Shown piece by piece: positions 1 through 64,000 of a stretch of 64,000 nucleotides of DNA. The notes beneath the pieces are model-generated. The model was given only the letters and a program-made list of their open reading frames with translations, did not search any database and was not told the origin of the DNA. Location: NCBI GenBank assembly GCA_963795165.1, contig CAWCGT010000002.1, forward strand, positions 94,565 to 158,564, written 5' to 3'. The DNA comes from an uncultured Microthrixaceae bacterium (GTDB lineage: Bacteria > Actinomycetota > Acidimicrobiia > Acidimicrobiales > VFJN01). The stretch's first letter is position 1; each line of letters opens with the position of its first letter. A program made the translations under genes and the position numbers.

Positions 1-220
1 CGAGCGGGTGATCGGCGACGCCGACAGCCGGCTCCGGCTCCTCAACGCCCGCCTCGACGAGGCCGCCGCCCGCACCATCGAGCTGTCGGTGCAGGCCAGC
101 GACGTGGCCGACCTCGGCGGGCTCGGTGACGACGTCGACCAGATGGTCGACGAGATGGAGGCCCTGCGGCAGGCCATCGAGGAGACCGGCGGCGGCACGG
201 CGGTGCCGGGCACCGGGTGA
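1..220 (+). CDS. 3' end of hypothetical coiled-coil protein (5'-truncated by window)
   Basis: Helical, acidic ORF (LRLLNARLDEAAARTIEL...EMEALRQAIEE) with GC-typical codons; TGA overlaps the GTG of the next gene. Confidence 0.6.
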   Translation, partial: ERVIGDADSRLRLLNARLDEAAARTIELSVQASDVADLGGLGDDVDQMVDEMEALRQAIEETGGGTAVPGTG

Positions 221-1897
221 CGGACCCATCGCCGGAGCGTCGGCCCCGGCCGACCGGCGCCGCGGGTCGCTACCTGGTGGGCGCCGGCATCCTGCTCTCC
301 CGCATCGCCGGGCTGCTTCGGGAGGTCGCCATCTCCGGCTACCTCGGCGTGGGGGCGGCGGCGGACGCGTTCAAGGCGGCGCTGCGCATCCCCAACCTGC
401 TGCAGAACCTCCTCGGCGAAGGCGTGCTGTCGGCCTCGTTCATCCCGGTCTACGCCCGGCTCGCTCGACGAGGACCGGCGAGGAGGCGGGCCGGCTGGCC
501 GGTGCGGTGGCCGGCCTGCTCTGCGCGCTCACCGGGGTGCTGGTGGTGCTCGGGGTGGTGCTGGCCCGCCCGCTCACGGTCCTGCTCACGCCCGGCTTCT
601 CCGGCGAGCGGCTCGACCTGGCCGTGACGCTGCTGCGCATCATGTTCCCGGGCATCGGGTTCCTGGTGCTGTCGGCCTGGTGCCTCGGCGTCCTCAACAG
701 CCACCGCCGGTTCTTCCTGTCCTACGTGGCGCCGGTGCTCTGGAACGCCGCCCAGATCGCCGTCGTCGTGACCGTCGGGATCCTCGGAGCGTCGGCTGAG
801 GGGATCGCCGAGGCGCTGGCCTGGGGCGTGTTGGCCGGGGGCCTCCTCCAGCTCGCCGTGCAGCTCCCCGCCGTCCGCAGCGCTCACCCCCGGCCTCCGG
901 CTGTCAGCCTCGACCGGTCGTCGCCCGAGATCCGCAGCGTCCTCGGCCGCTTCGGCACCGTGGTGGTCGGACGCGGCGCGGTGCAGCTGCTCACCTACGT
1001 CGACCTCTTTCTCGCCAGCCTCCTCGCTGTCGGCGCGGTGTCGGCCCTCACCTACGCCCAGGTGCTGTACCTCCTGCCCATCAGCCTCTTCGGCATGGCG
1101 GTGGCCGCCGCCGAGCTGCCCGAGCTGTCCCGCCTCGGCCGGGCCGGGCCCGCCGCCATCCGCGAGCGCCTCGCCATCGGCCTGGAGCGCATCACCTTCT
1201 ACGTGGCCTTCACCGTCGCGCTCTACGTCGTTCGCCGGCGACGTGATCGTGGGGGCCCTGCTCCAGCGGGGCGAGTTCGATGCCGCCGACACCCGGCTGG
1301 TCTGGTTCGTCCTCGGTGCGTTCGCCCTCGGCCTGCTCGGCACCACCCGGTCGCGGCTGCTGCAGAACGGGCTCTACGCCCTCGACCGGCCCAAGCTGGT
1401 GGCCCGCATCGCCGTGCTCCGTGTCGCCCTCGCCGCCGTCCTCGGCGCGCTGCTGATGTTCCCGCTCGACCGCCTCGCCGTCGTCGGCTCGTCGGTCCAG
1501 CGACTCGGCGACGTCGGCCTGTCGCCCGCTGCCCGACGCCCTGCGGCTGCGTCGGATGACGGACCACCGCGCCTCGGGCATCGTGGGGCTGGCCCTGGCG
1601 GCCGGCGGCGTCGTCGTGGGTCGAGTACCGACTCCTGCGGGGCGCCCTCGAGTGGCGCATCGGGCCGCTGCCCGGCCTGGGCCACGACGCGCGCTGGTCG
1701 CTGATCGCGGCCGGGAGCCGCCGGCGTCCTCGCGGCCGGTCTCCGGTCCGGTCACCGACGACCTCCCCAGCCTCGCTGCGCCCTTCGTGGTGGTCCTGGT
1801 GCCGGCCGGGCTCACCTACCTCGCCATCACCGCCACGATGGGCGTGCACCGAGGCCCGCGCGCTCGTGGGCCGGGCCCGGCGGCCCTCCCGGCGTGA
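217..1897 (+). CDS. murJ: Lipid II flippase MurJ/MviN (frameshifted in this assembly)
   Basis: LSRIAGLLRE...ADAFKAALRIPNLLQNLLGEGVLSASFIPVY, LGVLNSHRRFF, YLLPISLFG, LLQRGEF motifs spread over ORFs 217-627, 126-1559, 1243-1704, 1556-1897. Confidence 0.9.
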
Positions 1898-1926
1898 TGC
1901 CCCGCCAGCCCACTAGGCTCGCCGCC

Positions 1927-2716
1927 ATGTTCAAGGCACTCAGGCGGTGGTGGAAGTACCTCGGCGCGAAGGTCAACTCGGTCTTCAACACCAAGGCCGA
2001 CCCGAAGATCCAGCTCGAGCAGGCGATCACCGAGGCCCAGGACCAGCACCGCCGGCTCCGCGAGCAGGCGGCCAACGTCATCGCCAACCAGAAGCAGACC
2101 GAGATGCGCCTCGACCGGGCGCATGGAGGAGCTGGAGAAGGTCACCGGCAACGCCACGCCAGGCCGTGCTCATGGCCGACGAGGCCGCCAAGGCCGGCGA
2201 CACGCGCCAAGGTGGCGGAGTACACGTCGGCGGCCGAGTCCTTCGCCACCCGCCTGATCGCCATCGAGGGCGAGGTCGAGGACCTCAAGGCGCTCGCCCT
2301 CCAGTCGTCGCAGGCCTCCGACCAGGCCAAGGCCGCCGTGCAGCAGAACGCCACCGCCCTGCAGCGCAAGCTGTCGGAGCGCAACAAGCTCCTGTCGCAG
2401 CTCGACCAGGCCAAGATGCAGGAGCAGGTGAACAAGGCGATGGCCTCGCTGTCGGAGACGGTCGGCGAGGACGTCCCCACCTTCGACGAGGTGCGCGAGA
2501 AGATCGAGGCCCGCTACGCCAAGGCCAAGGGCATGTCGGAGCTCACCGAGTCGTCGGTCGAGTCCCGGATGCTCGAGGTGGAGCAGGCGGCCGCCAACAG
2601 CGAGGCCCAGGCCCGCCTGGCCCAGATCCGGGCCCAGCTCGGGCTGGCACCGGCGGCACGGCCGAGGCCACGCCGCCGCCGCCGAGCCGGCACCCGGCGA
2701 GGCCGGGTCCGCCTGA
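1927..2716 (+). CDS. pspA: PspA/IM30 family protein (frameshifted)
   Basis: ADPKIQLEQAITEAQDQHRRLREQAANVIANQ, KLLSQLDQAKMQEQV, PTFDEVREKIEARYA; -10-like TAGGCT 7 nt before ATG. Confidence 0.9.
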
Positions 2717-3333
2717 CCGACGACGTCGGCGTCGGGCCCCACCCGCCGCCCTGGCCCGACGACCCGCGGCTCGACCCCGAGCTCCTGGCCGCCGGTGACC
2801 GCCGCAACGTCGCCGACCGCTACCGCTACTGGACGGTCGAGGCCATCGTCGCCGACCTCGACGGTCGCCGGCACCCGTTCCACGTCGCCATCGAGAACTG
2901 GGCGCACGACCTCAACATCGGCACCGTCGTGCGCAACGCCAACGCCTTCCTCGCCGGCAGCCGTGCACATCGTGGGCCGGCGCCGGTGGAACCGGCGGGG
3001 CGCGATGGTGACCGACCGCTACCAGCACGTCGTCCACCACCCCACCGTCGGTGACCTGGTGCGCCTGGGCCCGAGCGGCGGGCCTCCCGCTGGTGGGCAT
3101 CGACAACCTCCCCGGCGCGGTGCCCTCGAGTCGACCGCGCTGCCCAGAGCGCTGCGTGCTGCTGTTCGGCCAGGAGGGCCCGGGCTGTCCGCCGGCGCCA
3201 CGAGCGGCCTGCGACCATCGTGTGCTCGATCGCCCAGCAGGGCTCCACCCGCTCGATCAACGCCGGCGTGGCCTCCGGGATCGCCATGCACACGTGGCTG
3301 CGCCAGCACGGCATCGTGGAGGACGGACGCTAG
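2713..3333 (+). CDS. TrmH/SpoU family RNA methyltransferase (frameshifted)
   Basis: GDRRNVADRYRYW, AIENWAHDLNIGTVVRNANAF, LLFGQEGPG, GSTRSINAGVASGIAMH SPOUT motifs. Confidence 0.85.
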
Positions 3334-4434
3334 GGCAGGACGACGAGGTCGTCGCGGTGGACGACCTCGTGGGGGACGCCCTCGGGAAGGTCCTGCGTGC
3401 GCCGCCCGACCACCTCGCGGAGGCCGACCGAGCCGAGCCGCACCAGGCCCTTGGCGAACACCTGGCCGTCGGCCCCGGCGATCTCCACGGCGTCGTCCAC
3501 CTCGAAGCTGCCCTTGACGCCCGTGACCCCGGCGGCCAGCAGCGAGACGCCCGCGATCGAGCAGGGCCCGGCGGGCACCGTCGTCGACCACGATGGTGCC
3601 GGTGGAGCCGACCGCGAAGGCGATCCAGAGCTTCCGGGCCGGCAGCCGCCGGCTCTTCGGGTGCACCACCGTGCCGACGCCGGGCACGCCGGCGACGACC
3701 GCTTCGAGGACATCGCCCTCGCGGGAGGCCTGCGCGATCACGGCCTTGACGCCCGACCAGGCGGCGATCTTGGCCGCCGCCAGCTTGGACGCCATCCCGC
3801 CGCTGCCCCGGGCGCAGCCGGTGCCGCCGGCCGAGCGCCTCGAGCGAGTGGTCCACCTCCACGATCTCCTCGATCAGCGACGCCGACGAGTCGAGCCGCG
3901 GATCGGCGGTGAGCAGGCCCGGCGTGTCGGTGAGCAGCACCAGCAGGTCGGCGGCCAGCAGGTGGGCGACGAGCGCCGCCAGGCGGTCGTTGTCGCCGAA
4001 GCGGATCTCGTCGTCGGCGATGGCGTCGTTCTCGTTCACCACCGGGACCACGCCGAGGTCGAGCAGCCGACCGAGCGTGGCCCGGGCGTGGAGGTACTGC
4101 TGACGGATGGTGAAGTCGAGGGGGGCGAGGAGCACCTGGCCGCTCACCAGCCCGTGCGTCGGCCAGCGCGCCTCGTAGACCCGCATGAGGCGGGTCTGCC
4201 CCACCGCCGAGGCCGCCTGCAGCGTGACGGCGTCGCGCGGCCGATCGCCCGCCACTGCCGTACCCGAGGGCGGGCAGGCCCGGCCGCGATGGCGCCCGAG
4301 GTCACCAGCACCACCCGGTGGCCCTGGGCCCGCAGGGCGGCGGTCTCGGCGCAGAACTTGCCGACCGCCGCGGCGTCGATGTCGCCCTCGGCGGTGGTGA
4401 TCGACGACGTGCCGATCTTGGTGACGACGATCAC
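3330..4434 (-). CDS. proB: Glutamate 5-kinase with PUA domain (frameshifted)
   Basis: [51 protein letters not shown]-terminal [11 protein letters not shown]. Confidence 0.95.
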
Positions 4435-5682
4435 CGGTCGTCCTCGTAGTCGAAGGCCAGGCGACCGATGTGCACGGTGTCGCCGGGCGGGCACCGGCCC
4501 GGGCCAGCGCCTTGTCGATGCCGAGGGCCTTGCAGACGGCGGTGGGCCTCGTCCAGGGCCTCGGCGTTGGTGAGGTCGGACAGGGCGACGGCCCGCTGCG
4601 CCTGACGGCCCGACCACGGCCCACGCCCCGTAGTCGTCGCGCTCGATGCGGTAGCCGCTCGGCGACGGGACGGTGCACCACGAAGGCGTCCGGCTCGGGG
4701 AGCTCCGCCCGGCGCCTCGGCACCGCTTCGGCCATCTGGCCGACGAGGGTGCGCAGCCCTGCACCGGTGAGGGCCGACGATGCGCGTGCCCGTCGAACAC
4801 CAGGCCGGGGTCCGCAAGGTCGGCTCGGGATCCCACGACGAGACGGGGACGGTCCAGGAGCTCGGGCTGGTAGTCGACCCAGCTCGCCGGAGGAGGATCC
4901 GCTCCTGCTCGGAGGGTGGGTGCTCGGCCAGCGGCGAGCCAGGTCGAGCAGCAGCACCAGCACGCGTGCCCGCTCGACGTGGCGGAGGAACTGGTGCCCC
5001 AGCCCCGCCCCTCGCTGGCCCCCTCGATGAGACCGGGGAGGTCGGCCACGACGAACTCGGTCTCGTCGTCGAGCCGCACCACGCCGAGGTTCGGCTCGAG
5101 GGTGGTGAAGGGGTAGTCGGCGATCTTGGGCTTGGCGGCCGAGATGGTGGAGATGAGCGTGGACTTCCCGACGCTCGGGAAGCCCACGAGGGCCACGTCG
5201 GCCATCAGCTTGAGCTCCAGTCGCAGCCAGCGCTCCTCGCCGAGCTCGCCCTGCTCGGCGAAGGCCGGGGGCCCGACGCCGGTTGGACAGGAACCGGGCG
5301 TTGCCGCGACCGCCCCGCCCTCCCTCGGCGGCCAGCCAGCGGTCGCCAGGGTGGAGGAGGTCGGCCAGCATCGGTGCCGTCCTGGTCCCGCACCATCGTG
5401 CCCTCGGGCACGGGCACCTCGAGGTCGGTGCCCCCGCGGCCGTGCTTGCGCTTGCCCTGGCCGTGGGTACCGCTGTTGGCAGCTCGGTGGGGGTGGTCGC
5501 GGAAGGCGATCAGGGAGGCCACGTTGCGGTCGACGACGAGCCACACGTCGCCGCCGTCGCCGCCGTCGCCCCCGTCGGGGCCGCCGAAGGGCACGTGGGC
5601 CTCCCGGCGGAAGCTCGACCGAGCCGGCGCCGCCGTCGCCGCCCTTGACGTGGAGACCGCACTCGTCGACGAACTGCGACAC
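4431..5682 (-). CDS. obgE: GTPase ObgE/CgtA (frameshifted)
   Basis: FVDE...[59 protein letters not shown]. Confidence 0.95.
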
Positions 5683-5721
5683 CTGGCGAGGCTACCGACC
5701 CGTCACGGCGTCGAGGTCCGC

Positions 5722-7965
5722 CTACTGGGTGAGGTGGACCGGGTTGCCCTCGATCCGGGCCTGCCAGGTGGTCACGTCCTGCGACGACTCGCGTGAACGC
5801 GGTACTCGATGCCCCACCAGCAGGAGTTGGCGTCGACCTCGGGGTTGACGGGGTTCGACGGGCTGCTGAGGTTGCACGTGTAGTCAGAGGGGAGGTCGAT
5901 GCGGATGGTGAGCCAGGTGCCGTTGAAGCGCCGGGCGCCGCCCGTGGCGGTGGTGATCCCGCACCGGCTGTTGTCGTCGGAGGGCTGCGGGTGAGGCGTA
6001 GGTGGCACCGGTGGGGTCACCGCCGCTCTGCACCGGGTTGGGGGCCGGCGACGACGTGTAGGAGCAGGCCGCCGCGGGCACGTCCGCCACCGGTCGCGGG
6101 ACGGTCGGCGACGGCTTCTTGGGGTACATGCTGGCGTTGCCGTTGAGCACGTCGCCCGGATCCCAGAGGTCGACGACGAGCGTCTGCCCTGCGTACTGGG
6201 GGCCCACCTCGGCCAGGTAGAAGGTGGCCGGCGGCGGGGTGCACGGCGTGGGGCTGCAGGCGTTGTTGTTGTACATCCCCATGTTGGCGTAGGCGTAGAG
6301 CGCCGGCTGGTTGGCGTTGGCGTGGCTGCCGCCCGTCACCGCCTCGAGGGCGTACCCGTTCACGCCGTTGCCGGCGGTGCCCGGGGTCTGGACGTTCACG
6401 AGGTAGGTAGACCCCGGCACCGGGCCAGTGATGGTGCAGAGGCGCCGCCACGTGCCGGTGAAGGCGGTGTTGGCGGCGCCGTTCACGCGTCCAGTTGCAG
6501 CTGCCGTCGGTCTCGTCGCCGGTGGCCGAGGCGAACACGGGGGTGCGGCCGGTGAAGTCGAGCGGGTTGGTCTGCTCGGTACACCCGGTACTCGGTGGGG
6601 AAGGTCGGATCCACTGCTGAAGGACCGGTCACCGGCCAAGACGGTCGAGGCTGCCGTTGGTGTTGTGGGAGGCGTCGAAGACGTTGATGTCGATGGAGCC
6701 CACCGTGGCGGCCGGGCATCTTCACCACGTACCAGTAGCCCCGGTCGGGGTCGGTGAGGTCCTTGTACTCGAGGTTCTGCACCGACCCGCAGTTCACGGT
6801 GGTGTAGCACGCGGGTGGAGAAGATGTCCCCGTTGGTGGCAATGGTGGCCGGGCCCTCGATCTGGGCCCAGAACCCGGGTGACCGGGTGGGCGAGATCGG
6901 GTTCGGTGCGGTCGTGGTGGTGCTGGAGATGTCGGCGTTCCAGCGGCACAGCTGGTTGCCGTCGGGCGTGTGGGCGTCGCCGATCGCGCGAGCCGGGGTT
7001 GCAGGGAGGAAGCCCCCAGACGCCGGCCAGAAGCCACCCCCGGGACCAGAGGTCTCGTAGCCCACGCGGCAAGCCCGGTTGGCGGGGGTCACGGTGTTGG
7101 CAAAGCTGGGGATCGTCGAGGCGTTCGTGGCGTAGTTGCCCCAGGAGCACACCGTCCCCCCGCTGGTGTTGGTGCTCCAGCCGGAGCCCTGCCAGCGACC
7201 GAAGATGGTCCCGGGCGAGACGCCGTCGCGGTAGGCCCAGCAGGTGGGGTTGGTGGCGGCCCGAGTGCTGTAGTCGGGCGGCGGCACGGGGGTGGTGCCG
7301 GCGGCAGGCGATCCCGTCACCGTCCACTGGCACTGCGTGCTGCCGCTGAAGCCGGTGGGGTTGTAGGTGGGCGGGCTGCCGCTCCACCGGCCCAGGCCCT
7401 GAGCCGACGAGGTGCCCACGTTGCAAGCGCCGTTGATGGGGGCGCGGGCGGTGTAGTCGAGCGGCCAGGTCACGGCGTAGGTGGTGACAGGCGCTTGGGC
7501 GGTGCGGGTGTGGTCGCCGCCGAAGAAGTTGAGCGGGCTGCCCAGGGGGATGGGGAGGTTGTACTCCGCCTCGGCCGCCCGCGAGAGCCGCTGGTCGCCG
7601 GAGCCCATCACCTGCGAGAAGTAGCGGGCGGCGCTGGGATCGGTGACGGTGACGCGCAACGAGGTGGATGTGGAGCCGCGGGCCACCGTGACCTCGAAGG
7701 GGCCGGTGCCGCACGACGGGCCTCCGGTCATCCCGTTCTCTCGCAGGCTGGCGCAGGCCACCGTGGTGGACTTGGTGAGGTCGGGCATCCAGACCGTGCC
7801 GGCAAGCGCGGCGGCGTCGGCCGACTTCTGCACGAAGCTGATCCGCGAGTACCAGCTGGCCAGGTCGACCCCGAAGGCCGCGAAGATCATCAGGGGCACG
7901 AGGGCAAGGGCCGTGATGACGATGGCCACCCCTTTGTCGCCACGGCCTCGCTGACGGTCGCTCAT
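5722..7965 (-). CDS. TadG-like pilus-associated protein, module 1 (frameshifts in 3' half)
   Basis: Prepilin-like N-terminus KGVAIVITALALVPLMIFAAFGVDL...QKSADAAALAG; IPLGSP; Cys/Thr/Gly-rich body; C-terminus DVTTWQARIEGNPVHLTQ*. Confidence 0.85.
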
Positions 7966-7981
7966 CGGTGCTCCTGTGGGC

Positions 7982-8569
7982 CTAGCCATCGATGTCGGGC
8001 TGCAGCCGGTAGATGCTGGTCCGGGTGATGGTGAAGTTGCCGAACCCCGCCCCGGTCTTGGAGTCGTGGCGCGTGCGGACGTACACGCCGAGGTAGTCGG
8101 GAGGGTCGGCCAGGGAGTCGTTTCGAAGCTCTCCGCGCCAGGAGTCGTCGGCCGTGCCGAGGTTGGAGGTGTCGGTCACGGTGCGAACGGTGGCCCCCGT
8201 GTAGGAGTTGCACGAGCCCGCCACACCGGCCTGGCTCGTGCTCCCGGTCGGCTTGATGCAGCCCGTGGGGATGCCGCCATCGGCGTTGCTGGGCTTGAAC
8301 ACCACCACCCGGTCCAGGTTGGCCAGCGCCTCGGCGGGCAGCGAGGCCCGGAGGGCCACCAGGATGCTCCGGTCCGCATCGGGGTCGCGCCCGGCAGCCG
8401 AGCCCACTCTGGAGGCGGTGGAGACCGCTCCCTCCACCCGGTTGTGCGCGGTCCAGGCCATGCCGGTCTCGGCCGTGCCGAAGGCCAGCAGCACGAGGAG
8501 CGGGATCACGAGGGCGAACTCGAGGACGGCTGCCCCTCGGTCGCCGTGGATGCGTCGCCCCCTCGTCAC
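7982..8569 (-). CDS. TadE family minor pilin
   Basis: RGAAVLEFALVIPLLVLLAFGTAE type IVc prepilin motif. Confidence 0.9.
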   Translation of the reverse strand: MTRGRRIHGDRGAAVLEFALVIPLLVLLAFGTAETGMAWTAHNRVEGAVSTASRVGSAAGRDPDADRSILVALRASLPAEALANLDRVVVFKPSNADGGIPTGCIKPTGSTSQAGVAGSCNSYTGATVRTVTDTSNLGTADDSWRGELRNDSLADPPDYLGVYVRTRHDSKTGAGFGNFTITRTSIYRLQPDIDG

Positions 8570-9315
8570 GGGGACACCACCCCGTAGTTGTCGGGCTCCA
8601 GCAGGTTGATCCCATTCTCGGTGATGGTCAGATCGTCACCCAAGATGCCGGTGAGGTAGGTGTGCGTGGCCCGGATGTGCACGCCGAGGTGATCGGGCCG
8701 CAGCTGCTCGGCCAACGGGGTCCCACGCGGAGACACGCCCACCTTCCGGTCCTTGGGCGACCAGTTGCAGTCCAGCTTGTGGCTGCCCGCCGGATCCCCT
8801 GACCCGGTGCAGCCGAAGTAGTAGGTGGCAGGCTGGGCGGCCAAGCCCCGAGCCATGTCGAACGCGCCACCGGGGGCGGTGGGCCGGACGTAGACGTTGC
8901 AGGCCTTCGATCCCCCCTGCCCCAGCGACGTGGAGTTGGGGGTGGTGGCAGCACCGGCGGCGGCGACGCAGCCGGCGGGCACTGTCTCCCCGGGCCCGTC
9001 GGCGTGCCAGACCACCACGTACTCGATCTCGCCGCTACCGATCCCGGCCGCCTCCCGGGCCATCCGCTCGAGGACGAACTGGTCGGCCATGGCGTCATTG
9101 CCGGCCACGCTGGCCGCCCGTCCGCCTGCCCGCACGGCGTTCGAGGCGCTGGAGTAGGACTTCAGGGCGCCCCCGATCTCCAGGATCCCGAAGATCATCG
9201 TGAAGAGGAGCGGGAGCACGATGACCGCCTCGACGAGGGTGGCGCCGCCGTCGCCCGCCCGGCGCACACGGCGCGCGAGCCCGCTGGCTGCCCGCACTCC
9301 TCCCGTCGTCTTCAC
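8566..9315 (-). CDS. TadE family minor pilin
   Basis: GGATLVEAVIVLPLLFTMIFGILE...AVRAGGR. Confidence 0.9.
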   Translation of the reverse strand: MKTTGGVRAASGLARRVRRAGDGGATLVEAVIVLPLLFTMIFGILEIGGALKSYSSASNAVRAGGRAASVAGNDAMADQFVLERMAREAAGIGSGEIEYVVVWHADGPGETVPAGCVAAAGAATTPNSTSLGQGGSKACNVYVRPTAPGGAFDMARGLAAQPATYYFGCTGSGDPAGSHKLDCNWSPKDRKVGVSPRGTPLAEQLRPDHLGVHIRATHTYLTGILGDDLTITENGINLLEPDNYGVVSP

Positions 9316-9406
9316 CAGACCCGCCTTTCACTCTCACCCACATAGCGTGTCAGGCGTACTACGTTACGCGCGGGCAGCCTCGACCGCCAGCCCCCAATCG
9401 GTGGGA

Positions 9407-11164
9407 CTACTCGACGAGGCGGACCGGATCCCCGGCCACGTCAGCCGACCACGTGGTGGTGTCGTTGACGGACCCGGCAAACGGCGCCCGAACGGTGATC
9501 CAGCACCCGAAGGGGTCGTTTTCATCACAGGTGTAGCCCGCTGGCAACGGGACCGAGACCTGCATGAGCTGGGAGTTGAGGGCGCCAGCGTTGAAGGCGA
9601 AGGAGCAGTTGCCCTGGGGGGTGAAGGTGCCTCCGCTCGAGGCGTAGGTGCAGCCGGCGAACGAGCCCCCCACCTCTGCCGGCGGGACCACCTGCATGGA
9701 GCCAGAGCTGCCGCCATCGGAGATGTCCCAGAGCGAGATCTTGAGCACCCGGTCGGCACCGCTGGGCAGCACCCGAGCCAGGTAGAACTGGGTGTCGGCG
9801 CCGCTGGCGTTGGCGTAGATCGGCAGGCGGCCGTTGGCGAACAGCTTGACGCTGTCCCCGAAGGAGCCCGACGCCGGGTCGCCCGTGCCGGCGCGGATCG
9901 AGTAGCGGTTGTGTCCCCAGCTGTTCACGGTGTCTTGCCCGGCCACGAGCGGCTGCCCGTCGGGGGCGTTGGTGCGGACCTGCAGGATGTAGCGGCCGAC
10001 GCTCGGGACGGGGATCTCGCACACGGTCACCCACCGCCGGAAGCTGTTGGCGAGCGTCTGCTGGAACCCGCCCCCGTGGGTGACCTTCGATTCGGGCCCG
10101 GAGGCGAGGTGGCCCTGGATCCCGTTGCCACCGTTTCGCATCCAGGCGTCGTCCCGACCGGTGAACTGCATGGGCTGGCAGGTGGCGTCGGTCACCGGAG
10201 GGTTGTCCGTGTCCACGAAGGGGGTGGAGTCGGGCTGCCGCACCACGTAGGTGGTGGTCACCGGGTTGGCGCCGCCCTCGGCGCCGGCCCGGAAGTCGCC
10301 GGTGCACCACTCTCGGCTGTTGCCCGCCACGTAGCGGACGGCCGCGTTGTCGTGCCAGGTGTCGGGGATGTCGGGGTCGGCCACCGCGGCGGCCTGCAGG
10401 GCCCCCTGGTTGGCGTTGAACACGGCCGGGCTCAGCGTGCAGCGGTCGCCCACCTCGTACAAGGCAGGGTCGAAGATCTGGATGCGGAGCGGCCCCGAGG
10501 CGGCAGCGTCCACCTCCACGGCGTAGAAGTGCCCGGCCGGGGAGTACGACGGGTTGGTGATCACGCCGCTCTGGCACGGGCCGAGCACCGTCCCGGTGCA
10601 GAGCCCGGCCTGGTAGCGGTCGCCGTTGCCGGCCCGGTTCCGAACCGAGGCGACGTTCATCCAGTGGTCGGTGATGTCGCCGTTCTCGGGGTCGTTGCCG
10701 AGGTTGTTGTCGGGGCTGCCCATGGGGACGGGCCCGATGAACTCGGCCACAGCCCGGCGGGTGATGGTGGTGCGGTCGACGCCGAGCAGGCCCATGAAGG
10801 GGTTCCGCACGGTGGTGCGCACCGTCACCTCGAGCTGCTGCGGGGCGTCCCCCTGGGTGGCGGTGGCCTGGGAGCGGGGGTAGCCGTTGGCCTCGACGAT
10901 GTCGTAGGCCTTGTCCTGGGCGTTGGGCAGGTCGCCAGGGAGGAACGTGACCCCGGCCAGCGCGCCGGCGTCGGCCGCCCGCTGCACCTCCTGGGAGTTC
11001 CGCCACAGGTTCCAGAGGTCGAGGCCCAGCCCCGCCATGGCCATGAACACGATCAGGGCCAAGGCGAAGTACACCATGGCGAAGCCGCCGTCGTCGGAGG
11101 CGGCCCGCCGGCGGGGGCGGGGGGTGACGGCAGTCGTCTCGGCATCGGTCGCAGTCATGGACAC
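9407..11164 (-). CDS. TadG-like pilus-associated protein, module 2
   Basis: GGFAMVYFALALIVFMAMAGLGLDL...QRAADAGALAG; VPMGSP; C-terminus DTTTWSADVAGDPVRLVE*; intact 585-aa ORF. Confidence 0.9.
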   Translation of the reverse strand: MSMTATDAETTAVTPRPRRRAASDDGGFAMVYFALALIVFMAMAGLGLDLWNLWRNSQEVQRAADAGALAGVTFLPGDLPNAQDKAYDIVEANGYPRSQATATQGDAPQQLEVTVRTTVRNPFMGLLGVDRTTITRRAVAEFIGPVPMGSPDNNLGNDPENGDITDHWMNVASVRNRAGNGDRYQAGLCTGTVLGPCQSGVITNPSYSPAGHFYAVEVDAAASGPLRIQIFDPALYEVGDRCTLSPAVFNANQGALQAAAVADPDIPDTWHDNAAVRYVAGNSREWCTGDFRAGAEGGANPVTTTYVVRQPDSTPFVDTDNPPVTDATCQPMQFTGRDDAWMRNGGNGIQGHLASGPESKVTHGGGFQQTLANSFRRWVTVCEIPVPSVGRYILQVRTNAPDGQPLVAGQDTVNSWGHNRYSIRAGTGDPASGSFGDSVKLFANGRLPIYANASGADTQFYLARVLPSGADRVLKISLWDISDGGSSGSMQVVPPAEVGGSFAGCTYASSGGTFTPQGNCSFAFNAGALNSQLMQVSVPLPAGYTCDENDPFGCWITVRAPFAGSVNDTTTWSADVAGDPVRLVE

Positions 11165-11174
11165 GCAGCCCTCC

Positions 11175-11756
11175 TCACACCGGGCACTGGTGGGTTGGAA
11201 GCGGTTCCAGGCGCAGGGCGGTGCGCTCCCGGATGGTCTTGTCGGCGTTGCCGATCACCCCGGTGATGAGGCTGTGGCGGACCTCCACCATCACCCCCAC
11301 GTCGTCGACGGCCGGGCTCAACGTGGTGCTGCAGGCGTCCACCACCGTCCAGAGCGAGCTCGAGCCCGCCTGGTAGTCGAACTCGTCGTTGACGTCGTCC
11401 CAGGTGTACCGCATGCAGTCGGACGTGCACTCAAGACCGCCCGCGGGCATCCCGGAGGCCGTGGCCTTGTAGATCCACATCTGGGTGGGGGTCCCCTGAC
11501 CTGTCAGGGCGGCGAGGTCATCCTCCACCACTGCCTTGATGTCGTCGCCCACCGCCAGCTTGTCGGCCCGGGTGGCGAAGTGGGCGGTGGCGTAGCGGGC
11601 CCCGTCGCGCGTCGAGGAGATGGTGGTCGATGACGACGAGAAGTACATCCCGAACTCGATCACGGCGAAGGTGAGCCCGAAGAGGATGGGAAGGGCGAAC
11701 ACGGCCTCCACCAGCACGGCGCCGCGGTGGCCTCGGGCGCGGCGGCGCCTCAGCAC
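11175..11756 (-). CDS. TadE family minor pilin
   Basis: RGAVLVEAVFALPILFGLTFAVIEFG...TRDGARYA; GTG start overlaps the upstream gene's end. Confidence 0.9.
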   Translation of the reverse strand: MLRRRRARGHRGAVLVEAVFALPILFGLTFAVIEFGMYFSSSSTTISSTRDGARYATAHFATRADKLAVGDDIKAVVEDDLAALTGQGTPTQMWIYKATASGMPAGGLECTSDCMRYTWDDVNDEFDYQAGSSSLWTVVDACSTTLSPAVDDVGVMVEVRHSLITGVIGNADKTIRERTALRLEPLPTHQCPV

Positions 11757-12325
11757 GCCGAGTCCGTGATCGGCTCGAGGCGCATGGTGGTGGCGCGATG
11801 GATGGTGATGTCGCTGAGGAAGGGGCTGGTGATGTCGTGGTCGACGACCACCCTGACCCCGACCGAGTCCACCTCGGCGCCGCAGGCATCGGGATCGGAC
11901 CAGGTCCCGGCACGGGAGGCGAACCGGGTGCCGTCCCAGGTCCACCGGATGCAAGACGTCGAGCAGGTCGACCCCGATGAGGGCTGCCCAGCTGCATCAG
12001 CCTCGTACACCCAGAGCCGGACCGGGGTGCCCTGCATGGGCAGCCCGTCGAGGTCGCGCTCCACGCTGGTGCGGATGGCGTCGAGGGCGCTGTTGAGACG
12101 AGCGGCGTCGCCGCTGCGGGCGGCGCCGGCGTAGGTGGACGACGCCAACCGGGCCCCGGTGCGGCTGGCGCCCACCGATGTGGATGCCGAGTTCATGCCG
12201 AAGGCCAGCTGGGTGAGCCCGAAGAAGAGCAGGATCATCACCGGGATGACGAAGGCGGCCTCCACCATCACCGCGCCCCGCTGTCTGTCGGCCCCGACGG
12301 CCATCCGCAGTCGCATCGACCTCAC
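11750..12325 (-). CDS. TadE family minor pilin
   Basis: RGAVMVEAAFVIPVMILLFFGLTQ...SRTGARLA. Confidence 0.9.
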   Translation of the reverse strand: MRSMRLRMAVGADRQRGAVMVEAAFVIPVMILLFFGLTQLAFGMNSASTSVGASRTGARLASSTYAGAARSGDAARLNSALDAIRTSVERDLDGLPMQGTPVRLWVYEADAAGQPSSGSTCSTSCIRWTWDGTRFASRAGTWSDPDACGAEVDSVGVRVVVDHDITSPFLSDITIHRATTMRLEPITDSAC

Positions 12326-12457
12326 CTCCCAGGCGCCCTCCTGGGCAGACCTGAGTCGTCACCTCTCGCTCAGCGCGAGAGCCGAATCCGTCTCAGCCCG
12401 TCCACCCGCTCGTCCCGCCGCCCACTCTACGTCACCCGCCTTCCGCCCCGCACCGCC

Positions 12458-14426
12458 TCACCGCACAAGGCCCACGCCCCCGAGCACAGGGATCTGCACG
12501 GCGTTGCTGGGTGTGGGCTGCATGCGGAGCTGGCCCTGGAGGAGCTGCAGGCTCCGGGCAATGAACTGCGCATCCTGCGGGGTGGCCGACGCCGGCGAGC
12601 GCATCTCCACCCGAGCGTTGGGGAGGAAGTACACGCCCCGCGCCTGGAGGTTGCCCCCGGCGCGCACCTGCGACAACGTGGACGACTCGGTCCAGAGGGC
12701 AAGGTCTTCAAGATCGACCGCTCCGGGGGTGGGTTGGGTGTCGAGCTGGTTCGGAGCCGACCACCGGAGGAGGCCCGCCACGACCAGATGGGCGTTGTCG
12801 TCGTTGGTCACCGCGCACGGCCGGGCCGGGTCGCAGCTCGAGTCGTAGACGCCGTTGACGGCCTGGTGGGGTGTGTAGGTGGCATTGGCAGCGACCTTTG
12901 GCCCTGCCAGGTATGCGGCGGTCTGGCAGAGGGCGGCCCGTCCGGTGACGTTCAGGGCACCCTGCGTGCTGCCCGTCGCCCGCCCCCCGAAGATGATCAG
13001 CTGGGTGGTCCCGCCCCAGCCCTGGCCCCTCCCGGCCCGTGCAGGCGGCGCTGGTCGCTACGTCGGTGTTGGCGAAGGCGGTGGCGCTGTTGATGCCCAG
13101 GCGACCCCCACCGGCCACGGACAATCCGCCGTTGCTGTTACCGCCGACCACGATCCGGCGGGCTGCAGGCAGGTACAGCTGGCTGTTGTTGCTGACGGCG
13201 ACGGGCCCGTTGAAGATGACGTCCGTGGCCGCGGCGAAGGTGGCGTTGGTGGGGCTGTAGCCGCCTGGGCAATTCACGAACACCTGCGCGGCGGCGACGG
13301 TGGCGCTGTGGTTGTTGCACGTGCCGCCGCTGAGGGTGGCCCATCCGGCGGGGGCGGTCGTGCGAACGGCGTCGGAGTAGCCGCTGGCGTGCGCCGTTGC
13401 GATGGTGGGGGCCGACGAGGGGTTGTACTTCTCGTCGACCGGGCCACGGGACACGACCCGACCTGCGATCGGGGCGGGAGAGAGCCCGGCGACGGTGGAC
13501 CCGCCATAGGCGATGGGAGGCAGCCCGATCTGCAAGGCGTGGAGGGCGATGATGCCCGGCGTGCCGTCTGGAGCGGGGTGGGCCACGATCTTCGGTCCGG
13601 AGGTGCCCGAGCTGTAGGTGGTCCAGCCGCCCGGGTTGTTGTTGCCGTTGCAGCCGGTGGCAGGCGACCCCGAGCTGTCGACGTGGATGATGCCCGGCTC
13701 GGTGGGACCGGCTGGATCCACCACGATCCCGAGCTCACCCGAGCCGACCTGCTCTGACAGCGTGTCGCAGGTCGTTCGCTCGAGCATGAGGAACGCGGGC
13801 ACGCCCAAGCCCTCGATGGTGATGCGAACTCGGGCCACCGATCGAGCCACGGTCTGGTACTCGGTCGCGCCGGCGATGCCGCCGAAGAGCGCAGGGTCGG
13901 CGTTCGAGAGGATGACCGCGAGCTGGTCGCAGCCTCCGTTGGCTACCAGCCCGTTGTCGCCCGCGTACTCGGCGGCGTCCTCGGGGAAGTCGGCGTCGGG
14001 GGTCACGTACCCCGATCGCAGGTCGGCCGCGAAGTCGCCGTCGACGGCTCGGATCCACGCCCACGACGCGGGGGTGGACGGCACGCACTCTTGGTTCACG
14101 AGCGTCGAGCAGGGCGACCCACCCACAGGGTTGCCGGCGCCGTCACGGTAGGTGAGGCTCAGCGAGAGCTCGGGCCGGTTGACCTCCAGGTAGGCCAGCG
14201 CTGCGCAGACGCCCCGCCATGGCCGGGCGACCGCATCCGGGGCGAGCGCCTGCGCGCCCGCTGCGGTGACGATGTCGGTGGTGCGCTTGTTGTCCTGGCG
14301 GGTGTTGCGGACGTTGCTGAGGTCGAGGACGAGCGCCACCACGGTGAGGATGGCCACCAGGGCCACGGCCATCAGGATGATCGTGATGCCTGCGTCATCG
14401 CGGCCGCGGCCGCGGCCGCCGCTCAC
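12458..14426 (-). CDS. TadG-like pilus-associated protein, module 3 (one frameshift near 13020)
   Basis: AGITIILMAVALVAILTVVALVLDL N-terminus; Cys-rich body; C-terminal ORF 12458-12811 ending GVGLVR*. Confidence 0.8.
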
Positions 14427-14914
14427 GGGTCGCAGTCCCGCTCGTACCGGCTCACCGAGGCCGAGCGGAGCGTGAGATCACGACTGAAGAACACCACCTG
14501 CAGGACGCTGGTCCGCCGGGCCCAGACCAGGACTGCGCAGTCGCCGGTGGGGACGCCGCTGACGGCGGGTTCGTCGCCTGCGGGGAGGGAGCAGCTCGAC
14601 GACCGGACGGTTGTCGACGGGGCCCGCACCAGCTTGACGCACACCTGACCGGACTGCAGGTCGCCAGCGGCCAGGGCGACCGTGCGCCCCCGGACGGCGT
14701 CGGCCCACGCTGCGTCGTGGGGGAGGGTGGCTCCAAGACGTGACCCCTCTCGCACGGCGTTGGACATCGAGTTCTTCCGGCTCATCGAGACGCCGCCGGT
14801 GAAGAGCCCGATGAGCAGCGCGAACAGCAAGGGCCCGATCAGGGCGAACTCCACCAAGGCGGCGCCGCGGTCACCCGCGCGCCGCTGCGTGCTCCGCTCG
14901 CCTGTACCCGTCAT
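14423..14914 (-). CDS. TadE family minor pilin
   Basis: RGAALVEFALIGPLLFALLIGLF...AVREGSRLG. Confidence 0.9.
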   Translation of the reverse strand: MTGTGERSTQRRAGDRGAALVEFALIGPLLFALLIGLFTGGVSMSRKNSMSNAVREGSRLGATLPHDAAWADAVRGRTVALAAGDLQSGQVCVKLVRAPSTTVRSSSCSLPAGDEPAVSGVPTGDCAVLVWARRTSVLQVVFFSRDLTLRSASVSRYERDCDP

Positions 14915-14941
14915 TCGTGTCGCCACGCTCCTGGTGGGCTC

Positions 14942-14958
14942 CCTCACCCAGGGTGAGG
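14942..14958. promoter_or_regulatory. 17-bp palindromic operator, BldD-box-like, overlapping a -10-like element
   Basis: CCTCACCCAGGGTGAGG fits TNAC-N5-GTNA; minus-strand TAACCT overlaps its edge; 28 nt upstream of the first tadE ATG. Confidence 0.55.
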
Positions 14959-15025
14959 TTACCGTGTGGAACCCGGACTCGCTTCGCGGCGTTTGCGGCG
15001 ATCTGGCCACTCGCCGTGGCGGCCG

Positions 15026-15280
15026 CTAGCCCTCCGGCAGCACGTCGACGAGCTTGCGGCCCTTGCGGCGGCCGAACTTCACCTTGCCGTCGGCCGTGGC
15101 GAACAGCGTGTCGTCGCCGCCCCGGCCCACGTTCTCACCGGGGTGGAACTTGGTGCCGCGCTGGCGCACGATGATCGTGCCGGCGGTGACGGCGGTGCCG
15201 TCGAACACCTTCACGCCGAGGCGCTGGGCGTTGGAGTCGCGGCCGTTCCGGGTGGAACCGCCGCCCTTGGTCTTCGACAT
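15026..15280 (-). CDS. rpmA: 50S ribosomal protein L27
   Basis: [24 protein letters not shown]. Confidence 0.98.
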
Positions 15281-15290
15281 GGTTCGCTCC

Positions 15291-15603
15291 TCAGCCCTTC
15301 GAGATGCCGGTGATCTCGATGGCGTCGTAGTGCTGGCGGTGGCCCCAGCGCTTCCGCTGGTTGCTCTTGTTCTTGTAGGTGAAGCCGTTGATCTTCGGGC
15401 CCTTGGCCTCGCCGACGACCTTGGCGGTGACGGTGGCGCCGGCGAGCTGGCCGGGGGTGGCCAGGACGGTGTCGCCGTCGACGAGCAGGACCGGGCGTGA
15501 GGGTGACCTCGTCGCCGACGGCCATGCCGAGCTTCTCGACGTCGAGGCGCTGGCCGGCCTCGACCCTCTCCTGCTTGCCACCGGTCTTGATCACTGCGTA
15601 CAT
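15291..15603 (-). CDS. rplU: 50S ribosomal protein L21 (one frameshift)
   Basis: [11 protein letters not shown]...KRWGHRQ. Confidence 0.97.
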
Positions 15604-15668
15604 CAGGGCGTTCGTCTTCGCGGTCGACGCGGGACGGACGATGCTACCGCCGACGGGCTCGGCACGCC

Positions 15669-17686
15669 TCAATCCGGCGGCAGCAGGTCCGGGTCGACGA
15701 CCAGGCCCCGGCCCTCGCAGTGCGGGCAGCTGCCGGCGAAGGACTCGAGCAGGCCCTCGCCGATGCGCTTGCGGGTCATCTCGCACCAGGCCCAGCTCGG
15801 AGATCTCGAACACCTGGGTGCGGGTCTTGTCCCGGGCCAGGGCCTCGCGGAACACCCGGATGACCTCGTCGCGGTTCGGGCGGATCTCCATGTCGATGAA
15901 GTCGATGACGATGATGCCGCCGATGTCGCGCAGCCGCAGCTGGCGGGCGATCTCATCGGCCGCCTCGAGGTTGTTGCGGAAGACGGTCTCCTCGAGGCTC
16001 GACGTGCCGACGTTCTTGCCGGTGTTCACGTCGATGACGGTGAGCGCCTCGGTGTGCTCGATGATGAGCGAGCCGCCCGACGGCAGCCACACCTTGCGGT
16101 CGAGGGCCTTGTGGAGCTGCTCGTGGACGTGGAAGCGCTCGAAGAGCGGCAGCGGCTCGCTCGGCCGGGTCGAAGAGCTCGACCCGGTCGGCCAGCTCCG
16201 GGCTGATCGACGCCACGTAGTCGCGGACCTCCTCGTAGAGGGCCGGGTCGTCGATGACGACGCCGCGGTAGTCGTTGTTGAACTCCTCGCGGATCACCCG
16301 CACCGCCATGTCGGGCTCGCGGTAGAGCAGCGCCGGCGCCTGCGACCGCTTGGCCAGGGCCTCGATCTGGTCCCACTGGTCGAGCAGCCGGCGGACGTCG
16401 CGCTCGATCTCCTGGTCGGTGACGCCCTCGGCCGCGGTGCGCACGATCACGCCGTGCTGCCTCGGGCTTCACCCGGTCGAGGATGTCGCGGAGCCGCTTG
16501 CGCTCGTCGTCGGGCAGGCGCTTGGAGATGCCGTAGGTGGAGCTGTTGGGGATCAGCACCACGAAGCGACCCGGGCAGGGACACCTCCTGGGTGAGGCGG
16601 GCGCCCTTGGCGCCGATGGGGTTCTTGGTGACCTGGCAGATGATCGTCTGCTTGGCCTTGAGCATCTGCTCGATGCGCAGGTTGCTCTGCTTGCCCTTGG
16701 GCCGCCTCGACGTCCTCGGCGTCGTAGTGCACGTCGCCCCGGTAGAGCACGGCGTTCTTCGGCGTGCCGATGTCGACGAAGGCCGCCTCCATGCCCGGCA
16801 GCACGTTCTGCACCTTGCCGAGGTAGATGTTGCCGTGGATCTGGGCGACGTCGTCGGCGGGCCGGGAGACGTAGTGCTCGATGAGGTTGCGGCCCTCGAG
16901 CACGGCGATCTGGGTGGCCTTGGGGTCGACGTGGACGCACATGAGGTAGCGGCCGACCGGCCGGCCCTTGCGCTCGCGGCCGCGCCGGGCGCTCGAGCAC
17001 GTCGTCGTCGAGGTCGATGCCGCCGGTGGGCAGGACCGCCTGCGACGGGTGAGCCGCCACGGCCGCCACGGCCACCGCCGGCCCTGGTCGGGCCGCTGGC
17101 CGGCAGGCCGGCGCTGGTCGGCGGCGCCGCCACCTCCGCCGCCGCTGCCGCTGCCCCCGACCGCGGCCGCCTCGGCGGCGCTTGCGCTTCGGCGCGCCGT
17201 CGCCGTCGCCGCCGGCGCTCGCGGCGCCAGGACGGGGCGGCGGAGCGGTGGGCACGGGCCTGGAGTCGCCGATCTGGGGCTCGCCGAGCGGCCTCGGCCT
17301 CGGGACGGCGGACCAGCGAGGCCGTCGGCGGCCTCGACCGACTCGGGGCGGCCCTCGCGAGGCGAGTCGGGCAGCTCTCGGGATGCGGTCGTCGTCGGCC
17401 TGGTCGCCGTCGTCGTCGCCCTGGCGCGCGGGCGGCTGCGGTTGCGGCCGCCGCGGGAGCCCCGCCGGCGGCGCTTGGCGCGCTGGCGCCGTGTCGCCAC
17501 CGCCGCTCGGCACGGTCGTCTGGCGCACCGCTGTCGCTCGCGTCGGCGGTCGATGGCGCGGCGCTGGGGGCGTCGTTGGTCGGCGCGCTGGCGCCGCGCC
17601 GGCGGCGCTGGGGTCAGCGGGCTGGGTCGGGGCGTGGGCTCGGGGGCGGTGCCGCCGGCGGTGTCGCCGGTGGGGAGTTCGGTCAT
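15669..17686 (-). CDS. rne: Rne/Rng family ribonuclease (frameshifted)
   Basis: [60 protein letters not shown]; low-complexity Arg-rich N-terminus. Confidence 0.93.
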
Positions 17687-17701
17687 CGGGGAGATCCCTT
17701 C

Positions 17702-18427
17702 TCATGACGCACGCGCTGTGCGCGTGCGGGGTCGACGTCGCGCCGCGTGCGCCGAGGTCCCCGAGGGGGATCGGCTCGCAGCGGGCGCCGTCGACCGACG
17801 TCCATTGGTGGGTTCGCAGCACCCGGCCGACGACCCACGAGGGGTCGAGGGCGCGGAGCAGCTCCGCGGGGCGGAGGCTGCGGGGTTGGGTGGCCAGCTC
17901 GGCATCGAGCACGGCGCCGTGCGGCGGTCGAGGCGCGAGGATCGCGGGCCGGGCGTCGAGCTCGGGACCTCGGTGCCCTTGCGCTCGACGACGATCGGGA
18001 GCTCGTCCGAGGGCCATGCACCCGCTCGACGGCGGCCACCAGCCGCGCGGGTCGGCACGCCGTCGAGCTCGATGCCGCCAGCTGCAGCTGGTGACGGCCT
18101 GCTGGAGCGAGTCGGTGCCCGGCGGGATCGGGATCGGCGGCCTGGGCCTCCATCCCGAGTGGGCAGGGACGGGGTTGACGATCGCCGGGCAGGGCTCCGC
18201 GGGTCGACGTCGGCTCGGCGAGGTCGATGTCGAGGTACTCGCCGAGGCTCTCGTAGCCCGTGGAGAGGGCCAGGCCGAAGCTGAGCTGCGGCCGGGGCGA
18301 GAACCCCTCGCTGTAGGCGACCCGCACGCCGGCGCGGCGCAGGGCGCGCTCCCAGACCCGAGCCACGTCGCGGTGGGACAGGAAGCGGACCTTGCCGACC
18401 TTGGCTGAAGCGGACGCGCTGCTTCAC
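17702..18427 (-). CDS. TIGR03936-type radical SAM-associated protein (DUF2344) (frameshifted)
   Basis: FLSHRDVARVWERALRRAG...YSEGFSPRPQLSFGLALSTGYES; usual position between TIGR03960 and rne; 3' end uncertain. Confidence 0.85.
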   Translation of the reverse strand: MKQRVRFSQGRQGPLPVPPRRGSGLGARPAPRRRAGRLQRGVLAPAAAQLRPGPLHGLREPRRVPRHRPRRADVDPRSPARRSSTPSLPTRDGGPGRRSRSRRAPTRSSRPSPAAAGGIELDGVPTRAAGGRRRAGAWPSDELPIVVERKGTEVPSSTPGPRSSRLDRRTAPCSMPSWPPNPAASAPRSCSAPSTPRGSSAGCCEPTNGRRSTAPAASRSPSGTSAHAARRRPRTRTARAS

Positions 18428-20394
18428 GCGCCCACCCCCGCCGGCTTGCGCCGCGAGCAGCGTGACCGGCACCTCGCCGCCACGGTGCGAGGTCCTGGCC
18501 GGTGCCCTGGCTGCCGCCGGCCGGGGGGACGGCCGAGGCCACGACGTGCTCGATGCCGTAGCCGGTGCAGGCGCCGCAGTCGTAGCAGGGCGTCCAGCGG
18601 CAGTCCTCGCAGGCCGAGCTCGTCGAGCGCGTCGCGCCAGTCCTGCCAGAGGAAGTCCTTGTGGAGGCCGGCCGAGAGGTGGTCCCACGGCAGCGCCTCG
18701 TCCTCGGTGCGATGCCGGTGGCAGTACCAGTCCATGTCGAGCCCTGCGGCCTCCATGGCGTCGCTCCCACAGGTCGAGCCGGAAGTGCTCGCTCCACTCC
18801 TGGAAGGTGCCGCCGGCCCGCCAGACGTGCTCGATGACGGCGCCGAGGCGGCGATCGCCCCGGCTGACCAGGCCCTCGACCACGCTGGCCTGCGGGTCGT
18901 GCCACTTGATCTGCACGCCCTTGGCCTTGCTGCGCGGCGTCGCGCAGCAGGTTGACCTTGCGGCGCAGCTCGACCTCGGTGTTCATCCCGAACCACTGGA
19001 ACGGGGTGAACGCCTTGGGCACGAACCCGCCGACGCTGACCGTGACCGTGCCGTTGTGGCCGTGCGCCTTGGCCAGCTCGACGCAGCGGCGGGCCAGCTC
19101 GATGATGCCGAGGGTGTCCTCGTCGGTCTCGGTGGGCAGGCCGGTGAGGAAGTAGAGCTTCACCCGCCGCCAGCCCTGGCTGAAGGCGGAGTCGACCGCC
19201 GCTGTAGAGGTCCTCCTCGGTGATGAGCTTGTTGATGACCTGGCGCATGCGCCAGGTGCCGGCCTCGGGAGCGAAGGTGAGCCCGGTGCGGCGGGCCTTC
19301 TGGATCTGGGCGGCCACGCCGACGGTGAAGGCGTCGACCCGCAGGCTGGGGAGGCTGACCGACACGTTGCCGCAGCCGACCGAGTCGTCCATGGCGTCGG
19401 CGACGACGTCCTCGATGCCGGAGAAGTCGGCCGTCGAGAGGCTGGTGAGGGCGACCTCGTCGTAGCCGGTGCGGCGGAGGCCCTGCTGCACCATCGAGGC
19501 GCACCTGGTCGGCCGGGCGCTCGCGCACCGGCCGGGTGATCATCCCGGCCTGGCAGAAGCGGCAGCCACGGGTGCAGCCCCGGAAGACCTCGACGTTGAG
19601 GCGGTCGTGCACCACCTCGGTGAGCGGCACGAGCTGCTGCTTCGGGTAGGGCCAGTCGGCCAGGTCGGCGATGGTGCGCTTCTCGACCGTCGGCCGGCGC
19701 GGCCGGGTCGATCGGGCACGGTGACCTCGAGGCGCCCGTCGGGGAGGTACCGGGCCTCGTAGAGCGACGGGCACGTAGACGCCCTCGACGCCGGCCAGGG
19801 CCCGGAGCACGTCGATCGCGGTCGGCGCGGCCGCCGGCCTTCCACGCCGCCGACGACCTCGTTGATCTCGCTGACGACCTCCTCGCCGTCGCCCAGCACG
19901 ACGAAGTCGAGGAAGTCGGCCAGCGGCTCGGGGTTGTAGGTGGCGTGCCCGCCCGGCGCCGACCAGCGGGTGCTGCGGCCGTGCGGTCGGCGGCGCGGAC
20001 GCGGCACGCCGGCCAGGTCGATGCAGTTCAGGACGTTCGTGTAGACGAGCTCGGCCGACAGGTTGAAGGCGATCACGTCGAACTCGTCGGCCGAGCGGTG
20101 GGTGTCCACCGAGAACAGCGGGATCGCCTCCCGGCGCAGCACGTCCTCGAGGTCGGTCCACGGGGCGTAGGACCGCTCGGCCAGGGCGTCGGAGCGCTCG
20201 TTGAGGATCTCGTAGAGGATCTGGAGGCCCTGGTTGGGCAGCCCGATCTCGTAGGTGTCCGGGTACACCAGCAGCCACCCGACCCGGTCAGGGGCGGGCG
20301 ACGGGACCTCGGCGCCGAGCTCGCAGCCGATGTAGCGCGCCGGCTTCTGCACCGAGGCCAGGTGCGGCTCGAGGCGAGCCCAGACATCGACCAT
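18424..20394 (-). CDS. TIGR03960-type B12-binding radical SAM protein (frameshifted)
   Basis: VQKPARYIG, YPDTYEIGLPNQGLQILYEILN, FRGCTRGCRFCQAG (CxxxCxxC), DCRWTPCYDCGAC. Confidence 0.92.
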
Positions 20395-20471
20395 GGTGGC
20401 TCCCAGGGTACAAGACCCCCCAGGGCGGCCCCCCATCGCCCCCGGTCACCCCACCCCAGCCCCCTCTCCCA

Positions 20472-20586
20472 CCGAGGTTGGGGGCAAGGGCGGCCGCAGG
20501 GCGAACCACTGTGCCCCCAACCTCGGAGCTGCCCACGGGTTCGGGGCATGGGCGTCCGCAATGCGAACCATCGTGCCCCCGACCTC
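20472..20586. repeat. Two tandem REP-like inverted-repeat units (left pair)
   Basis: CCGAGGTTGGGGGCA(20472-86)-N25-TGCCCCCAACCTCGG(20512-26), perfect 15-bp IR; GGGTTCGGGGCA(20537-48)-N25-TGCCCCCGACCTC(20574-86). Confidence 0.85.
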
Positions 20587-21453
20587 ACAGGGGGTCGCGG
20601 AGGGCCGCCTCGATGGTGCGGCGGCCGATGGCGGCGACCCGCTCGTCGCCGTTGGCGAAGGCGACACCGAGGCAGAGGGCCCAGCCGAGCGCCCGCCGCC
20701 ACGTTGCGTCGTCGACGCCAGCGGCGGCGCGGAGCTCGTCCCGGACCGGAGCGGAGAACAGCATCCAGGCCACCGCCAGGTCGGACGCCGGGTCGCCGGC
20801 GGTGAGATCGCCGAAGTCGATGACGGCCGACAGCCGGCCATCGTCGACGAGGAGGTTGAGGGGGTGGACGTCCCCGTGCACCCACACCGGCGGGCTCGAC
20901 CACCCCGGCGTGTCGACCAGCACCTCCCAGCGGCGACGGATCGCCGACTGGTCGACCGACTGGCCCAGCGCTGTCAGGTCGCGGTCGAAGGCGGGCGCTC
21001 GATCGGCCAGTGGGATGCCCCGAACCGGGTTGCGGGGAGCCAGCGGCGGGGCGGCCTGGTGCAGAGCGGCCAGGAACCCGCCGAGCGCCACGGCTGCCTC
21101 GAGCGGCTCGTCGGGGCGGGCGCGCCTCGGCCGTCTCTCCGGCGAGCCACGGAACGATCGACCACGGCCACGGGAACCCACTTCCGGGCCGGCCCGCTCG
21201 CACCGGCATCGGGATGGGCAGCGGCAGCGGCGGCAGCTCGGGGAGCCACCGCAGCTCGTTCTCGAGCAGGGGGACGCGCCAGCGCCCGACGGGGCAGGCG
21301 AACGACCAGGTCGTCGCCGAGGCGGAAGGTGGCGTTGTCCCAGCCGGTGGCCAGTCGCCGCACCGGCCGACCCGCCAGGTCGGGGTGTTGGGCGGCGACC
21401 AGATCGGAGACCAGCTCCTCGTCGATCGCCACCTCCGCGATCGGCTTCGGCAT
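20585..21453 (-). CDS. Aminoglycoside phosphotransferase-like (APH/choline kinase family) protein (frameshifted)
   Basis: GWDNATFRLGDDLVVRLPRR, WVHGDVHPLNLLV, AVIDFGD, GDPASDLA. Confidence 0.9.
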
Positions 21454-21543
21454 CGCCGCATCTTCGCAGGCCCTGCCACATGCCATCGGCGCGTGCAAGA
21501 CCTTCCATCTCGTTCGGGCACGAGGGCAGGGTCAGCTCGTGCG

Positions 21544-22480
21544 GTGGATCGACCGAGGATCGCGAAGCTGGCCCGGGCGCAGCACGGGGCCTGGACCCGG
21601 CGAGCAGGCGCTGGCCGCTGGAGGCGCCTGCGGTCGCTCATCCAGCGTCGCGTGCGCCGGCGGCAGCTGGCTGCGGCTCGACAGCGGCCGTGTACGCCAG
21701 CCCCGCTGGCACCCCGACGTGGCGGCGCTCGGTGATGGCGTCGGTGCTGGCGGAGCGGCGGGCGGTGGCCTCGCATCGGTGCGGCGGCCGTGCTGCACGG
21801 ACTCGCACGGCTTCCGACCCGGGCGACCCGAGATCACCGTCCCCCCGGGGGCCAACGCACGGGGCGAGCTGGCGCACCGTCCACCGAGGCATCGATGTTC
21901 CCAGGCACAGCCGTCGACGGAATCCCCTGCGTCACCTTGGACCAGGCCTGTTCATCGACCTAGCCGGCGTGGCGTCGTCGAGCACGACTCCGGCGCGCCC
22001 TGGCACGCCGGGCCGACGCACGACCCGCACGTGCTTGGACGGCGTGCGGATCGCTACGCGGAGCTTGGCGCCCGGGGTGGTCGCAACCTCCGGACAGCTC
22101 CGGGCGGTGCTGGAGCGGCTCGGGCCGGAGCCGAGCGTCGACGTGTCGGCGCTCGAGAAGGCGGATGCGACGTGCTGTTCCGCGCCGCCTGGCTGCCCGC
22201 CGGTGCGCTGGGAGGCCCGTTCCCCGGGCGGGAGCCGGTCGCGCAGCGGGTGGACGGGCTCGATCGACGCCTGGCGCGTCGTGCTCGAGGGCGATGGCCG
22301 CGCCTGGCACACCCGGGTCGACGACTTCGAGCGCGACCGCCGACGTGACCAGGCCGCGGCGGCGGCTGGCTTCCTCACCCTGCGGTTCACCTACGTCCAG
22401 ATGCGTCGACGAGCCGGCGACCGGTGCCTCGAGGTCCTCCGCCAGACCGGCGACACCGGCGCCAGCCTCGCGCGCGTCGA
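21544..22480 (+). CDS. AbiEi-antitoxin-like / DUF559 (PD-(D/E)xK-type) protein (frameshifted, ends approximate)
   Basis: IAKLARAQHGAWTR, VYA...TWRRSVMASVLA...VASHR, PEITVP, and VVLEGDGRAWH...FERDRRRDQ...GFLTLRFTY. Confidence 0.75.
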
Positions 22481-22597
22481 GGTTGGGGGCACGAGGGCCG
22501 GCGACCGGTCCGCCACTTGCCCCGCAACGCTCGAGGCCAAGCGGGTGGGTTGGGGGCACCAGAACGCCGCTGACCGGCCGCCGCGCCCCCAACCTCG
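22478..22597. repeat. Two tandem REP-like inverted-repeat units (right pair)
   Basis: CGAGGTTGGGGGCA(22478-91)-N26-TGCCCCGCAACGCTCG (degenerate); GGGTTGGGGGCA(22547-58)-N25-CGCCCCCAACCTCG(22584-97). Confidence 0.85.
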
Positions 22598-22613
22598 ACG
22601 CGGTGCGGGGGGG

Positions 22614-23799
22614 TCAGGAGAAGCGGCGCATGTGGACGTTGAGGACGAGGCCGATGGCGATGAAGGCGGTGAGGGTGCTGGAGCCGCCGTAGCTCATGAA
22701 GGGCAGGGGGATGCCGGTGATCGGCATGATGCCCATCGTCATCCCGACGTTCTCGAACACCTGGAACACGAACATCGACAGGACGCCGACGCAGATGAGG
22801 GTGCCGAGCGGGTCGCGGGCCAGCTGGGCGGTGCGCCAGATCCGCCAGGCGATGATCGACAGCAGGGCCAGCAGGGTGCCGGCCCCGACGAAGCCCAGCT
22901 CCTCCCCCACCGCGGTGAAGATGAAGTCGGTGTGCTGCTCGGGGACGATGTCGAGCCGGGTCTGGGTGCCCTCGAACAGGCCGGTGCCGAGCAGGCCGCC
23001 CGGAGCCGATGGCGGTCTTGGCCTGCTCGAGGTTGTAGGCGGCGCCCCGCTCGGTCGCACTCCTGGTCCTGAGTCTCGAGGAACGACGTGAGCCGGCACT
23101 GCTGGAACTTCTCCAGCATCCCGGAGTTGAGGACCATGCCGACGCCGACGATCCCGACGAGGGTGAGCGCGAGCGATGTGGCGGACCTGGGCGCCGCCGA
23201 TCAGCAGCATCCCCATGCCGACGGCCACGAACACCAGCGTGGTGCCGAGGTCGGGCTGGAGCATGATCAGCGCCATCGGCACGCCGGCCACCGCCAGCAC
23301 GACGACGAGTCGGCGGGCGTCGAGCTCGCTGTTGAAGTGGGCGATCACCGACGCCAGCGTGACGATCACGACGATCTTGGCCAGCTCGGAGGGCTGGAGC
23401 TGGAACGGGCCGAGCTGGAACCAGGCCTGGCTGCCCTTGCGCTCGCTGCCGAGCCCCGTCACCACCATGACCAGCGCGAGCAGGATGCCGCCGTAGGCGA
23501 TCGGCGCCATCTCGCGGTAGCGGCGGTAGTCGATGAGGGCCACCAGCAGCATGACCGCCGGCGCCGATGCCGACGAAGAGCGAGCTGCTTGAGCGAGGAA
23601 GCTGGTGTCGAAGTCCGACGGGTCGCGGCCCCGGGTGGCGCTGAAGATCATGAGGCAGCCCAGGGCCGCCACCGCCGACCACGCTGCCGACCAGCACGAG
23701 GTCGATGTGGCGCCAGGGGGCAGCCGGGTTGCGGGACAGCCGCCCGAGCGCGCCCGGGGCCACCCGGTTGCGGCCGGAGAAGGTGGTGGCGGTGGTCAT
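22614..23799 (-). CDS. rodA: Rod shape-determining protein RodA (SEDS) (frameshifted)
   Basis: QLQPSELAK, LQPDLGT, PEQHTDFIF, GIMPITGIPLPFMSYGGSS. Confidence 0.95.
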
Positions 23800-25807
23800 C
23801 AGTCGCGCACCTCCGGCGTGATGCGGGGCCAGGCTGCCGAGCATCTCGAACTTGCCGCCGTCGGGCGCGGGCGGCAGCGGCGCCGGGTCGGCCAGCACGT
23901 CGAAGAGCCGACGGGCGACCGGTGCGGCCACCGACCCGCCGTAGCCGGACTCCTCGAGCAGCACGGAGATGGCGTACTGCGGGGTCGGTGGCCGGGCCGA
24001 ACGCCCCGAACACGGCGGTGGGCGCCTTGCCGCTCACCTGGGCCGTGCCGGTCTTGGCCGCGATCGGGTAGGTGTCGTTGGGGAAGCCGCTGAAGGCGCC
24101 GACCGCGGTGCCGCCCGCTGGGTGGTGACGCCCACCAGCCCGTCGACGCACGGCCGCGCCACTCAGGGAGCATCTCCACCTTGTTGAGGCCACCGGGCTC
24201 GATGGTGCGCGTGACCTCCTTGGTGACGCCGTCGCGCACCTCCTTCACCACGTGCGGCTCCCAGACGGTGCCCCCGTTGCCGATGGTGGCGTAGCCGGAG
24301 GCCAGCTGGAGCGGGGTGAGCAGCACGTCGCCCTGGCCGATCGACATGTTGACGTTGTTGCCCGTGCGCCACGTGCCGTCCACGCACTCGATCTGCGTCG
24401 CAGAAGGAGCTGGAGCCACGCCGGCGACGGGATGCGCCCCGACTGCTCGCTGGAGAGGTCGATCCCGGTGTCTTCGTCGAAGCCCCACTGCTTCAGCAGG
24501 TCGGCGTAGCGCTCCGGGCCGCCGAGGGCGTCCTGCTCGATCCAGAAGCGAGCGCCGAGGCCGTAGTAGTAGAAGTCGGACGACACCGTGAGGGAGCGAC
24601 GCAGGTCGACGACGCCGTACTGGCGCTTGCTGTCGTTGCGGAAGACGCACGACTCGCCGCTGCAGTCGGGCACCTCGTACTCGCCGTCGTCGAAGACGGT
24701 CGACTGCCGGAGTGATCAGCCCGGCTTGGAGGGCAGAGATGGCGCTGAAGGGCTTGAAGGTGGAGCCGGGGGCGTACTGGCCCTGGATGGCCCAGTTGTT
24801 GAGCGGGGCGTTGCTGCTCTCGTCGGTGAGGTACTTCCACTCAGCGTCGCTGATGCCGTCGACGAACTCCGCCGGGTTGAACGTGGGGTACGACGCCATG
24901 GCGATCACGCCGCCCGCTGCGCGGATCGAGGACGACCGTGGATCCGACCGCTCCCTTGGCAGGCGGCGGTGCAGCCGGTGCACGGCCGGCCCTTGGCGAT
25001 GGTCAGTCCCGATTGGAGGGCCTGCTCGGCCTGGGCCTGCACGTCGATGTCGAGGTTCAGCACCACGTCGTCGCCGGCGATCGGACGGGTCTCCTCCACC
25101 ACCCGGATGGGGTTGTTCTCGGCGTCGACCTCGATGTGACCGCGCGCCGGGCGTGCCGCGCAGATCGTCCTCGTAGATCTTCTCCACGCCCGTACTTCCC
25201 GATCTCGTCGTTCAGGGTGTACGGCTTCGTCGACTCGGCCTTGGTCTCCGAACTCCTCGTCGATGATCTGGCCCGTGTACCCAATGACGTGCGCGGCCAG
25301 CTGCCCGTAGGGGTAGCGCCGCACGGCCACCCGCTCGGCCGACACGCCCGGCAGCTCGGCGCCGTGCTCGTCGATCCAGATCTTGAGCTCCTCGGGCACG
25401 TCGCCGGCCACCGGGACGGGCACGTACGGGCTGTAGCGCTGGTTGGCCAGGTCGGCCTCGAGCTGCTCGACCGTCTTCGGGGTTCCAGATCTCGCCAACC
25501 CCTCGGCCACCTTGGTGAGGACCGAGGTCCGCTCGTTCCCCTCGAGCTCATCGATGATCGTGCGGTCGATGGTGATCTGGACCGAGATGCGGTTGTCGAC
25601 CAGCACCGTGCCGTTGCGGTCCAAGATTCGGCCTCGCGGGGCCTCGACGGGGACCACCCGGATGCGGTTGGCCTGGGCCTGCCACCTGGTACTGGTCGGA
25701 GGCCATGACCTGGAGGTACCAGAGCCGGGCAGAAGAGGGCGGCGAAGAGGGCGAAGACCACGATGCCCAGGACCGACATGCGCACGCCGCGGGCTCTCGG
25801 CGTTCAT
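23799..25807 (-). CDS. mrdA: Penicillin-binding protein 2 (frameshifted)
   Basis: APRGRILDRNG, RRYPYG, YAPGSTFKP (SxxK), SSDFYYY, IGQGDVLLTPLQLA, AKTGTAQ. Confidence 0.93.
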
Positions 25808-26337
25808 CGGAACACCGCCCGGGCACGGGCGCTGGGGGTCCCGCCGGTGGCCCAGCGCATGGCTCGGACCACGACCGGCGCAGCCAGGGTGTTGAGCACC
25901 GCCACCACCACGGCGATCCGCAGGAGGGAGAACCCGATGAGGTCCTCCCCCAGCACCGTGCCGAACACGCCGTACAGGATGACACCGAGGGCGCTCGCCG
26001 CGGTCGCGGTGGCCACGGGGATCCACCACGCCTGCCCGCAGGACGGAGTCCTGGCAGGCTGCCGACCAGGTAGGCGACGATGGCGTAGGTGAGGGCCGAG
26101 AGCCCGAAGGGCGTCTGCAGCATCAGGTCGTAGGCGATGCCCGGCGGCGAAGCCGAGGGCGGCGCCCCGGTCAGGGCCGGCGGCCACGCCCGCACGCGAT
26201 GGCCACCAGGAGCAGCAGGTCCCCCTGCACCCCGAACACGCCGAGGCTGGGCGCGATCGCCGAGCTGCAGGGTGAGGGCGACGACCAGGATCAGCGAGGT
26301 CCGCACCGCCACCGATGAGCGGACTGGGCGGGATCAC
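25804..26337 (-). CDS. mreD: Rod shape-determining protein MreD (frameshifted)
   Basis: Hydrophobic; GPDRGAALGF, DLMLQTPFGLSAL; lies between mreC and mrdA. Confidence 0.85.
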   Translation of the reverse strand: MIPPSPLIGGGADLADPGRRPHPAARRSRPASACSGCRGTCCSWWPSRAGVAAGPDRGAALGFAAGHRLRPDAADALRALGPHLRHRRLPGRQPARTPSCGQAWWIPVATATAASALGVILYGVFGTVLGEDLIGFSLLRIAVVVAVLNTLAAPVVVRAMRWATGGTPSARARAVFR

Positions 26338-27184
26338 TCCGGGCGCTCGCCAGAGCAGCACGGTGACGAAGGCCAGCTTCTCGGTGTCGGCCATCGGTCG
26401 CACGAGGAGGTTCGAGGGTGAGCCCGCCGCCGGCCTCCCGCACCTCGCGCACCTTGCCGACCGGGATGGACGCGGGGAAGGCGCTGCTGTCGACGCCGCT
26501 CGTGGTGAGCGACGGTCCCCGGCTTGGGCACGTCCTCGCTCGCCGCCAGCCTCCAGGTCGGTGTCGACGACGAGGTCCTCGCCCCGCCCCTGGCCGCGTG
26601 CGGTCCCGGTGACGCCGCTCGGGAGGAGGCGCACGCCCACCGCGAAGTCGGGGTCGGTGATCAGCTGGACGGTGGACCGGTCGCTGGTGACCAGCACGAC
26701 CTTGCCGACCAGGCCGGCACCGTTGACGACCGGCATGCCCACCTTGATGCCGTCGTCGCTGCCCTTGCTGATGTCGAGGGAGTGGGAGAAGTTCGACGGG
26801 TTCCCGGAGACCACCCGCCCGGCGGTGGTGGGGATGGCCCCCACCCACTCGAGGTCCTGCTGCTCGAGCAGCTCGGCCAGCTGCTGGGCGGCGTCCTCTT
26901 GGAGGACCGCTTCGCCCTCGAGCTCCTCGATCTGCTTCCGGAGCTCGTCGTTGTGGTCCTTCAGGTCGCCGTAGCCGGTGACCCCGTGCCAGGCGTTCGT
27001 GAACGGCTCGCTGACCGTCTCGGCCGCCCCGCTGCAGCGGCGACAGCACCGTGCCGGCAGCCCGACGGACGCTCTGCACGACGGCGGCGTCGCGGAAGTC
27101 GAGCGTCAGCAGGGCCAGCGACGTCAGGACGAGCAGCGCGATGGTCAGCCGGGAGCGGCCACCAGTGCGGCGGGAGAGGGCCAC
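26334..27184 (-). CDS. mreC: Rod shape-determining protein MreC (frameshifted)
   Basis: KGSDDGIKVGMPVVNGAGLVGKV, TTSG...FPASIPVGKV. Confidence 0.92.
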
Positions 27185-27197
27185 GAACGAGGTGCGG

Positions 27198-28329
<1,132 letters not shown>

Positions 28330-28443
28330 TCAGCCTCCTGTGGAGGGTGAGCCTAGAGCCTGTAACCCAACCGCAACAATCGGAGGGGAGGCTGCGAAGC
28401 CGCCAGGCCGGAGCAGCACCAGCGAGGTCACCCAGATCCGCGA

Positions 28444-28505
28444 AGCGGGCGGCCCCGAAGAGGGGCCGCAATGTGACAGCGGGCGGCCCCGAAGAGGGGC
28501 CGCAA
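28444..28505. repeat. Tandem 28-bp direct repeat, each copy a hairpin
   Basis: AGCGGGCGGCCCCGAAGAGGGGCCGCAA at 28444-28471 and 28478-28505. Confidence 0.8.
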
Positions 28506-28519
28506 CGTCGAAGAAGCCG

Positions 28520-28930
28520 CTATTTCACAGGGAACCAGAGGGCGATCTCGCGGGCGGCGCTGTCGTGGCCGTCGGACGCGTGAACCAGGTTCTCGGTGGT
28601 GATGGTGGCGAGGTCGCCGCGGATGGTGCCGGGCTCGGCATCGTCGACCTTGGTGGCCCCCACCAGCTTGCGGACGAGGGAGAAGGTGTTGTCGGCCGGT
28701 CCCTCGACCACCATGGCGAACACCGGGGAGCGGGTGAGGAAGGTCACCAGCTCGCCGTAGAACGGCTTGTCGGCGTGCTCGGCGTAGTGCTCCTCGGCGA
28801 TGGCCTTGTCGACCGAGCGCAGCTCGGCTGCGACCAGGGTGAGGCCCTTCCGCTCGAGGCGGGAGACGATCTCCCCCACCAGGCCCCGCTCGACCGCGTC
28901 GGGCTTGCACATCACGAAGGTCTGGTTCAT
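28520..28930 (-). CDS. ndk: Nucleoside diphosphate kinase
   Basis: [33 protein letters not shown]. Confidence 0.97.
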
Positions 28931-28950
28931 GACGCGGACCCTAGGAGGGG

Positions 28951-30265
28951 TCAGCGGTCGGCCACCAACCCGAGTCGGCGGCACTCGGCTCGGGCCGCTC
29001 CCACCGTGTAGAGGGAGCCGGTGACGATCACGGCGTCGATGGCCGTGGCGCCGTCGAGGGCGTGGCGGAGGGCCTCTCCCACGTCGGGCACGACCGCAGC
29101 CGTGCCCCCGAGGCTCGTGACCATCGAAGCCAGGTCGGCGGCGGGGACGGCGCGGGGCGAGGCAGGGGTGCAGCACACCACCAGGGAGGCATCTCGCACC
29201 CCGAACGCCTCGAGCAGCGGTTCGGGGTCGCGCCCGGCCAGCGTGCCGAGGACCAGGCGCGTCTCGCCCGGGACGGCGAAGCCCTCCAGCAGGGCTTCGC
29301 TGGCGGCGTCGGCGCCGTCGGGGTTGTGGGCGCCATCGAGGATCAGCAGCGGATCGCGCGCCACCACCTCGAAGCGGCCGGGGTTCCGGACCATCGAGAA
29401 GGCCTCGGCCACCAGCCCGGCGTCGAGGGGGCGGCCGAGGAAGGCCTCGGCGGCCGCTAGGGCGATCGCCGCGTTCTCGCCTTGATGGGGGCCGTGGAGG
29501 GCAAGGAACACGTCGTCGTAGTGACCCCCAGGGGTGCGGAGGTCGAGCACCCGCCCCCCCACGGCCAAGCGGTTGGCGGTGCAGGCCGAACTCGACGTCG
29601 CGGCGCCACATCTCGGCGGCGGGAGTGGATCCGAAGACGTCGGCGAGGGAGGGGTCCGTCTCGCCGAGGACGAAGGTGGCGCCCTGCTTTGACGATGCCC
29701 GCCTTCTCCTCGGCGATCCGACGCCGCCAGTCGCCCAGGCCGTCGGTGTGGTCGTGTCCGACGTTGGTCAGCACGGCCACGACACCGTCGACGACGTTGG
29801 TGGCATCCCAACGGCCCAGCAGGCCCACCTCCACCACCGCGGCTGCCACGGCCTCCGACGAGAACCATCGGTAGGCGGCGGCCGTCAGCAGCTCGAAGTA
29901 GGACGGCGTGTGCTCCACGAGCGACTCGATGGACGCCAGGTCGGTGAGCACCTCGGCCAAGGCGGCGTCCGGAATCGGCTCGCCGTTGCGCGAGATCCGC
30001 TCGGTGATCCGCTCCAGGTGGGGACTGGTGTAGGTGCCTACCGAGAGGTCGTGGACCCCGAGGAGGGCCGTGACCATTCGTGCCACCGAGCCCTTGCCGT
30101 TGGTGCCGGTGATGTGGACGGTGGGCTGGTCGTCCTGCGGGTCGCCGAGCACGCGGCAGAGCTCCCGCATGTCGTCGAGCTTGAGCCCCTCGACTCGACC
30201 GGCGACAGCGGTGGAGGTCTCGAGGTTGATGTGCTGGTCGAGCCAGACCAGCGACTCGGCGAGGT

Positions 30266-30269
<4 letters not shown>
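28951..30269 (-). CDS. folC: Folylpolyglutamate synthase/dihydrofolate synthase (frameshifted)
   Basis: [47 protein letters not shown]. Confidence 0.95.
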
Positions 30270-31540
<1,271 letters not shown>

Positions 31541-31577
31541 GTCGTCGAACCCCCGTTGCCTCTCGTCGTGCCGTTTC

Positions 31578-32237
31578 TCAGCTGGCCCGGGTGATCGGAC
31601 CGGTGGTGTCGGCCAGCGAGCGGGCCGTGATGACCTCGTCGATGATGCCGTACTCGCGGGCCTCTTCCGCGGACAGCACGAAATCGCGCTCGGTGTCCGA
31701 GTGGATCTTCTCGCTCGGCTGGCCCGTGTGGTGGGACAGCAGCTCGTCGAGCTGGATCCGCATCCGCAGGATCTCCTTGGCCGCCAGCTCCACGTCGGTG
31801 GCTTGCCCACCGGCCTGGCCCCACGGCTGGTGGAGCAGCACCCGGGCGTGCGGGAGGGCCAGTCGCTTGCCCTTGGTGCCGGCCGCCAGCAGCACCGCGG
31901 CCGCCGACGCGGCCTGCCCGAAGCAGATGGTGGAGATGTCGGGCTTCACGAAGCTCATCGTGTCGTAGATGGCGAAGAGTGCCGTGATGTCGCCGCCGGG
32001 GCTGTTGATGTACATGTTGATGTCGCGGTCGGCGTTCTCCGACTCGAGGTGGAGCAGCTGGGCGCAGATCAGGTTGGCGATCGTGTCGTCGATCGGCGTG
32101 CCCAGGAAGATGATGTGCTCCTTGAGGAGCCGGCTGTAGAGGTCGTACGCCCGCTCGCCGCGGTTCGTCGACTCGACGACGGTGGGCACCAGGTAGTTCC
32201 TGATCACCGTCTCGTGCTGGCCGATGAGGTCGCTCAC
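31578..32237 (-). CDS. clpP: Clp protease proteolytic subunit (ClpP2-like)
   Basis: [36 protein letters not shown]. Confidence 0.96.
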
Positions 32238-33593
32238 TCGTCGCCTTCCTGGTCGGGTCGCGCCTCGTCGCTGGGGAGCTCGAGCTCACTGCGATCGATC
32301 GTCGCACCCGTCGGGATCGAGCACCTCGACCCGCTCGAGCAACCACTCGAGCGCTTTGCGCTTCCTGATGTCGGAGCGTACCGCCGAGAGGCGGCCGTCG
32401 CTCTCGAAGGTCTGCCGCACCACCTCGACGTCGCGCTCGACCCGCTCGGCCACGGCCTCGAGGTCGCTCTGGAGGTCGTCGTCGGTGCACTCGATGCCCT
32501 CGGCGTCGGCCACCGCCCGCAGGGCGAGGTCGACCTTGACGGCAGCCGTGGCGGTCTCCCGCAGCTCCTGGCTGAAGGACTCGGGGTCGGCGCCGCTCAT
32601 GGCGAGGTACTGCTCGAGCTGCATCCCCTGGGCCTGCAGGCGCATGGCCAGGTCCTGCAGCCGCTCCTGCATCTCGTGGCGAGATCGAGGGCGTCGGGCA
32701 GCTCGTCGGTGACCAGCGCGGCCAGCGCCTCGCCGACCTTCTCCCGCAGGGCCATCTGGGCCTGGGCCGTGCGGACCTTCAGCATGCGGTCGGCCAGGCT
32801 GGCCCGCAGCTCGCCGACGGTCTCGAACTCCGACGCCTCGGCCGCCCACTCGTCGGTGGCCTCGGGCAGCACCTTCTCCTTGACCTCCTTGAGGGCGAGC
32901 TCGAACTGCAGCTCGCGCTCCTCGTCGGGGTCGGGGTGGGTGGCGGCGAAGGTGAGCACGGCGCCCGCCTCGAGGCGCCTATGGAGGTGCTCGTCGACCT
33001 CCGGGGTGATGGCGCCGGAGCCGACGGTGTAGCTGTAGTCGTCGGCGGTGAGGCCGGGCTGCGGATCGCCGTCGAGGGTGCCGGCGATGTCGATGGTGAC
33101 CGTGTCGCCCTCCTGCGCGGGGCGGTCGACCACCTCGAGGGTGCCGTCGAGATCGCGCATGCGGTCGATCTGGGCGTCGAGCGCGTCCTCGTCGACAGCC
33201 GGGACGGTCGAGGGTGACCGACAGGCCGCCGTAGCCGGGCACCTCCACGGTGGGCCGCACCTCCACCACGGCGTCGAAGGCGACGTCGCCCGACTCCTGG
33301 CCGCCGGTGATGTCGATCTCCGGCGGGGCGATGACGTCGACGTCGTGCTCGATGACCGCCGCCGAGTAGTACTCGGGGAGGGAGTCGTGGAGCGCCTGCT
33401 CGCGGCCCGCCAACGGGCCGAGGCGGGCCTCGAGCACCTTCCGAGGGGCTTTGCCGGGCCGGAACCCGGGCAGGCGCACCTCCTGGGCGATCTTGCGGAA
33501 CGCCGCGTCGACGGCGCTCTCGAACTCGCCGGCGTCGACCTCGACGGACAGCTTGACCTTGTTCCCCTCGAGGGGTTCGACGGTGCTCTTCAT
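32234..33593 (-). CDS. tig: Trigger factor (frameshifted)
   Basis: [28 protein letters not shown]. Confidence 0.95.
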
Positions 33594-33675
33594 GCGGAGG
33601 GCGAGTGTATCGGCGGGGCTGTGACGCCCGGACATGCGGTTGGCGTCGGGGTCGCGTACCCTGCTCGACCGTCGA

Positions 33676-33750
33676 CGGGGAGTGGCGCAGTGGTAGCGCA
33701 CCTGCTTTGGGAGCAGGAGGTCGGGGGTTCAAATCCCCCCTCCCCGACCA
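33676..33750 (+). tRNA. tRNA-Pro(TGG)
   Basis: Cloverleaf CGGGGAG...CTCCCCG A CCA; anticodon arm CCTGC TT TGG GA GCAGG. Confidence 0.95.
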
Positions 33751-33824
33751 GTGGTTCCCGGGTCAGGGCGTTGATCGAGCAGCCGGGTGGCGCGATCGTT
33801 GCGCTGCTGGGGGGTGACTCGCTG

Positions 33825-34619
33825 ATGGGGACCGTCGGTGTTGACGGGTTGCGGCTGGCGTACGAGCAGGCGGGGGCCGGTCCGCCGTTGGTGCTCCTGC
33901 ACGGCTATGTCGGTGATGGTCTGACCACCTGGCGGCATCAGATCGAGGCGCTGTCGAGCGAGTTCACCGTGGTCGTGTGGGACGCGCCGGGGATGGGGGG
34001 GTCGGATGACCCGCCCGAAACCTTCGGGATGGCCGGGTACGCGGACTGTCTGGCCGGGTTTCTCGGCGCGATCGGGATCGAGCAGGCGCACGTGGCGGGA
34101 CAGTCCTTCGGCGGTGCGCTGGCCATCGAGCTGTGTCGTCGTCACCCGGGCGTTGCCAGGACGCTGACCTTGGTGTCCGCGTACGCAGGCTGGGCCGGGT
34201 CGCTCGCTCCGGAGGTCGCCGAGCAGCGGTTGCAGCAGGCGCACCGCCTTGCGAGCCTGCCTGCATCGGCGTTCGTCGACACGCTGCTGCCCACCATGTT
34301 CTCCGAGGGCACCCCCCAAGAGTCCATCGAAGGGTTCGGCGCCAGCCTCGCCGCCTTCCACCCGGCCGGGTTCCGGGCCATGGCGAACGCTTCGGCGGAG
34401 GATCTGCGGGAGGCACTGCCGCACATCCGTGTCCCGACGTTGCTGATCTATGGCGACGACGACGTGCGCGCTCCGCTCACGGTCGCCGAGGCCCTCCACC
34501 AGGCGATCCCGGGGTCGGTCCTGACAGTCCTCCCCGGCACGGGCCACGTCTGCACCATCGAAGCACCCGACGACGTCAACCGGGCGCTGCGCGCCTTCCT
34601 GCGACGGGCCGGCGCCTAG
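33825..34619 (+). CDS. Alpha/beta fold hydrolase
   Basis: LVLLHG, WDAPGMGGS, GQSFGG nucleophile elbow, GDDD, GTGH. Confidence 0.92.
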   Translation: MGTVGVDGLRLAYEQAGAGPPLVLLHGYVGDGLTTWRHQIEALSSEFTVVVWDAPGMGGSDDPPETFGMAGYADCLAGFLGAIGIEQAHVAGQSFGGALAIELCRRHPGVARTLTLVSAYAGWAGSLAPEVAEQRLQQAHRLASLPASAFVDTLLPTMFSEGTPQESIEGFGASLAAFHPAGFRAMANASAEDLREALPHIRVPTLLIYGDDDVRAPLTVAEALHQAIPGSVLTVLPGTGHVCTIEAPDDVNRALRAFLRRAGA

Positions 34620-34631
34620 CCGCTGGCCAAA

Positions 34632-34656
34632 GGTTCGAATCCCCCCTCCCCGACCA
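34632..34656 (+). repeat. Duplicate of tRNA-Pro 3' end (att-like direct repeat)
   Basis: GGTTCGAATCCCCCCTCCCCGACCA vs 33726-33750 GGTTCAAATCCCCCCTCCCCGACCA, 24/25 identical. Confidence 0.9.
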
Positions 34657-34734
34657 CCGATGCGGCACACTTGTCCGATGCCTGCTGGTCGTTGGAGCCA
34701 GCCGCCTCCTGGCGGCTACCGTCACCTGCGCCCT

Positions 34735-34809
34735 GCGGGTGTAGCTCAACGGCTAGAGCCCCAGCCTTCCAAGCTGGTGGTGCGGGTTCGATTCCCGTCA
34801 CCCGCTCCA
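34735..34809 (+). tRNA. tRNA-Gly(TCC)
   Basis: GCGGGTG...CACCCGC T CCA; CCAGC CT TCC AA GCTGG. Confidence 0.95.
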
Positions 34810-34832
34810 CCCCCCCACCGAGGACACCTCCC

Positions 34833-35261
34833 CTGAAGACCCCCGAAAAGCTCATCCTGGGAGCCGCGGCGATCCTCTTCGCCACCGGCGCCGTGCTCGC
34901 CGTGGCCCAGCCGGGCGATCTGGGCGACGACGACGACTCCGCCGCGCCTGAGGAGACCACCAGCACGACGGCGGCCCCGACCACCACCCTGGCCCCCAGC
35001 ACCACGCTGGGCGGGGCGAGCACCGACGGCGCCACCGACGCAGCGACGGACGGGACCACAGGATCGTCCACCGACGGCACCACGGGCGCGAGCACCGACG
35101 GCACCACCCCCACCACCGTGGGATCGGGGATCGGGAACCCCGGCCCGGGCACCTCTGGCACGGGGGACGGCATCGCCGACACCGGCGGCGAGTCGATGAT
35201 CGGGGCCGGAATGGGCCTAGCCGCCCTGGCGCTGGTGCTCCGCCGCCTCCGCGGCGCCTGA
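34833..35261 (+). CDS. Secreted Thr-rich protein with LPXTG-like sorting signal
   Basis: Signal peptide, STDG(A/T)T repeats, IADTG + hydrophobic helix + RRLRGA tail; start (CTG) uncertain. Confidence 0.65.
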   Translation: MKTPEKLILGAAAILFATGAVLAVAQPGDLGDDDDSAAPEETTSTTAAPTTTLAPSTTLGGASTDGATDAATDGTTGSSTDGTTGASTDGTTPTTVGSGIGNPGPGTSGTGDGIADTGGESMIGAGMGLAALALVLRRLRGA

Positions 35262-35263
35262 GC

Positions 35264-36136
35264 TCAGCCCCTGCCCTGCGCAGGGTCAGGCAGCCCCATG
35301 GGGTTCGGGAACCGAAGCTCCCCCGCCGCTGCCACCTCGAGAGCGGCAGGCCCCAGCCGATCGATGAGCCGGACGAGATCCGGGTGGCCGAGGGCGCGGT
35401 AGGTCGTCGCCGCCAGCGCGTCGGTGGCAGCCTCCAGCTCGCCGCGCAGGCGACGGCCGGCAGCGGACGCGGTGCCGTCGCCCACCACCAGGCCCCGGGA
35501 CGCGAGGCGCTCGGTGGCGGCCGTCCAGTCGCCCCCTGACCACCCCCGGCTCTGCTGATAGAGCTCGGCCGGGGTGCCGTCCACCGAGGCGGCCAGGACG
35601 TGGACCTCGCAACCATCGAGCCCAGCCCCCGCCAGCAGGGCGACGTGAGCGTCGCCTCGATGCTCCCGCAGGGTGGTGACCGCCTGCCACAGCGCCACCA
35701 CCGGGTCGGCTGGGGGTGGCACGTCGCGGTTGGCCGCGAAGAGAGGCCGGCCGAGCGGGTCGCCGCCGTCGATGGCCCGGCGCAGGAGCGGCAGGACGTC
35801 CTCGGCGACCTCTTCGGCCTCGCCGCTCGGGAGGCATCGCCGCAGGGCCGCCGCCGCGCTGGCGCCCCGCGCCTCCAGCACCTCGATGGGGGTGGCGATG
35901 GCCCAGGCGTCGGGGATGGCCCGCCGGACCCGATCGGGGTGGAAGTTGGCGAAGGTGGCTTCCACCACCCCCGGCCCCACCGCACCCAGGGGAGCAGCCC
36001 GGCAGGCGAAGTACCCCATCCAGAACCCGCGGAGCCCGAGGGCAGCCGGCGCCTCCCGGCACTCGGGCGCGAAGTAGGCCACGGCGTTCAGGGCCTCCAA
36101 CCGGTGCCAGAGCGTTCGGGCCTGAGACGGCTCCAT
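35264..36136 (-). CDS. SCO6745-family protein
   Basis: LEALNAVAYFAPE, GYFACRAAPLG, LREHRGDAH, SRGWS. Confidence 0.85.
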   Translation of the reverse strand: MEPSQARTLWHRLEALNAVAYFAPECREAPAALGLRGFWMGYFACRAAPLGAVGPGVVEATFANFHPDRVRRAIPDAWAIATPIEVLEARGASAAAALRRCLPSGEAEEVAEDVLPLLRRAIDGGDPLGRPLFAANRDVPPPADPVVALWQAVTTLREHRGDAHVALLAGAGLDGCEVHVLAASVDGTPAELYQQSRGWSGGDWTAATERLASRGLVVGDGTASAAGRRLRGELEAATDALAATTYRALGHPDLVRLIDRLGPAALEVAAAGELRFPNPMGLPDPAQGRG

Positions 36137-36211
36137 GGCGCCTCCGGCACGATTCGAACGTGCGACCGTCGGATTAGAAGTCCGCTGCTCTGTCCCCTGA
36201 GCTACGGAGGC
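36136..36211 (-). tRNA. tRNA-Arg(TCT)
   Basis: GCCTCCG...CGGAGGC G CCA on minus strand; loop CT TCT AA. Confidence 0.93.
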
Positions 36212-36298
36212 CGCACGCAGAGCGTACGTCCGCGCCCTCCATCGGCCGATCACGGTTGAGGGGGCCTCGCCGGGCTGGCCTATGCTGACCGCTCCCGT

Positions 36299-36376
36299 GG
36301 TGGCCGTAGCTCAGGTGGTTAGAGCGCCAGGTTGTGGCCCTGGAGGCCGGGGGTTCGAGTCCCCTCGGTCACCCCA
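36299..36376 (+). tRNA. tRNA-His(GTG)
   Basis: G-1, GTGGCCG...CGGTCAC C CCA; CCAGG TT GTG GC CCTGG. Confidence 0.95.
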
Positions 36377-36451
36377 AGGAAAGGCCGGTCCCCACAGACC
36401 GGCGGGCTTCGTGGCCAGGCGCTCTGAGCGCCTAGGCTGCGAAGCCCACAT

Positions 36452-36525
36452 GCCCCTCTAGCTCAATTGGTCAGAGCGTCGGACTCTTAATCCGCAGGTT
36501 CTGGGTTCGAGTCCCAGGGGGGGTA
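36452..36525 (+). tRNA. tRNA-Lys(CTT), CCA not encoded
   Basis: GCCCCTC...GGGGGGT A; loop CT CTT AA. Confidence 0.92.
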
Positions 36526-36531
36526 CGCCGA

Positions 36532-36559
36532 GCAGGCCAGGTCGCGCGACCTGGCCTGC
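36532..36559. terminator. Perfect 28-bp palindrome, probable bidirectional terminator
   Basis: GCAGGCCAGGTCGCGCGACCTGGCCTGC between convergent tRNA-Lys and anti-sigma gene. Confidence 0.65.
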
Positions 36560-36572
36560 GGCGCGACCCGGC

Positions 36573-37342
36573 TCAGCTCAGCTCGCCGGCGAGGACAGCG
36601 GGGTTCTTCGACTGCAGGACACCGCCGGGCTCCTCGGCCGTGATGGCCAGGGCACCGATGTCGACGCCGGCCTGGAAGGCCACGATCACGCCCGGCTCGG
36701 AGCCGAGCAGGCCCAGGGAGATCAGGCCACTGTCGGTCTGCCCCCACAGCTGGTAGGTGCGGTCGTCCTCCAAGCTCGGGGAGCTCGTGGACGAGCAGGA
36801 ACCCGGTGCCGTTCGGGCAGGACCACGGCCTGACCGGTGATCTCCCCGTTGAAGGACTGGAGCTTGGCCTTGCTGGCGCTCGGGTCTTGGAGGGCCACCT
36901 CGGCCGCGCTGAGGAGCGACCCTTCCTGGATGGCCGCCTCGAACCGATCGAGCTCGTCCTGCTGGCGGACCACCTGGGCGCCGAGCACGGCGATGGCCAG
37001 GGCCGCCGCCGCGCCGAGCGCCGAGAGCACGAGCCGGTTGGCCCGTCGGCGCCGCGGGGCGAGCGGGATGACGTGCCTGGGCCGAGTCGGAGACGGCCAG
37101 GCGCAGCGGCGGCGGCGCCTCCTCGAGCTGTCCGGCGATCCGATCCCACAGGCCCTCCGGGGCGTCGCCACCGGTGTTGGCGAGGGCGGTGGCCACCTCG
37201 TCGATGGCCCGCCACCTCCGACCGGCACCGGGGGCAGCTCGGCCAGGTGGAGCTCGACGACCTCGGCCTCGTCGGGGTCGACGGCGTCGAGGGCGTAGGC
37301 GCCCAGGAGCTCCTGGATCTCTTCATGGGTCATCGGCTTCAC
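36573..37342 (-). CDS. RskA-like anti-sigma factor (frameshifted)
   Basis: ELLGAYALDAV...HL..C..C zinc-finger start, TM helix, TYQLW, AITAEEPGG. Confidence 0.85.
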
Positions 37343-37921
37343 AGGTCACCTCCGATCCCGGTGCCCACCAGCTCGGTGCGCAGTCGCTTCAAGCCCGAGC
37401 GGATCCGGCTCTTCACCGTTCCCTCCGGTTGCTCCAGCATGTCCGCCACCTCTCGATACGTGTGCCCGCCGAAGTAGGCCAGCGCGATGGCTTCACGCTC
37501 GCCGTCGGGGAGGGCGCTGAGCGCCTCCCGAAGCTTCTCGGCCACGGTCAGGTCGACCACCTCGTGCTCGAGGTCGTACCCCTTCTCCGCCGTGCGCCGG
37601 GCGTCTCGCTCCTCCCGGCTGCGGCGCGACGTCTCCGAGCGGAGCAGGTCGACCGAGCGCGCCGTGGCACTGCGCCAGCAGGTACGAGCGCAGCGTGCCC
37701 CGCTCGGGGTCGAACTTCTCGGGCTGGTTCCAGATGCGCAGGAAGACCTCCTGCACGACCTCCTCGGCCAGCGTGACGTCGACGAGCAGACGGCGGGCCA
37801 GGGCGAACACGGCCCCGGCGTGGCGGCGGTAGGCCTCCGCCAGCGCCTCCTGGCGGTAGCGGCTGATGGCGACGACCAGGACGGCGTCGCTCCACTCGGT
37901 GAGGTCTTCGGTGACAGCCAT
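37339..37921 (-). CDS. ECF sigma factor, SigK-like (one frameshift)
   Basis: AEEVVQEVFLRIW, FDPERG, LAYFGGHTYREVA, GTVKSRIRSGLKRLR. Confidence 0.9.
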
Positions 37922-37981
37922 GGCTGTCCTGTCTTCGGCGCCGTCGGCCATCCCGGATGCCACCGTAGTGGGCGACCCCGC

Positions 37982-39174
37982 TCACCCGAGCTGTGAACCC
38001 GGACACCACCTCGACGTGGCTGGTGTGCGGGAAGAGGTCCACGAGCGGTGCACGACTGCAGGTGGTAGCCCGCCTCGCCCAGCAGCCGGGCGTCACGCCC
38101 CAGCGCGGCGGCGTCGCAGCTCACCAGGGCCAGCGTGGGAGGCGCCGGTGGCGGCCACCCGCGGCGACGCCCCGGGGCCCGAGGCCCTGCCGAGGCGGGT
38201 CGGCCACCACGCACGTCCGCGCGAGCGGCGCCCCAGTGGCCCACGTCGGCCCGGACGATCCGGGCGTCGAGGTCGGCCAGGTTGATGCCGGGCGTCGGCG
38301 ACCGCCGAGGCGCTCTGCTCCACCACGGTGACCGGCCCGTCGCCCGCCAGCGTGCCCGGCGAAGAGCCCGACCCCGCCGTAGAGGTCGACCAGGCGGTCG
38401 CCGTTGGGCCAGGGCGCCGCGGCGTCGCCGACCGCCGCCACGAGCGCCTCGGCGCCGTCGGGACGGGCCTGGAAGAACGACCGGGCCGAGATGCGCCAGC
38501 GCCGGCCGGCCACCTCCTCGTGGATCCAGGCCCGCTGGCCCGCCGCCAGCTCGACGCTCGACACCACCCGCACACCCTCGGGCACCGACGCCTGGGCGGA
38601 GTCGCCGTCCACCACCACCAGGCGCTCACCGGTGCGGGCACCCGCCCGGAGGACGACCTCCCCATCGGGGAACCGACCGTCGGCGACCAGCTCGTCGACG
38701 AGCGGGTGGGCCACCAGGCAGGGCGACACGGCCACCGCGTCGTGGCTCTGGGCCGCGCCGGAGGGCGAAGCGGCCCGTCGGCGGCCTCGCCGCGGAGCGT
38801 GGTGCGGTAGCCCGTGGCCGGCAGATCCGGGCCGAGGTCCACCGTCACATCGAGGTCGGCCTGGCGGCGGAGGGCGTCGGCCACGATGCCCGCCTTGAGC
38901 CGTCGCTGGGCGGCCGGGGCGACGTGCTGCCAGTCGCAGCCGCCGCAGCCGGCCGCCACGAAGGGGCACGGCGGCTCGACGCGATCGGCCGACGCGCTCC
39001 ACGATCTGCAGGAGCCGGGCCACGGGCGAAGTCCTTCTTCTGCTGGACGAGCTCCACCGTGACGGACTCGCCGGGAAGCGCCCCGGGCACGAAGGTCACC
39101 CGGCCGGAATCGTCGCGGGCCAGGCCGTCGCCGCCGGCCACGACGGAGGCGATGTCGAGGGTCGTGGGCGGCAC
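37982..39174 (-). CDS. TRAM-domain RNA (uracil-5)-methyltransferase, RlmD/TrmA family (frameshifted)
   Basis: FVPGALPGE, CGGCDWQH, SFFQ, VDLYGGVGLF, DPPRQG, VSCD, DLFPHTSHVE; 3' end approximate. Confidence 0.88.
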
Positions 39175-39215
39175 AGGTCGACTCTAGGGGCACGAAGGGC
39201 CTGCAAGGATGGGTC

Positions 39216-39919
39216 GTGATGAGCGACCTGCCCGGCTCCGACCGCCCCATCGAGATCGCCCCGTCCGTCCTGCCGGCCGACTTCTCCCGGCTCGGCGAGG
39301 AGGTGGCCGCCCTGGAGGCGGCCGGGGTCGACCGCATCCAGTGGGACGTGATGGACGGTCGCTTCGTGCCCAACCTCACCTTCGGGCCCGACGTGATCGC
39401 CGCCTGTCGGCCGCACGCCTCGGTGCTCTTCGAGGCCCACCTCATGGTCGAGGAGCCCGACGAGCTGGCCCCCCGCTACGTCGAGGCCGGCTGCGAGCTG
39501 CTGATCGTGCACGCCGAGGCGTGCCGCCACCTGCACCGCACCCTCGGGCCGATCCAGCGAGCTGGGCGCACGCGCCGGCGGTGGCGCTCAACCCGGCCAC
39601 GCCGGCCACCGCCGTGGCCCACGTGCTCGACCTGGTCGACCTGGTGCTGGTGATGACGGTGAACCCCGGCTTCGGCGGCCAGGCCTACATCGCCACCATG
39701 GAGCCCAAGGTCGCCGAGCGTGCGCCGCATGGTCGCTCGCTGGCGGCCACGACGTCGACGTCGAGGTCGACGGCGGCATCGGCCCCGCCACCATCCAGGG
39801 GGCGGCCGCCGCCGGCGCCAACGTCCTGGTGGCCGGATCGCCCTCTACCGGGACCCCGAAGGCCTGGCGCACGCGGTGACGCGAGCTGCGCGGAGCTGGC
39901 CGAGGCCACCCGCCACTGA
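39216..39919 (+). CDS. rpe: Ribulose-phosphate 3-epimerase (frameshifted)
   Basis: [39 protein letters not shown]. Confidence 0.95.
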
Positions 39920-39942
39920 CCGACACGCACAGGAGCGACGCA

Positions 39943-40116
39943 ATGGGATTGCTGGACAGCGTGAAGAAGGCCCTGAAGGGCAAGGGCGAGCAGCTCGAGT
40001 CAGGGATCGACAAGGTGGCCGACGTCGTCGATGACAAGACGGGCGGCAAGCACTCGGACAAGATCGAGGGGGCGGCCGACAAGGCCAAGGACCTCGTCGA
40101 GAAGCTCGACGACTAG
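39943..40116 (+). CDS. Small MT0933/Rv0909-like 'antitoxin' family protein (57 aa, absent from ORF track)
   Basis: [57 protein letters not shown]; AGGAG RBS. Confidence 0.85.
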
Positions 40117-40120
40117 CGCC

Positions 40121-40523
40121 CTGGGACGTCTCCTCGCTGCCGGTGCCGTCGCGGCGCTCCTGGCCGCCAGCTGCTCCGATGACGGCGGCAGCGCCGGCTG
40201 AGCTCTGCGAGGCGGTCGCTGGCGCCGAGGGGGCGTCCACCTTGTTCCAGGGGTTCGACCCCACCGATCCAGAGGCGGCTCTGGAGGTGCTGCGACCGGC
40301 ACGGGTCCAGCTGGGCGACCTGCTCGACGAGGCGCCCGAGGAGGTGCGCGACGACCTCGAGGTGGAGATCGCCTACCTCCAGGGGCTGGTCGACGCCCTC
40401 GAACAGGTGGACCCTGGTGACGCCACCGAGGCCGCGCTGCGGGTGCAGGCGGTGACCGACACCCATCCGCGGGTGCCGAAGGCAGCCGCCAACCTCTCGG
40501 CCTTCGCCGAGCGGGAGTGCTAG
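40121..40523 (+). CDS. Putative lipoprotein (one frameshift)
   Basis: Lipobox LAASC followed by helical acidic domain ending REC*; start uncertain. Confidence 0.6.
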
Positions 40524-41118
40524 AGGATCTCGCCCCGCTTCACCGACACGTGGTCGATGATGCCGTACGTCCTTGGCCTGCTCGGCGGTGAACCAGCGGT
40601 CCCGCTCGGAGTCCTCCTGGATCTGCTCGACCGTCTGACCCGTGTGGTGGGCGATGCGCTCGGCCATCAGGCGCTTGATGTAGATGAGCTGCTCGGCCTG
40701 GATGGCGATGTCGCTGGCCTGGCCGCGGACGCCACCGGAGGGCTGGTGCATCATGATCCGGGCGTGGGGCAGCGCGAAGCGCTTGCCCGCCGCGCCGGCG
40801 CAGAGCAGGAACTGCCCCATCGAGGCCGCCAGGCCCATGCAGATGGTGGCCACGTCGGGGGCGATGAACTGCATGGTGTCGTAGATGGCCATGCCGGCGG
40901 TGACCGAGCCACCCGGGGCTGTTGATGTAGAGCCAGATGTCCTTGTCGGTGTCCTCGCCCTCGAGGTACAGCATCTGGGCGCAGATGATGTTGGCGATGT
41001 CGTCGTTGACGTCGGTGCCCAGGATGACGATGCGGTCCTTGAGCAGCCGGTTGAAGATCTCCGACGTGGGGTTGCCATTGGCCTGCTGGGCATCGGGGGA
41101 GGGAGAGATCTGGGTCAC
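40520..41118 (-). CDS. clpP: Clp protease proteolytic subunit (ClpP1-like) (frameshifted)
   Basis: [55 protein letters not shown]. Confidence 0.95.
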
Positions 41119-41175
41119 GCCGATGGAGGCTAGCGGCGCCCGCCGAGACCCCGGCGCGCCCTACGCTGCGACCCG

Positions 41176-41249
41176 GCCGGCGTAGCCCAACGGCAGAGGC
41201 GACAGGCTTTAGGGCGTGTGCAGTGTGGGTTCGAATCCCACCGCCGGCA
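41176..41249 (+). tRNA. tRNA-Leu-like (probably TAG), short variable arm, aberrant anticodon arm
   Basis: GCCGGCG/CGCCGGC A acceptor, GCC-CAACGGCAGA-GGC D arm, GTGGG TTCGAAT CCCAC T arm; anticodon arm ACAGG CTTTAGGG CGTGT. Confidence 0.75.
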
Positions 41250-41271
41250 CGGTGGCCTAGCGTCGCACTGG

Positions 41272-42278
41272 ATGAAGGTGCACGAGCTGCCCACGCCGTC
41301 GCTGCTGGTCGACGTCCACGCGTTCGACCGCAACGTGGCCACCATGGCCAAGCGCTGGCCCGGCCCGACGCTGCGTCCCCACGTGAAGGCGTTCAAGTCG
41401 ACGGCGCTCGCTGCCCGACTGGCCGAGAACGGGCATCGCGGGCTTCTGCTGCGCCACCGTGCGGGAGGTGATGGGCATGGCCGCCGCCGGGCTCGGCGAC
41501 GACCTGCTGCTCGCCAACGAGAGCCTCGACCTGCAGCCGCCTCACCTCGGTGGTGGAGAGCGAGGTGGCACGGATCACCGTGGCGGTCGACTCCGAGGCG
41601 ACGATCGAGGCGGCCGCGGCCGCCGAGGTCCGCGAGGTGCTGATCGACGTGGAGGTGGGCATGCCGCGGTGCGGCTGCGACCCCGCCGACGCCGGGCGAC
41701 TGGCCGACCTGGCCCGCGCCGCGGGCCTCGAGGTGCGCGGCGTCATGGGCTACGAGGGCCACCTCATGCGCGAGCCCGGCGACACCAAGGCCGAGCTGGT
41801 GGAGCGGTCCATGGCCGCGCTGCTGCAGGCCCACGAGGCGGTGGGCGGCGACGTGGTGTCCGGCGGCGGCACCGGCACCTGGGACATGAACACCTGGGTC
41901 ACCGAGCTGCAGGCCGGCTCCTACTGCCTGATGGACACCGAGTACACGCCCCACGCCGACGACTTCGAGAACGCCCTGTTCGTGCAGGCCACGGTGATCT
42001 CGGTGTCGGCGAAGGGGTGGGCGGTGCTCGACGCCGGGCTGAAGGCCTTCGGCATGGACCACGGCGACCCCACGGTGCTCGACGTCGGCGACTGCTGGTT
42101 CGTGTCCGACGAGCACCTCACCTTCGGGCTCGCCGAGGGCGCATCGGTGGCGGTGGGCGACCGCGTGCGGGTCGTCCCGGCCCACGTCGACCCCACCGTC
42201 TCCCAGCACGAGCGCCTCCACCTCGTCGACGGCGACGAGGTGCTCGAGGTGTGGGACGTCGACCTCCGCGGCTGGTGA
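41272..42278 (+). CDS. PLP-dependent DSD1/D-threonine aldolase-like (alanine racemase fold) enzyme (frameshifted)
   Basis: [56 protein letters not shown]. Confidence 0.88.
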
Positions 42279-42284
42279 GCCCAC

Positions 42285-42838
42285 TCACAGATCTCGGAGG
42301 CAGGGCGCGGAAGGCTCGGGCGCGGTGGCTGATGGCGTGCTTCTCGGCCGGGGTCATCTCGGCGAAGGTGCGACCGTCGCCCTCCACCGGAGCGACGATC
42401 GGGTCGTAGCCGAAGCCGCCGTCACCCCGCGGGCCGTCGACGATCACCCCCTCGACCTCGCCGCGCACCACGTGCCTCCCGGCCGTCGGGCCACACCGCC
42501 GCCGCCGCGCACACGTAGCGGCAGGTGCGGCCGGCTGGCTCGACCCCGTCGAGCTTCGCAGCACCTTGGGGATCCAGTCGCCGTCGCTGGTCCAGCGGGC
42601 CGAGTGGATGCCCGGAGCGCCATCGAGGTGGTCGATCTCGATGCCCGAGTCGTCGGCCACGGCCACCTCGCCGGTGGCGGCCGACAGGGCCCGCGCCTTG
42701 ATCAGCGCGTTCTCCTCGAAGGTGGTGCCGGTCTCCTCGGCCCCGGTGTCGACGGCCTCCACCTCGTGCTCGGGGCCCGAGGATCTGGCGCACCTCGTCG
42801 ACCTTGTGGGCGTTGCCGGTGGCCAGCAGGATGCGCAT
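42285..42838 (-). CDS. rdgB: Non-canonical purine NTP pyrophosphatase (frameshifted)
   Basis: [44 protein letters not shown]; 3' end approximate. Confidence 0.93.
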
Positions 42839-43580
42839 CAGCGGGCCGGCGGAGGTTCGCTCACCATCTCCCGCTGCAGCTCGATGATCTCCTCGATGCC
42901 GGCCTCGGCCAGCCCGAGGAGCGCGTCGAGCTCCGCCCGGCTGAAGGGGGCCCCTTCGGCGGTGCCCTGCACCTCGACGAAGCCGCCGAGGGAGGTCATC
43001 ACCACGTTCATGTCGACCTCGGCCCGCGACGTCCTCCACGTAGGGGAGGTCGAGCACGGGCTGCCCGTCGACCACCCCCACCGAGATGGCAGCGCAGAAG
43101 GCGGTCAGCGGGTGGGTGGCGATGGTGCCGGCCTGCACCAGTCGAGCCAGGGCGTCGTGGAGGGCGAGGTAGCCGCCGCAGATCGAGGCGGTGCGGGTGC
43201 CGCCATCGGCCTGGAGCACGTCGCAGTCGACGATCACCTGCCGCTCGCCGAGCGCGCGCATGTCGCACACGGCCCGCAGGGACCGGCCGATGAGCCGCTG
43301 GATCTCCTGGGTGCGGCCCGACGGCTTGCCGTCCTTCACCTCGCGCCGGATCCGCTCCGGCGACGAGCCCGGGAGCATCGAGTACTCGGCGGTCACCCAG
43401 CCCTTGCCCTTGCCCCGCATCCACCGGGGCACGTCCTCGTCGACCGACGCGGTGCACAGCACCCGGGTGCTCCCGAAGCTGACCAGGCACGAGCCGGCCG
43501 ACATGGCCGGTGAAGTCGCGCTCGAAGGTGATGGGACGGAGCTCGTCGGCGGCGCGGCCGTCGGGGCGGGGGGTGGTCAT
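42838..43580 (-). CDS. rph: Ribonuclease PH (frameshifted)
   Basis: [43 protein letters not shown]. Confidence 0.96.
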
Positions 43581-43608
43581 GCCCGCATCCTCGCAGGCTG
43601 GTGAGGGG

Positions 43609-44419
43609 CTACGGCCAGGTGACCTGGTGGACCTCGGCCAGCTCGGGGCCGAGGAGCTGCTGGCCGAGGGTCGCGGAACCACGCCACGTCGCCGCTGGAG
43701 AGCCAACGGTGGCGGCCCGGGCCCGCGGCCACGGATCGCGGGCCAGGGCGGTGCCCTCGAGGCGGTGACGGACCTCGAAGGCGGTCTCGTCGGCGGAGTC
43801 GACCAGCACGACGTCGCGTCCCATCACGTCGCTGATGGTGCGGGCGAGGAACGGGTAGTGGGTGCAGCCGAGCAGCAGGGCGTCGACCTTGGCCTCCCGC
43901 ACCGGGGCGAGGAGCCGCTCGGCCAGCACGGTGACCTGGTCGCTGCGGGTCTCGCCCCGCTCGACGAACTCGACGAAGCCCGGGCAGGCCGCGCAGGTGA
44001 GCTCCACCTGGGGCGCCACACGGGCGACGGTGGCCTGGTAGGCGCCCGCAGGCGATCGTGCCGACCGTGCCGATCACGCCGACCCGCCCGCTGCGGGTGG
44101 CCGGGGCCAGGCTGCGGACCCCGGGCTCGATCACACCGAGCACCGGCACGTCGACCCGGGCCTGCAGGGCAGCCAGCCCGGCGGCGGCCGCGGTGTTGCA
44201 CGCCACGACCACGAGCTTCACGTCGTGCTCGCGCACGAGCAGGTCGGTGATCTGCTCGGCGAAGCCGCGGACCTCGTCGAGGGGCCGGGGCCCGTAGGGG
44301 TAGCGGCCGGTGTCGCCCAGGTAGACGAGGTGCTCCGCCGGCAGCAGGTCGATCAGGGCCCGGGCGACGGTGAGGCCTCCGAACCCGCTGTCGAACATGC
44401 CGATGGGGCGGTCGTCCAC
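43609..44419 (-). CDS. murI: Glutamate racemase (frameshifted)
   Basis: IGMFDSGFGGLTV, PYGPR, VACNTA, LGCTHYP. Confidence 0.96.
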
Positions 44420-44429
44420 CCCGGTGAGG

Positions 44430-45038
44430 CTACGACGCGCCCTCGGGCTGAGGGCCATCCAGCGCGCCCTGGTCATCTGCCAGTCCTGGGTGCTGCGGCC
44501 CTCGCACGGCCCGTCGTCGGGCACGTCGACGCCCTGGAGCTCGTAGCCCGAGCTTCTCGGGCACCCGGGCGCTGCGGACGTTGGCGTCCTCGCACTGGAT
44601 GCGCACCCGCTCGATGCCCGTCGATCTCGAAGGCGGCGGCGGTGAGGGCGCGCGATGCCGCGGTGGCCAAGCCCCGCCCGATGTGGTCGACGTGCACCCA
44701 GTAGCCGATGTCGAGCGCATCGGGTCCCTGGCGGCCGTGGAGACCGCAGCCGCCGATCACCGACCCGTCGGCGCTCGACGATCGTGTAGGTGAAGTCGCG
44801 CCGCTGGTCCCAGAGCTCCTCGGCGGCGGCCATGAAGACGGCCACGCTGCGGCTCCGTGGCCGGCTTGTCGGCCCACGCCATCCACGGCGAGAGGTGGTC
44901 GAGGCTGTGCGTTGATGGCGTCGCGTCATGGCCGCGGCGCCTGCTCGGCGCTGATCCGCACGAGCGGATCCCGTCGTGCGAGCGTCGATCTCGTCGGGCG
45001 GCGCGGCCGGCGAACACGGGCTCCTCGTCGTCGGTCAT
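44430..45038 (-). CDS. GNAT (RimJ/RimL-type) acetyltransferase (frameshifted)
   Basis: SLDHLSPWMAWA, IGGCGLH, IGYWV...GRGLAT, NVRSARVPEKLG. Confidence 0.85.
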
Positions 45039-45093
45039 CGACCCAGCGTGCCAGGCGGCAGACGGCCGGCCGAGGGCGGTTTACGATCGCGCC

Positions 45094-45450
45094 ATGGCCG
45101 ACCTCACCCTCTGGCACAACCAGCGCTGCTCCAAGAGCCGCTCGGCCTGCGAGCTGCTCACCGAGGCAGGCGTCACCTTCGACGAGCGCCGCTACCTCGA
45201 GGCGCCACCCACCGCCGAGGAGCTCGACGCCGTGCTCACGGCGCTCGGGCATGGAGCCGTGGGACCTGGCCCGGATGGGCGAGACCGTGGCCAAGGAGCT
45301 GGACCTGCAAGACCCTGGACGCACGACCGCGCCGCGTGGATCGAGCTCCTGGTCGCCAACCCGATCCTGATCGAGCGGCCCATCCTCGTCACCAACGACG
45401 GGCGCGCCGTGGTGGGTCGCCCGCCCGAGAGCGTGCTGTCGCTCCTGTAG
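45094..45450 (+). CDS. ArsC/Spx/MgsR family protein (frameshifted)
   Basis: WHNQRCSKSR, NPILIERPI, VGRPPE. Confidence 0.9.
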   Translation: MADLTLWHNQRCSKSRSACELLTEAGVTFDERRYLEAPPTAEELDAVLTALGHGAVGPGPDGRDRGQGAGPARPWTHDRAAWIELLVANPILIERPILVTNDGRAVVGRPPESVLSLL

Positions 45451-45456
45451 GGCCGC

Positions 45457-46411
45457 CTAGAAGTAGATGGTGGCCTTGGCCCGCGCCTCGACGACGTCGA
45501 GGTCGTCGGTCCACACGCCGGCCGAGAGGTACTTCCAGCCGCCGTCGCACACGATCATGACGATCGTGCCCTCGTCGATGAGGCCGGCGGCCTTCACCGC
45601 CCCGGCCAGGATGGCCCCGGAGGAGATGCCGGCGAAGATGCCCACCTCGGTGAGGCGGCGGGTCCACTCGATCGACTCGCGCGGGCGCACGATGAGGCGC
45701 CGGTCGAGCAGCTCGTAGCCGTCGTTGTCCTCGAACACCGGGGGGACGAAGCCCTCGTCGAAGTTCTTGAGCCCGTCGACCATCTCCCCCGCGGGCGGCT
45801 CGATGGCCCAGAGCTGCACGTCGGGGTTGCGCTCCTTGAGGAAGCGGCCGACGCCCATCAGGGTGCCAGCGGTGCCCAGGCCGGCGATGAAGTGGGTGAG
45901 CTCGGGGACGTCCTGCCAGATCTCCGGGCCCGGTGCCCTCGTAGTGGGCCTTCGGGTTGGCCGGGTTGCCGTACTGGAACGGGAACCACCAGTCGGGGTG
46001 CTCCTCGGCCAGGGCCATCGCCCGCCGCATCGCCCCGTTGGACCCCTCGGCGCCAGGGCTGTCGATGATCTCGGCCCCCCACGACTCGAGGAGCTGCCGG
46101 CGCTCCGTGGAGACGTTGTCGGGCAGCACCACCTTCAGGTGGTAGCCGCGCATCCGGGAGATCATCGCCAGCGCGATGCCGGTGTTGCCCGAGGACGACT
46201 CCAGGATCACCTGCCCGGATCCGGGGATGAGGATCCCGTCCTTCTCGGCGTCGAGGATCATCTGCTTGCCCGCCCGGTCCTTCACCGACCCGCCCGGGTT
46301 CTGGCCCTCCAGCTTGGCGAGGATCCGCACCTGCGGGTTGGGGCTGAGCGACGAGATGTCGACGATCGGCGTGTTGCCGATGAGGTCGAGCGCTGATTCG
46401 TAGACGGCCAC
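45457..46411 (-). CDS. cysM: PLP-dependent cysteine synthase, CysM-like (one frameshift)
   Basis: IGNTP, AKLEGQNPGGSVKDR, SSGNTG, GLGTAGT, DGGWKYLS. Confidence 0.88.
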
Positions 46412-46452
46412 GCGGTGCTCCGGATCGAAAGTCGACTGGTCCGATCAGGATT

Positions 46453-46863
46453 CTACCGGTCGGTGAGCGAAACGACCTCCTCGACGATCTCACCGTCCAC
46501 GATCCGGTAGCTGCGGGTGACCGGGGCCTCCTGTCGGAGCGACACGATCACGTAGTGCCAGCTGGGCTCCGGGGCCTGCTGCGACGTCGGTCGCCGAGGG
46601 GTAGGCGTCGGTGTGGGTGTGGCTGTGCACCACGCCGTTGATCTCCAGCCCTCGCTCGTCGGCATCGCCGGTCGGCCCGGAGGTGGTCCTTGGGATCGAT
46701 CGTGTAGATCCGGCTGGAGGCCGCTGTGTTGCGACAGGGGTAGAAGACCGTGGCCCGTTCGGTGCCGGGCGGCCCGGCCAGCAGCCCGCAGGCCTCGTCG
46801 GGCAGACCGTCGTAGGCGTGCGCGACCAGCTCGGATCCACACGGTGCGGGTGAGCTGCAGCAC
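46453..46863 (-). CDS. M67/JAMM metallopeptidase, Mec-like (frameshifted)
   Basis: PDEACGLLAG, HSHTHTDAYPSATD JAMM motif, HYVIVSL. Confidence 0.9.
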   Translation of the reverse strand: MLQLTRTVWIRAGRARLRRSARRGLRAAGRAARHRTGHGLLPLSQHSGLQPDLHDRSQGPPPGRPAMPTSEGWRSTAWCTATPTPTPTPRRPTSQQAPEPSWHYVIVSLRQEAPVTRSYRIVDGEIVEEVVSLTDR

Positions 46864-46920
46864 CGTGGCAGGGTATCGGCGCCGGGAGGGGCGGAGCGCG
46901 ACCGGTAGCGTGAGCGACCC

Positions 46921-47391
46921 ATGAAGCCCACGGGCACCAAGCCGATCGCCAGCAACCGGCAGGCTCGCCGCAACTACGAGATCCTCGACACCATCGAGGC
47001 GGGCATCGTGCTGCGCGGCAGCGAGGTGAAGTCGCTGCGGGAGGCGAAGGTGCAGATCACCGACGCGTTCGCTCGCATCGACGGCAACGAGATCTGGCTC
47101 CACCAGCTCCACATCGCCCCGTGGCTCTACTCCCAAGCGCACACCGGCCACGACCCCGACGCCAAGCGGAAGCTCCTCTTGCACCACCACGAGATCCTGC
47201 GCCTGAAGGCCCGTGTCGACCCGGAGCACCTGTCGCTCATCCCCCTGTCGATCTACTTCAAGGACGGGAAGGCCAAGGTGGAGCTCGGTCTGGCCAAGAG
47301 CCGGCGCACCCACGACAAGCGCCAGGTGATCGCCGAGCGCGACGCCGCACGGGACCTGGCCAGGGCCAACCGGGGCGACAAGACCGAGTGA
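46921..47391 (+). CDS. smpB: SsrA-binding protein
   Basis: NRQARRNY, EAGIVLRGSEVKSLR, RKLLLH, HDKRQ. Confidence 0.97.
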   Translation: MKPTGTKPIASNRQARRNYEILDTIEAGIVLRGSEVKSLREAKVQITDAFARIDGNEIWLHQLHIAPWLYSQAHTGHDPDAKRKLLLHHHEILRLKARVDPEHLSLIPLSIYFKDGKAKVELGLAKSRRTHDKRQVIAERDAARDLARANRGDKTE

Positions 47392-47416
47392 CCACGCTGT
47401 GGGCGCCGCACCGGGC

Positions 47417-47897
47417 TCAGCGCCTCGAACGGCGGCGGCGGACCTCGTCGTCGGCTCCGGGTCCGGGTTCGGCCACCACCTCGTGCGCTCCGGGAGCGCC
47501 GCCGCACTCCCCACAGCGGGTCGTTACCCGCACCGCGCCGCCGCACGACGCGTGCTCGAGAAGGATCGGGGGGCCCTTCGGGGCTGACCAACGATCGCCC
47601 CACTGGGTCAGCGCCATCACGACCACGCCCAGCTCTCGACCCTTCTCGGTGAGGACGTACTCCTGGCCGGTCGCGCTCGTCCACGGCCCGTTGCTCCATC
47701 AGCCCGGCGGCGACGAACCCTTCGAGGCGCTTGGCCAACACGTTCGGCGCGATGCCGAGGCCGCGCTCGAACTCCGAGAAGCGGGTCATGCCAGCGAAGA
47801 CCGCGTTGCGGATGATCAGCAGGCTCCAGCGCTCGCCGACGAGCTCGAGCGCCCTCGCCGCCGAGCAGTTCTCCCGTTCGTACAGGTGGCCGAGCAC
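47417..47897 (-). CDS. HxlR family winged-helix regulator (one frameshift)
   Basis: CSAARALELVGERWSLLIIR, RFSEF, LAKRL, ALTQWGDRW. Confidence 0.9.
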
Positions 47898-47920
47898 CCG
47901 TGCAGTCTACCGCAACCCTA

Positions 47921-47967
47921 CTTGCGTCATGCTAGTTGCTCTTCTACGATCGCTTGCATGACGCAAG
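47921..47967. promoter_or_regulatory. Paired operator (12-bp inverted repeat) in divergent promoter
   Basis: CTTGCGTCATGC(47921-32)-N23-GCATGACGCAAG(47956-67); each site approximates CTTGC-N5-GCAAG; -10-like TACGAT at 47945. Confidence 0.65.
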
Positions 47968-48703
47968 CCCAGCCCGTCCACGACCACGCCACCGCCAGCC
48001 GAGAGGAGTGGCTCGACGCTCGACTCCAGCTGCTCGAGGCGGAGAAGCAGCTGACCCGTCAGAGCGACGACGTCGCCCGCGAGCGACGCCAGCGCTGCCC
48101 TGGGTTCGGGTCGACGAGCCCTACGTCGTTCGACACCGAGCAGGGGGAGGCCACACTCGCTCGACCTGTTCGACGGCCGGTCCCAGCTCATCGTGTACCA
48201 CTTCATGTTCGCTCCGGACTGGGACGAGGGTTGCCCAGCTGCTCGGGAGTCGCCGACGGGTTCGACCAGACCCACCTCCACCTCCAGAACCACGACGTGG
48301 CCTTCACCGCCGTCTCGCGCGCCCCGCTCGACAAGCTGCTCGCCTACCGCGAACGCATGGGGTGGAGCTTTCCCTGGGCGTCGTCGGGGCGGAGCAGCTT
48401 CAACTTCGACTTCAACGTGTCGTTCACGAGCCGAGTCGGTCGCCACGGGACAGCAGTCCTACAACTTCCGGCCGCTCGAGGGCTGGCAGCTCGAGCCCGC
48501 CAACCTGCCCTTCGAGGGACCCGGGCTGAGCGCGTTCGCGCATGCAGGACGGCGACGTCTTTCACACCTACTCGGCCTACGCCCGAGGCCTCGATGCACT
48601 GTGGAACATGTGGCAGTGGCTCGATCGTGCGCCGCTCGGGCGCAACGAGGGGGACCTGTCCTGGTTCCGTCGCCACGACACCTACGGCACCGATGCCTCC
48701 TGA
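47958..48703 (+). CDS. DUF899 thioredoxin-like protein (frameshifted)
   Basis: EEWLDARLQLLEAEK, LFDGRSQLIVYHFMF, GCP(S)CS, VSRAPL, FHTYSAYARG, WFRRHD. Confidence 0.88.
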
Positions 48704-48809
48704 CAGCTCGCCACCGTGCGGACCAGTCAGGTGTGCCGGTCACGGCAGGCCCGGTACCCTGAGACACCCCCGGGAGATCCGGGGGGAGATCCTTGACACA
48801 CCCTTTCCA

Positions 48810-49197
48810 GGGGCTGATCGGTTTCGACGTTGAGACTGCTCGGCGATCCGTGCGACCGGAGTTGCTCAGACTCCTAAAACGGGGCACCCAAACAACTGCC
48901 AACGAGCAGTACGCCCTCGCCGCCTAGTTCACGCTAGGTAGTAGAGAGCATCCGTGACCGGTGACGGCACACGGGGCCTGGCCACTGCAGCCCGGCAACA
49001 GAAGCAGTGGCGGACCGTAGGGAGAGACCACTGACGGCGGGAAAGACCGCTGGCTTCGAGGAAAGACTCGGCGGCGAGCACCCTCGCGTGCTCCTCCGAC
49101 CCGGCGGTGCGCCAGCCGAAGTGGCGTGATCTCGGGAATGGTCGTAGCGCGTACGTCGACCGCTTGGCGGACGAGGGTTCGATTCCCTCCAGCTCCA
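48810..49197 (+). ncRNA. ssrA: tmRNA; tag (A)NEQYALAA*
   Basis: 5' GGGGCTGATCGGTTTCGAC, resume codon GCC at 48898 reading ANEQYALAA-TAG, 3' GAGGGTTCGATTCCCTCCAGCTCCA. Confidence 0.96.
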
Positions 49198-49411
49198 CTC
49201 ACTGACTGACTGCCTGAGGGGGGTTCGCGAAATTGCGGGCACTCCTCCGAAGCTCCAGATCCCCGGTGCTGGTTGAGACGACCTCATTGGTGCGATCGTC
49301 TCCCGGATCGAGTCCGGCACCTCAGATGCGTGCTCCGCCAGGTGGCGGATGTCACGGCAAGGTTCGTCGCTCGGCGCGACGATTGCGCGACGGTTCAATC
49401 GTTGGAGAGTC

Positions 49412-49931
49412 GTGGAAGCGAGCGGGACCCTGCCAGGTGCCAGAGTCGACACGCCGGAACGGTTCGCTGCGTTCTATCGGACGCACCTGCCCGACGTGTA
49501 TGGCTACGTCCTCCGTCTGTGCGCTGGTGACCGGGCACAGGCGGAGGACCTCACTCAGGATGTGTGGCTCGCGCTCGTAGAGGAGCTGCGGCGCGGCCGC
49601 GCTGGAGCGCGCTGACGTCAGATGGCTGATCACCGTCGCACGCTCCCGGTTCATCGATGCAGCTCGACGGGAGCGCCGGCGCCAGTCGAAGCTGGCGCTC
49701 GTCCGTCGGGAGCAGTTCAGCGACGACGATCCCACCAGTGGCGACGTGCTCGATCAGCTTGACCAGCTCCAACCCCTCCACCGGGCCGTGCTGGTGCTCC
49801 GCTACGTGGATGGCTTGTCAGTGCCCGAGGTGGCCGCCGCGATCGGCCGCAAGCTGACTCCGACGAACTCACTCCTCGCGCGCGCTCGCGCCGAGCTGCG
49901 CCGATTGTCTGGAGACGACACCGATGGTTGA
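49412..49931 (+). CDS. ECF RNA polymerase sigma factor (one frameshift)
   Basis: FYRTHLPDVYGYV, AEDLTQDVW, WLITVARSR, VLVLRYVDGLSVPEVA...SLLARAR. Confidence 0.85.
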
Positions 49932-51195
49932 TCCGCCGACCTACCGAGCCGAGCCCGGTCCTGCGTTCGCAGATCGCCTCGAGCGGGTGCTGCTGCAACG
50001 GCTCACCGCCGAGCCGGCGGGAATGAGGTTCAGCCGGGACGTCGTCCGGAGCGATGAGCCAGGCCGCCCCGACGCCGATCTCGACCTTCGAGAGGGAGCC
50101 ACCATCATGCTGGAAACTGAAGACCGCCTCACAGAACAGGGGGCCCCCAGCCGTCGCGCGCGTGGCCGCTGGCTCCTGGCCGCTGCCGCGGTTGCCGTGG
50201 TGGTCGTCGCCTTCGCCGCGGTCGAGCGGAACGGCGACGAGCTCGACGCTACCGATGGCTTCCCGAACCTGACATCGACCTTCGTATCGCCGAGAAACGG
50301 CTTCTCGATCAAGCTCCCCGACGGCGCCGTGGTCACACCGGCCACGCCCGGCGTCGAGGACGGCTTCGACGTCGTGGACACCGGGTTGGCCGCCGTCTTC
50401 AAGGGCATGTCCACAGAGTTCTTGGACGAGGTCATGATCGATGAGGGAGGCAGGACCGTTCAATCAGACGAACGGATCGACGGGTACCTGTCCGACGACG
50501 GCGCCTTCCCGGACGGCTGCGGTGTTCCTCGCAGCCAGCAGCCAGAGATCACCATCGACGGGCAGACGGGCAGGATCGTAGAGTGTCCGAACCGAATCGA
50601 GGCGACCGTCCTCGCCGGCGGGAAGCTCTACGTCTTCGCCCTGTCGCACGACCGCAGTGACGCCAGAGCCCTCTTCGACGCCTTCGTCGCCTCCATCGAC
50701 CTGACCCCGGAGACCGCGGTCCACTTCCCGGCGATGACGACGGCCTTCGTCTCGGCGACCAACGGCTTCTCCTTCAAGTATCTCGCCAGGGGAGGCCTCG
50801 CCCCAGCCACCGAGCTCTGGGATCCCGTCATCGATCCACCCACTGACACCTCCGGCGCGGACGACGGCCCATTCGATGGCGTGGAGACCGGGTACGGCGC
50901 CTACTTCAAGGCCGCGTCGACAGGGATCCCGGACGGGGTCGCGATCGATGCATGGGTTGACGAGCACGTCTCACCTGGCGGCTGCAGTGTGCCTCGCAGC
51001 CAGCAGGAAGAGATCAGCATCGATGGCCAGGCGGGCAGGATCGCGGAGTGCTCGCACCGAGTCGACGCGACGGTCGTCGCCGGCGGGCGCCTCTACTTCT
51101 TCATCCTGCTCCACAACCGCAGTGACGCCAGGGCCTTCTTCGACGCCTGGGTCGCCACAATCGACCTGACACCGGAGACCGCAGCGGAGCCCTAG
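49924..51195 (+). CDS. Single-pass membrane protein with two repeated extracytoplasmic domains (putative anti-sigma factor)
   Basis: Overlaps sigma stop; RWLLAAAAVAVVVV TM; two ~150-aa repeats ending IDLTPETA. Confidence 0.75.
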   Translation: MVDPPTYRAEPGPAFADRLERVLLQRLTAEPAGMRFSRDVVRSDEPGRPDADLDLREGATIMLETEDRLTEQGAPSRRARGRWLLAAAAVAVVVVAFAAVERNGDELDATDGFPNLTSTFVSPRNGFSIKLPDGAVVTPATPGVEDGFDVVDTGLAAVFKGMSTEFLDEVMIDEGGRTVQSDERIDGYLSDDGAFPDGCGVPRSQQPEITIDGQTGRIVECPNRIEATVLAGGKLYVFALSHDRSDARALFDAFVASIDLTPETAVHFPAMTTAFVSATNGFSFKYLARGGLAPATELWDPVIDPPTDTSGADDGPFDGVETGYGAYFKAASTGIPDGVAIDAWVDEHVSPGGCSVPRSQQEEISIDGQAGRIAECSHRVDATVVAGGRLYFFILLHNRSDARAFFDAWVATIDLTPETAAEP

Positions 51196-51315
51196 ACGCG
51201 GCCGAGCAGGACCGCGAGGAGTGGAACCGTCGACCTTGTGGCCCACGTCCATGACACCGACCACACCGAATGGCCTCGCCCCACTGAACCACGAGCCATC
51301 AGAAAAGGAGCCCCA

Positions 51316-51822
51316 ATGAACAACAGGTTGGCAGCCCCGGTCGCCAGAGCAGCGACAGCCCTCCTCCTGCTCGGAGCGTGCAGCGACGACGGAAGAACGA
51401 CCAACGACGATGGTCCGACGACCCTCGCCAAGGGCGATGTGAGGTTCGTCGGAAGCACAGGCCTTGGTGGCCAGACGATGGACATCACCGCCGTGGAACA
51501 GGACGGCCAGGTGACCGGCGAGGCCCGTTTCAGCTTCGGGCTCATCCTCGACCTGCAGTGTGCGGACACTGACACCGACGATCTCGTGATCCTCGGCGGC
51601 GTGGCGACCGCGGAAGACGGTGACTCCGCCACCGCAGGCGACCGGGTGGCGGTGATCATCCGGGAAGGTGACCCCGACAGCGCACTCGTCTGGTACGAGC
51701 TTCCGCTGCCGGAGGGCGAGGTGGCCGCAGGATCCTGCGGAGAGTTCGTTGGCTCCCTTCCCCACGATCGATTCACCGGGCTTGCCGACATCGCCGAAGG
51801 TGACGACATCGAGACCGGCTGA
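51316..51822 (+). CDS. Putative lipoprotein
   Basis: AAGGAG RBS, lipobox LLGAC. Confidence 0.75.
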   Translation: MNNRLAAPVARAATALLLLGACSDDGRTTNDDGPTTLAKGDVRFVGSTGLGGQTMDITAVEQDGQVTGEARFSFGLILDLQCADTDTDDLVILGGVATAEDGDSATAGDRVAVIIREGDPDSALVWYELPLPEGEVAAGSCGEFVGSLPHDRFTGLADIAEGDDIETG

Positions 51823-52109
51823 AGGGCCACCCTCCGCTGCCTGAACGTGTGCATGCAGGACCTCGGTGCAGAGAGACGGGCACAGCCATGCGGGCCGACA
51901 CGGTCCGCGCTCAGTGGGCGTTGAGCTGGTGCCGGGTGTCCACTCCGGGCGGGAACCACCAGTGTGATGAGACCCACCGTCAACCTGTGACCGCCCCACC
52001 CAGGGACGCAGCGTCGACCCATGTCAGCCCGGCTTCGCGAACCTCCCACGCCCGCATGCAGGCAGAGGTGACGAAGTGAGGGACACTGGGCGAGGAGACG
52101 GAGGCGCCC

Positions 52110-52505
52110 ATGTCTGGAATCGCAGTCATCACCGAAGCGTGCATCGACACCAAAGACCGGGCGTGCGTCGACGTCTGCCCCGTGCAATGCATCTACGAGT
52201 TCGATCCCGCCAAGAACGTGCTCTTCTCCGAAGAGGAGGCCGGTAGCGGCGTCACGGAGAACACGCACCAGCCCAATCCCGATGCGATCGCCATCTTTGG
52301 TGACACGACGCTCTACGTGAACATGGACGAGTGCACGTCCTGCACCGCCTGCTATCAGCCCGACGTCTGCCCGGTCGGGGCGATCTACACGGAGGAGTCC
52401 GTCCCCGACGGGCAGACGAAGACTACGTACAACAAGGAAGACCCGAACAAGGGCCACGACCACACGTTCTTCATCCAGCACAGCCGGGATGTCTTCGCCG
52501 ACTGA
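52110..52505 (+). CDS. Ferredoxin, FdxA-like with insertion
   Basis: CIDTKDRACVDVCPVQCIY and CTSCTACYQPDVCPVGAIY; GGAGG RBS. Confidence 0.9.
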   Translation: MSGIAVITEACIDTKDRACVDVCPVQCIYEFDPAKNVLFSEEEAGSGVTENTHQPNPDAIAIFGDTTLYVNMDECTSCTACYQPDVCPVGAIYTEESVPDGQTKTTYNKEDPNKGHDHTFFIQHSRDVFAD

Positions 52506-52533
52506 TCGCAGCGGCATGTCTGCCGATGTGTGA

Positions 52534-52572
52534 CGCGAGCCGCAGGCTTCCGGTCGGAATGCGACGCCCATC
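52534..52572 (+). repeat. 39-bp intergenic direct repeat, copy 1
   Basis: CGCGAGCCGCAGGCTTCCGGTCGGAATGCGACGCCCATC; 36/39 identical to 53559-53597. Confidence 0.85.
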
Positions 52573-52607
52573 CGTATCGCATGTCCGGCAATCGGAGCGG
52601 GGCGCGC

Positions 52608-52934
52608 CTACGGCGTAGGGCCACCCAACAGGTGGCGGCACGTGTCCGCAACCTCGGTGGCGTGAGGCAAGACCTGGATCTGCTCGACCGTGATCGTCTC
52701 GGGGTCATGCGACAGCCACACCTTCTGGTCATCTTCTGACAGCAGGTCCTCGGCGGCAGACGCAGTACACGCCAGAGCTTCGGGCGTCACGTTGAATCCG
52801 GCGGCCGCTTCCAGCCAAGCCCCTATGTCGGCCGGCTCGTTCTTCTTGTCGGAACAGCCAGTGGCGATCATCACACCGACAAGGAGGCTCAGGGAGACCC
52901 GACTGAACACAGTTCGCACGGCACGAGTCTGCAC
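52608..52934 (-). CDS. Putative lipoprotein
   Basis: Hydrophobic signal with lipobox ATGC; start uncertain. Confidence 0.65.
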   Translation of the reverse strand: MQTRAVRTVFSRVSLSLLVGVMIATGCSDKKNEPADIGAWLEAAAGFNVTPEALACTASAAEDLLSEDDQKVWLSHDPETITVEQIQVLPHATEVADTCRHLLGGPTP

Positions 52935-53114
52935 TCTGGACGAGCGCGGTCTTCTCAGACTGTGTTGAGCACACTGAGGTGCCGTTATGGGACGTGGGAA
53001 TACCTGCCGGAGTGCATCCGTCAGTCACCCATTGCGCGACGAAGTCGTTCGGTGAGGCTGCAGGATCGCATTGGGCCCACACGGGGTCCTCCACTGGTGC
53101 CTAGCCTTCGACAG

Positions 53115-53486
53115 ATGCATCGTTCTCGCATCGGATTGATTCTCATCGACCACCCCGAGGCCGACTGGGCCGCCGGTCTGGCCTTTTGGGCCGGCGTGCA
53201 AGGGGTAGAGCCCACGGGGGAGGCGACGTACCGGTCCCTGGGCACAGCTGGCGGCGTGGCAGTCGAATCCCAGCGCCTGGGAGACGGGACACCCGCCCGC
53301 ATCCACCTCGACATCGAGACCGACGACATCGGAGCAGAGGTGGCCCGGGTTACGGCGCTGGGGGCAACCGTCCTGGCGACGCACGACAGCTACACAATCC
53401 TCCAGGATCCCGCGGGCCTCGTGTTCTGTGTCGTGGGCATCCAGACCGGCGACGACTTCGCCCGCCACGCGAGGACCTGGGACTGA
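53115..53486 (+). CDS. VOC/glyoxalase family protein
   Basis: AFWAGV, RIHLDIETDD, QDPAGLVFCVV. Confidence 0.9.
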   Translation: MHRSRIGLILIDHPEADWAAGLAFWAGVQGVEPTGEATYRSLGTAGGVAVESQRLGDGTPARIHLDIETDDIGAEVARVTALGATVLATHDSYTILQDPAGLVFCVVGIQTGDDFARHARTWD

Positions 53487-53558
53487 GACGTAGCGCCACC
53501 GGTCGACGTTCCCTCTGATGGCACACGTCCGGGCGTGACCCATTACTGCCGTGGTGCC

Positions 53559-53597
53559 CGCGATCCGCAGGCTTCCGGTCGGAGTGCGACGCCCGTC
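53559..53597 (+). repeat. 39-bp intergenic direct repeat, copy 2
   Basis: CGCGATCCGCAGGCTTCCGGTCGGAGTGCGACGCCCGTC. Confidence 0.85.
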
Positions 53598-53599
53598 GC

Positions 53600-53872
53600 G
53601 TGGAGCATGCGGGGTTTCGGAGCAGCGGGCCGTACTCGTGCCAAGTGGCACCAGCCTCCTCTGGCTCGTCAAGCATCTGACGAACGCGGAGCTGCTGTGG
53701 GTCGGGAGGCGGTTCGCTGAAAGGGACACTCGAGCAGCCCTGCCGGGACGCCGGAGCTGAGACCATGGTCGACCTCCGCTGGGTGCTCACGCATCTTCTT
53801 GAGGAGACCGCTCGTCATGCAGGGCATGCGGACATCCTGCGCGAGCTCCTGGATGGATCGACGGGTAGGTGA
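53600..53872 (+). pseudogene. DinB/DUF664 family remnant (5'-truncated, internally deleted)
   Basis: [21 protein letters not shown], then in another frame [32 protein letters not shown]. Confidence 0.8.
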
Positions 53873-53939
53873 ACGATCCATCCCCGGGTGCTGCCCTGTT
53901 TCGGTGCCTGCCCAGTGGCTCCGCCGGGGCCGTGACATC

Positions 53940-54527
53940 ATGATCGTCGTGCTCGAGGACCGGCAGGGTGAACAGCTTCCGCAGACCGGTCGACGCCGCT
54001 GGCTCTGGGCGGCCGCCGCCGTCATCGTCGTCGTGGGAGCGGTGGTCCTCTTCTGGTTCCAGCCGCACAAGCTCTTCATCGACGACCGCGTAGAGGAGTC
54101 GATCCCCACCGTCACGTCGCCGCCCACGAGCGGCCCTGGCGTGGACCCCGCCCCGTCCACCCCCACCACCGGGGCCGTGCTCGAGCCGGTTGAGCTGTCC
54201 CGGGGCGAGTTCGTGTCGAGGGACCACGGCACCAGCGGCGTCGCCCGCGTGCTCGAGCTCGCCGACGGACGCCGGATCCTTCGTCTCGAGGGCCTCGACA
54301 CCGACAACGGTCCCGATCTGTACGTGTACCTCACCGCCAGCCCCGCCGACGGCGACGAGGGCGCCTTCGATGACGACCACCTCGACCTCGGCCGCCTGAA
54401 GGGGAACCAGGGCGACCAGAACTACGACATCCCGTCCAGCGCCGATCTGGATGCGTTCCCCACCGTCGTCATCTGGTGCGACCGCTTCGACTCCGCCTTC
54501 GGGGCGGCCGACCTCCTGGCGGCGTAG
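53940..54527 (+). CDS. DM13 domain membrane-anchored protein
   Basis: WFQPHKLFID, DNGPDLYVYL, LGRLKGNQGDQNY, VIWCDRF. Confidence 0.9.
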   Translation: MIVVLEDRQGEQLPQTGRRRWLWAAAAVIVVVGAVVLFWFQPHKLFIDDRVEESIPTVTSPPTSGPGVDPAPSTPTTGAVLEPVELSRGEFVSRDHGTSGVARVLELADGRRILRLEGLDTDNGPDLYVYLTASPADGDEGAFDDDHLDLGRLKGNQGDQNYDIPSSADLDAFPTVVIWCDRFDSAFGAADLLAA

Positions 54528-54567
54528 CGACGGAGCTGGGCACAGACCCCGCTATCGTTGGGGGCAC

Positions 54568-54653
54568 CACATCAAGAGCGACCGGAGGGGCCTGGCCCTG
54601 TGATGGTCCCGCAACCGGCCGTTGGGCACGGTGCGAACGCCAGGTTCGATGAG
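54568..54653 (+). promoter_or_regulatory. SAM riboswitch (SAM-I superfamily, P4-less)
   Basis: ATCAAGAG...GGAGGG.CCTGGCCC.GTGA...GCAACC...GGTGC.AA.GCCAGG...GATG; P1 CATC/GATG; pseudoknot CCTGGC(54591-96)/GCCAGG(54639-44). Confidence 0.85.
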
Positions 54654-54662
54654 GAGGACCCG

Positions 54663-55025
54663 GTGCCCAACCACCGTCGTGCTGCCCAGCCCCCTGCCCG
54701 GTCGCGCGAGCAGGCCACGTCCCTGTGGACCGTCGACAAGCTCCGAGCCGTCCGGTCGGGCGGCTGGACCTCCGCTCGAGCGTCCTTCGAGGCCGCCCGA
54801 AGGGTGGCTCTCGCCATTGCGGATGCACCGACCCACCCCGGCCACGAGCCGGTCTTCGTCGGGATGGGAGGCGACGCGGAACACGGGCGCGTGCTCGCCG
54901 TCGACTGCGCGTGCGGACGGCAGTGGTACGGCCCGACGCACGATGTCCAGCTGGCGTGGATCGACCACCGACAGGACGTCCAGCGCGGGCACAGAGCCCC
55001 GGAGGACCCGGCCCCCACCTCGTGA
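54663..55025 (+). CDS. Hypothetical 120-aa protein with HxxH...CxC...H motif, downstream of SAM riboswitch
   Basis: GAGGAGG RBS at 54651-57, GTG at 54663; THPGHEP...VDCACGRQW...WIDH. Confidence 0.7.
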   Translation: MPNHRRAAQPPARSREQATSLWTVDKLRAVRSGGWTSARASFEAARRVALAIADAPTHPGHEPVFVGMGGDAEHGRVLAVDCACGRQWYGPTHDVQLAWIDHRQDVQRGHRAPEDPAPTS

Positions 55026-55134
55026 GCCCGTAGGGAGTGCTCGGGACACGTAGGCGGCCCCGTCGCTAGTCTGGGCCGACTGGGACTTCGGGTGCCCTGG
55101 GGTGGCCCGGACGGGACAGATCGGTAGGCGACCG

Positions 55135-55587
55135 ATGACGACAACGACGTTGGGACGACCGCCGGCCGATGCCCGCCCGGACGCACCGCCAGCTCCGGCG
55201 CGGCGCCGGGGCGACCGACGGGGCCACGAGCGAACGGTCCTCCGCGCCCGGCGGGAGGACCGGCTGACCTCGAGCTACGTGTGGCTGCGGGCGCGTCGGC
55301 GATGGTTGGCGGCCATCGTGATCGTGACGTCGGTGCTCGACCTCGTGCTCACGCAGACCATCCTCGCCCACGCGCAGGCCCTTCACGGGGTGGAGGCAGC
55401 CGAGGCCAACCCGATGATGTCCGACCTCGTGATGACCTGGTGGGCGTGGCCCATCAGAGTGGGGATCCCCATGCTGATCGTGGCGCGGGGGCTGCGGCTC
55501 GGTCGTTACGCCGTGCTGGCGGCCGCCACCGGGGTGTATGGCGCAGTCGTGATCTGGAACACCTACACGCTCTGGGTGGTGAGCTGA
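55135..55587 (+). CDS. DUF5658-like membrane protein
   Basis: LDLVLT...EANPMM, three hydrophobic segments ending VIWN. Confidence 0.7.
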   Translation: MTTTTLGRPPADARPDAPPAPARRRGDRRGHERTVLRARREDRLTSSYVWLRARRRWLAAIVIVTSVLDLVLTQTILAHAQALHGVEAAEANPMMSDLVMTWWAWPIRVGIPMLIVARGLRLGRYAVLAAATGVYGAVVIWNTYTLWVVS

Positions 55588-55604
55588 CCCCTACGGCTCG
55601 GGGC

Positions 55605-57203
55605 TCACCCGGGGGCCAGACCGCTCGATCGGCGCTTGTTGGCGTACATGGCCGAGTCGGCCTGGCTGAGGAGGGCCTCGGCGTCGTAGACCCCGGGCGT
55701 CGACGTGGCGACCCCCACGCTGGCGTGCAGCGACAGCTGCCGGGAGCCGAAGGCGACATCCCCGTTGACAGCCTCCCGAAAGCGGTGGGCCAGAGCGGCG
55801 GCGGCGAACTCCTCAGCGCCGCGACGGCAGATCACCACGAACTCGTCGCCGCCCATCCGACCCACGACATCCTCGGCTCGCGCCGCCCCCCGCAAGCGGG
55901 TGGCGGCCACCCGGAGCAGCTCGTCTCCCGCTGCGTGGCCGTGCTGGTCGTTGACGGACTTGAAGCGATCGAGGTCGAGGTAGACGACCGCCACCGCCGC
56001 TGACTCGACCAAGGCCCGCTCCAGCGCCACCACCGTGGCCGACCGGTTGAGGCACCCCGACAGCTCGTCGTGGCTGGCTCGGTGCTCCAGCTCCTTGCGC
56101 AGTCGAGTGGGGTCGGTCACGTCGAGCGCGCACACGATGATCCCGTCGGGCTCGCCGTCGACGGCGTCCATGAGACGGAAGGTGAGCTCGCACCGGCGAT
56201 CTTCGTCCCCTCGTCGCACGCCCACCTCGAGGTGGTCAGGCACGCCTCGCAGGGCGGCGTCGACGGCACGGAGCACCCGCTGACGATCAGGCCGCGCCAG
56301 GTTCTGGGCCAGGTCGGCGATGTGCTTCACCGGGCCCAGGAGGGCAGCCAGGCGCTCGTTCGAGTACGCCACCTCCCGATCGGCCCGGATGTGGCAGACG
56401 CCGATGGGGAGCATGTCGGCCAGGCGCTCCAGCTGGCGCTCGCGGTCCCGGATGGCATCGAGCCGCGCTACCTCGTCGGAGATGTCGACCATCTCCGTCA
56501 GCACGCAATCGTGCTCCGGGTCGTCGAGCCGGCTCTCGTTGCTCACCTCCACCCACCGGTAGCGACCGTCGGCCTGTCGGTGCCGCAGCTTCAGTCGGCT
56601 GCTGCCAGCCCCGGCCCGCATCTCCAGCCAGCTGTCGATCGCTTGGGGGATGTCATCGGGGTGGACGAAGTCGAGGGCTCGCCGACCCACGATGTCCTCG
56701 GGGCGCCAGCCCAAGAGGGCGGTCGTGGCGGCATCGATCTCGAGGATCACCGCGGCCGCGTCCTTGCGGAGGTGAGCGACGGTCCCAGGACGGGTCGCCA
56801 GCTCTGCTGCCCAGGCCACCACCCGGTCGGGGTCGTCGTGCACCATGGTGATCACGTGGACGTCGTGGTCCATCCGCTCGTCGAAGAAGGCGATCGTGGA
56901 GTGGTTGGTGGGGTCGGCCCGGAGCCGCACCTCGAGCTCCACCACTGGCTCCTCTTGGGCGCGCGTCCAGGCGTCGATGAGCCGGAGCTGATCTTCGGCC
57001 ACCACCAGCTCGAGCCCGGAGGGCCCGGAGAAGGGCCGGCAGTCGTGGCCCTCCAGGGCGGGAGGAACGGGCACGAGACGCCCATCGTGGCCCAAGGCGG
57101 CCACCAGCACCTCGGGATGGCCCGTCAGGCAAGCCACCAGGGCAGGACTGAGCCCTGATGGGTGCATCGTCTCCACTGCTTCGCCCTGGGCTGCCGGCGT
57201 CAC
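55605..57203 (-). CDS. PAS-domain diguanylate cyclase
   Basis: FVHPDD PAS motif, HDELSGCLNR, DLDRFKSVNDQHGHAAGD, RAED I-site, GRMGGDEF. Confidence 0.93.
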   Translation of the reverse strand: MTPAAQGEAVETMHPSGLSPALVACLTGHPEVLVAALGHDGRLVPVPPALEGHDCRPFSGPSGLELVVAEDQLRLIDAWTRAQEEPVVELEVRLRADPTNHSTIAFFDERMDHDVHVITMVHDDPDRVVAWAAELATRPGTVAHLRKDAAAVILEIDAATTALLGWRPEDIVGRRALDFVHPDDIPQAIDSWLEMRAGAGSSRLKLRHRQADGRYRWVEVSNESRLDDPEHDCVLTEMVDISDEVARLDAIRDRERQLERLADMLPIGVCHIRADREVAYSNERLAALLGPVKHIADLAQNLARPDRQRVLRAVDAALRGVPDHLEVGVRRGDEDRRCELTFRLMDAVDGEPDGIIVCALDVTDPTRLRKELEHRASHDELSGCLNRSATVVALERALVESAAVAVVYLDLDRFKSVNDQHGHAAGDELLRVAATRLRGAARAEDVVGRMGGDEFVVICRRGAEEFAAAALAHRFREAVNGDVAFGSRQLSLHASVGVATSTPGVYDAEALLSQADSAMYANKRRSSGLAPG

Positions 57204-57334
57204 GAGGTCCCTCCCGGTTTCGTGCGTCTGTCATGAGCATCGACGGTTGGAACGCGCCCGTGTGGGCCATTTCTGCACGTCCGATCGGGCTACTGGCGTC
57301 CTAGTCACCCCTCACCGCGCCCTACCGTGGCGAC

Positions 57335-57829
57335 GTGGCCACCACCCCCGCCCCCATCTTTCGGCACCTGGACGACCCGGAGGTGCCGTGGCAGGAGGTC
57401 AAGCGGCAGCGCAACGCCGACGGCACCACCTCCTCGGTGTGGGAGAAGTGGTTCGCCTTCAGCCCTGACCCCCAGTACCTGTCCCTCTACGCCCGGTACG
57501 ACCCCGGGATGATCGTCCGGCGCCACGGCCACAACAGCCCCCACGTGGTGTACGTGATCGCCGGGTCGATCTGGTGCGACGATCGGCGCTGCGAGGCCGG
57601 CACCCACATCGAGCTCCCCCAGGGGGCGGCGTTCGGACCGTTCCGGGCCGGACCCGACGGTGTGACGATGTTCGAGGTGATGTTGGGCGACCCGCGCTCC
57701 TGGGGCGACCGACCCGAGGCTGTGGCGGCCCTTCGCGCCGAGCACAAGGTCACCGAGCTGCCGGACCCGGAGATCGACCTGCCCGCCTGGCTAGAGGACC
57801 AGCGGTCGCGGTGGGAGGTGGAGCCGTGA
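57335..57829 (+). CDS. Cupin-fold protein
   Basis: RHGHNSPHVVYVIAGSI, FGPFRAGPDG. Confidence 0.7.
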   Translation: MATTPAPIFRHLDDPEVPWQEVKRQRNADGTTSSVWEKWFAFSPDPQYLSLYARYDPGMIVRRHGHNSPHVVYVIAGSIWCDDRRCEAGTHIELPQGAAFGPFRAGPDGVTMFEVMLGDPRSWGDRPEAVAALRAEHKVTELPDPEIDLPAWLEDQRSRWEVEP

Positions 57830-58488
57830 CCGAGAACCTCGCCATCCCGGCCGCCACGGTGGTGCTGGTTCGCGACGGCCACGAGAGCCTCGAGGTGCTG
57901 ATGTTGCACAGGGTGTCCAAGGTGGCCTTCGGCGGGATGTGGGTGTTCCCGGGTGGTCGGGTCGACGACGGCGACCGTCTCGACGACGACGAGGTGGCCT
58001 GCGCCCGACGGGCCGCGGCGCGCGAGGCGCGGGAGGAGTGCGGTCTCGGCGTCGACCCTGACGAGCTGGTGGGCTTCTCCCACTGGGTGCCTCCGGCCAT
58101 CACCCCCCGCCGCTACTCCACCTGGTTCTTCCTCGCCCGAGCCGGTGCGGGCGAGGTGGTGGTGGACGGGGGGGAGATCCACGAGCACGAGTGGCTGGCC
58201 GCCCGGGAGGTGCTGGCCCGGCGCGACCGAGGCGAGGTGGACCTGGCCCCGCCCACCTGGGTGACGCTCCACGACCTGGCGGTCCACGACGACGTCGACG
58301 CCGCCCTCGGTGCCGCCCGCTCGCGCGTTCCGCTCCCCCGCTACGAGACCCGCTGGGTGGAGGTGGACGGCGGGGCGGTGGCCATGTGGGCAGGCGACGC
58401 CGGGTACGAGCACGCCGACCACACCATCCCGGGGTCCCGCCACCGGCTGTGGATGCTCGGGGACGGGTGGCGACTGGAGCGAACCTGA
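57826..58488 (+). CDS. NUDIX hydrolase
   Basis: VFPGGRVD...AAAREAREECG, RRYSTWFF. Confidence 0.9.
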   Translation: MTENLAIPAATVVLVRDGHESLEVLMLHRVSKVAFGGMWVFPGGRVDDGDRLDDDEVACARRAAAREAREECGLGVDPDELVGFSHWVPPAITPRRYSTWFFLARAGAGEVVVDGGEIHEHEWLAAREVLARRDRGEVDLAPPTWVTLHDLAVHDDVDAALGAARSRVPLPRYETRWVEVDGGAVAMWAGDAGYEHADHTIPGSRHRLWMLGDGWRLERT

Positions 58489-58491
58489 CCG

Positions 58492-59289
58492 TCAGGGGCG
58501 GGCCCGGTCCACCCAACGGTCGATCAAGGTGCGGGCGATGCTCATGCCCGGGGGGATCAGGGGCAGGTCGTCCGGTCGGAACCACTGGGCGTCGACGATC
58601 TCCGACTCGTCGATGACGATGTCGCCGCTCCCCCAGGTGGCTTCGAAGCCCACCATCAACGAGTGGGGGAAGGGCCAGGGCTGGCTGGCCACGTAGCGCA
58701 CGTCGGCCAGCTCCACGCCCACCTCTTCGCGAACCTCGCGGTGCACGGCGTCCTCCATCGTCTCGCCTGGCTCCACGAATCCGGCCACGCAGCTGTACAT
58801 GGGCACCGGGAAGGTCCGGCCCCGGGCCAGCAGCGCCTCGTCGTCGCGCTCGATCAGGGTGATCACCGCCGGCGCCAGCCGGGGGAACGCCACGAGCCCG
58901 CACACGGCGCAGCGGCGTGCTCGCTCCCCCGGAGCAGGATCGGTGGGGTTGCCGCAGCGCCCGCAGAAGCGGGTGGTGCGGGCCCACTCCACCAGCTGCA
59001 CGGCCCGTCCAGCCAGGGTCCACCGCAGGTCGTCGACGCTGCCGTAGAGCCCCATCAGCGGGACCAAGCCCTCGAGGGCGACGTCGGGGACGCCGTCGCC
59101 GTCCAGGTCGATGGCCCAGCAGGCCACCCCGTCGAGCAGACCGAGGACCTGTGCCTCAGCCCCCGGCGCCACGTCCTCGGGGTGCTCGTCGAGCAGCCGG
59201 ACCGCCCCGTCCCGCACCACCACGGTGATGGCCCCGGACCAGTCGTCAGGCAGCTCCAGCACCGGGACGAAGCGGGCAGGTCGGTTCAC
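58492..59289 (-). CDS. nudC: NAD(+) diphosphatase NudC
   Basis: FCGRCG, FPRLAPAVI, AGFVEPGE, SQPWPFPHSLM. Confidence 0.95.
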   Translation of the reverse strand: MNRPARFVPVLELPDDWSGAITVVVRDGAVRLLDEHPEDVAPGAEAQVLGLLDGVACWAIDLDGDGVPDVALEGLVPLMGLYGSVDDLRWTLAGRAVQLVEWARTTRFCGRCGNPTDPAPGERARRCAVCGLVAFPRLAPAVITLIERDDEALLARGRTFPVPMYSCVAGFVEPGETMEDAVHREVREEVGVELADVRYVASQPWPFPHSLMVGFEATWGSGDIVIDESEIVDAQWFRPDDLPLIPPGMSIARTLIDRWVDRARP

Positions 59290-60209
59290 GTCAGCACCCC
59301 TCCAGGTTCCACCAGGTCGGTGGCATCTTGTCCGGACCGGACCACCATCACCACACCCACGGCGATGAGGAGCCCGGCTGGCCAAGCCCCGGCCGGCGGC
59401 GTCTCACCGAACGCCACCCGGGCGATGAGGGTCGCCCCCAGGATCTCGAAGAGGATGGCCACCGAGACGGCGGTCGGGCTCAGGCTGCGAAGGACCAGGT
59501 TCACCAGGGTGTGACCCAGGAGCTGCGCCCCTACGACCAGCCCGCCGATGGCCAACCAGGTGTCGCCGTCGTAGCCAGCCAAGGGCTGCCCCGATGCCAC
59601 GCACAGGGCCAGGAGCAGCACGGCCGCAGTCGTGTAGCAGCTGAGGGCGTAGCCCACCGTCGACACCTGCCGGCGCACGTCGGCCCCCACCGTCACGTAG
59701 GCGGCGGCGAAGACCCCGCCGATCATCGCCAGCAGGTCACCGAAGAGCGCCCGCCCGGAGATGGAGAGGTCGACGCCGGTCAGCACCAGCGTCCCGGCCA
59801 GGGCCAGGGTGATCCCCGCCCAGGTGCCTCGCGCGATCCGCTCGCCCCGGTGGCGGGCGATGAGGGCCGCCCACACCGGTTGCGTGGCCACCAAGGCGAC
59901 CGATGACGCCACCGAGGTGAAGGAGAGGCTGGGCACCCACGTGGCGAAGTGGGCAGCCAGCAGCGCGCCGGCGAGGCGCGACCGCCGTCGGTCCTCGGGC
60001 GAACGGCTCGCCCACCCGGTCCGCTCCGAGCGGCGGACCATGAGCCACAGGGCGAGGACCGGCAAGGCGAGGGCGTTGCGCCAGAAGGCGATGGCCAGCG
60101 TCGGCGCGTCGGCTCCGGCGATCAACGGGGCGGACGTCGACACGGCCGTCACCGCCACCGCGAGCAGGAGCAGGTCCCCGACCGGGGGACGGTGGGGGGC
60201 CACGGCCAC
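59286..60209 (-). CDS. DMT/EamA family transporter
   Basis: About ten hydrophobic segments; AFWR, TSVASS, QLLGHT. Confidence 0.9.
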   Translation of the reverse strand: MAVAPHRPPVGDLLLLAVAVTAVSTSAPLIAGADAPTLAIAFWRNALALPVLALWLMVRRSERTGWASRSPEDRRRSRLAGALLAAHFATWVPSLSFTSVASSVALVATQPVWAALIARHRGERIARGTWAGITLALAGTLVLTGVDLSISGRALFGDLLAMIGGVFAAAYVTVGADVRRQVSTVGYALSCYTTAAVLLLALCVASGQPLAGYDGDTWLAIGGLVVGAQLLGHTLVNLVLRSLSPTAVSVAILFEILGATLIARVAFGETPPAGAWPAGLLIAVGVVMVVRSGQDATDLVEPGGVLT

Positions 60210-60270
60210 GACAGTAGGGTCGCACGTCAGAGCGGCGATCCAGGGGGACCCGAACGTGCCACCGGCCAGC

Positions 60271-61155
60271 GTGAGCGACGAGGTGCGGGAGGGCGCCCGA
60301 CTCCTGGCCCGCGTGATCGAGCCGCTGGTAGGGCAGGTGTACTTCTCGCCCGAGTGCCACGACCGCTACACCGCCTTGGGCTTCGCCTCCAGCCCTGGAG
60401 CCACCTCGGCCGGCGTGGCCCTCCCGGACGGCCCGGCCTACTTCACCAGCCGAGGTTCAGCCCTCGGCCAGGTCCCCGGCGAGGTGGTGTCGGCCGCCTT
60501 CGCCGTGTTCAACCCAGCGGTGGTGGTGCCCGCCGTCGACCATGGCTGGAGCCTCACCGACGCCTCCACCGTCGCCGCCGAGCGGCTGGCCGGAGCGATG
60601 GAGCAGCTGGAGCGCATCCTCGGCCCCGAGCCCGATGGGACCCGCCGGGCCAACGAGCTCCTGCAGAGGGCCATCGACCCCTTGCCGCACGCCGGGCGGG
60701 CGCTCTTCGCCGGCACCCTGGCCCAGCCCCTCCCGGGCACCCCCCTCGGCGACCTGTTCCGGCTGGGCGACCGGTTGCGAGAGCACCGGGGCGACTCCCA
60801 CACCGCAGCCTGGCTGGCCGCCGGCCTCGACGCCCCGCAGATCGGGCTCCTCACAGAAGCCTGGTGGGGCATGCCCTCCCGCAGCTACGTCCGCACCCGG
60901 GCCTGGAGCGACGCCCAGCTCGACGACGCCACTGCGGCACTCGAGGCGGTGGGGTGGTGGGCCGACGGCTCCCTCACCCAGGTCGGTCGTGAGGCCCGCG
61001 AGTCCATCGAGCTGGCCACCGACGCGCAGATGCAGCCCGCCATCCAGGCGCTGGGGCCCGACCTCACCGAGCTCACCGGCCTCTTGGCGCCGTGGGCCCG
61101 CGCCGTGATGGACGCCCAGGGCTACCCGCAGAGCCCGCTGGCCCTTCGCCTCTGA
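60271..61155 (+). CDS. SCO6745-family protein (second paralogue)
   Basis: QVYFSPE, YFTSRGSALG, FAVFNP, LREHRGDSH, TRAWS. Confidence 0.85.
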   Translation: MSDEVREGARLLARVIEPLVGQVYFSPECHDRYTALGFASSPGATSAGVALPDGPAYFTSRGSALGQVPGEVVSAAFAVFNPAVVVPAVDHGWSLTDASTVAAERLAGAMEQLERILGPEPDGTRRANELLQRAIDPLPHAGRALFAGTLAQPLPGTPLGDLFRLGDRLREHRGDSHTAAWLAAGLDAPQIGLLTEAWWGMPSRSYVRTRAWSDAQLDDATAALEAVGWWADGSLTQVGREARESIELATDAQMQPAIQALGPDLTELTGLLAPWARAVMDAQGYPQSPLALRL

Positions 61156-61202
61156 CCGGCCCGGCCGGCCCCAAAATGGGCCAAAAGGCCCATGCCGGGC
61201 CC

Positions 61203-61229
61203 CTCAAGGGCCTCGGGACGAGGGCCGAT
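61203..61229 (+). promoter_or_regulatory. FliA/WhiG (sigma-28)-type promoter
   Basis: CTCA(AG)-N17-GCCGAT, 38 nt upstream of the Flp pilin start. Confidence 0.55.
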
Positions 61230-61267
61230 CACCCCAGGGACGGCCCACAACCGATCTGAGGTTCGAG

Positions 61268-61456
61268 ATGGCACTGGCGCTTCACGTACTGCAGACCTGG
61301 TTCGACGCGCGCCGTTCCGCGGAGCGCGGCGCCACCGTCGTGGAGTACGCCATGCTGCTGGCCATGCTCGCCATCGTCTGCCTCGTGGCCGTCAACCTCA
61401 TCGGGGCCCCCGTGAGCACGGGCCTCTCCAACGGAGGCAACGGCTTCCGGCCGTAA
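61268..61456 (+). CDS. Flp family type IVc major pilin
   Basis: ERG|ATVVEYAMLLAMLAIV Flp motif, 62 aa. Confidence 0.92.
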   Translation: MALALHVLQTWFDARRSAERGATVVEYAMLLAMLAIVCLVAVNLIGAPVSTGLSNGGNGFRP

Positions 61457-61489
61457 TGCTGGTCGCCCCTCTTCGGGGCTCCGGGGCTC

Positions 61490-62392
61490 CTAGACGTCCA
61501 GGAAGCGGCTTACGGCGACGGCGGAGCCGATGGCGCCGATGATGACGGCGACGGCCACCACCAGCAGGTTGGTGAAGATGAGGTTGCCGTCGGTCACCTC
61601 GAAGCCCTGGAAGATCGGCAGGACCTTGTCCTGCGAGAGCTCGTCGATGAAGGGGCGGATCACAAAGGTCATCGAGCCCACCGCTACGGCCGCCCCCATC
61701 AGGGTCTGGATGATCCCCTCCACGATGAACGGCACCCGGATGAACCAGTTGGTGGCGCCTACCAGCTTCATCACCTCGATCTCCCGGCGCCGGGCGAACA
61801 TCGCCACCCGGATGGTGTTGAGGATGAGCATGAGGGCAGCCACCAGCAGCAGGACCGCTGCCAGCAGGAAGCGGACACCGATCTTGTTGAACGTCTCCTG
61901 GATCCGCTTCACCACCTCGAACGCGAAGACCACGTCGTAGACGCCGGGCTTGGCGGCGAACTGGTCGCCCAGGGCCTGGACCACGTCGGGGTCCTGCACC
62001 TTCGGCGCGATGCGGAAGGACGGAGGCAGGATCTCCGGCGACACCGTCTCGACCAGCTGGGGTGAGTCACCGAAGAGGCGCTTGAACTCCTCGTAGGTCT
62101 CGTCCTGGTCGACGTAGCTGATGCCGTCGTCCTTGACGTCCGGGTTGGCCTCGAGGTCGCGGCGGATGGAGTCCTGCTGCTCCTGCGAGGACCCGGGCTG
62201 GAGGTAGATGATGAACTCGATCCCGCCCTTGAAGCGGTCGTTGGCGTTGTTGACGCCCTGGTTCAGCATCACGGCCGACCCGAAGAGGGTGAGCGACACC
62301 ACCACGGTGAGGATCGACGCCACCGTGAGGGTGATGTTGCGAGTGAGGTTGGTCGCGGTCTCCCGCGCGACGTAGTCGAGCTTGATGGCCAT
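61490..62392 (-). CDS. ftsX: Cell division permease FtsX
   Basis: ILNTIRVAMFARRREIEVMKLVGATNWFIRVPF. Confidence 0.96.
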   Translation of the reverse strand: MAIKLDYVARETATNLTRNITLTVASILTVVVSLTLFGSAVMLNQGVNNANDRFKGGIEFIIYLQPGSSQEQQDSIRRDLEANPDVKDDGISYVDQDETYEEFKRLFGDSPQLVETVSPEILPPSFRIAPKVQDPDVVQALGDQFAAKPGVYDVVFAFEVVKRIQETFNKIGVRFLLAAVLLLVAALMLILNTIRVAMFARRREIEVMKLVGATNWFIRVPFIVEGIIQTLMGAAVAVGSMTFVIRPFIDELSQDKVLPIFQGFEVTDGNLIFTNLLVVAVAVIIGAIGSAVAVSRFLDV

Positions 62393-62406
62393 TGATCAGG
62401 TGGGGG

Positions 62407-63085
<679 letters not shown>

Positions 63086-63159
63086 GGGCGGAGCGAGGGT
63101 ACCAGTGCCCTCAACGGAGTTCGCGGCACTCCGGCGGACACCGGAACATTGCGATCACG

Positions 63160-64000
63160 TTACGAGGTGGCGGTGGCCCGACGCCATTGCAGGTAGGCCT
63201 CCATGAACGGATCGAGGTCTCCGTCGAGCACGCCCTGCACGTTCCCAGCCTCGTGCTCGGTCCGAAGGTCCTTCACCATCTGGTACGGCTGCATCACGTA
63301 GCTGCGGATCTGGCTGCCGAACCCCACCCGCTGCTGCTCGCCCCGGATGCCGGCCAGCTCGTCCTCTCGCTTCTGGCGCTCCAGATCGGCCAGACGCGCC
63401 TTGAGCATCGCCATGGCCCGGTCGCGGTTCTGGAACTGGGAGCGCTCCACCTGGCACGACACCACGATCCCGGTGGGGAGGTGGGTGAGCCGCACCGCCG
63501 ACGACGTCTTGTTGATGTGCTGACCGCCGGCCCCCGAGGCGCGGAACACGTCCATCTTGATGTCGGCGTCGTCCACCTCCACCTGCACCTCGTCCTCGTG
63601 GAGGACGGGCACGACGTCGAGGGCAGCGAAGGCCGTCTGACGCTTGCCCTGGGCGTTGAAGGGGCTCATGCGCACCAGTCGGTGCACTCCCCGCTCGGCC
63701 TGGAGGTAGCCGTAGGCGTAGCGACCCTTGACCAGGAACTCCACCGACGAGAGACCCGCCTCCGATCCGGGTGTGGAGCCCTCCTCCTCCACCTCGAAGC
63801 CGGCGACCCTCGGCCCACCGGACGTACATCCGGTAGAGCATCTCCGCCCAGTCCTGTGCGTCGGCCCCACCTTCGCCCGCCTGGATCGTGCAGAGGGCGT
63901 CGCGCTCGTCGTGCTCGCCAGAGAACATCGAGCGGAGCTCGAGGGCTCGCAGCTCTCGGTCGAGCGAGCCGAGGGCGGCGTCGATCTCCGGCTCCTGGGT
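63160..64000 (-). CDS. prfB: Peptide chain release factor 2 (5'-truncated by window, frameshift near 63810)
   Basis: [31 protein letters not shown]. Confidence 0.96.

Follow-up and report, generated by a model that had tools for sequence, protein, structure and literature searches.

Few non-coding elements of bacterial genomes are as common as REP-type repeats, and the RAYT (REP-associated tyrosine transposase) is, to our knowledge, the sole partner enzyme that has been described for them. The association of REP and REPIN repeats with RAYT genes is set out in the available text of Bertels & Rainey 2011 (PMC3116915, PMC3337134) and Di Nocera 2013 (PMC3733652), and the last of these also reports REP super-families without a dedicated transposase. 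Among actinobacteria, TRIT ('Tuberculosis Rho-independent terminator') is a lineage-restricted mycobacterial palindrome located at gene ends, which the accessible portions of its sources now read as an RNase III substrate (Gardner 2011, PMC3152330; Cell Rep 2026, PMC13714241). On the protein side, Vsr and Vsr-like homing endonucleases such as I-Bth0305I are grouped with DUF559 in the available text of Steczkiewicz 2012 (PMC3424549).

The locus considered here lies in a stretch of 64,000 nucleotides (the window) from an uncultured Microthrixaceae bacterium (G000), in the interval between a TIGR03960-family gene and rodA. This interval contains four 47-nt palindromic units, termed F1, around an APH-family kinase gene and a gene for a nuclease with an AbiEi-type winged helix and a DUF559 domain. 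The 5' part of the TIGR03960-family radical SAM gene (19540..20436, minus strand, a listed ORF) is the conserved left flank of a variable site, with DNA identity of 81-93% to 21 relatives; its identity is given by an orthologue (L102:1634-3046) that scores 540.8 bits against the TIGR03960 model, above the cut-off of 462.3. The conserved right flank is the ORF of rodA (FtsW/RodA/SpoVE family; 22614..23795, minus strand), which shares 78-93% DNA identity with 22 relatives and has orthologues (L077, L078) matching PF01098.

The first-pass annotation had placed two hairpins with conserved arms on each side of the two genes, and all four were located. H1 (20474..20526; 13-bp arms, 25-nt core) and its direct tandem copy H2 (20536..20588; 62-nt offset) are both matched by the covariance model, and these two left-hand units are 84% identical over 49 nt. 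The arms of H1 pair perfectly over 15 bp around the 25-nt spacer when two flanking bases are counted in; those of H2 have two mismatches. The last two bases of the H2 right arm are shared with the stop codon of the kinase gene (TCA, 20585-20587 on the plus strand), as had been noted from the sequence. On the right, H3 (22479..22531; E 0.0045-0.0086) has a right arm that is degenerate or consensus-like with two inserted bases, and H4 (22546..22598, again a covariance model match), 16 nt from the rodA stop codon, has C instead of T as the first base of its right arm. All four units are listed without strand. A strict hairpin pattern matched three times, twice at H1 (both strands) and once at H4, where 100 shuffles gave an expectation of 0.00. 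H1 is the only unit that folds far better than shuffled sequence (single-strand DNA fold of -23.8 kcal/mol, z -5.6), with z values of about 0 for H2 as assembled, -2.2 for H3 and -1.4 or -2.4, depending on strand, for H4. An Rfam search of positions 19000-24000 at E up to 1 returned nothing relevant. The assembly carries approximately one inserted base per 100 nt, also in conserved genes: over 796 nt of TIGR03960 there are 8 bases more than in any relative, and the rodA frame also shifts. Since the conserved flanking genes have inserted bases at the density seen in the two enclosed genes, assembly noise may lie behind the frameshifts of the latter as well as the flaws of H2 and H3.

The nuclease gene (21550..22480, plus strand), which was aligned with its orthologues, has several frame breaks and no stop codon before H3 as assembled, and its frame stays open across H3 and H4, in agreement with the earlier observation that the DUF559 ORF runs into the right-hand pair. 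In this error-ridden assembly the G000 copy scores 18.7 bits against PF04480 (22272-22436), under the cut-off of 20.6, and two of five intact orthologues exceed that cut-off, at 26.6 and 27.0 bits. The N-terminal 160 aa match the PADLOC AbiEi model (4.4e-22) and, weakly, Pfam AbiEi_4, and the C-terminal profile matches PDB 3HRL (1.8e-9), 3R3P (E 0.006) and Vsr (0.2-0.4). In 18 sequences from several clades, the residues of the motif D..ExD..H..D..R are either invariant or conserved to at least 90%, and by this near-invariant motif the nuclease looks active. The N-terminal winged helix is a point of likeness to the AbiE type IV toxin-antitoxin system, from which the protein differs in that its C-terminal half is a DUF559 nuclease and that AbiEii is not adjacent. 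The lack of a neighbouring AbiEii toxin, noted at the outset, holds at all loci read as judged from neighbour identities, the neighbours being an APH gene, a DUF2786 gene, rodA, TIGR03960 or hairpins. The conserved acidic and His motif, together with the profile match, recalls Vsr, and the T.G and G.G mismatches that the F1 hairpin keeps at fixed positions (5/43 and 12-14/34-36) resemble the lesions that Vsr recognises; it may be speculated that the F1 nuclease recognises these mismatches. Unlike Vsr and homing endonucleases, the gene has neither an intron or intein context nor a methyltransferase partner.

F1 is a real structured, lineage-specific family of dispersed palindromic repeats. A genome-wide count of the arm motif, as the first-pass annotation proposed, gave 18 copies at 10 loci in the source genome. 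An alignment of 147 copies, drawn from many genomes, shows arm conservation of 90% or more and variation on both sides of all seven inner-stem pairs, with a covariation score of 0.245 against 0.115 for shuffles (none of 500 shuffles reached the score) and 0.04-0.08 when slid. A 61-nt period separates 38 of 59 adjacent pairs, and 42 of the 47 adjacent pairs that can be oriented are direct tandem copies and not inverted doublets as in REPINs, so the REPIN-like form that had been proposed is not borne out. Public Acidimicrobiales contigs yielded 85 non-redundant arrays; two-copy arrays are common (39/91), and arrays reach up to 5 units. Many loci lie between convergent genes or directly past the stop codon of an unrelated gene; 33 of 85 arrays begin within 30 nt, and 45 of 85 within 60 nt, 3' of a called stop. 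Of the 37 arrays that were fully classified, 4 are located between divergent genes. In G003, G008 and G010, F1 hairpins occur at 5' ends between divergent genes. Relative to the upstream gene, the G-rich hairpin strand shows no sense-strand preference (29 same, 31 opposite). Neighbours of the arrays are housekeeping genes, and the absence of a transposase or integrase noted at this locus extends to the 116 ORFs flanking arrays. F1 arrays also bracket a polyketide-cyclase-like gene, and a pair of another family, F4, brackets an RTX-repeat gene. In G000, a 450-bp gene has F1 arrays on either border and, as assembled, runs in the opposite direction to that in 26 relatives; this apparent inversion is at C1:3094081-3094888.

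F1 resembles TRIT, as the latter is described in the available text: both are actinobacterial, lineage-restricted palindromes of about 50 nt with conserved sequence, located at or over stop codons, bidirectional and without a U-tract. For TRIT, with 147 copies, the same text gives no partner gene, whereas F1 also occurs at 5' ends and in tandem arrays and brackets a specific gene. Like REPs, F1 units are short GC-rich extragenic palindromes dispersed at tens of loci, mostly after genes; in both systems a single-copy, vertically inherited partner gene lies between copies of its own repeat family, and differing partner paralogues go with differing repeat families. The differences are that the proposed F1 partner is a winged-helix and Vsr-like PD-(D/E)xK nuclease instead of a Y1/HUH transposase, that F1 forms direct 61-nt-period tandem arrays where REPINs are inverted doublets, and that copy numbers are low (about 10 to about 40).

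A RAYT can be ruled out as the partner of F1. No match to the Y1/HUH transposase model (PF01797) was found in G000, and the model is matched in two of the 30 genomes of the genus. In one of these, G017, the Y1 gene is a canonical RAYT with its own 29-nt REP on either side; this REP has 62 copies and differs from F1. No F1 hairpin was present in the 4-7.5 kb fetched around each of the two RAYT copies. The REPs on the two sides of the G017 RAYT stand in opposite orientations (central A versus T), whereas the F1 copies flanking the nuclease gene appear, from a reading of the strands, to have the same chirality.

Whether other DUF559 genes have a comparable arrangement bears directly on the proposed partnership. 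The first-pass annotation expected the arm motif to be enriched next to AbiEi/DUF559 paralogues, and for F1 this is not the case: F1 lies beside none of four other paralogues in G000 (nearest 30 kb) and none of six in G017 (nearest 16 kb). Such a count is the wrong test because other paralogues have other repeat families, and a test blind to repeat family gave the opposite outcome. G000 has five DUF559 genes in a 3.55-Mb genome. Around paralogue P3 the brackets are a pair from a 94-nt family found at 16 loci, and around P4 a pair from another family, with 21 loci; P2 adjoins a member of a 26-copy family, and the hairpin of P1 is unique in the genome. Only four loci of G000, in a genome-wide count, have pairs of similar hairpins at a distance of 0.5-2.1 kb, and two of the four enclose DUF559 genes. 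This count replaced a cruder flank-similarity score that did not discriminate against a random-site null (median 29, 99th percentile 54), with 9 of 29 paralogues and 3 of 10 orthologues above that percentile. Bracketing on both sides by perfect-arm hairpins of one family was found for 8 of 16 paralogues in G017, G008 and G010 and for 5 of 8 in G029, G116, G034 and G087; pooled, 13 of 24 are bracketed on both sides and 11 of 24 have a perfect-arm hairpin on one side only or none. Most paralogues have a hairpin upstream. Two of the G017 hairpin families are known to be dispersed, one over about 9 loci and the other over about 20. In the protein tree, clades with 95-100% support match hairpin families, in keeping with the suggestion that each paralogue clade would have its own repeat type. 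This match could partly reflect co-inheritance, orthologous genes sharing flanking DNA by descent.

Comparison of the same site in relatives indicates how the gene is inherited. Nuclease orthologues with F1 hairpins occupy the TIGR03960/rodA site in ten further genomes (G003, G008, G010, G001, G009, G017, G019, G011, G018 and G029), the last of which is from another family of the order, and F1 hairpins are thus present at the locus of 11 of 11 F1-clade nuclease genes, G000 included. The nuclease gene is directly bracketed by F1 in G017, G003, G001, G008, G010, G009 and G029. An empty rodA-TIGR03960 site, which the first-pass annotation suggested seeking, is present in 8 of the 22 relatives in which a single contig spans the two flanks (7 of 21 if the unpublished G004 is set aside). 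The genes of the islet between the flanks have one collinear order in all genomes, and their states fit vertical descent with repeated loss; no movement of a cassette is therefore seen, and the idea of a mobile cassette finds no support. Across two families of the order the F1-clade gene keeps to a single site, and it tracks the tree of the flanks. Each nuclease clade is single-copy per genome, with no second insertion site seen in the genomes examined, and no transposition event of hairpin or gene was observed. The variable site is a hotspot that also holds other hairpin types (G015, G042). The attC sites of integrons have the consensus form R''-L''...L'-R', of which the F1 arm order GTT...AAC is the reverse. 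An integron-like cassette array is ruled out by the collinear islet and by the lack of an integrase among the array-flanking ORFs.

Repeat and gene also co-occur across lineages. In a survey of the order that covered 121 genomes and 103 genera, just two genera had F1, the source genus and that of G029, and G029 provides the only nuclease match above 50% identity outside the source genus, the next best being 35-40%. Within the genus, 23 of 30 genomes have F1 model matches. The number of matches is 8-86 (median approximately 32) in the ten genomes with the gene and 0-33 (median 7) in 13 without it. In sister contrasts the F1 count is higher with the gene in five of five, these being few, read by hand from the flank tree and drawn from kin that are not independent. 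Two genomes that lack the gene still have F1, G013 with 33 model matches and G043 with 19, and neither has an F1-clade orthologue elsewhere.

The nuclease gene at 21550-22480 is, on balance, probably the dedicated partner gene of the dispersed F1 repeats, placed between them as a RAYT is between REPs. The earlier proposal that an AbiEi/DUF559 protein holds the RAYT position is supported in part: bracketing, clade-specific repeats and co-occurrence bear it out as a genomic partnership, and F1 itself is not enriched near other paralogues. In such a partnership, the winged-helix domain would recognise the conserved 11-13-bp arms, and the Vsr-like nuclease would nick the hairpin in its folded or cruciform state, perhaps where the conserved G.T/G.G mismatches lie. 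The repeats might then be copied or maintained by repair or replication, with slippage giving rise to the 61-nt-period arrays. Capture of cargo genes, as suggested at first, finds no support and would be conjecture. It is unlikely that the gene is instead a selfish homing-type cassette that cuts its cognate hairpin, is copied into the linker of a tandem doublet and never spreads repeats. The common two-copy arrays would be ready landing sites for such an element, the match to the Vsr-like homing endonuclease 3R3P is in keeping with it, paralogue-specific families fit target specificity equally well, and repeats do persist without the gene in G013 and G043. Nevertheless, residence at a single site in two families, tracking the flank tree, and single-copy clades with no second insertion site argue against homing, and a lower copy number where the gene has been lost is not expected from a pure repeat parasite.

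A similarly low probability attaches to the absence of any functional link, in which F1 would be an ordinary REP- or TRIT-like gene-end element (RNA 3'-end processing, stabilisation, termination) accumulating in poorly constrained regions, as accessory DUF559 genes do. The proximity of many arrays to stop codons, the housekeeping neighbours, the other hairpin types at the hotspot and the bracketing of non-DUF559 genes are all consistent with this, as is the gene-end palindrome TRIT in the available text of PMC3152330 and PMC13714241. It does not account, however, for the occurrence of one family on either flank of a paralogue, for families that change from paralogue to paralogue and track the protein clades, or for the joint presence of F1 and the F1-clade gene in the only two genera of 103 that have F1; hairpins at 5' ends between divergent genes and the lack of a sense-strand preference also speak against it. 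AbiEi antitoxins are autorepressors that bind inverted repeats. It is conceivable, and very improbable, that the hairpins are operators through which the winged helix represses its own gene, the dispersed copies being a regulon or decoys. This autorepression, the AbiEi match of the N-terminal domain and the hairpin upstream of most paralogues favour operators, against which stand copies downstream of the gene, after unrelated stop codons and between convergent genes, arrays of up to 5 units, covariation that keeps a folded inner stem and not a duplex sequence, and a conserved nuclease domain for which repression has no need.

Extending dedicated partnership beyond F1, it is possible, and proposed here tentatively, that a second class of REP-type repeats, independent of RAYTs, has wHTH-DUF559 (Vsr-like) nucleases as its dedicated enzymes, each paralogue recognising and processing its own folded palindrome, and that the arrays also drive local gene loss and inversion. 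A literature search found no paper describing a pairing of AbiEi/DUF559 nucleases with hairpin repeats. A gene between two repeat copies, one repeat family per paralogue and co-occurrence across lineages are the signs of a repeat partner, by which DUF559/AbiEi-like proteins, very common in actinobacteria, gain a testable candidate function. If the proposal is true, they would be candidate partners for 'orphan' palindromic repeats such as the REP super-families reported without a dedicated transposase in the available text of PMC3733652, and may account for gene-loss hotspots beside essential operons. A defined protein-DNA pair is now at hand for the study of binding and nicking.

The kinase gene (20585..21508, minus strand) is a neighbour outside the repeat-partner unit. 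Its frame is broken several times in the assembly, as seen in the frame plot and the stop-to-stop ORFs. The two genes had been taken for one cassette, a view contradicted by their independent presence and absence: G013, G022 and G041 have the kinase gene and lack the nuclease gene (with only a remnant in G012), G009, G011, G017, G018, G019 and G029 have the nuclease gene and lack the kinase gene, and hairpins stand between the two in G003, G008, G010 and G001. With the other islet genes, it would be a bystander in a site of repeated gene loss. Intact kinase orthologues match Pfam APH at 5.7e-38, and the score against the APH(3') resistance model is 27 bits, far below the 205 bits of that model.

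Between the TIGR03960 gene and rodA of the genome carrying the window (G000), positions 20472-22597 hold four units of GAGGTTGGGGGCA-N25-TGCCCCCAACCTC, two on each side of a kinase gene (APH-family phosphotransferase) and a nuclease gene (AbiEi-wHTH/DUF559), as the first-pass annotation had described. The strict arm-spacer-arm pattern is expected 0.00 times in shuffled sequence. H1 (20474-20526) is a perfect unit and, among the four, the only one to fold far better than shuffles. H2 (20536-20588) repeats H1 in the same orientation, with 84% identity over 49 nt and two arm mismatches; the right arm of H3 (22479-22531) reads as the consensus plus two extra bases, and H4 (22546-22598) departs little from a perfect unit. 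Assembly errors are frequent: the TIGR03960 gene (window 19600-20395) contains eight extra bases in its first 796 nt compared with every relative, rodA (window 22614-23795) shifts frame and then back, and inserted bases in these two stretches number roughly one for every 100 nt. Frameshifts in the kinase and nuclease genes and the flaws in H2 and H3 are therefore not taken as biology. Inserted bases probably also explain the low completeness score of G000 (58.7%) despite its having just two contigs.

The four hairpins belong to F1, a dispersed palindromic repeat (47-nt unit) that is present in G000 (3.55 Mb, 72% G+C) as 18 copies at 10 loci and has no match in Rfam. Scanning one genome for each species with the exact arms identified 81 stretches; by record title these are Acidimicrobiales/Microthrixaceae MAGs or unclassified Actinomycetota, the exception being one contig labelled Thermoleophilaceae. 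Conservation of the 11-nt arms reaches at least 90% across 147 copies, and the inner 25 nt, though variable between genomes, fold every time. All seven pairs of the inner stem change on both sides, 77% of cells pair, and the covariation score is 0.245, compared with 0.115 for shuffles (0 of 500 reach 0.245) and 0.04-0.08 for slid partners. The unit is chiral, with a T-G-G/T-G-G bubble adjoining the arms (columns 12-14/34-36 of the F1 alignment, A1), and positions 5/43, where the consensus is G facing G, lack a standard pair in 90 of the 147 copies. The conservation of these mismatches at fixed positions gives every copy a handedness, and it is tempting to speculate that mismatches of this kind are what a Vsr-like nuclease would sense. 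Where neighbouring units could be oriented, 42 of 47 pairs are direct repeats; the period is 61 nt in 38 of 59 adjacent pairs, and arrays range from 1 to 5 units. A called stop codon precedes 33 of the 85 non-redundant arrays by no more than 30 nt, and the 37 classified on both sides stand between tandem (23), convergent (10) or divergent (4) genes; chirality is unbiased with respect to the coding direction of the upstream gene. The 116 ORFs adjoining F1 arrays include no transposase or integrase and have ordinary housekeeping or metabolic roles.

A single-copy wHTH-nuclease gene stands among these F1 copies at a fixed site. The N-terminal 160 residues of its product match PADLOC AbiEi models (4.4e-22) and the C-terminal 100 match DUF559; a profile of 18 paralogues matches PDB 3HRL (1.8e-9), the Vsr-like homing endonuclease 3R3P (0.006) and Vsr (0.2-0.4). 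The motif D, ExD, H, D..R is invariant or nearly so, and this conservation suggests an active nuclease. Gene and repeat co-occur across lineages. Within the order (121 genomes, 103 genera), F1 model matches are confined to this genus and that of G029. With the G008 protein as query outside the genus, identity above 50% was found in G029 only (next best 35-40%), and two overlapping G029 contigs read TIGR03960, one hairpin, the gene, two hairpins, rodA, which is the same site as in G000. Counted on both strands among the matches listed, F1 model matches number at least 86, 66, 58, 48, 35, 34, 31, 24, 17 and 8 in the ten genus genomes with the gene, and at least 33, 19, 12, 10, 9, 8, 7, 5, 2, 0, 0, 0 and 0 in the 13 without it. 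Sister contrasts identified manually on the flank tree gave the higher count with the gene in five of five. Many F1 copies persist in G013 and G043, neither of which has an F1-clade gene anywhere in the genome; if the repeat depends on the gene, it does not do so immediately.

Around other paralogues, the repeat copies come from different families. The F1 arm motif had been expected to be enriched beside DUF559 paralogues generally, which did not hold: no F1 copy lies close to the four further PF04480 matches in G000 or to any of the six in G017. Inspection of paralogue flanks without presetting any repeat family revealed at least three further families of dispersed palindromes in G000: F2 (ATCTGTGGACG type, 21 loci, e.g. 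G000:C1:3093145-3093201), F3 (a 94-nt compound element, 16 loci, e.g. 257522-257615) and F4 (CTTGTGGTGATTCC type, 26 copies, often doublets about 72 nt apart, e.g. 164712-164763). Paralogue P3 is bracketed by two F3 copies and P4 by two F2 copies, P2 touches one F4 copy, and P1 has a hairpin without a further copy in G000. In G017, G008 and G010, 8 of 16 paralogues have one hairpin family on both sides, about 10-70 nt from the gene, and the remaining eight have a one-sided hairpin; two hairpin families of G017 paralogues are also dispersed in that genome. Bracketing on both sides recurs in five of eight further genes, namely 3/3 in G116, G034 and G087, from other families of the order, and 2/5 in G029. 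Clades in a protein tree of 24 paralogues (95-100% support) correspond to hairpin families, bearing out the suggestion that each clade has its own repeat type, and an F3-type element is common to P3 and its G008 orthologue.

As a genome-wide control, the 2504 perfect-arm hairpins of G000 yielded only four loci where two similar hairpins are separated by 0.5-2.1 kb. DUF559 genes are enclosed at two of them; the others hold an RTX-repeat gene and a stretch without Pfam match. At G000:C1:1869722-1870757 (L128), a gene of roughly 0.9 kb encoding RTX calcium-binding repeats is flanked by a pair of F4 hairpins, each accompanied by a second small hairpin, and bracketing is thus not exclusive to DUF559 genes. 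At G000:C1:10372-12141 (L127), the ORFs without Pfam match are enclosed by two hairpins of 51-53 nt that resemble each other and are separated by 1.67 kb.

These associations probably reflect a nuclease protein that recognises and cuts its own hairpin, and such cutting would thereby maintain or spread the repeat family. It is unlikely that the nuclease gene instead homes into pre-existing hairpin doublets, and equally doubtful that gene and hairpins lack any functional link; that the hairpins are operator sites seems more improbable still. For a nuclease acting on its own hairpin, the closest known system is REP/RAYT, which differs in having a tyrosine transposase as enzyme and inverted doublets, and which F1 otherwise resembles in the remaining defining features. 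Of the proposed REPIN-like system with the nuclease at the RAYT position, the gene among its own repeat copies stands, but the inverted doublets of REPINs do not. Literature consulted at the level of abstracts and passages did not link DUF559 to such repeats.

A RAYT as partner of F1 was considered and rejected. G000 has no Y1 transposase, and among the genus genomes searched only G017 and G008 have Y1 genes, with no F1 nearby. The G017 protein (292 aa) matches the NCBIfam REP-associated tyrosine transposase model below cut-off, and its gene is flanked by two copies, inverted with respect to each other, of a perfect 29-nt palindrome unlike F1 (L021:3736-3766 and 4607-4637; G017:C4:856736 and 857607). 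This palindrome occurs 62 times in G017 and is absent from G000, G008 and G015, and the arrangement is a canonical REP-RAYT system; a RAYT flanked by the same REP as the cassette, which the first-pass annotation had named as evidence against its proposal, was not what was found.

The TIGR03960|rodA junction is variable within the genus. Empty sites, sought in relatives, are present in 8 of 22 whose two flanks share a contig (G015, G042, G043, G023, G024, G016, G021, G004), or in 7 of 21 once G004, which is unpublished, is set aside. Some "empty" junctions retain palindromes: a doublet of the different CAGCCTGTGTCG type in G015 (L010), a diverged F1-like unit in G042 (L011), and arm remnants in G043 and G024. 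Occupied junctions contain up to four genes in constant order: an ABC-transporter fusion (ATPase + ABC-2 permease; G006, G007, G018), a DUF2786/DUF7168 gene (G010, G001, G011, G017, G018, G007), the APH kinase gene and the AbiEi/DUF559 gene, the first two represented by L024:956-3130, L023:2211-4529 and L076:466-1473. Gene remnants occur in G012, G007 and G045. Since junction states are interspersed on the flanking-gene tree, with three-gene junctions to either side of the midpoint root, the pattern fits vertical descent with repeated loss; no sign of movement was seen, contrary to the idea of a mobile cassette. Nor do the two genes form a unit, because each is found without the other and, where both are present, hairpins usually separate them (four in G003 and G008, two in G010, one in G001).

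In G000, an F1 doublet on one side and an F1 quadruplet on the other enclose a polyketide-cyclase/SRPBCC-like gene of 149 aa (G000:C1:3094081-3094888; L106:1575-2397). F1 is absent from this locus in G019, the closest relative. Set against 26 of 26 relatives that show the gene, its orientation in G000 is reversed with respect to both flanks, through either an inversion bounded by the repeats or an error of assembly.

What the first reader, a model, noticed from the sequence alone, without database searches (positions are those of the whole stretch)
54553..55025. SAM riboswitch controlling an unrecognised small His/Cys protein
Seen: -10-like TATCGT (54553), then a compact SAM-I-type aptamer with AUCAAGAG, kink-turn GA motifs, GCAACC/GGUGC P3, a 6-bp pseudoknot CCUGGC/GCCAGG and P1 CAUC/GAUG, but no P4. 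The P1 3' strand runs into the GAGGAGG RBS of a 120-aa ORF, which points to translational OFF control. Known: SAM-I-family switches almost always regulate methionine/cysteine/SAM synthesis or transport genes. This ORF resembles none that I recognise and carries HxxH-x20-CxC...W..H, a plausible metal site. Inference: a new SAM-responsive component of sulfur or methyl metabolism, or a small regulator. The downstream DUF5658-like gene may be co-regulated.
Basis: partly seen in the sequence, partly recalled or inferred. Interest (0 to 1): 0.8.

Follow-up and report, generated by a model that had tools for sequence, protein, structure and literature searches.

The report
SAM riboswitch gating an orphan ORF
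A genuine SAM-sensing RNA switch sits in front of a small gene that has no known relatives, and sister copies of the switch in related bacteria gate other unknown small genes rather than the usual methionine genes.

Summary
The RNA is real. Rfam SAM (RF00162) matches 54566-54655(+) at 54.0 bits against a cut-off of 44.4. Nineteen compact relatives support P1, P2, P3 and the pseudoknot by covariation. P4 is absent, which is already described for Actinomycetota. The 3' strand of P1 pairs into the GAGGAGG ribosome-binding site, and a GTG start lies 8 nt after the match. Start codons lie 6-11 nt after the match in 24 of 28 relatives, so a translational OFF switch is the best reading.

The 120-aa ORF is an orphan. 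It has no family, no homologue in two very large protein libraries, and none in 60 related genomes. It matches no sister cargo in any frame. Its codon usage is the best of the six frames but only borderline.

A sulfur- or methyl-metabolism role has no support. Co-regulation of the DUF5658-like gene is unsupported.

In this Acidimicrobiales order the same aptamer type gates methionine genes. It also gates at least four unrelated families of unknown small proteins. Twelve of 23 such cassettes carry a promoter motif that, in this genome, precedes recA, uvrB and lhr. Eleven of 13 lie beside toxin-antitoxin, defence or mobile genes. The ORF120 copy has neither feature.

The parts
54553..54558 (+). 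-10-like hexamer TATCGT (TANNNT), 7 nt before the aptamer
   Evidence: Read from the sequence. 15 of the 15 unknown-cargo cassettes examined have a TANNNT starting 11-15 nt before the aptamer. The consensus sigma-70 scan found no promoter. This upstream region scores -11 against the genome's own DNA-damage-type promoter matrix, whose true sites score 18.8-36.3.
54566..54655 (+). SAM-I-clan aptamer without P4. P1 is 54566-54573/54648-54655. P2a is 54578-54583/54605-54609, with an internal loop. P2b is 54587-54589/54596-54598. P3 is 54610-54620/54625-54635.
   Evidence: RF00162 at 54.0 bits, cut-off 44.4. Covariation on 19 sequences.
54591..54595 (+). 5' strand of the pseudoknot (P2 loop CCUGG), pairing with 54640-54644
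   Evidence: 5 pairs, 98.9% of cells paired, 3 pairs with changes on both sides.
54640..54644 (+). 3' strand of the pseudoknot (J3/4 CCAGG)
54651..54657 (+). Shine-Dalgarno GAGGAGG. G54651, G54653 and G54654 lie in the 3' strand of P1.
   Evidence: Rfam alignment. The outer P1 pairs that use these G residues form in 11-15 of 19 relatives.
54663..55025 (+). ORF120: GTG start, 120 codons plus stop. An orphan.
55102..55587 (+). DUF5658-like membrane-protein gene downstream. The true start may be later; only residues 47-158 are conserved in G027.
   Evidence: Pfam DUF5658 at 22.7 bits, below its cut-off of 25.2. Homologue in G027 without an aptamer. No terminator-like site between it and ORF120.

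Best explanation
54566-54655 is a working SAM-I-clan riboswitch of the P4-less kind found in Actinomycetota. Transcription probably starts a few bases after TATCGT (54553-54558), so the RNA begins at P1.

When SAM is bound, P1 is stabilised. Its 3' strand GAUGAGGA holds three G residues of the Shine-Dalgarno GAGGAGG in a helix, so the ribosome cannot load at GTG 54663. That is the OFF state. When SAM is low, P1 opens and the 120-codon ORF is translated.

The gated ORF is a lineage-specific orphan. It is most likely a young or fast-evolving accessory 'cargo' gene, like the unrelated small ORFs that sister aptamers gate in the same genus. It is not likely to be a methionine or SAM enzyme.

Shown: aptamer identity and structure, the overlap of P1 with the ribosome-binding site, the conserved distance from aptamer to start codon, and the orphan status. 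Inferred: SAM binding, the OFF logic, the transcription start, and that ORF120 is translated and functional.
For: - RF00162 scores 54.0 bits against a cut-off of 44.4. It is the only RF00162 match in the 3.55-Mb genome.
- Covariation on 19 compact aptamers: 91.3% of cells paired, 16 of 31 pairs with changes on both sides, 0 of 500 shuffles as high.
- In the same order, P4-less aptamers of this design stand before genes whose products match PALP plus a NinF-type zinc ribbon (threonine-synthase-like) and MTHFR. Another product reads like an O-acetylhomoserine sulfhydrylase (by eye). This argues that the type senses SAM.
- A start codon opening 30 or more codons lies 6-11 nt after the Rfam match in 24 of 28 loci, ours included at 8 nt.
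- ORF120's frame has G+C of 0.76/0.595/0.843 by codon position.
- Its codon-usage log-odds is 0.096 per codon, the best of six frames (the others are -0.09 to -0.58). Only 2.3% of 1365 off-frame ORFs score higher. The Pfam-supported glyoxalase-like gene nearby scores 0.08.
- Natural P4-less SAM aptamers in Actinomycetota, and function without P4, are stated in PMC12714719 (passages read).
Against: - ORF120 has no relative anywhere. Only itself was found among 5.8 billion clusters (36 candidates scored). Only itself plus two repeat-like hits were found among 1.84 billion representatives.
- In 60 relatives there are only weak hits, E about 1e-3. The two I checked lie in frames other than the apparent gene.
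- Its codon score is at the 4th percentile of 485 windows from long genes.
- The protein-language-model recognition value is 2181, below the 2300 that 91 in 100 known-family proteins reach.
- The single-sequence AlphaFold model has pLDDT 51.8.
- Its composition is rich in Ala and Arg and poor in Leu.
- The assembly carries indel errors. A MetX-like gene is split over three frames, and completeness is 58.7% in 2 contigs. The ORF as read may therefore not be exact.
- No SAM binding or expression data exist.
Confidence: 0.6

Rival explanations
1. The aptamer is intact, but ORF120 is not a functional gene. The cassette would be a decaying or newly seeded copy in which the original cargo and promoter were lost, and the open frame is an accident of 71% G+C DNA.
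For: - ORF120 is a total orphan.
- Its codon score is borderline, the language-model recognition is low and the fold confidence is low.
- Five of six frames are open here.
- Sister aptamers at 88-93% identity gate conserved families. Two of the four, G013 and G029, keep a DNA-damage-type promoter. This copy has neither.
Against: - The aptamer keeps every column that is invariant in the 19-sequence alignment. It also keeps the ribosome-binding site and the 8-nt start spacing.
- G+C is highest at the third codon position in all six 120-nt windows starting 54620-54920.
- No other frame scores better.
Confidence: 0.3
2. The real target is the DUF5658-like membrane protein (55102-55587). ORF120 would be a leader ORF whose translation couples SAM level to downstream expression.
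For: The two are on the same strand, 76 nt apart as listed. No terminator-like site was found in 54300-55800.
Against: - The homologue in G027 (54% identity) lies between a HAD-like hydrolase and a hemB-like gene. No RF00162 match was found in G027 or G019.
- A TANNNT hexamer (TAGTCT, 55067-55072) lies in the gap and could be the gene's own promoter (by eye).
- In relatives the aptamer gates the ORF that starts right after it.
Confidence: 0.15
3. One reading: ORF120 is a new metal-binding component or small regulator of sulfur or methyl metabolism.
For: SAM-I switches mostly gate such genes (established knowledge). The HxxH-x20-CxC motif is present.
Against: - With no homologue, neither the motif nor any pathway link can be tested.
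- The neighbours match DM13, GGDEF-PAS, cupin and NUDIX families, not methionine or cysteine genes.
- The genome's MetX-like gene has its own SAM-I/IV switch elsewhere.
- Sister cassettes carry unrelated unknown proteins in accessory regions.
Confidence: 0.1
4. ORF120 is a known gene, or one of the sister cargo families, scrambled by assembly frameshifts.
For: The assembly splits a MetX-like gene over three frames.
Against: - No Pfam family matched any of six frames at E up to 1.
- 20 cargo and neighbour proteins were searched against all frames of 54600-55650. The best E was 0.022.
- The third-position G+C signal stays in one frame along the ORF.
Confidence: 0.05

Closest known systems
SAM-I riboswitch (S-box, Rfam RF00162), P4-less Actinomycetota form
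   Same: Scores above the curated cut-off. It shares the P1-P2-P3 core, the internal loop in P2, the pseudoknot between the P2 loop and J3/4, and the AUCAAGAG, GCAACC and GGUGC core motifs. Absence of P4 is a described natural variation (PMC12714719).
   Different: This copy gates an orphan ORF, not a methionine, cysteine or SAM gene. Control is through the ribosome-binding site, with no terminator.
SAM-IV (RF00634) and SAM-I/IV (RF01725) riboswitches
   Same: Same clan and the same ligand core. They are common in Actinobacteria and often act on translation. SAM-IV also lacks the SAM-I-type P4 (PMC6890682 passage).
   Different: - Both scored lower than RF00162 here and were dropped as clan overlaps.
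- Genome searches with RF00634 and RF01725 did not return this locus.
- Downstream of P1 lies coding sequence that is not conserved among relatives, so there is no room for a conserved P5/PK-2.
- Unlike SAM-I/IV, it keeps the P2 internal loop and the first pseudoknot.
PafBC / RecA-NDp DNA-damage promoters of Actinobacteria
   Same: Sister cassettes carry GTC[AG][CG]-N10-TANNNT just before the aptamer (12 of 23). In this genome the same motif precedes genes whose products match RecA, UvrB, a RadA-like ATPase, Lhr and six DUF222 proteins. That matches the mycobacterial regulon, including the 13E12 family (PMC3381160 and PMC8223512 passages).
   Different: The ORF120 copy itself lacks the motif (matrix score -11). 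A riboswitch behind such a promoter was not found in print by searches. The mycobacterial motif letters are recalled, not read.

Membership tests
SAM-I riboswitch (RF00162) | Covariance-model score at or above the curated cut-off | tested here: met
   54.0 bits against 44.4.
SAM-I riboswitch (RF00162) | P1, P2 (with internal loop) and P3 helices supported by covariation | tested here: met
   P2a 98.9% paired, P2b 100%, P3 93.1%, P1 76.3%. 13 of the 26 helix pairs change on both sides.
SAM-I riboswitch (RF00162) | Pseudoknot between the P2 loop and J3/4 | tested here: met
   5 pairs, 98.9% paired, 3 with compensatory changes.
SAM-I riboswitch (RF00162) | P4 helix closing a four-way junction | tested here: not met
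   The 18-nt model segment is replaced by 2 nt, and all 19 compact relatives lack it. This is a described natural variation within the family (PMC12714719), so it does not exclude membership.
SAM-I riboswitch (RF00162) | Binds SAM and discriminates against SAH | not testable with these tools
   Needs in-line probing or calorimetry. Indirect support: the same aptamer type precedes threonine-synthase-like and MTHFR genes (Pfam) and a sulfhydrylase-like gene (by eye) in relatives.
SAM-I riboswitch (RF00162) | Gates methionine, cysteine or SAM synthesis or transport genes | tested here: not met
   ORF120 matches no family. The neighbours are unrelated to sulfur metabolism.
SAM-I/IV (RF01725) | Model match; no internal loop in P2 | tested here: not met
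   The own-genome search scored all 129 candidates and returned only C1:161027-161148. This RNA keeps the P2 internal loop.
SAM-IV (RF00634) | Model match; PK-2 and P5 hairpin 3' of P1 | tested here: inconclusive
   No match at E 0.001 or better, but only 150 of 2120 candidates were scored. A lower-scoring clan overlap was hidden.
PafBC/RecA-NDp-type promoter | GTCAC-N10-TANNNT matching the genome's own sites | tested here: not met
   Best score -11.2 against 18.8-36.3 for 16 own sites. The strict pattern is absent.
Cargo family D (CxxY-xx-GHxxHxIQ ... NHDPxRL) | Profile match | tested here: not met
   hmmsearch gave 0.1 bits, while the 95th percentile of 1000 shuffled ORF120 sequences was 3.2 bits. 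hhalign probability was 0.1%.
Cargo families A, B, C | Profile match | tested here: not met
   hhalign probability 0.4% or less. tblastn in all frames gave E 0.022 or worse.
DUF5658 (neighbour gene) | Pfam score at or above the cut-off | tested here: not met
   22.7 bits against 25.2.

The most novel reading that the evidence does not exclude
ORF120 would be one member of an undescribed class of accessory cassettes in Acidimicrobiales. In this class a P4-less SAM riboswitch gates interchangeable small effector proteins.

In half of the cassettes the switch sits behind a PafBC-type DNA-damage promoter. That makes an AND gate: the cargo is produced only when DNA is damaged and SAM is low.

That pair of signals is what a cell would see in two situations. 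A phage may destroy SAM. Or self-methylation may fail and the cell's own restriction enzymes cut the chromosome. The cargo would then be defence, abortive-infection or restriction-alleviation effectors.

The copy in this window has lost or never had the damage promoter, and it carries a novel effector.
Probability: 0.2. Interest if true: 0.85.

Novelty: new variant of a known kind. Interest (0 to 1): 0.6.

Why it matters
SAM-I switches are a textbook case of a riboswitch tied to one pathway. Here the same aptamer lineage, 88-93% identical across species, gates at least five unrelated unknown ORFs. One of those families keeps the association across several families of the order.

Half of the cassettes combine the switch with a DNA-damage-type promoter, and most lie among toxin-antitoxin, restriction and mobile genes.

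If the cargo proteins are real effectors, this is a simple natural two-input gate linking methyl-donor status to genome stress. It would also be a source of new small proteins whose inducing conditions are already known.

For ORF120 alone the value is smaller. It is an orphan whose translation is testable under a defined condition, low SAM.

Tried and rejected
- **Kinship of ORF120 with family D.** I saw shared PGHE and THD motifs by eye. hhalign and a 20-sequence HMM rejected it.
- **Weak six-frame hits in G017, G027, G040 and the own genome**. The G017 and own-genome hits lie in frames other than the apparent gene, and the other two are short.
- **Genomic island at the tmRNA gene** (48810-49200). 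No repeat of the tmRNA 3' end was found in 48700-64000, and no integrase among the 14 window ORFs scanned. G+C at ORF120 is typical, 0.71-0.725.
- **Structure.** The ORF120 model is too poor to search. The family D model (pLDDT 77.3) gave only weak OB-like small-barrel matches. Foldseek's best E was 0.05 and the VIA-align best Z was 5.5.
- **Protein Atlas.** The best score was 0.79, a lead at most.
- **PDB sequence search.** Nothing better than E 0.11.
- **PHROGs, NCBIfam and PADLOC** on ORF120 and the cargo families: 0 families.
- **Viral contigs.** No relative of ORF120, family D or family B.
- **Sequencing runs.** No RNA holder listed.
- **PADLOC hit counts as a control.** 12 of 122 control proteins hit generic ATPase, cyclase, polymerase, methyltransferase, HTH or glycosidase-like models at 50-118 bits. 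Raw counts therefore do not discriminate.
- **Free-energy fold of 54564-54680.** The z-score was 0.08. It draws an alternative hairpin (54639-54646 with 54655-54662) that leaves much of the ribosome-binding site in a loop. This rests on one sequence and I saw no sign of conservation, so it is not used.
A 4-row alignment was used instead.
- **Earlier findings of this scan** were not open.

Full report
**Observation**

The window is G000:C2:94565-158564 of a 3.55-Mb, 2-contig, 71% G+C assembly. Record titles of three same-genus genomes (G013, G023, G029) read Microthrixaceae, Acidimicrobiales and Actinomycetota bacterium.

Rfam's SAM model RF00162 matches 54566-54655(+) at 54.0 bits, against a cut-off of 44.4, with E 1e-9 over the window. 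It is the only RF00162 match in the genome.

In the alignment to the model, the 18-nt P4 segment is replaced by 2 nt.

**Structure**

I aligned 19 compact aptamers (86-95 nt) from this genome and 18 relatives. I then counted the pairs of a P1/P2a/P2b/P3 plus pseudoknot structure.

- 91.3% of 586 cells pair.
- 16 of 31 pairs change on both sides.
- None of 500 shuffles reached these values, and slid controls paired 30-40%.
- The pseudoknot (CCUGG 54591-54595 with CCAGG 54640-54644) is 98.9% paired, with U-A to G-C and C-G to U-A exchanges.

None of the 19 has a P4. This form is in print. PMC12714719 states that a group of Actinomycetota SAM aptamers have very short or no P4. It also states that SAM aptamers can function without P4, with lower affinity, citing Trausch 2014 and Heppell 2011 (passages read). 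The aptamer is therefore a known variant.

**Expression platform**

The 3' strand of P1 (G54648-A54655) pairs C54570-G54651, C54568-G54653 and C54567-G54654. Three G residues of GAGGAGG (54651-54657) are thus in the helix. These outer pairs form in 11-15 of 19 relatives.

GTG 54663 lies 8 nt after the match. In 24 of 28 relatives' loci, the first start codon opening 30 or more codons lies 6-11 nt after the match. No terminator-like site was found in 54300-55800.

The design is a translational OFF switch. SAM binding itself is inferred. The inference rests on the same aptamer type preceding methionine-pathway genes in the order. Pfam gave PALP plus a NinF-type zinc ribbon for a threonine-synthase-like product, and MTHFR for another. 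A third product reads like an O-acetylhomoserine sulfhydrylase (by eye).

**The ORF**

ORF120 (54663-55025) matches nothing.

- Pfam, PHROGs, NCBIfam and PADLOC gave 0 families.
- No Pfam family matched any of the six frames.
- The best PDB sequence hit had E 0.11.
- Only itself appeared in the 5.8-billion-cluster search, with 36 candidates scored.
- Only itself plus two repeat-like hits appeared in the 1.84-billion-representative phmmer search.
- No credible six-frame hit appeared in 60 related genomes.
- No relative appeared on viral contigs.

Coding evidence is mixed. G+C by codon position is 0.76/0.595/0.843. A codon log-odds model trained on 485 long ORFs of the genome gives 0.096 per codon. 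That is the best of the six frames. It is above 97.7% of 1365 off-frame ORFs and equal to the Pfam-supported glyoxalase-like gene nearby. It is also only at the 4th percentile of real-gene windows.

The language-model recognition value is low, 2181. The single-sequence fold has pLDDT 51.8. The assembly has indel errors, since a MetX-like gene is split over three frames. However, no sister cargo matches any frame of 54600-55650. I put the chance that ORF120 is a real translated gene at a little over one half.

**Relatives**

RF00162 matched in 26 of 61 genomes, own genome included. Order-level relatives mostly carry the aptamer before methionine genes.

In the window's genus, 11 of 29 other genomes have it, and there it precedes small unknown ORFs. 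Including G038 and G042 from two other families of the order, these are:

- Family A: about 230 aa, in 4 genomes.
- Family B: about 140 aa, in 3 genomes.
- Family C: Cys-rich, 200-250 aa, in 2 genomes.
- Family D: about 140 aa, in 3 genomes.
- Two singletons, plus ORF120.

None matches a Pfam family above its cut-off.

Aptamers in G024, G012, G013 and G029 are 88-93% identical to ours. The similarity ends at the aptamer's edges, and their cargo is B, B, D and a singleton. The cargo is therefore swapped behind a conserved switch.

Family D occurs in 19 of 401 genomes sampled from the order; one of these, G248, is flagged unpublished. An RF00162 match above the cut-off lies directly upstream in 8 of the 19, and a ninth scores 38 bits.

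The window's genome gave no match to A, B, C or D. It is an incomplete assembly, so this does not show absence.

**Context of the sister cassettes**

11 of 13 relatives' loci hold toxin-antitoxin, restriction or defence, or mobile-element domains within about 7 kb. These include PIN, MazE, VapB, TacA, PemK, AbiEii, a large serine recombinase, an ISL3 transposase, Uma2, GmrSD_C, a NERD helicase, a Schlafen-type helicase, OLD-TOPRIM and DUF222. PADLOC adds a type IV restriction enzyme at 837 bits and PsyrT at 773 bits.

As a control I took 13 regions by a fixed rule: contig 7, bases 3001-17000 in each of the 12 genomes, plus one own-genome stretch. Together they hold 122 proteins in 127 kb. They held none of these domains at E 1e-6.

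The control has two caveats. It comes from longer contigs, and it used a stricter threshold than the case scans.

The window's own locus has no such neighbours. It lies between a DM13 gene and a DUF5658-like gene, with GGDEF-PAS, cupin and NUDIX genes beyond.

**Promoters**

12 of 23 aptamers with unknown cargo have GTC[AG][CG]-N10-TANNNT ending 5-9 nt before the aptamer. None of 13 methionine-gene aptamers does. Five of those 13 show TTGAC-N17-19-nAnnnT instead. The chance rate is 1.4e-4 per 45-nt window.

In the window's genome the motif has the consensus TGTCACACCCCCTGCGTAGGGT, often 7 nt before an ATG. I scanned 20 of the 23 ORFs found downstream of it. They match RecA, UvrB, a RadA-like ATPase, Lhr, six DUF222 proteins and a DNA methylase.

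This is the pattern of the actinobacterial PafBC/RecA-NDp damage regulon, which includes the 13E12 family (passages in PMC6789036, PMC8223512 and PMC3381160). The mycobacterial motif letters are recalled, not read. Three WYL-domain proteins are encoded in the genome.

ORF120's own upstream region scores -11 against this matrix, while true sites score 18.8-36.3. Only TATCGT is there.

**Neighbour gene**

The DUF5658-like gene falls below the Pfam cut-off. Its G027 homologue lies between a HAD-like hydrolase and a hemB-like gene, which I named from their translations by recall. G027 gave no RF00162 match. Co-regulation remains only a possibility.

**Literature**

Searches joining 'SAM riboswitch' with anti-phage or SAM lyase terms found no paper holding both among those listed. 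The same holds for the search with DNA damage response, PafBC and toxin-antitoxin terms. I saw listings only. Supplements were not read.

**Verdict**

The riboswitch is real and of a known variant. Its translational OFF design is well supported by comparison. The gated ORF is a true orphan of uncertain reality. The metabolic reading has no support.

The wider pattern looks new and testable: SAM switches gating swappable unknown cargo, often behind a damage-type promoter and inside toxin-antitoxin and defence-rich regions. The copy in this window shows only part of that pattern.

Noticed in passing
window 52534-52572 and 53559-53597: A 39-nt direct repeat at 92% identity. The genome holds only these two copies. 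Each lies 30-75 nt after a stop codon, of the ferredoxin-like and the glyoxalase-like gene. No Rfam family matched at the gathering score.
   Followed up: partly
own genome, e.g. G000:C1:980324-981388 (L106), C1:747817-749829 (L107), C1:1613593-1618134 (L102): The conserved promoter motif TGTCACACCCCCTGCGTAGGGT precedes genes whose products match RecA, UvrB, a RadA-like ATPase, Lhr, six DUF222 proteins and a DNA methylase. The ATG often lies 7 nt after the -10, which suggests leaderless transcripts. This looks like a PafBC/RecA-NDp-type damage regulon in an Acidimicrobiales genome.
   Followed up: yes
L049-L067 (family D loci): This is an unknown small-protein family with the motif CxxY-xx-GHxxHxIQ, then NHDPxRL, then PCP. 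It was found in 19 of 401 genomes of the order, and 8 of the 19 have a SAM aptamer directly upstream. The model (pLDDT 77.3) has a small OB-like barrel core.
   Followed up: yes
L067 1399-1483(+) and 2415-2503(-): Two SAM aptamers lie 1 kb apart on opposite strands and face each other. The second has the damage-type promoter motif.
   Followed up: partly
G000:C1:161027-162412 (L002): A SAM-I/IV riboswitch (RF01725, 45.3 bits) stands before a MetX-like gene that is split over three reading frames. This points to indel errors in the assembly and fits its 58.7% completeness in only 2 contigs.
   Followed up: partly
L042 3-3728(-): These genes are co-directional, in this order: aptamer, family A gene, DUF1905 gene, a 202-aa unknown, then a PsyrT-like RecQ-type helicase (PADLOC 773 bits).
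   Followed up: no
L047 264-1854(+): The aptamer and the family D gene are followed at once by an ADP-ribosylglycohydrolase gene. An HTH gene and an AbiEii-like gene come next.
   Followed up: no
window 53801-53886: This 86-nt stretch at the 5' end of the DM13 ORF is 94% identical to G000:C1:1257235-1257320 on the minus strand. The listed TTG start of the DM13 ORF may be too early.
   Followed up: no
window 46921-49200 and 50494-51182: smpB and the tmRNA gene lie 5 kb upstream of the finding. The 423-aa ORF with no Pfam match at 49924-51195 holds an internal 224-nt repeat at 81% identity.
   Followed up: no
L035, L036, L037, L038, L044, L046: Six of the 14 fetched relatives' loci around the aptamer have G+C of 0.67-0.68. 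Seven others are at 0.70-0.73, and the low-G+C genome G042 is at 0.48. This hints that some cassettes lie in acquired DNA.
   Followed up: no
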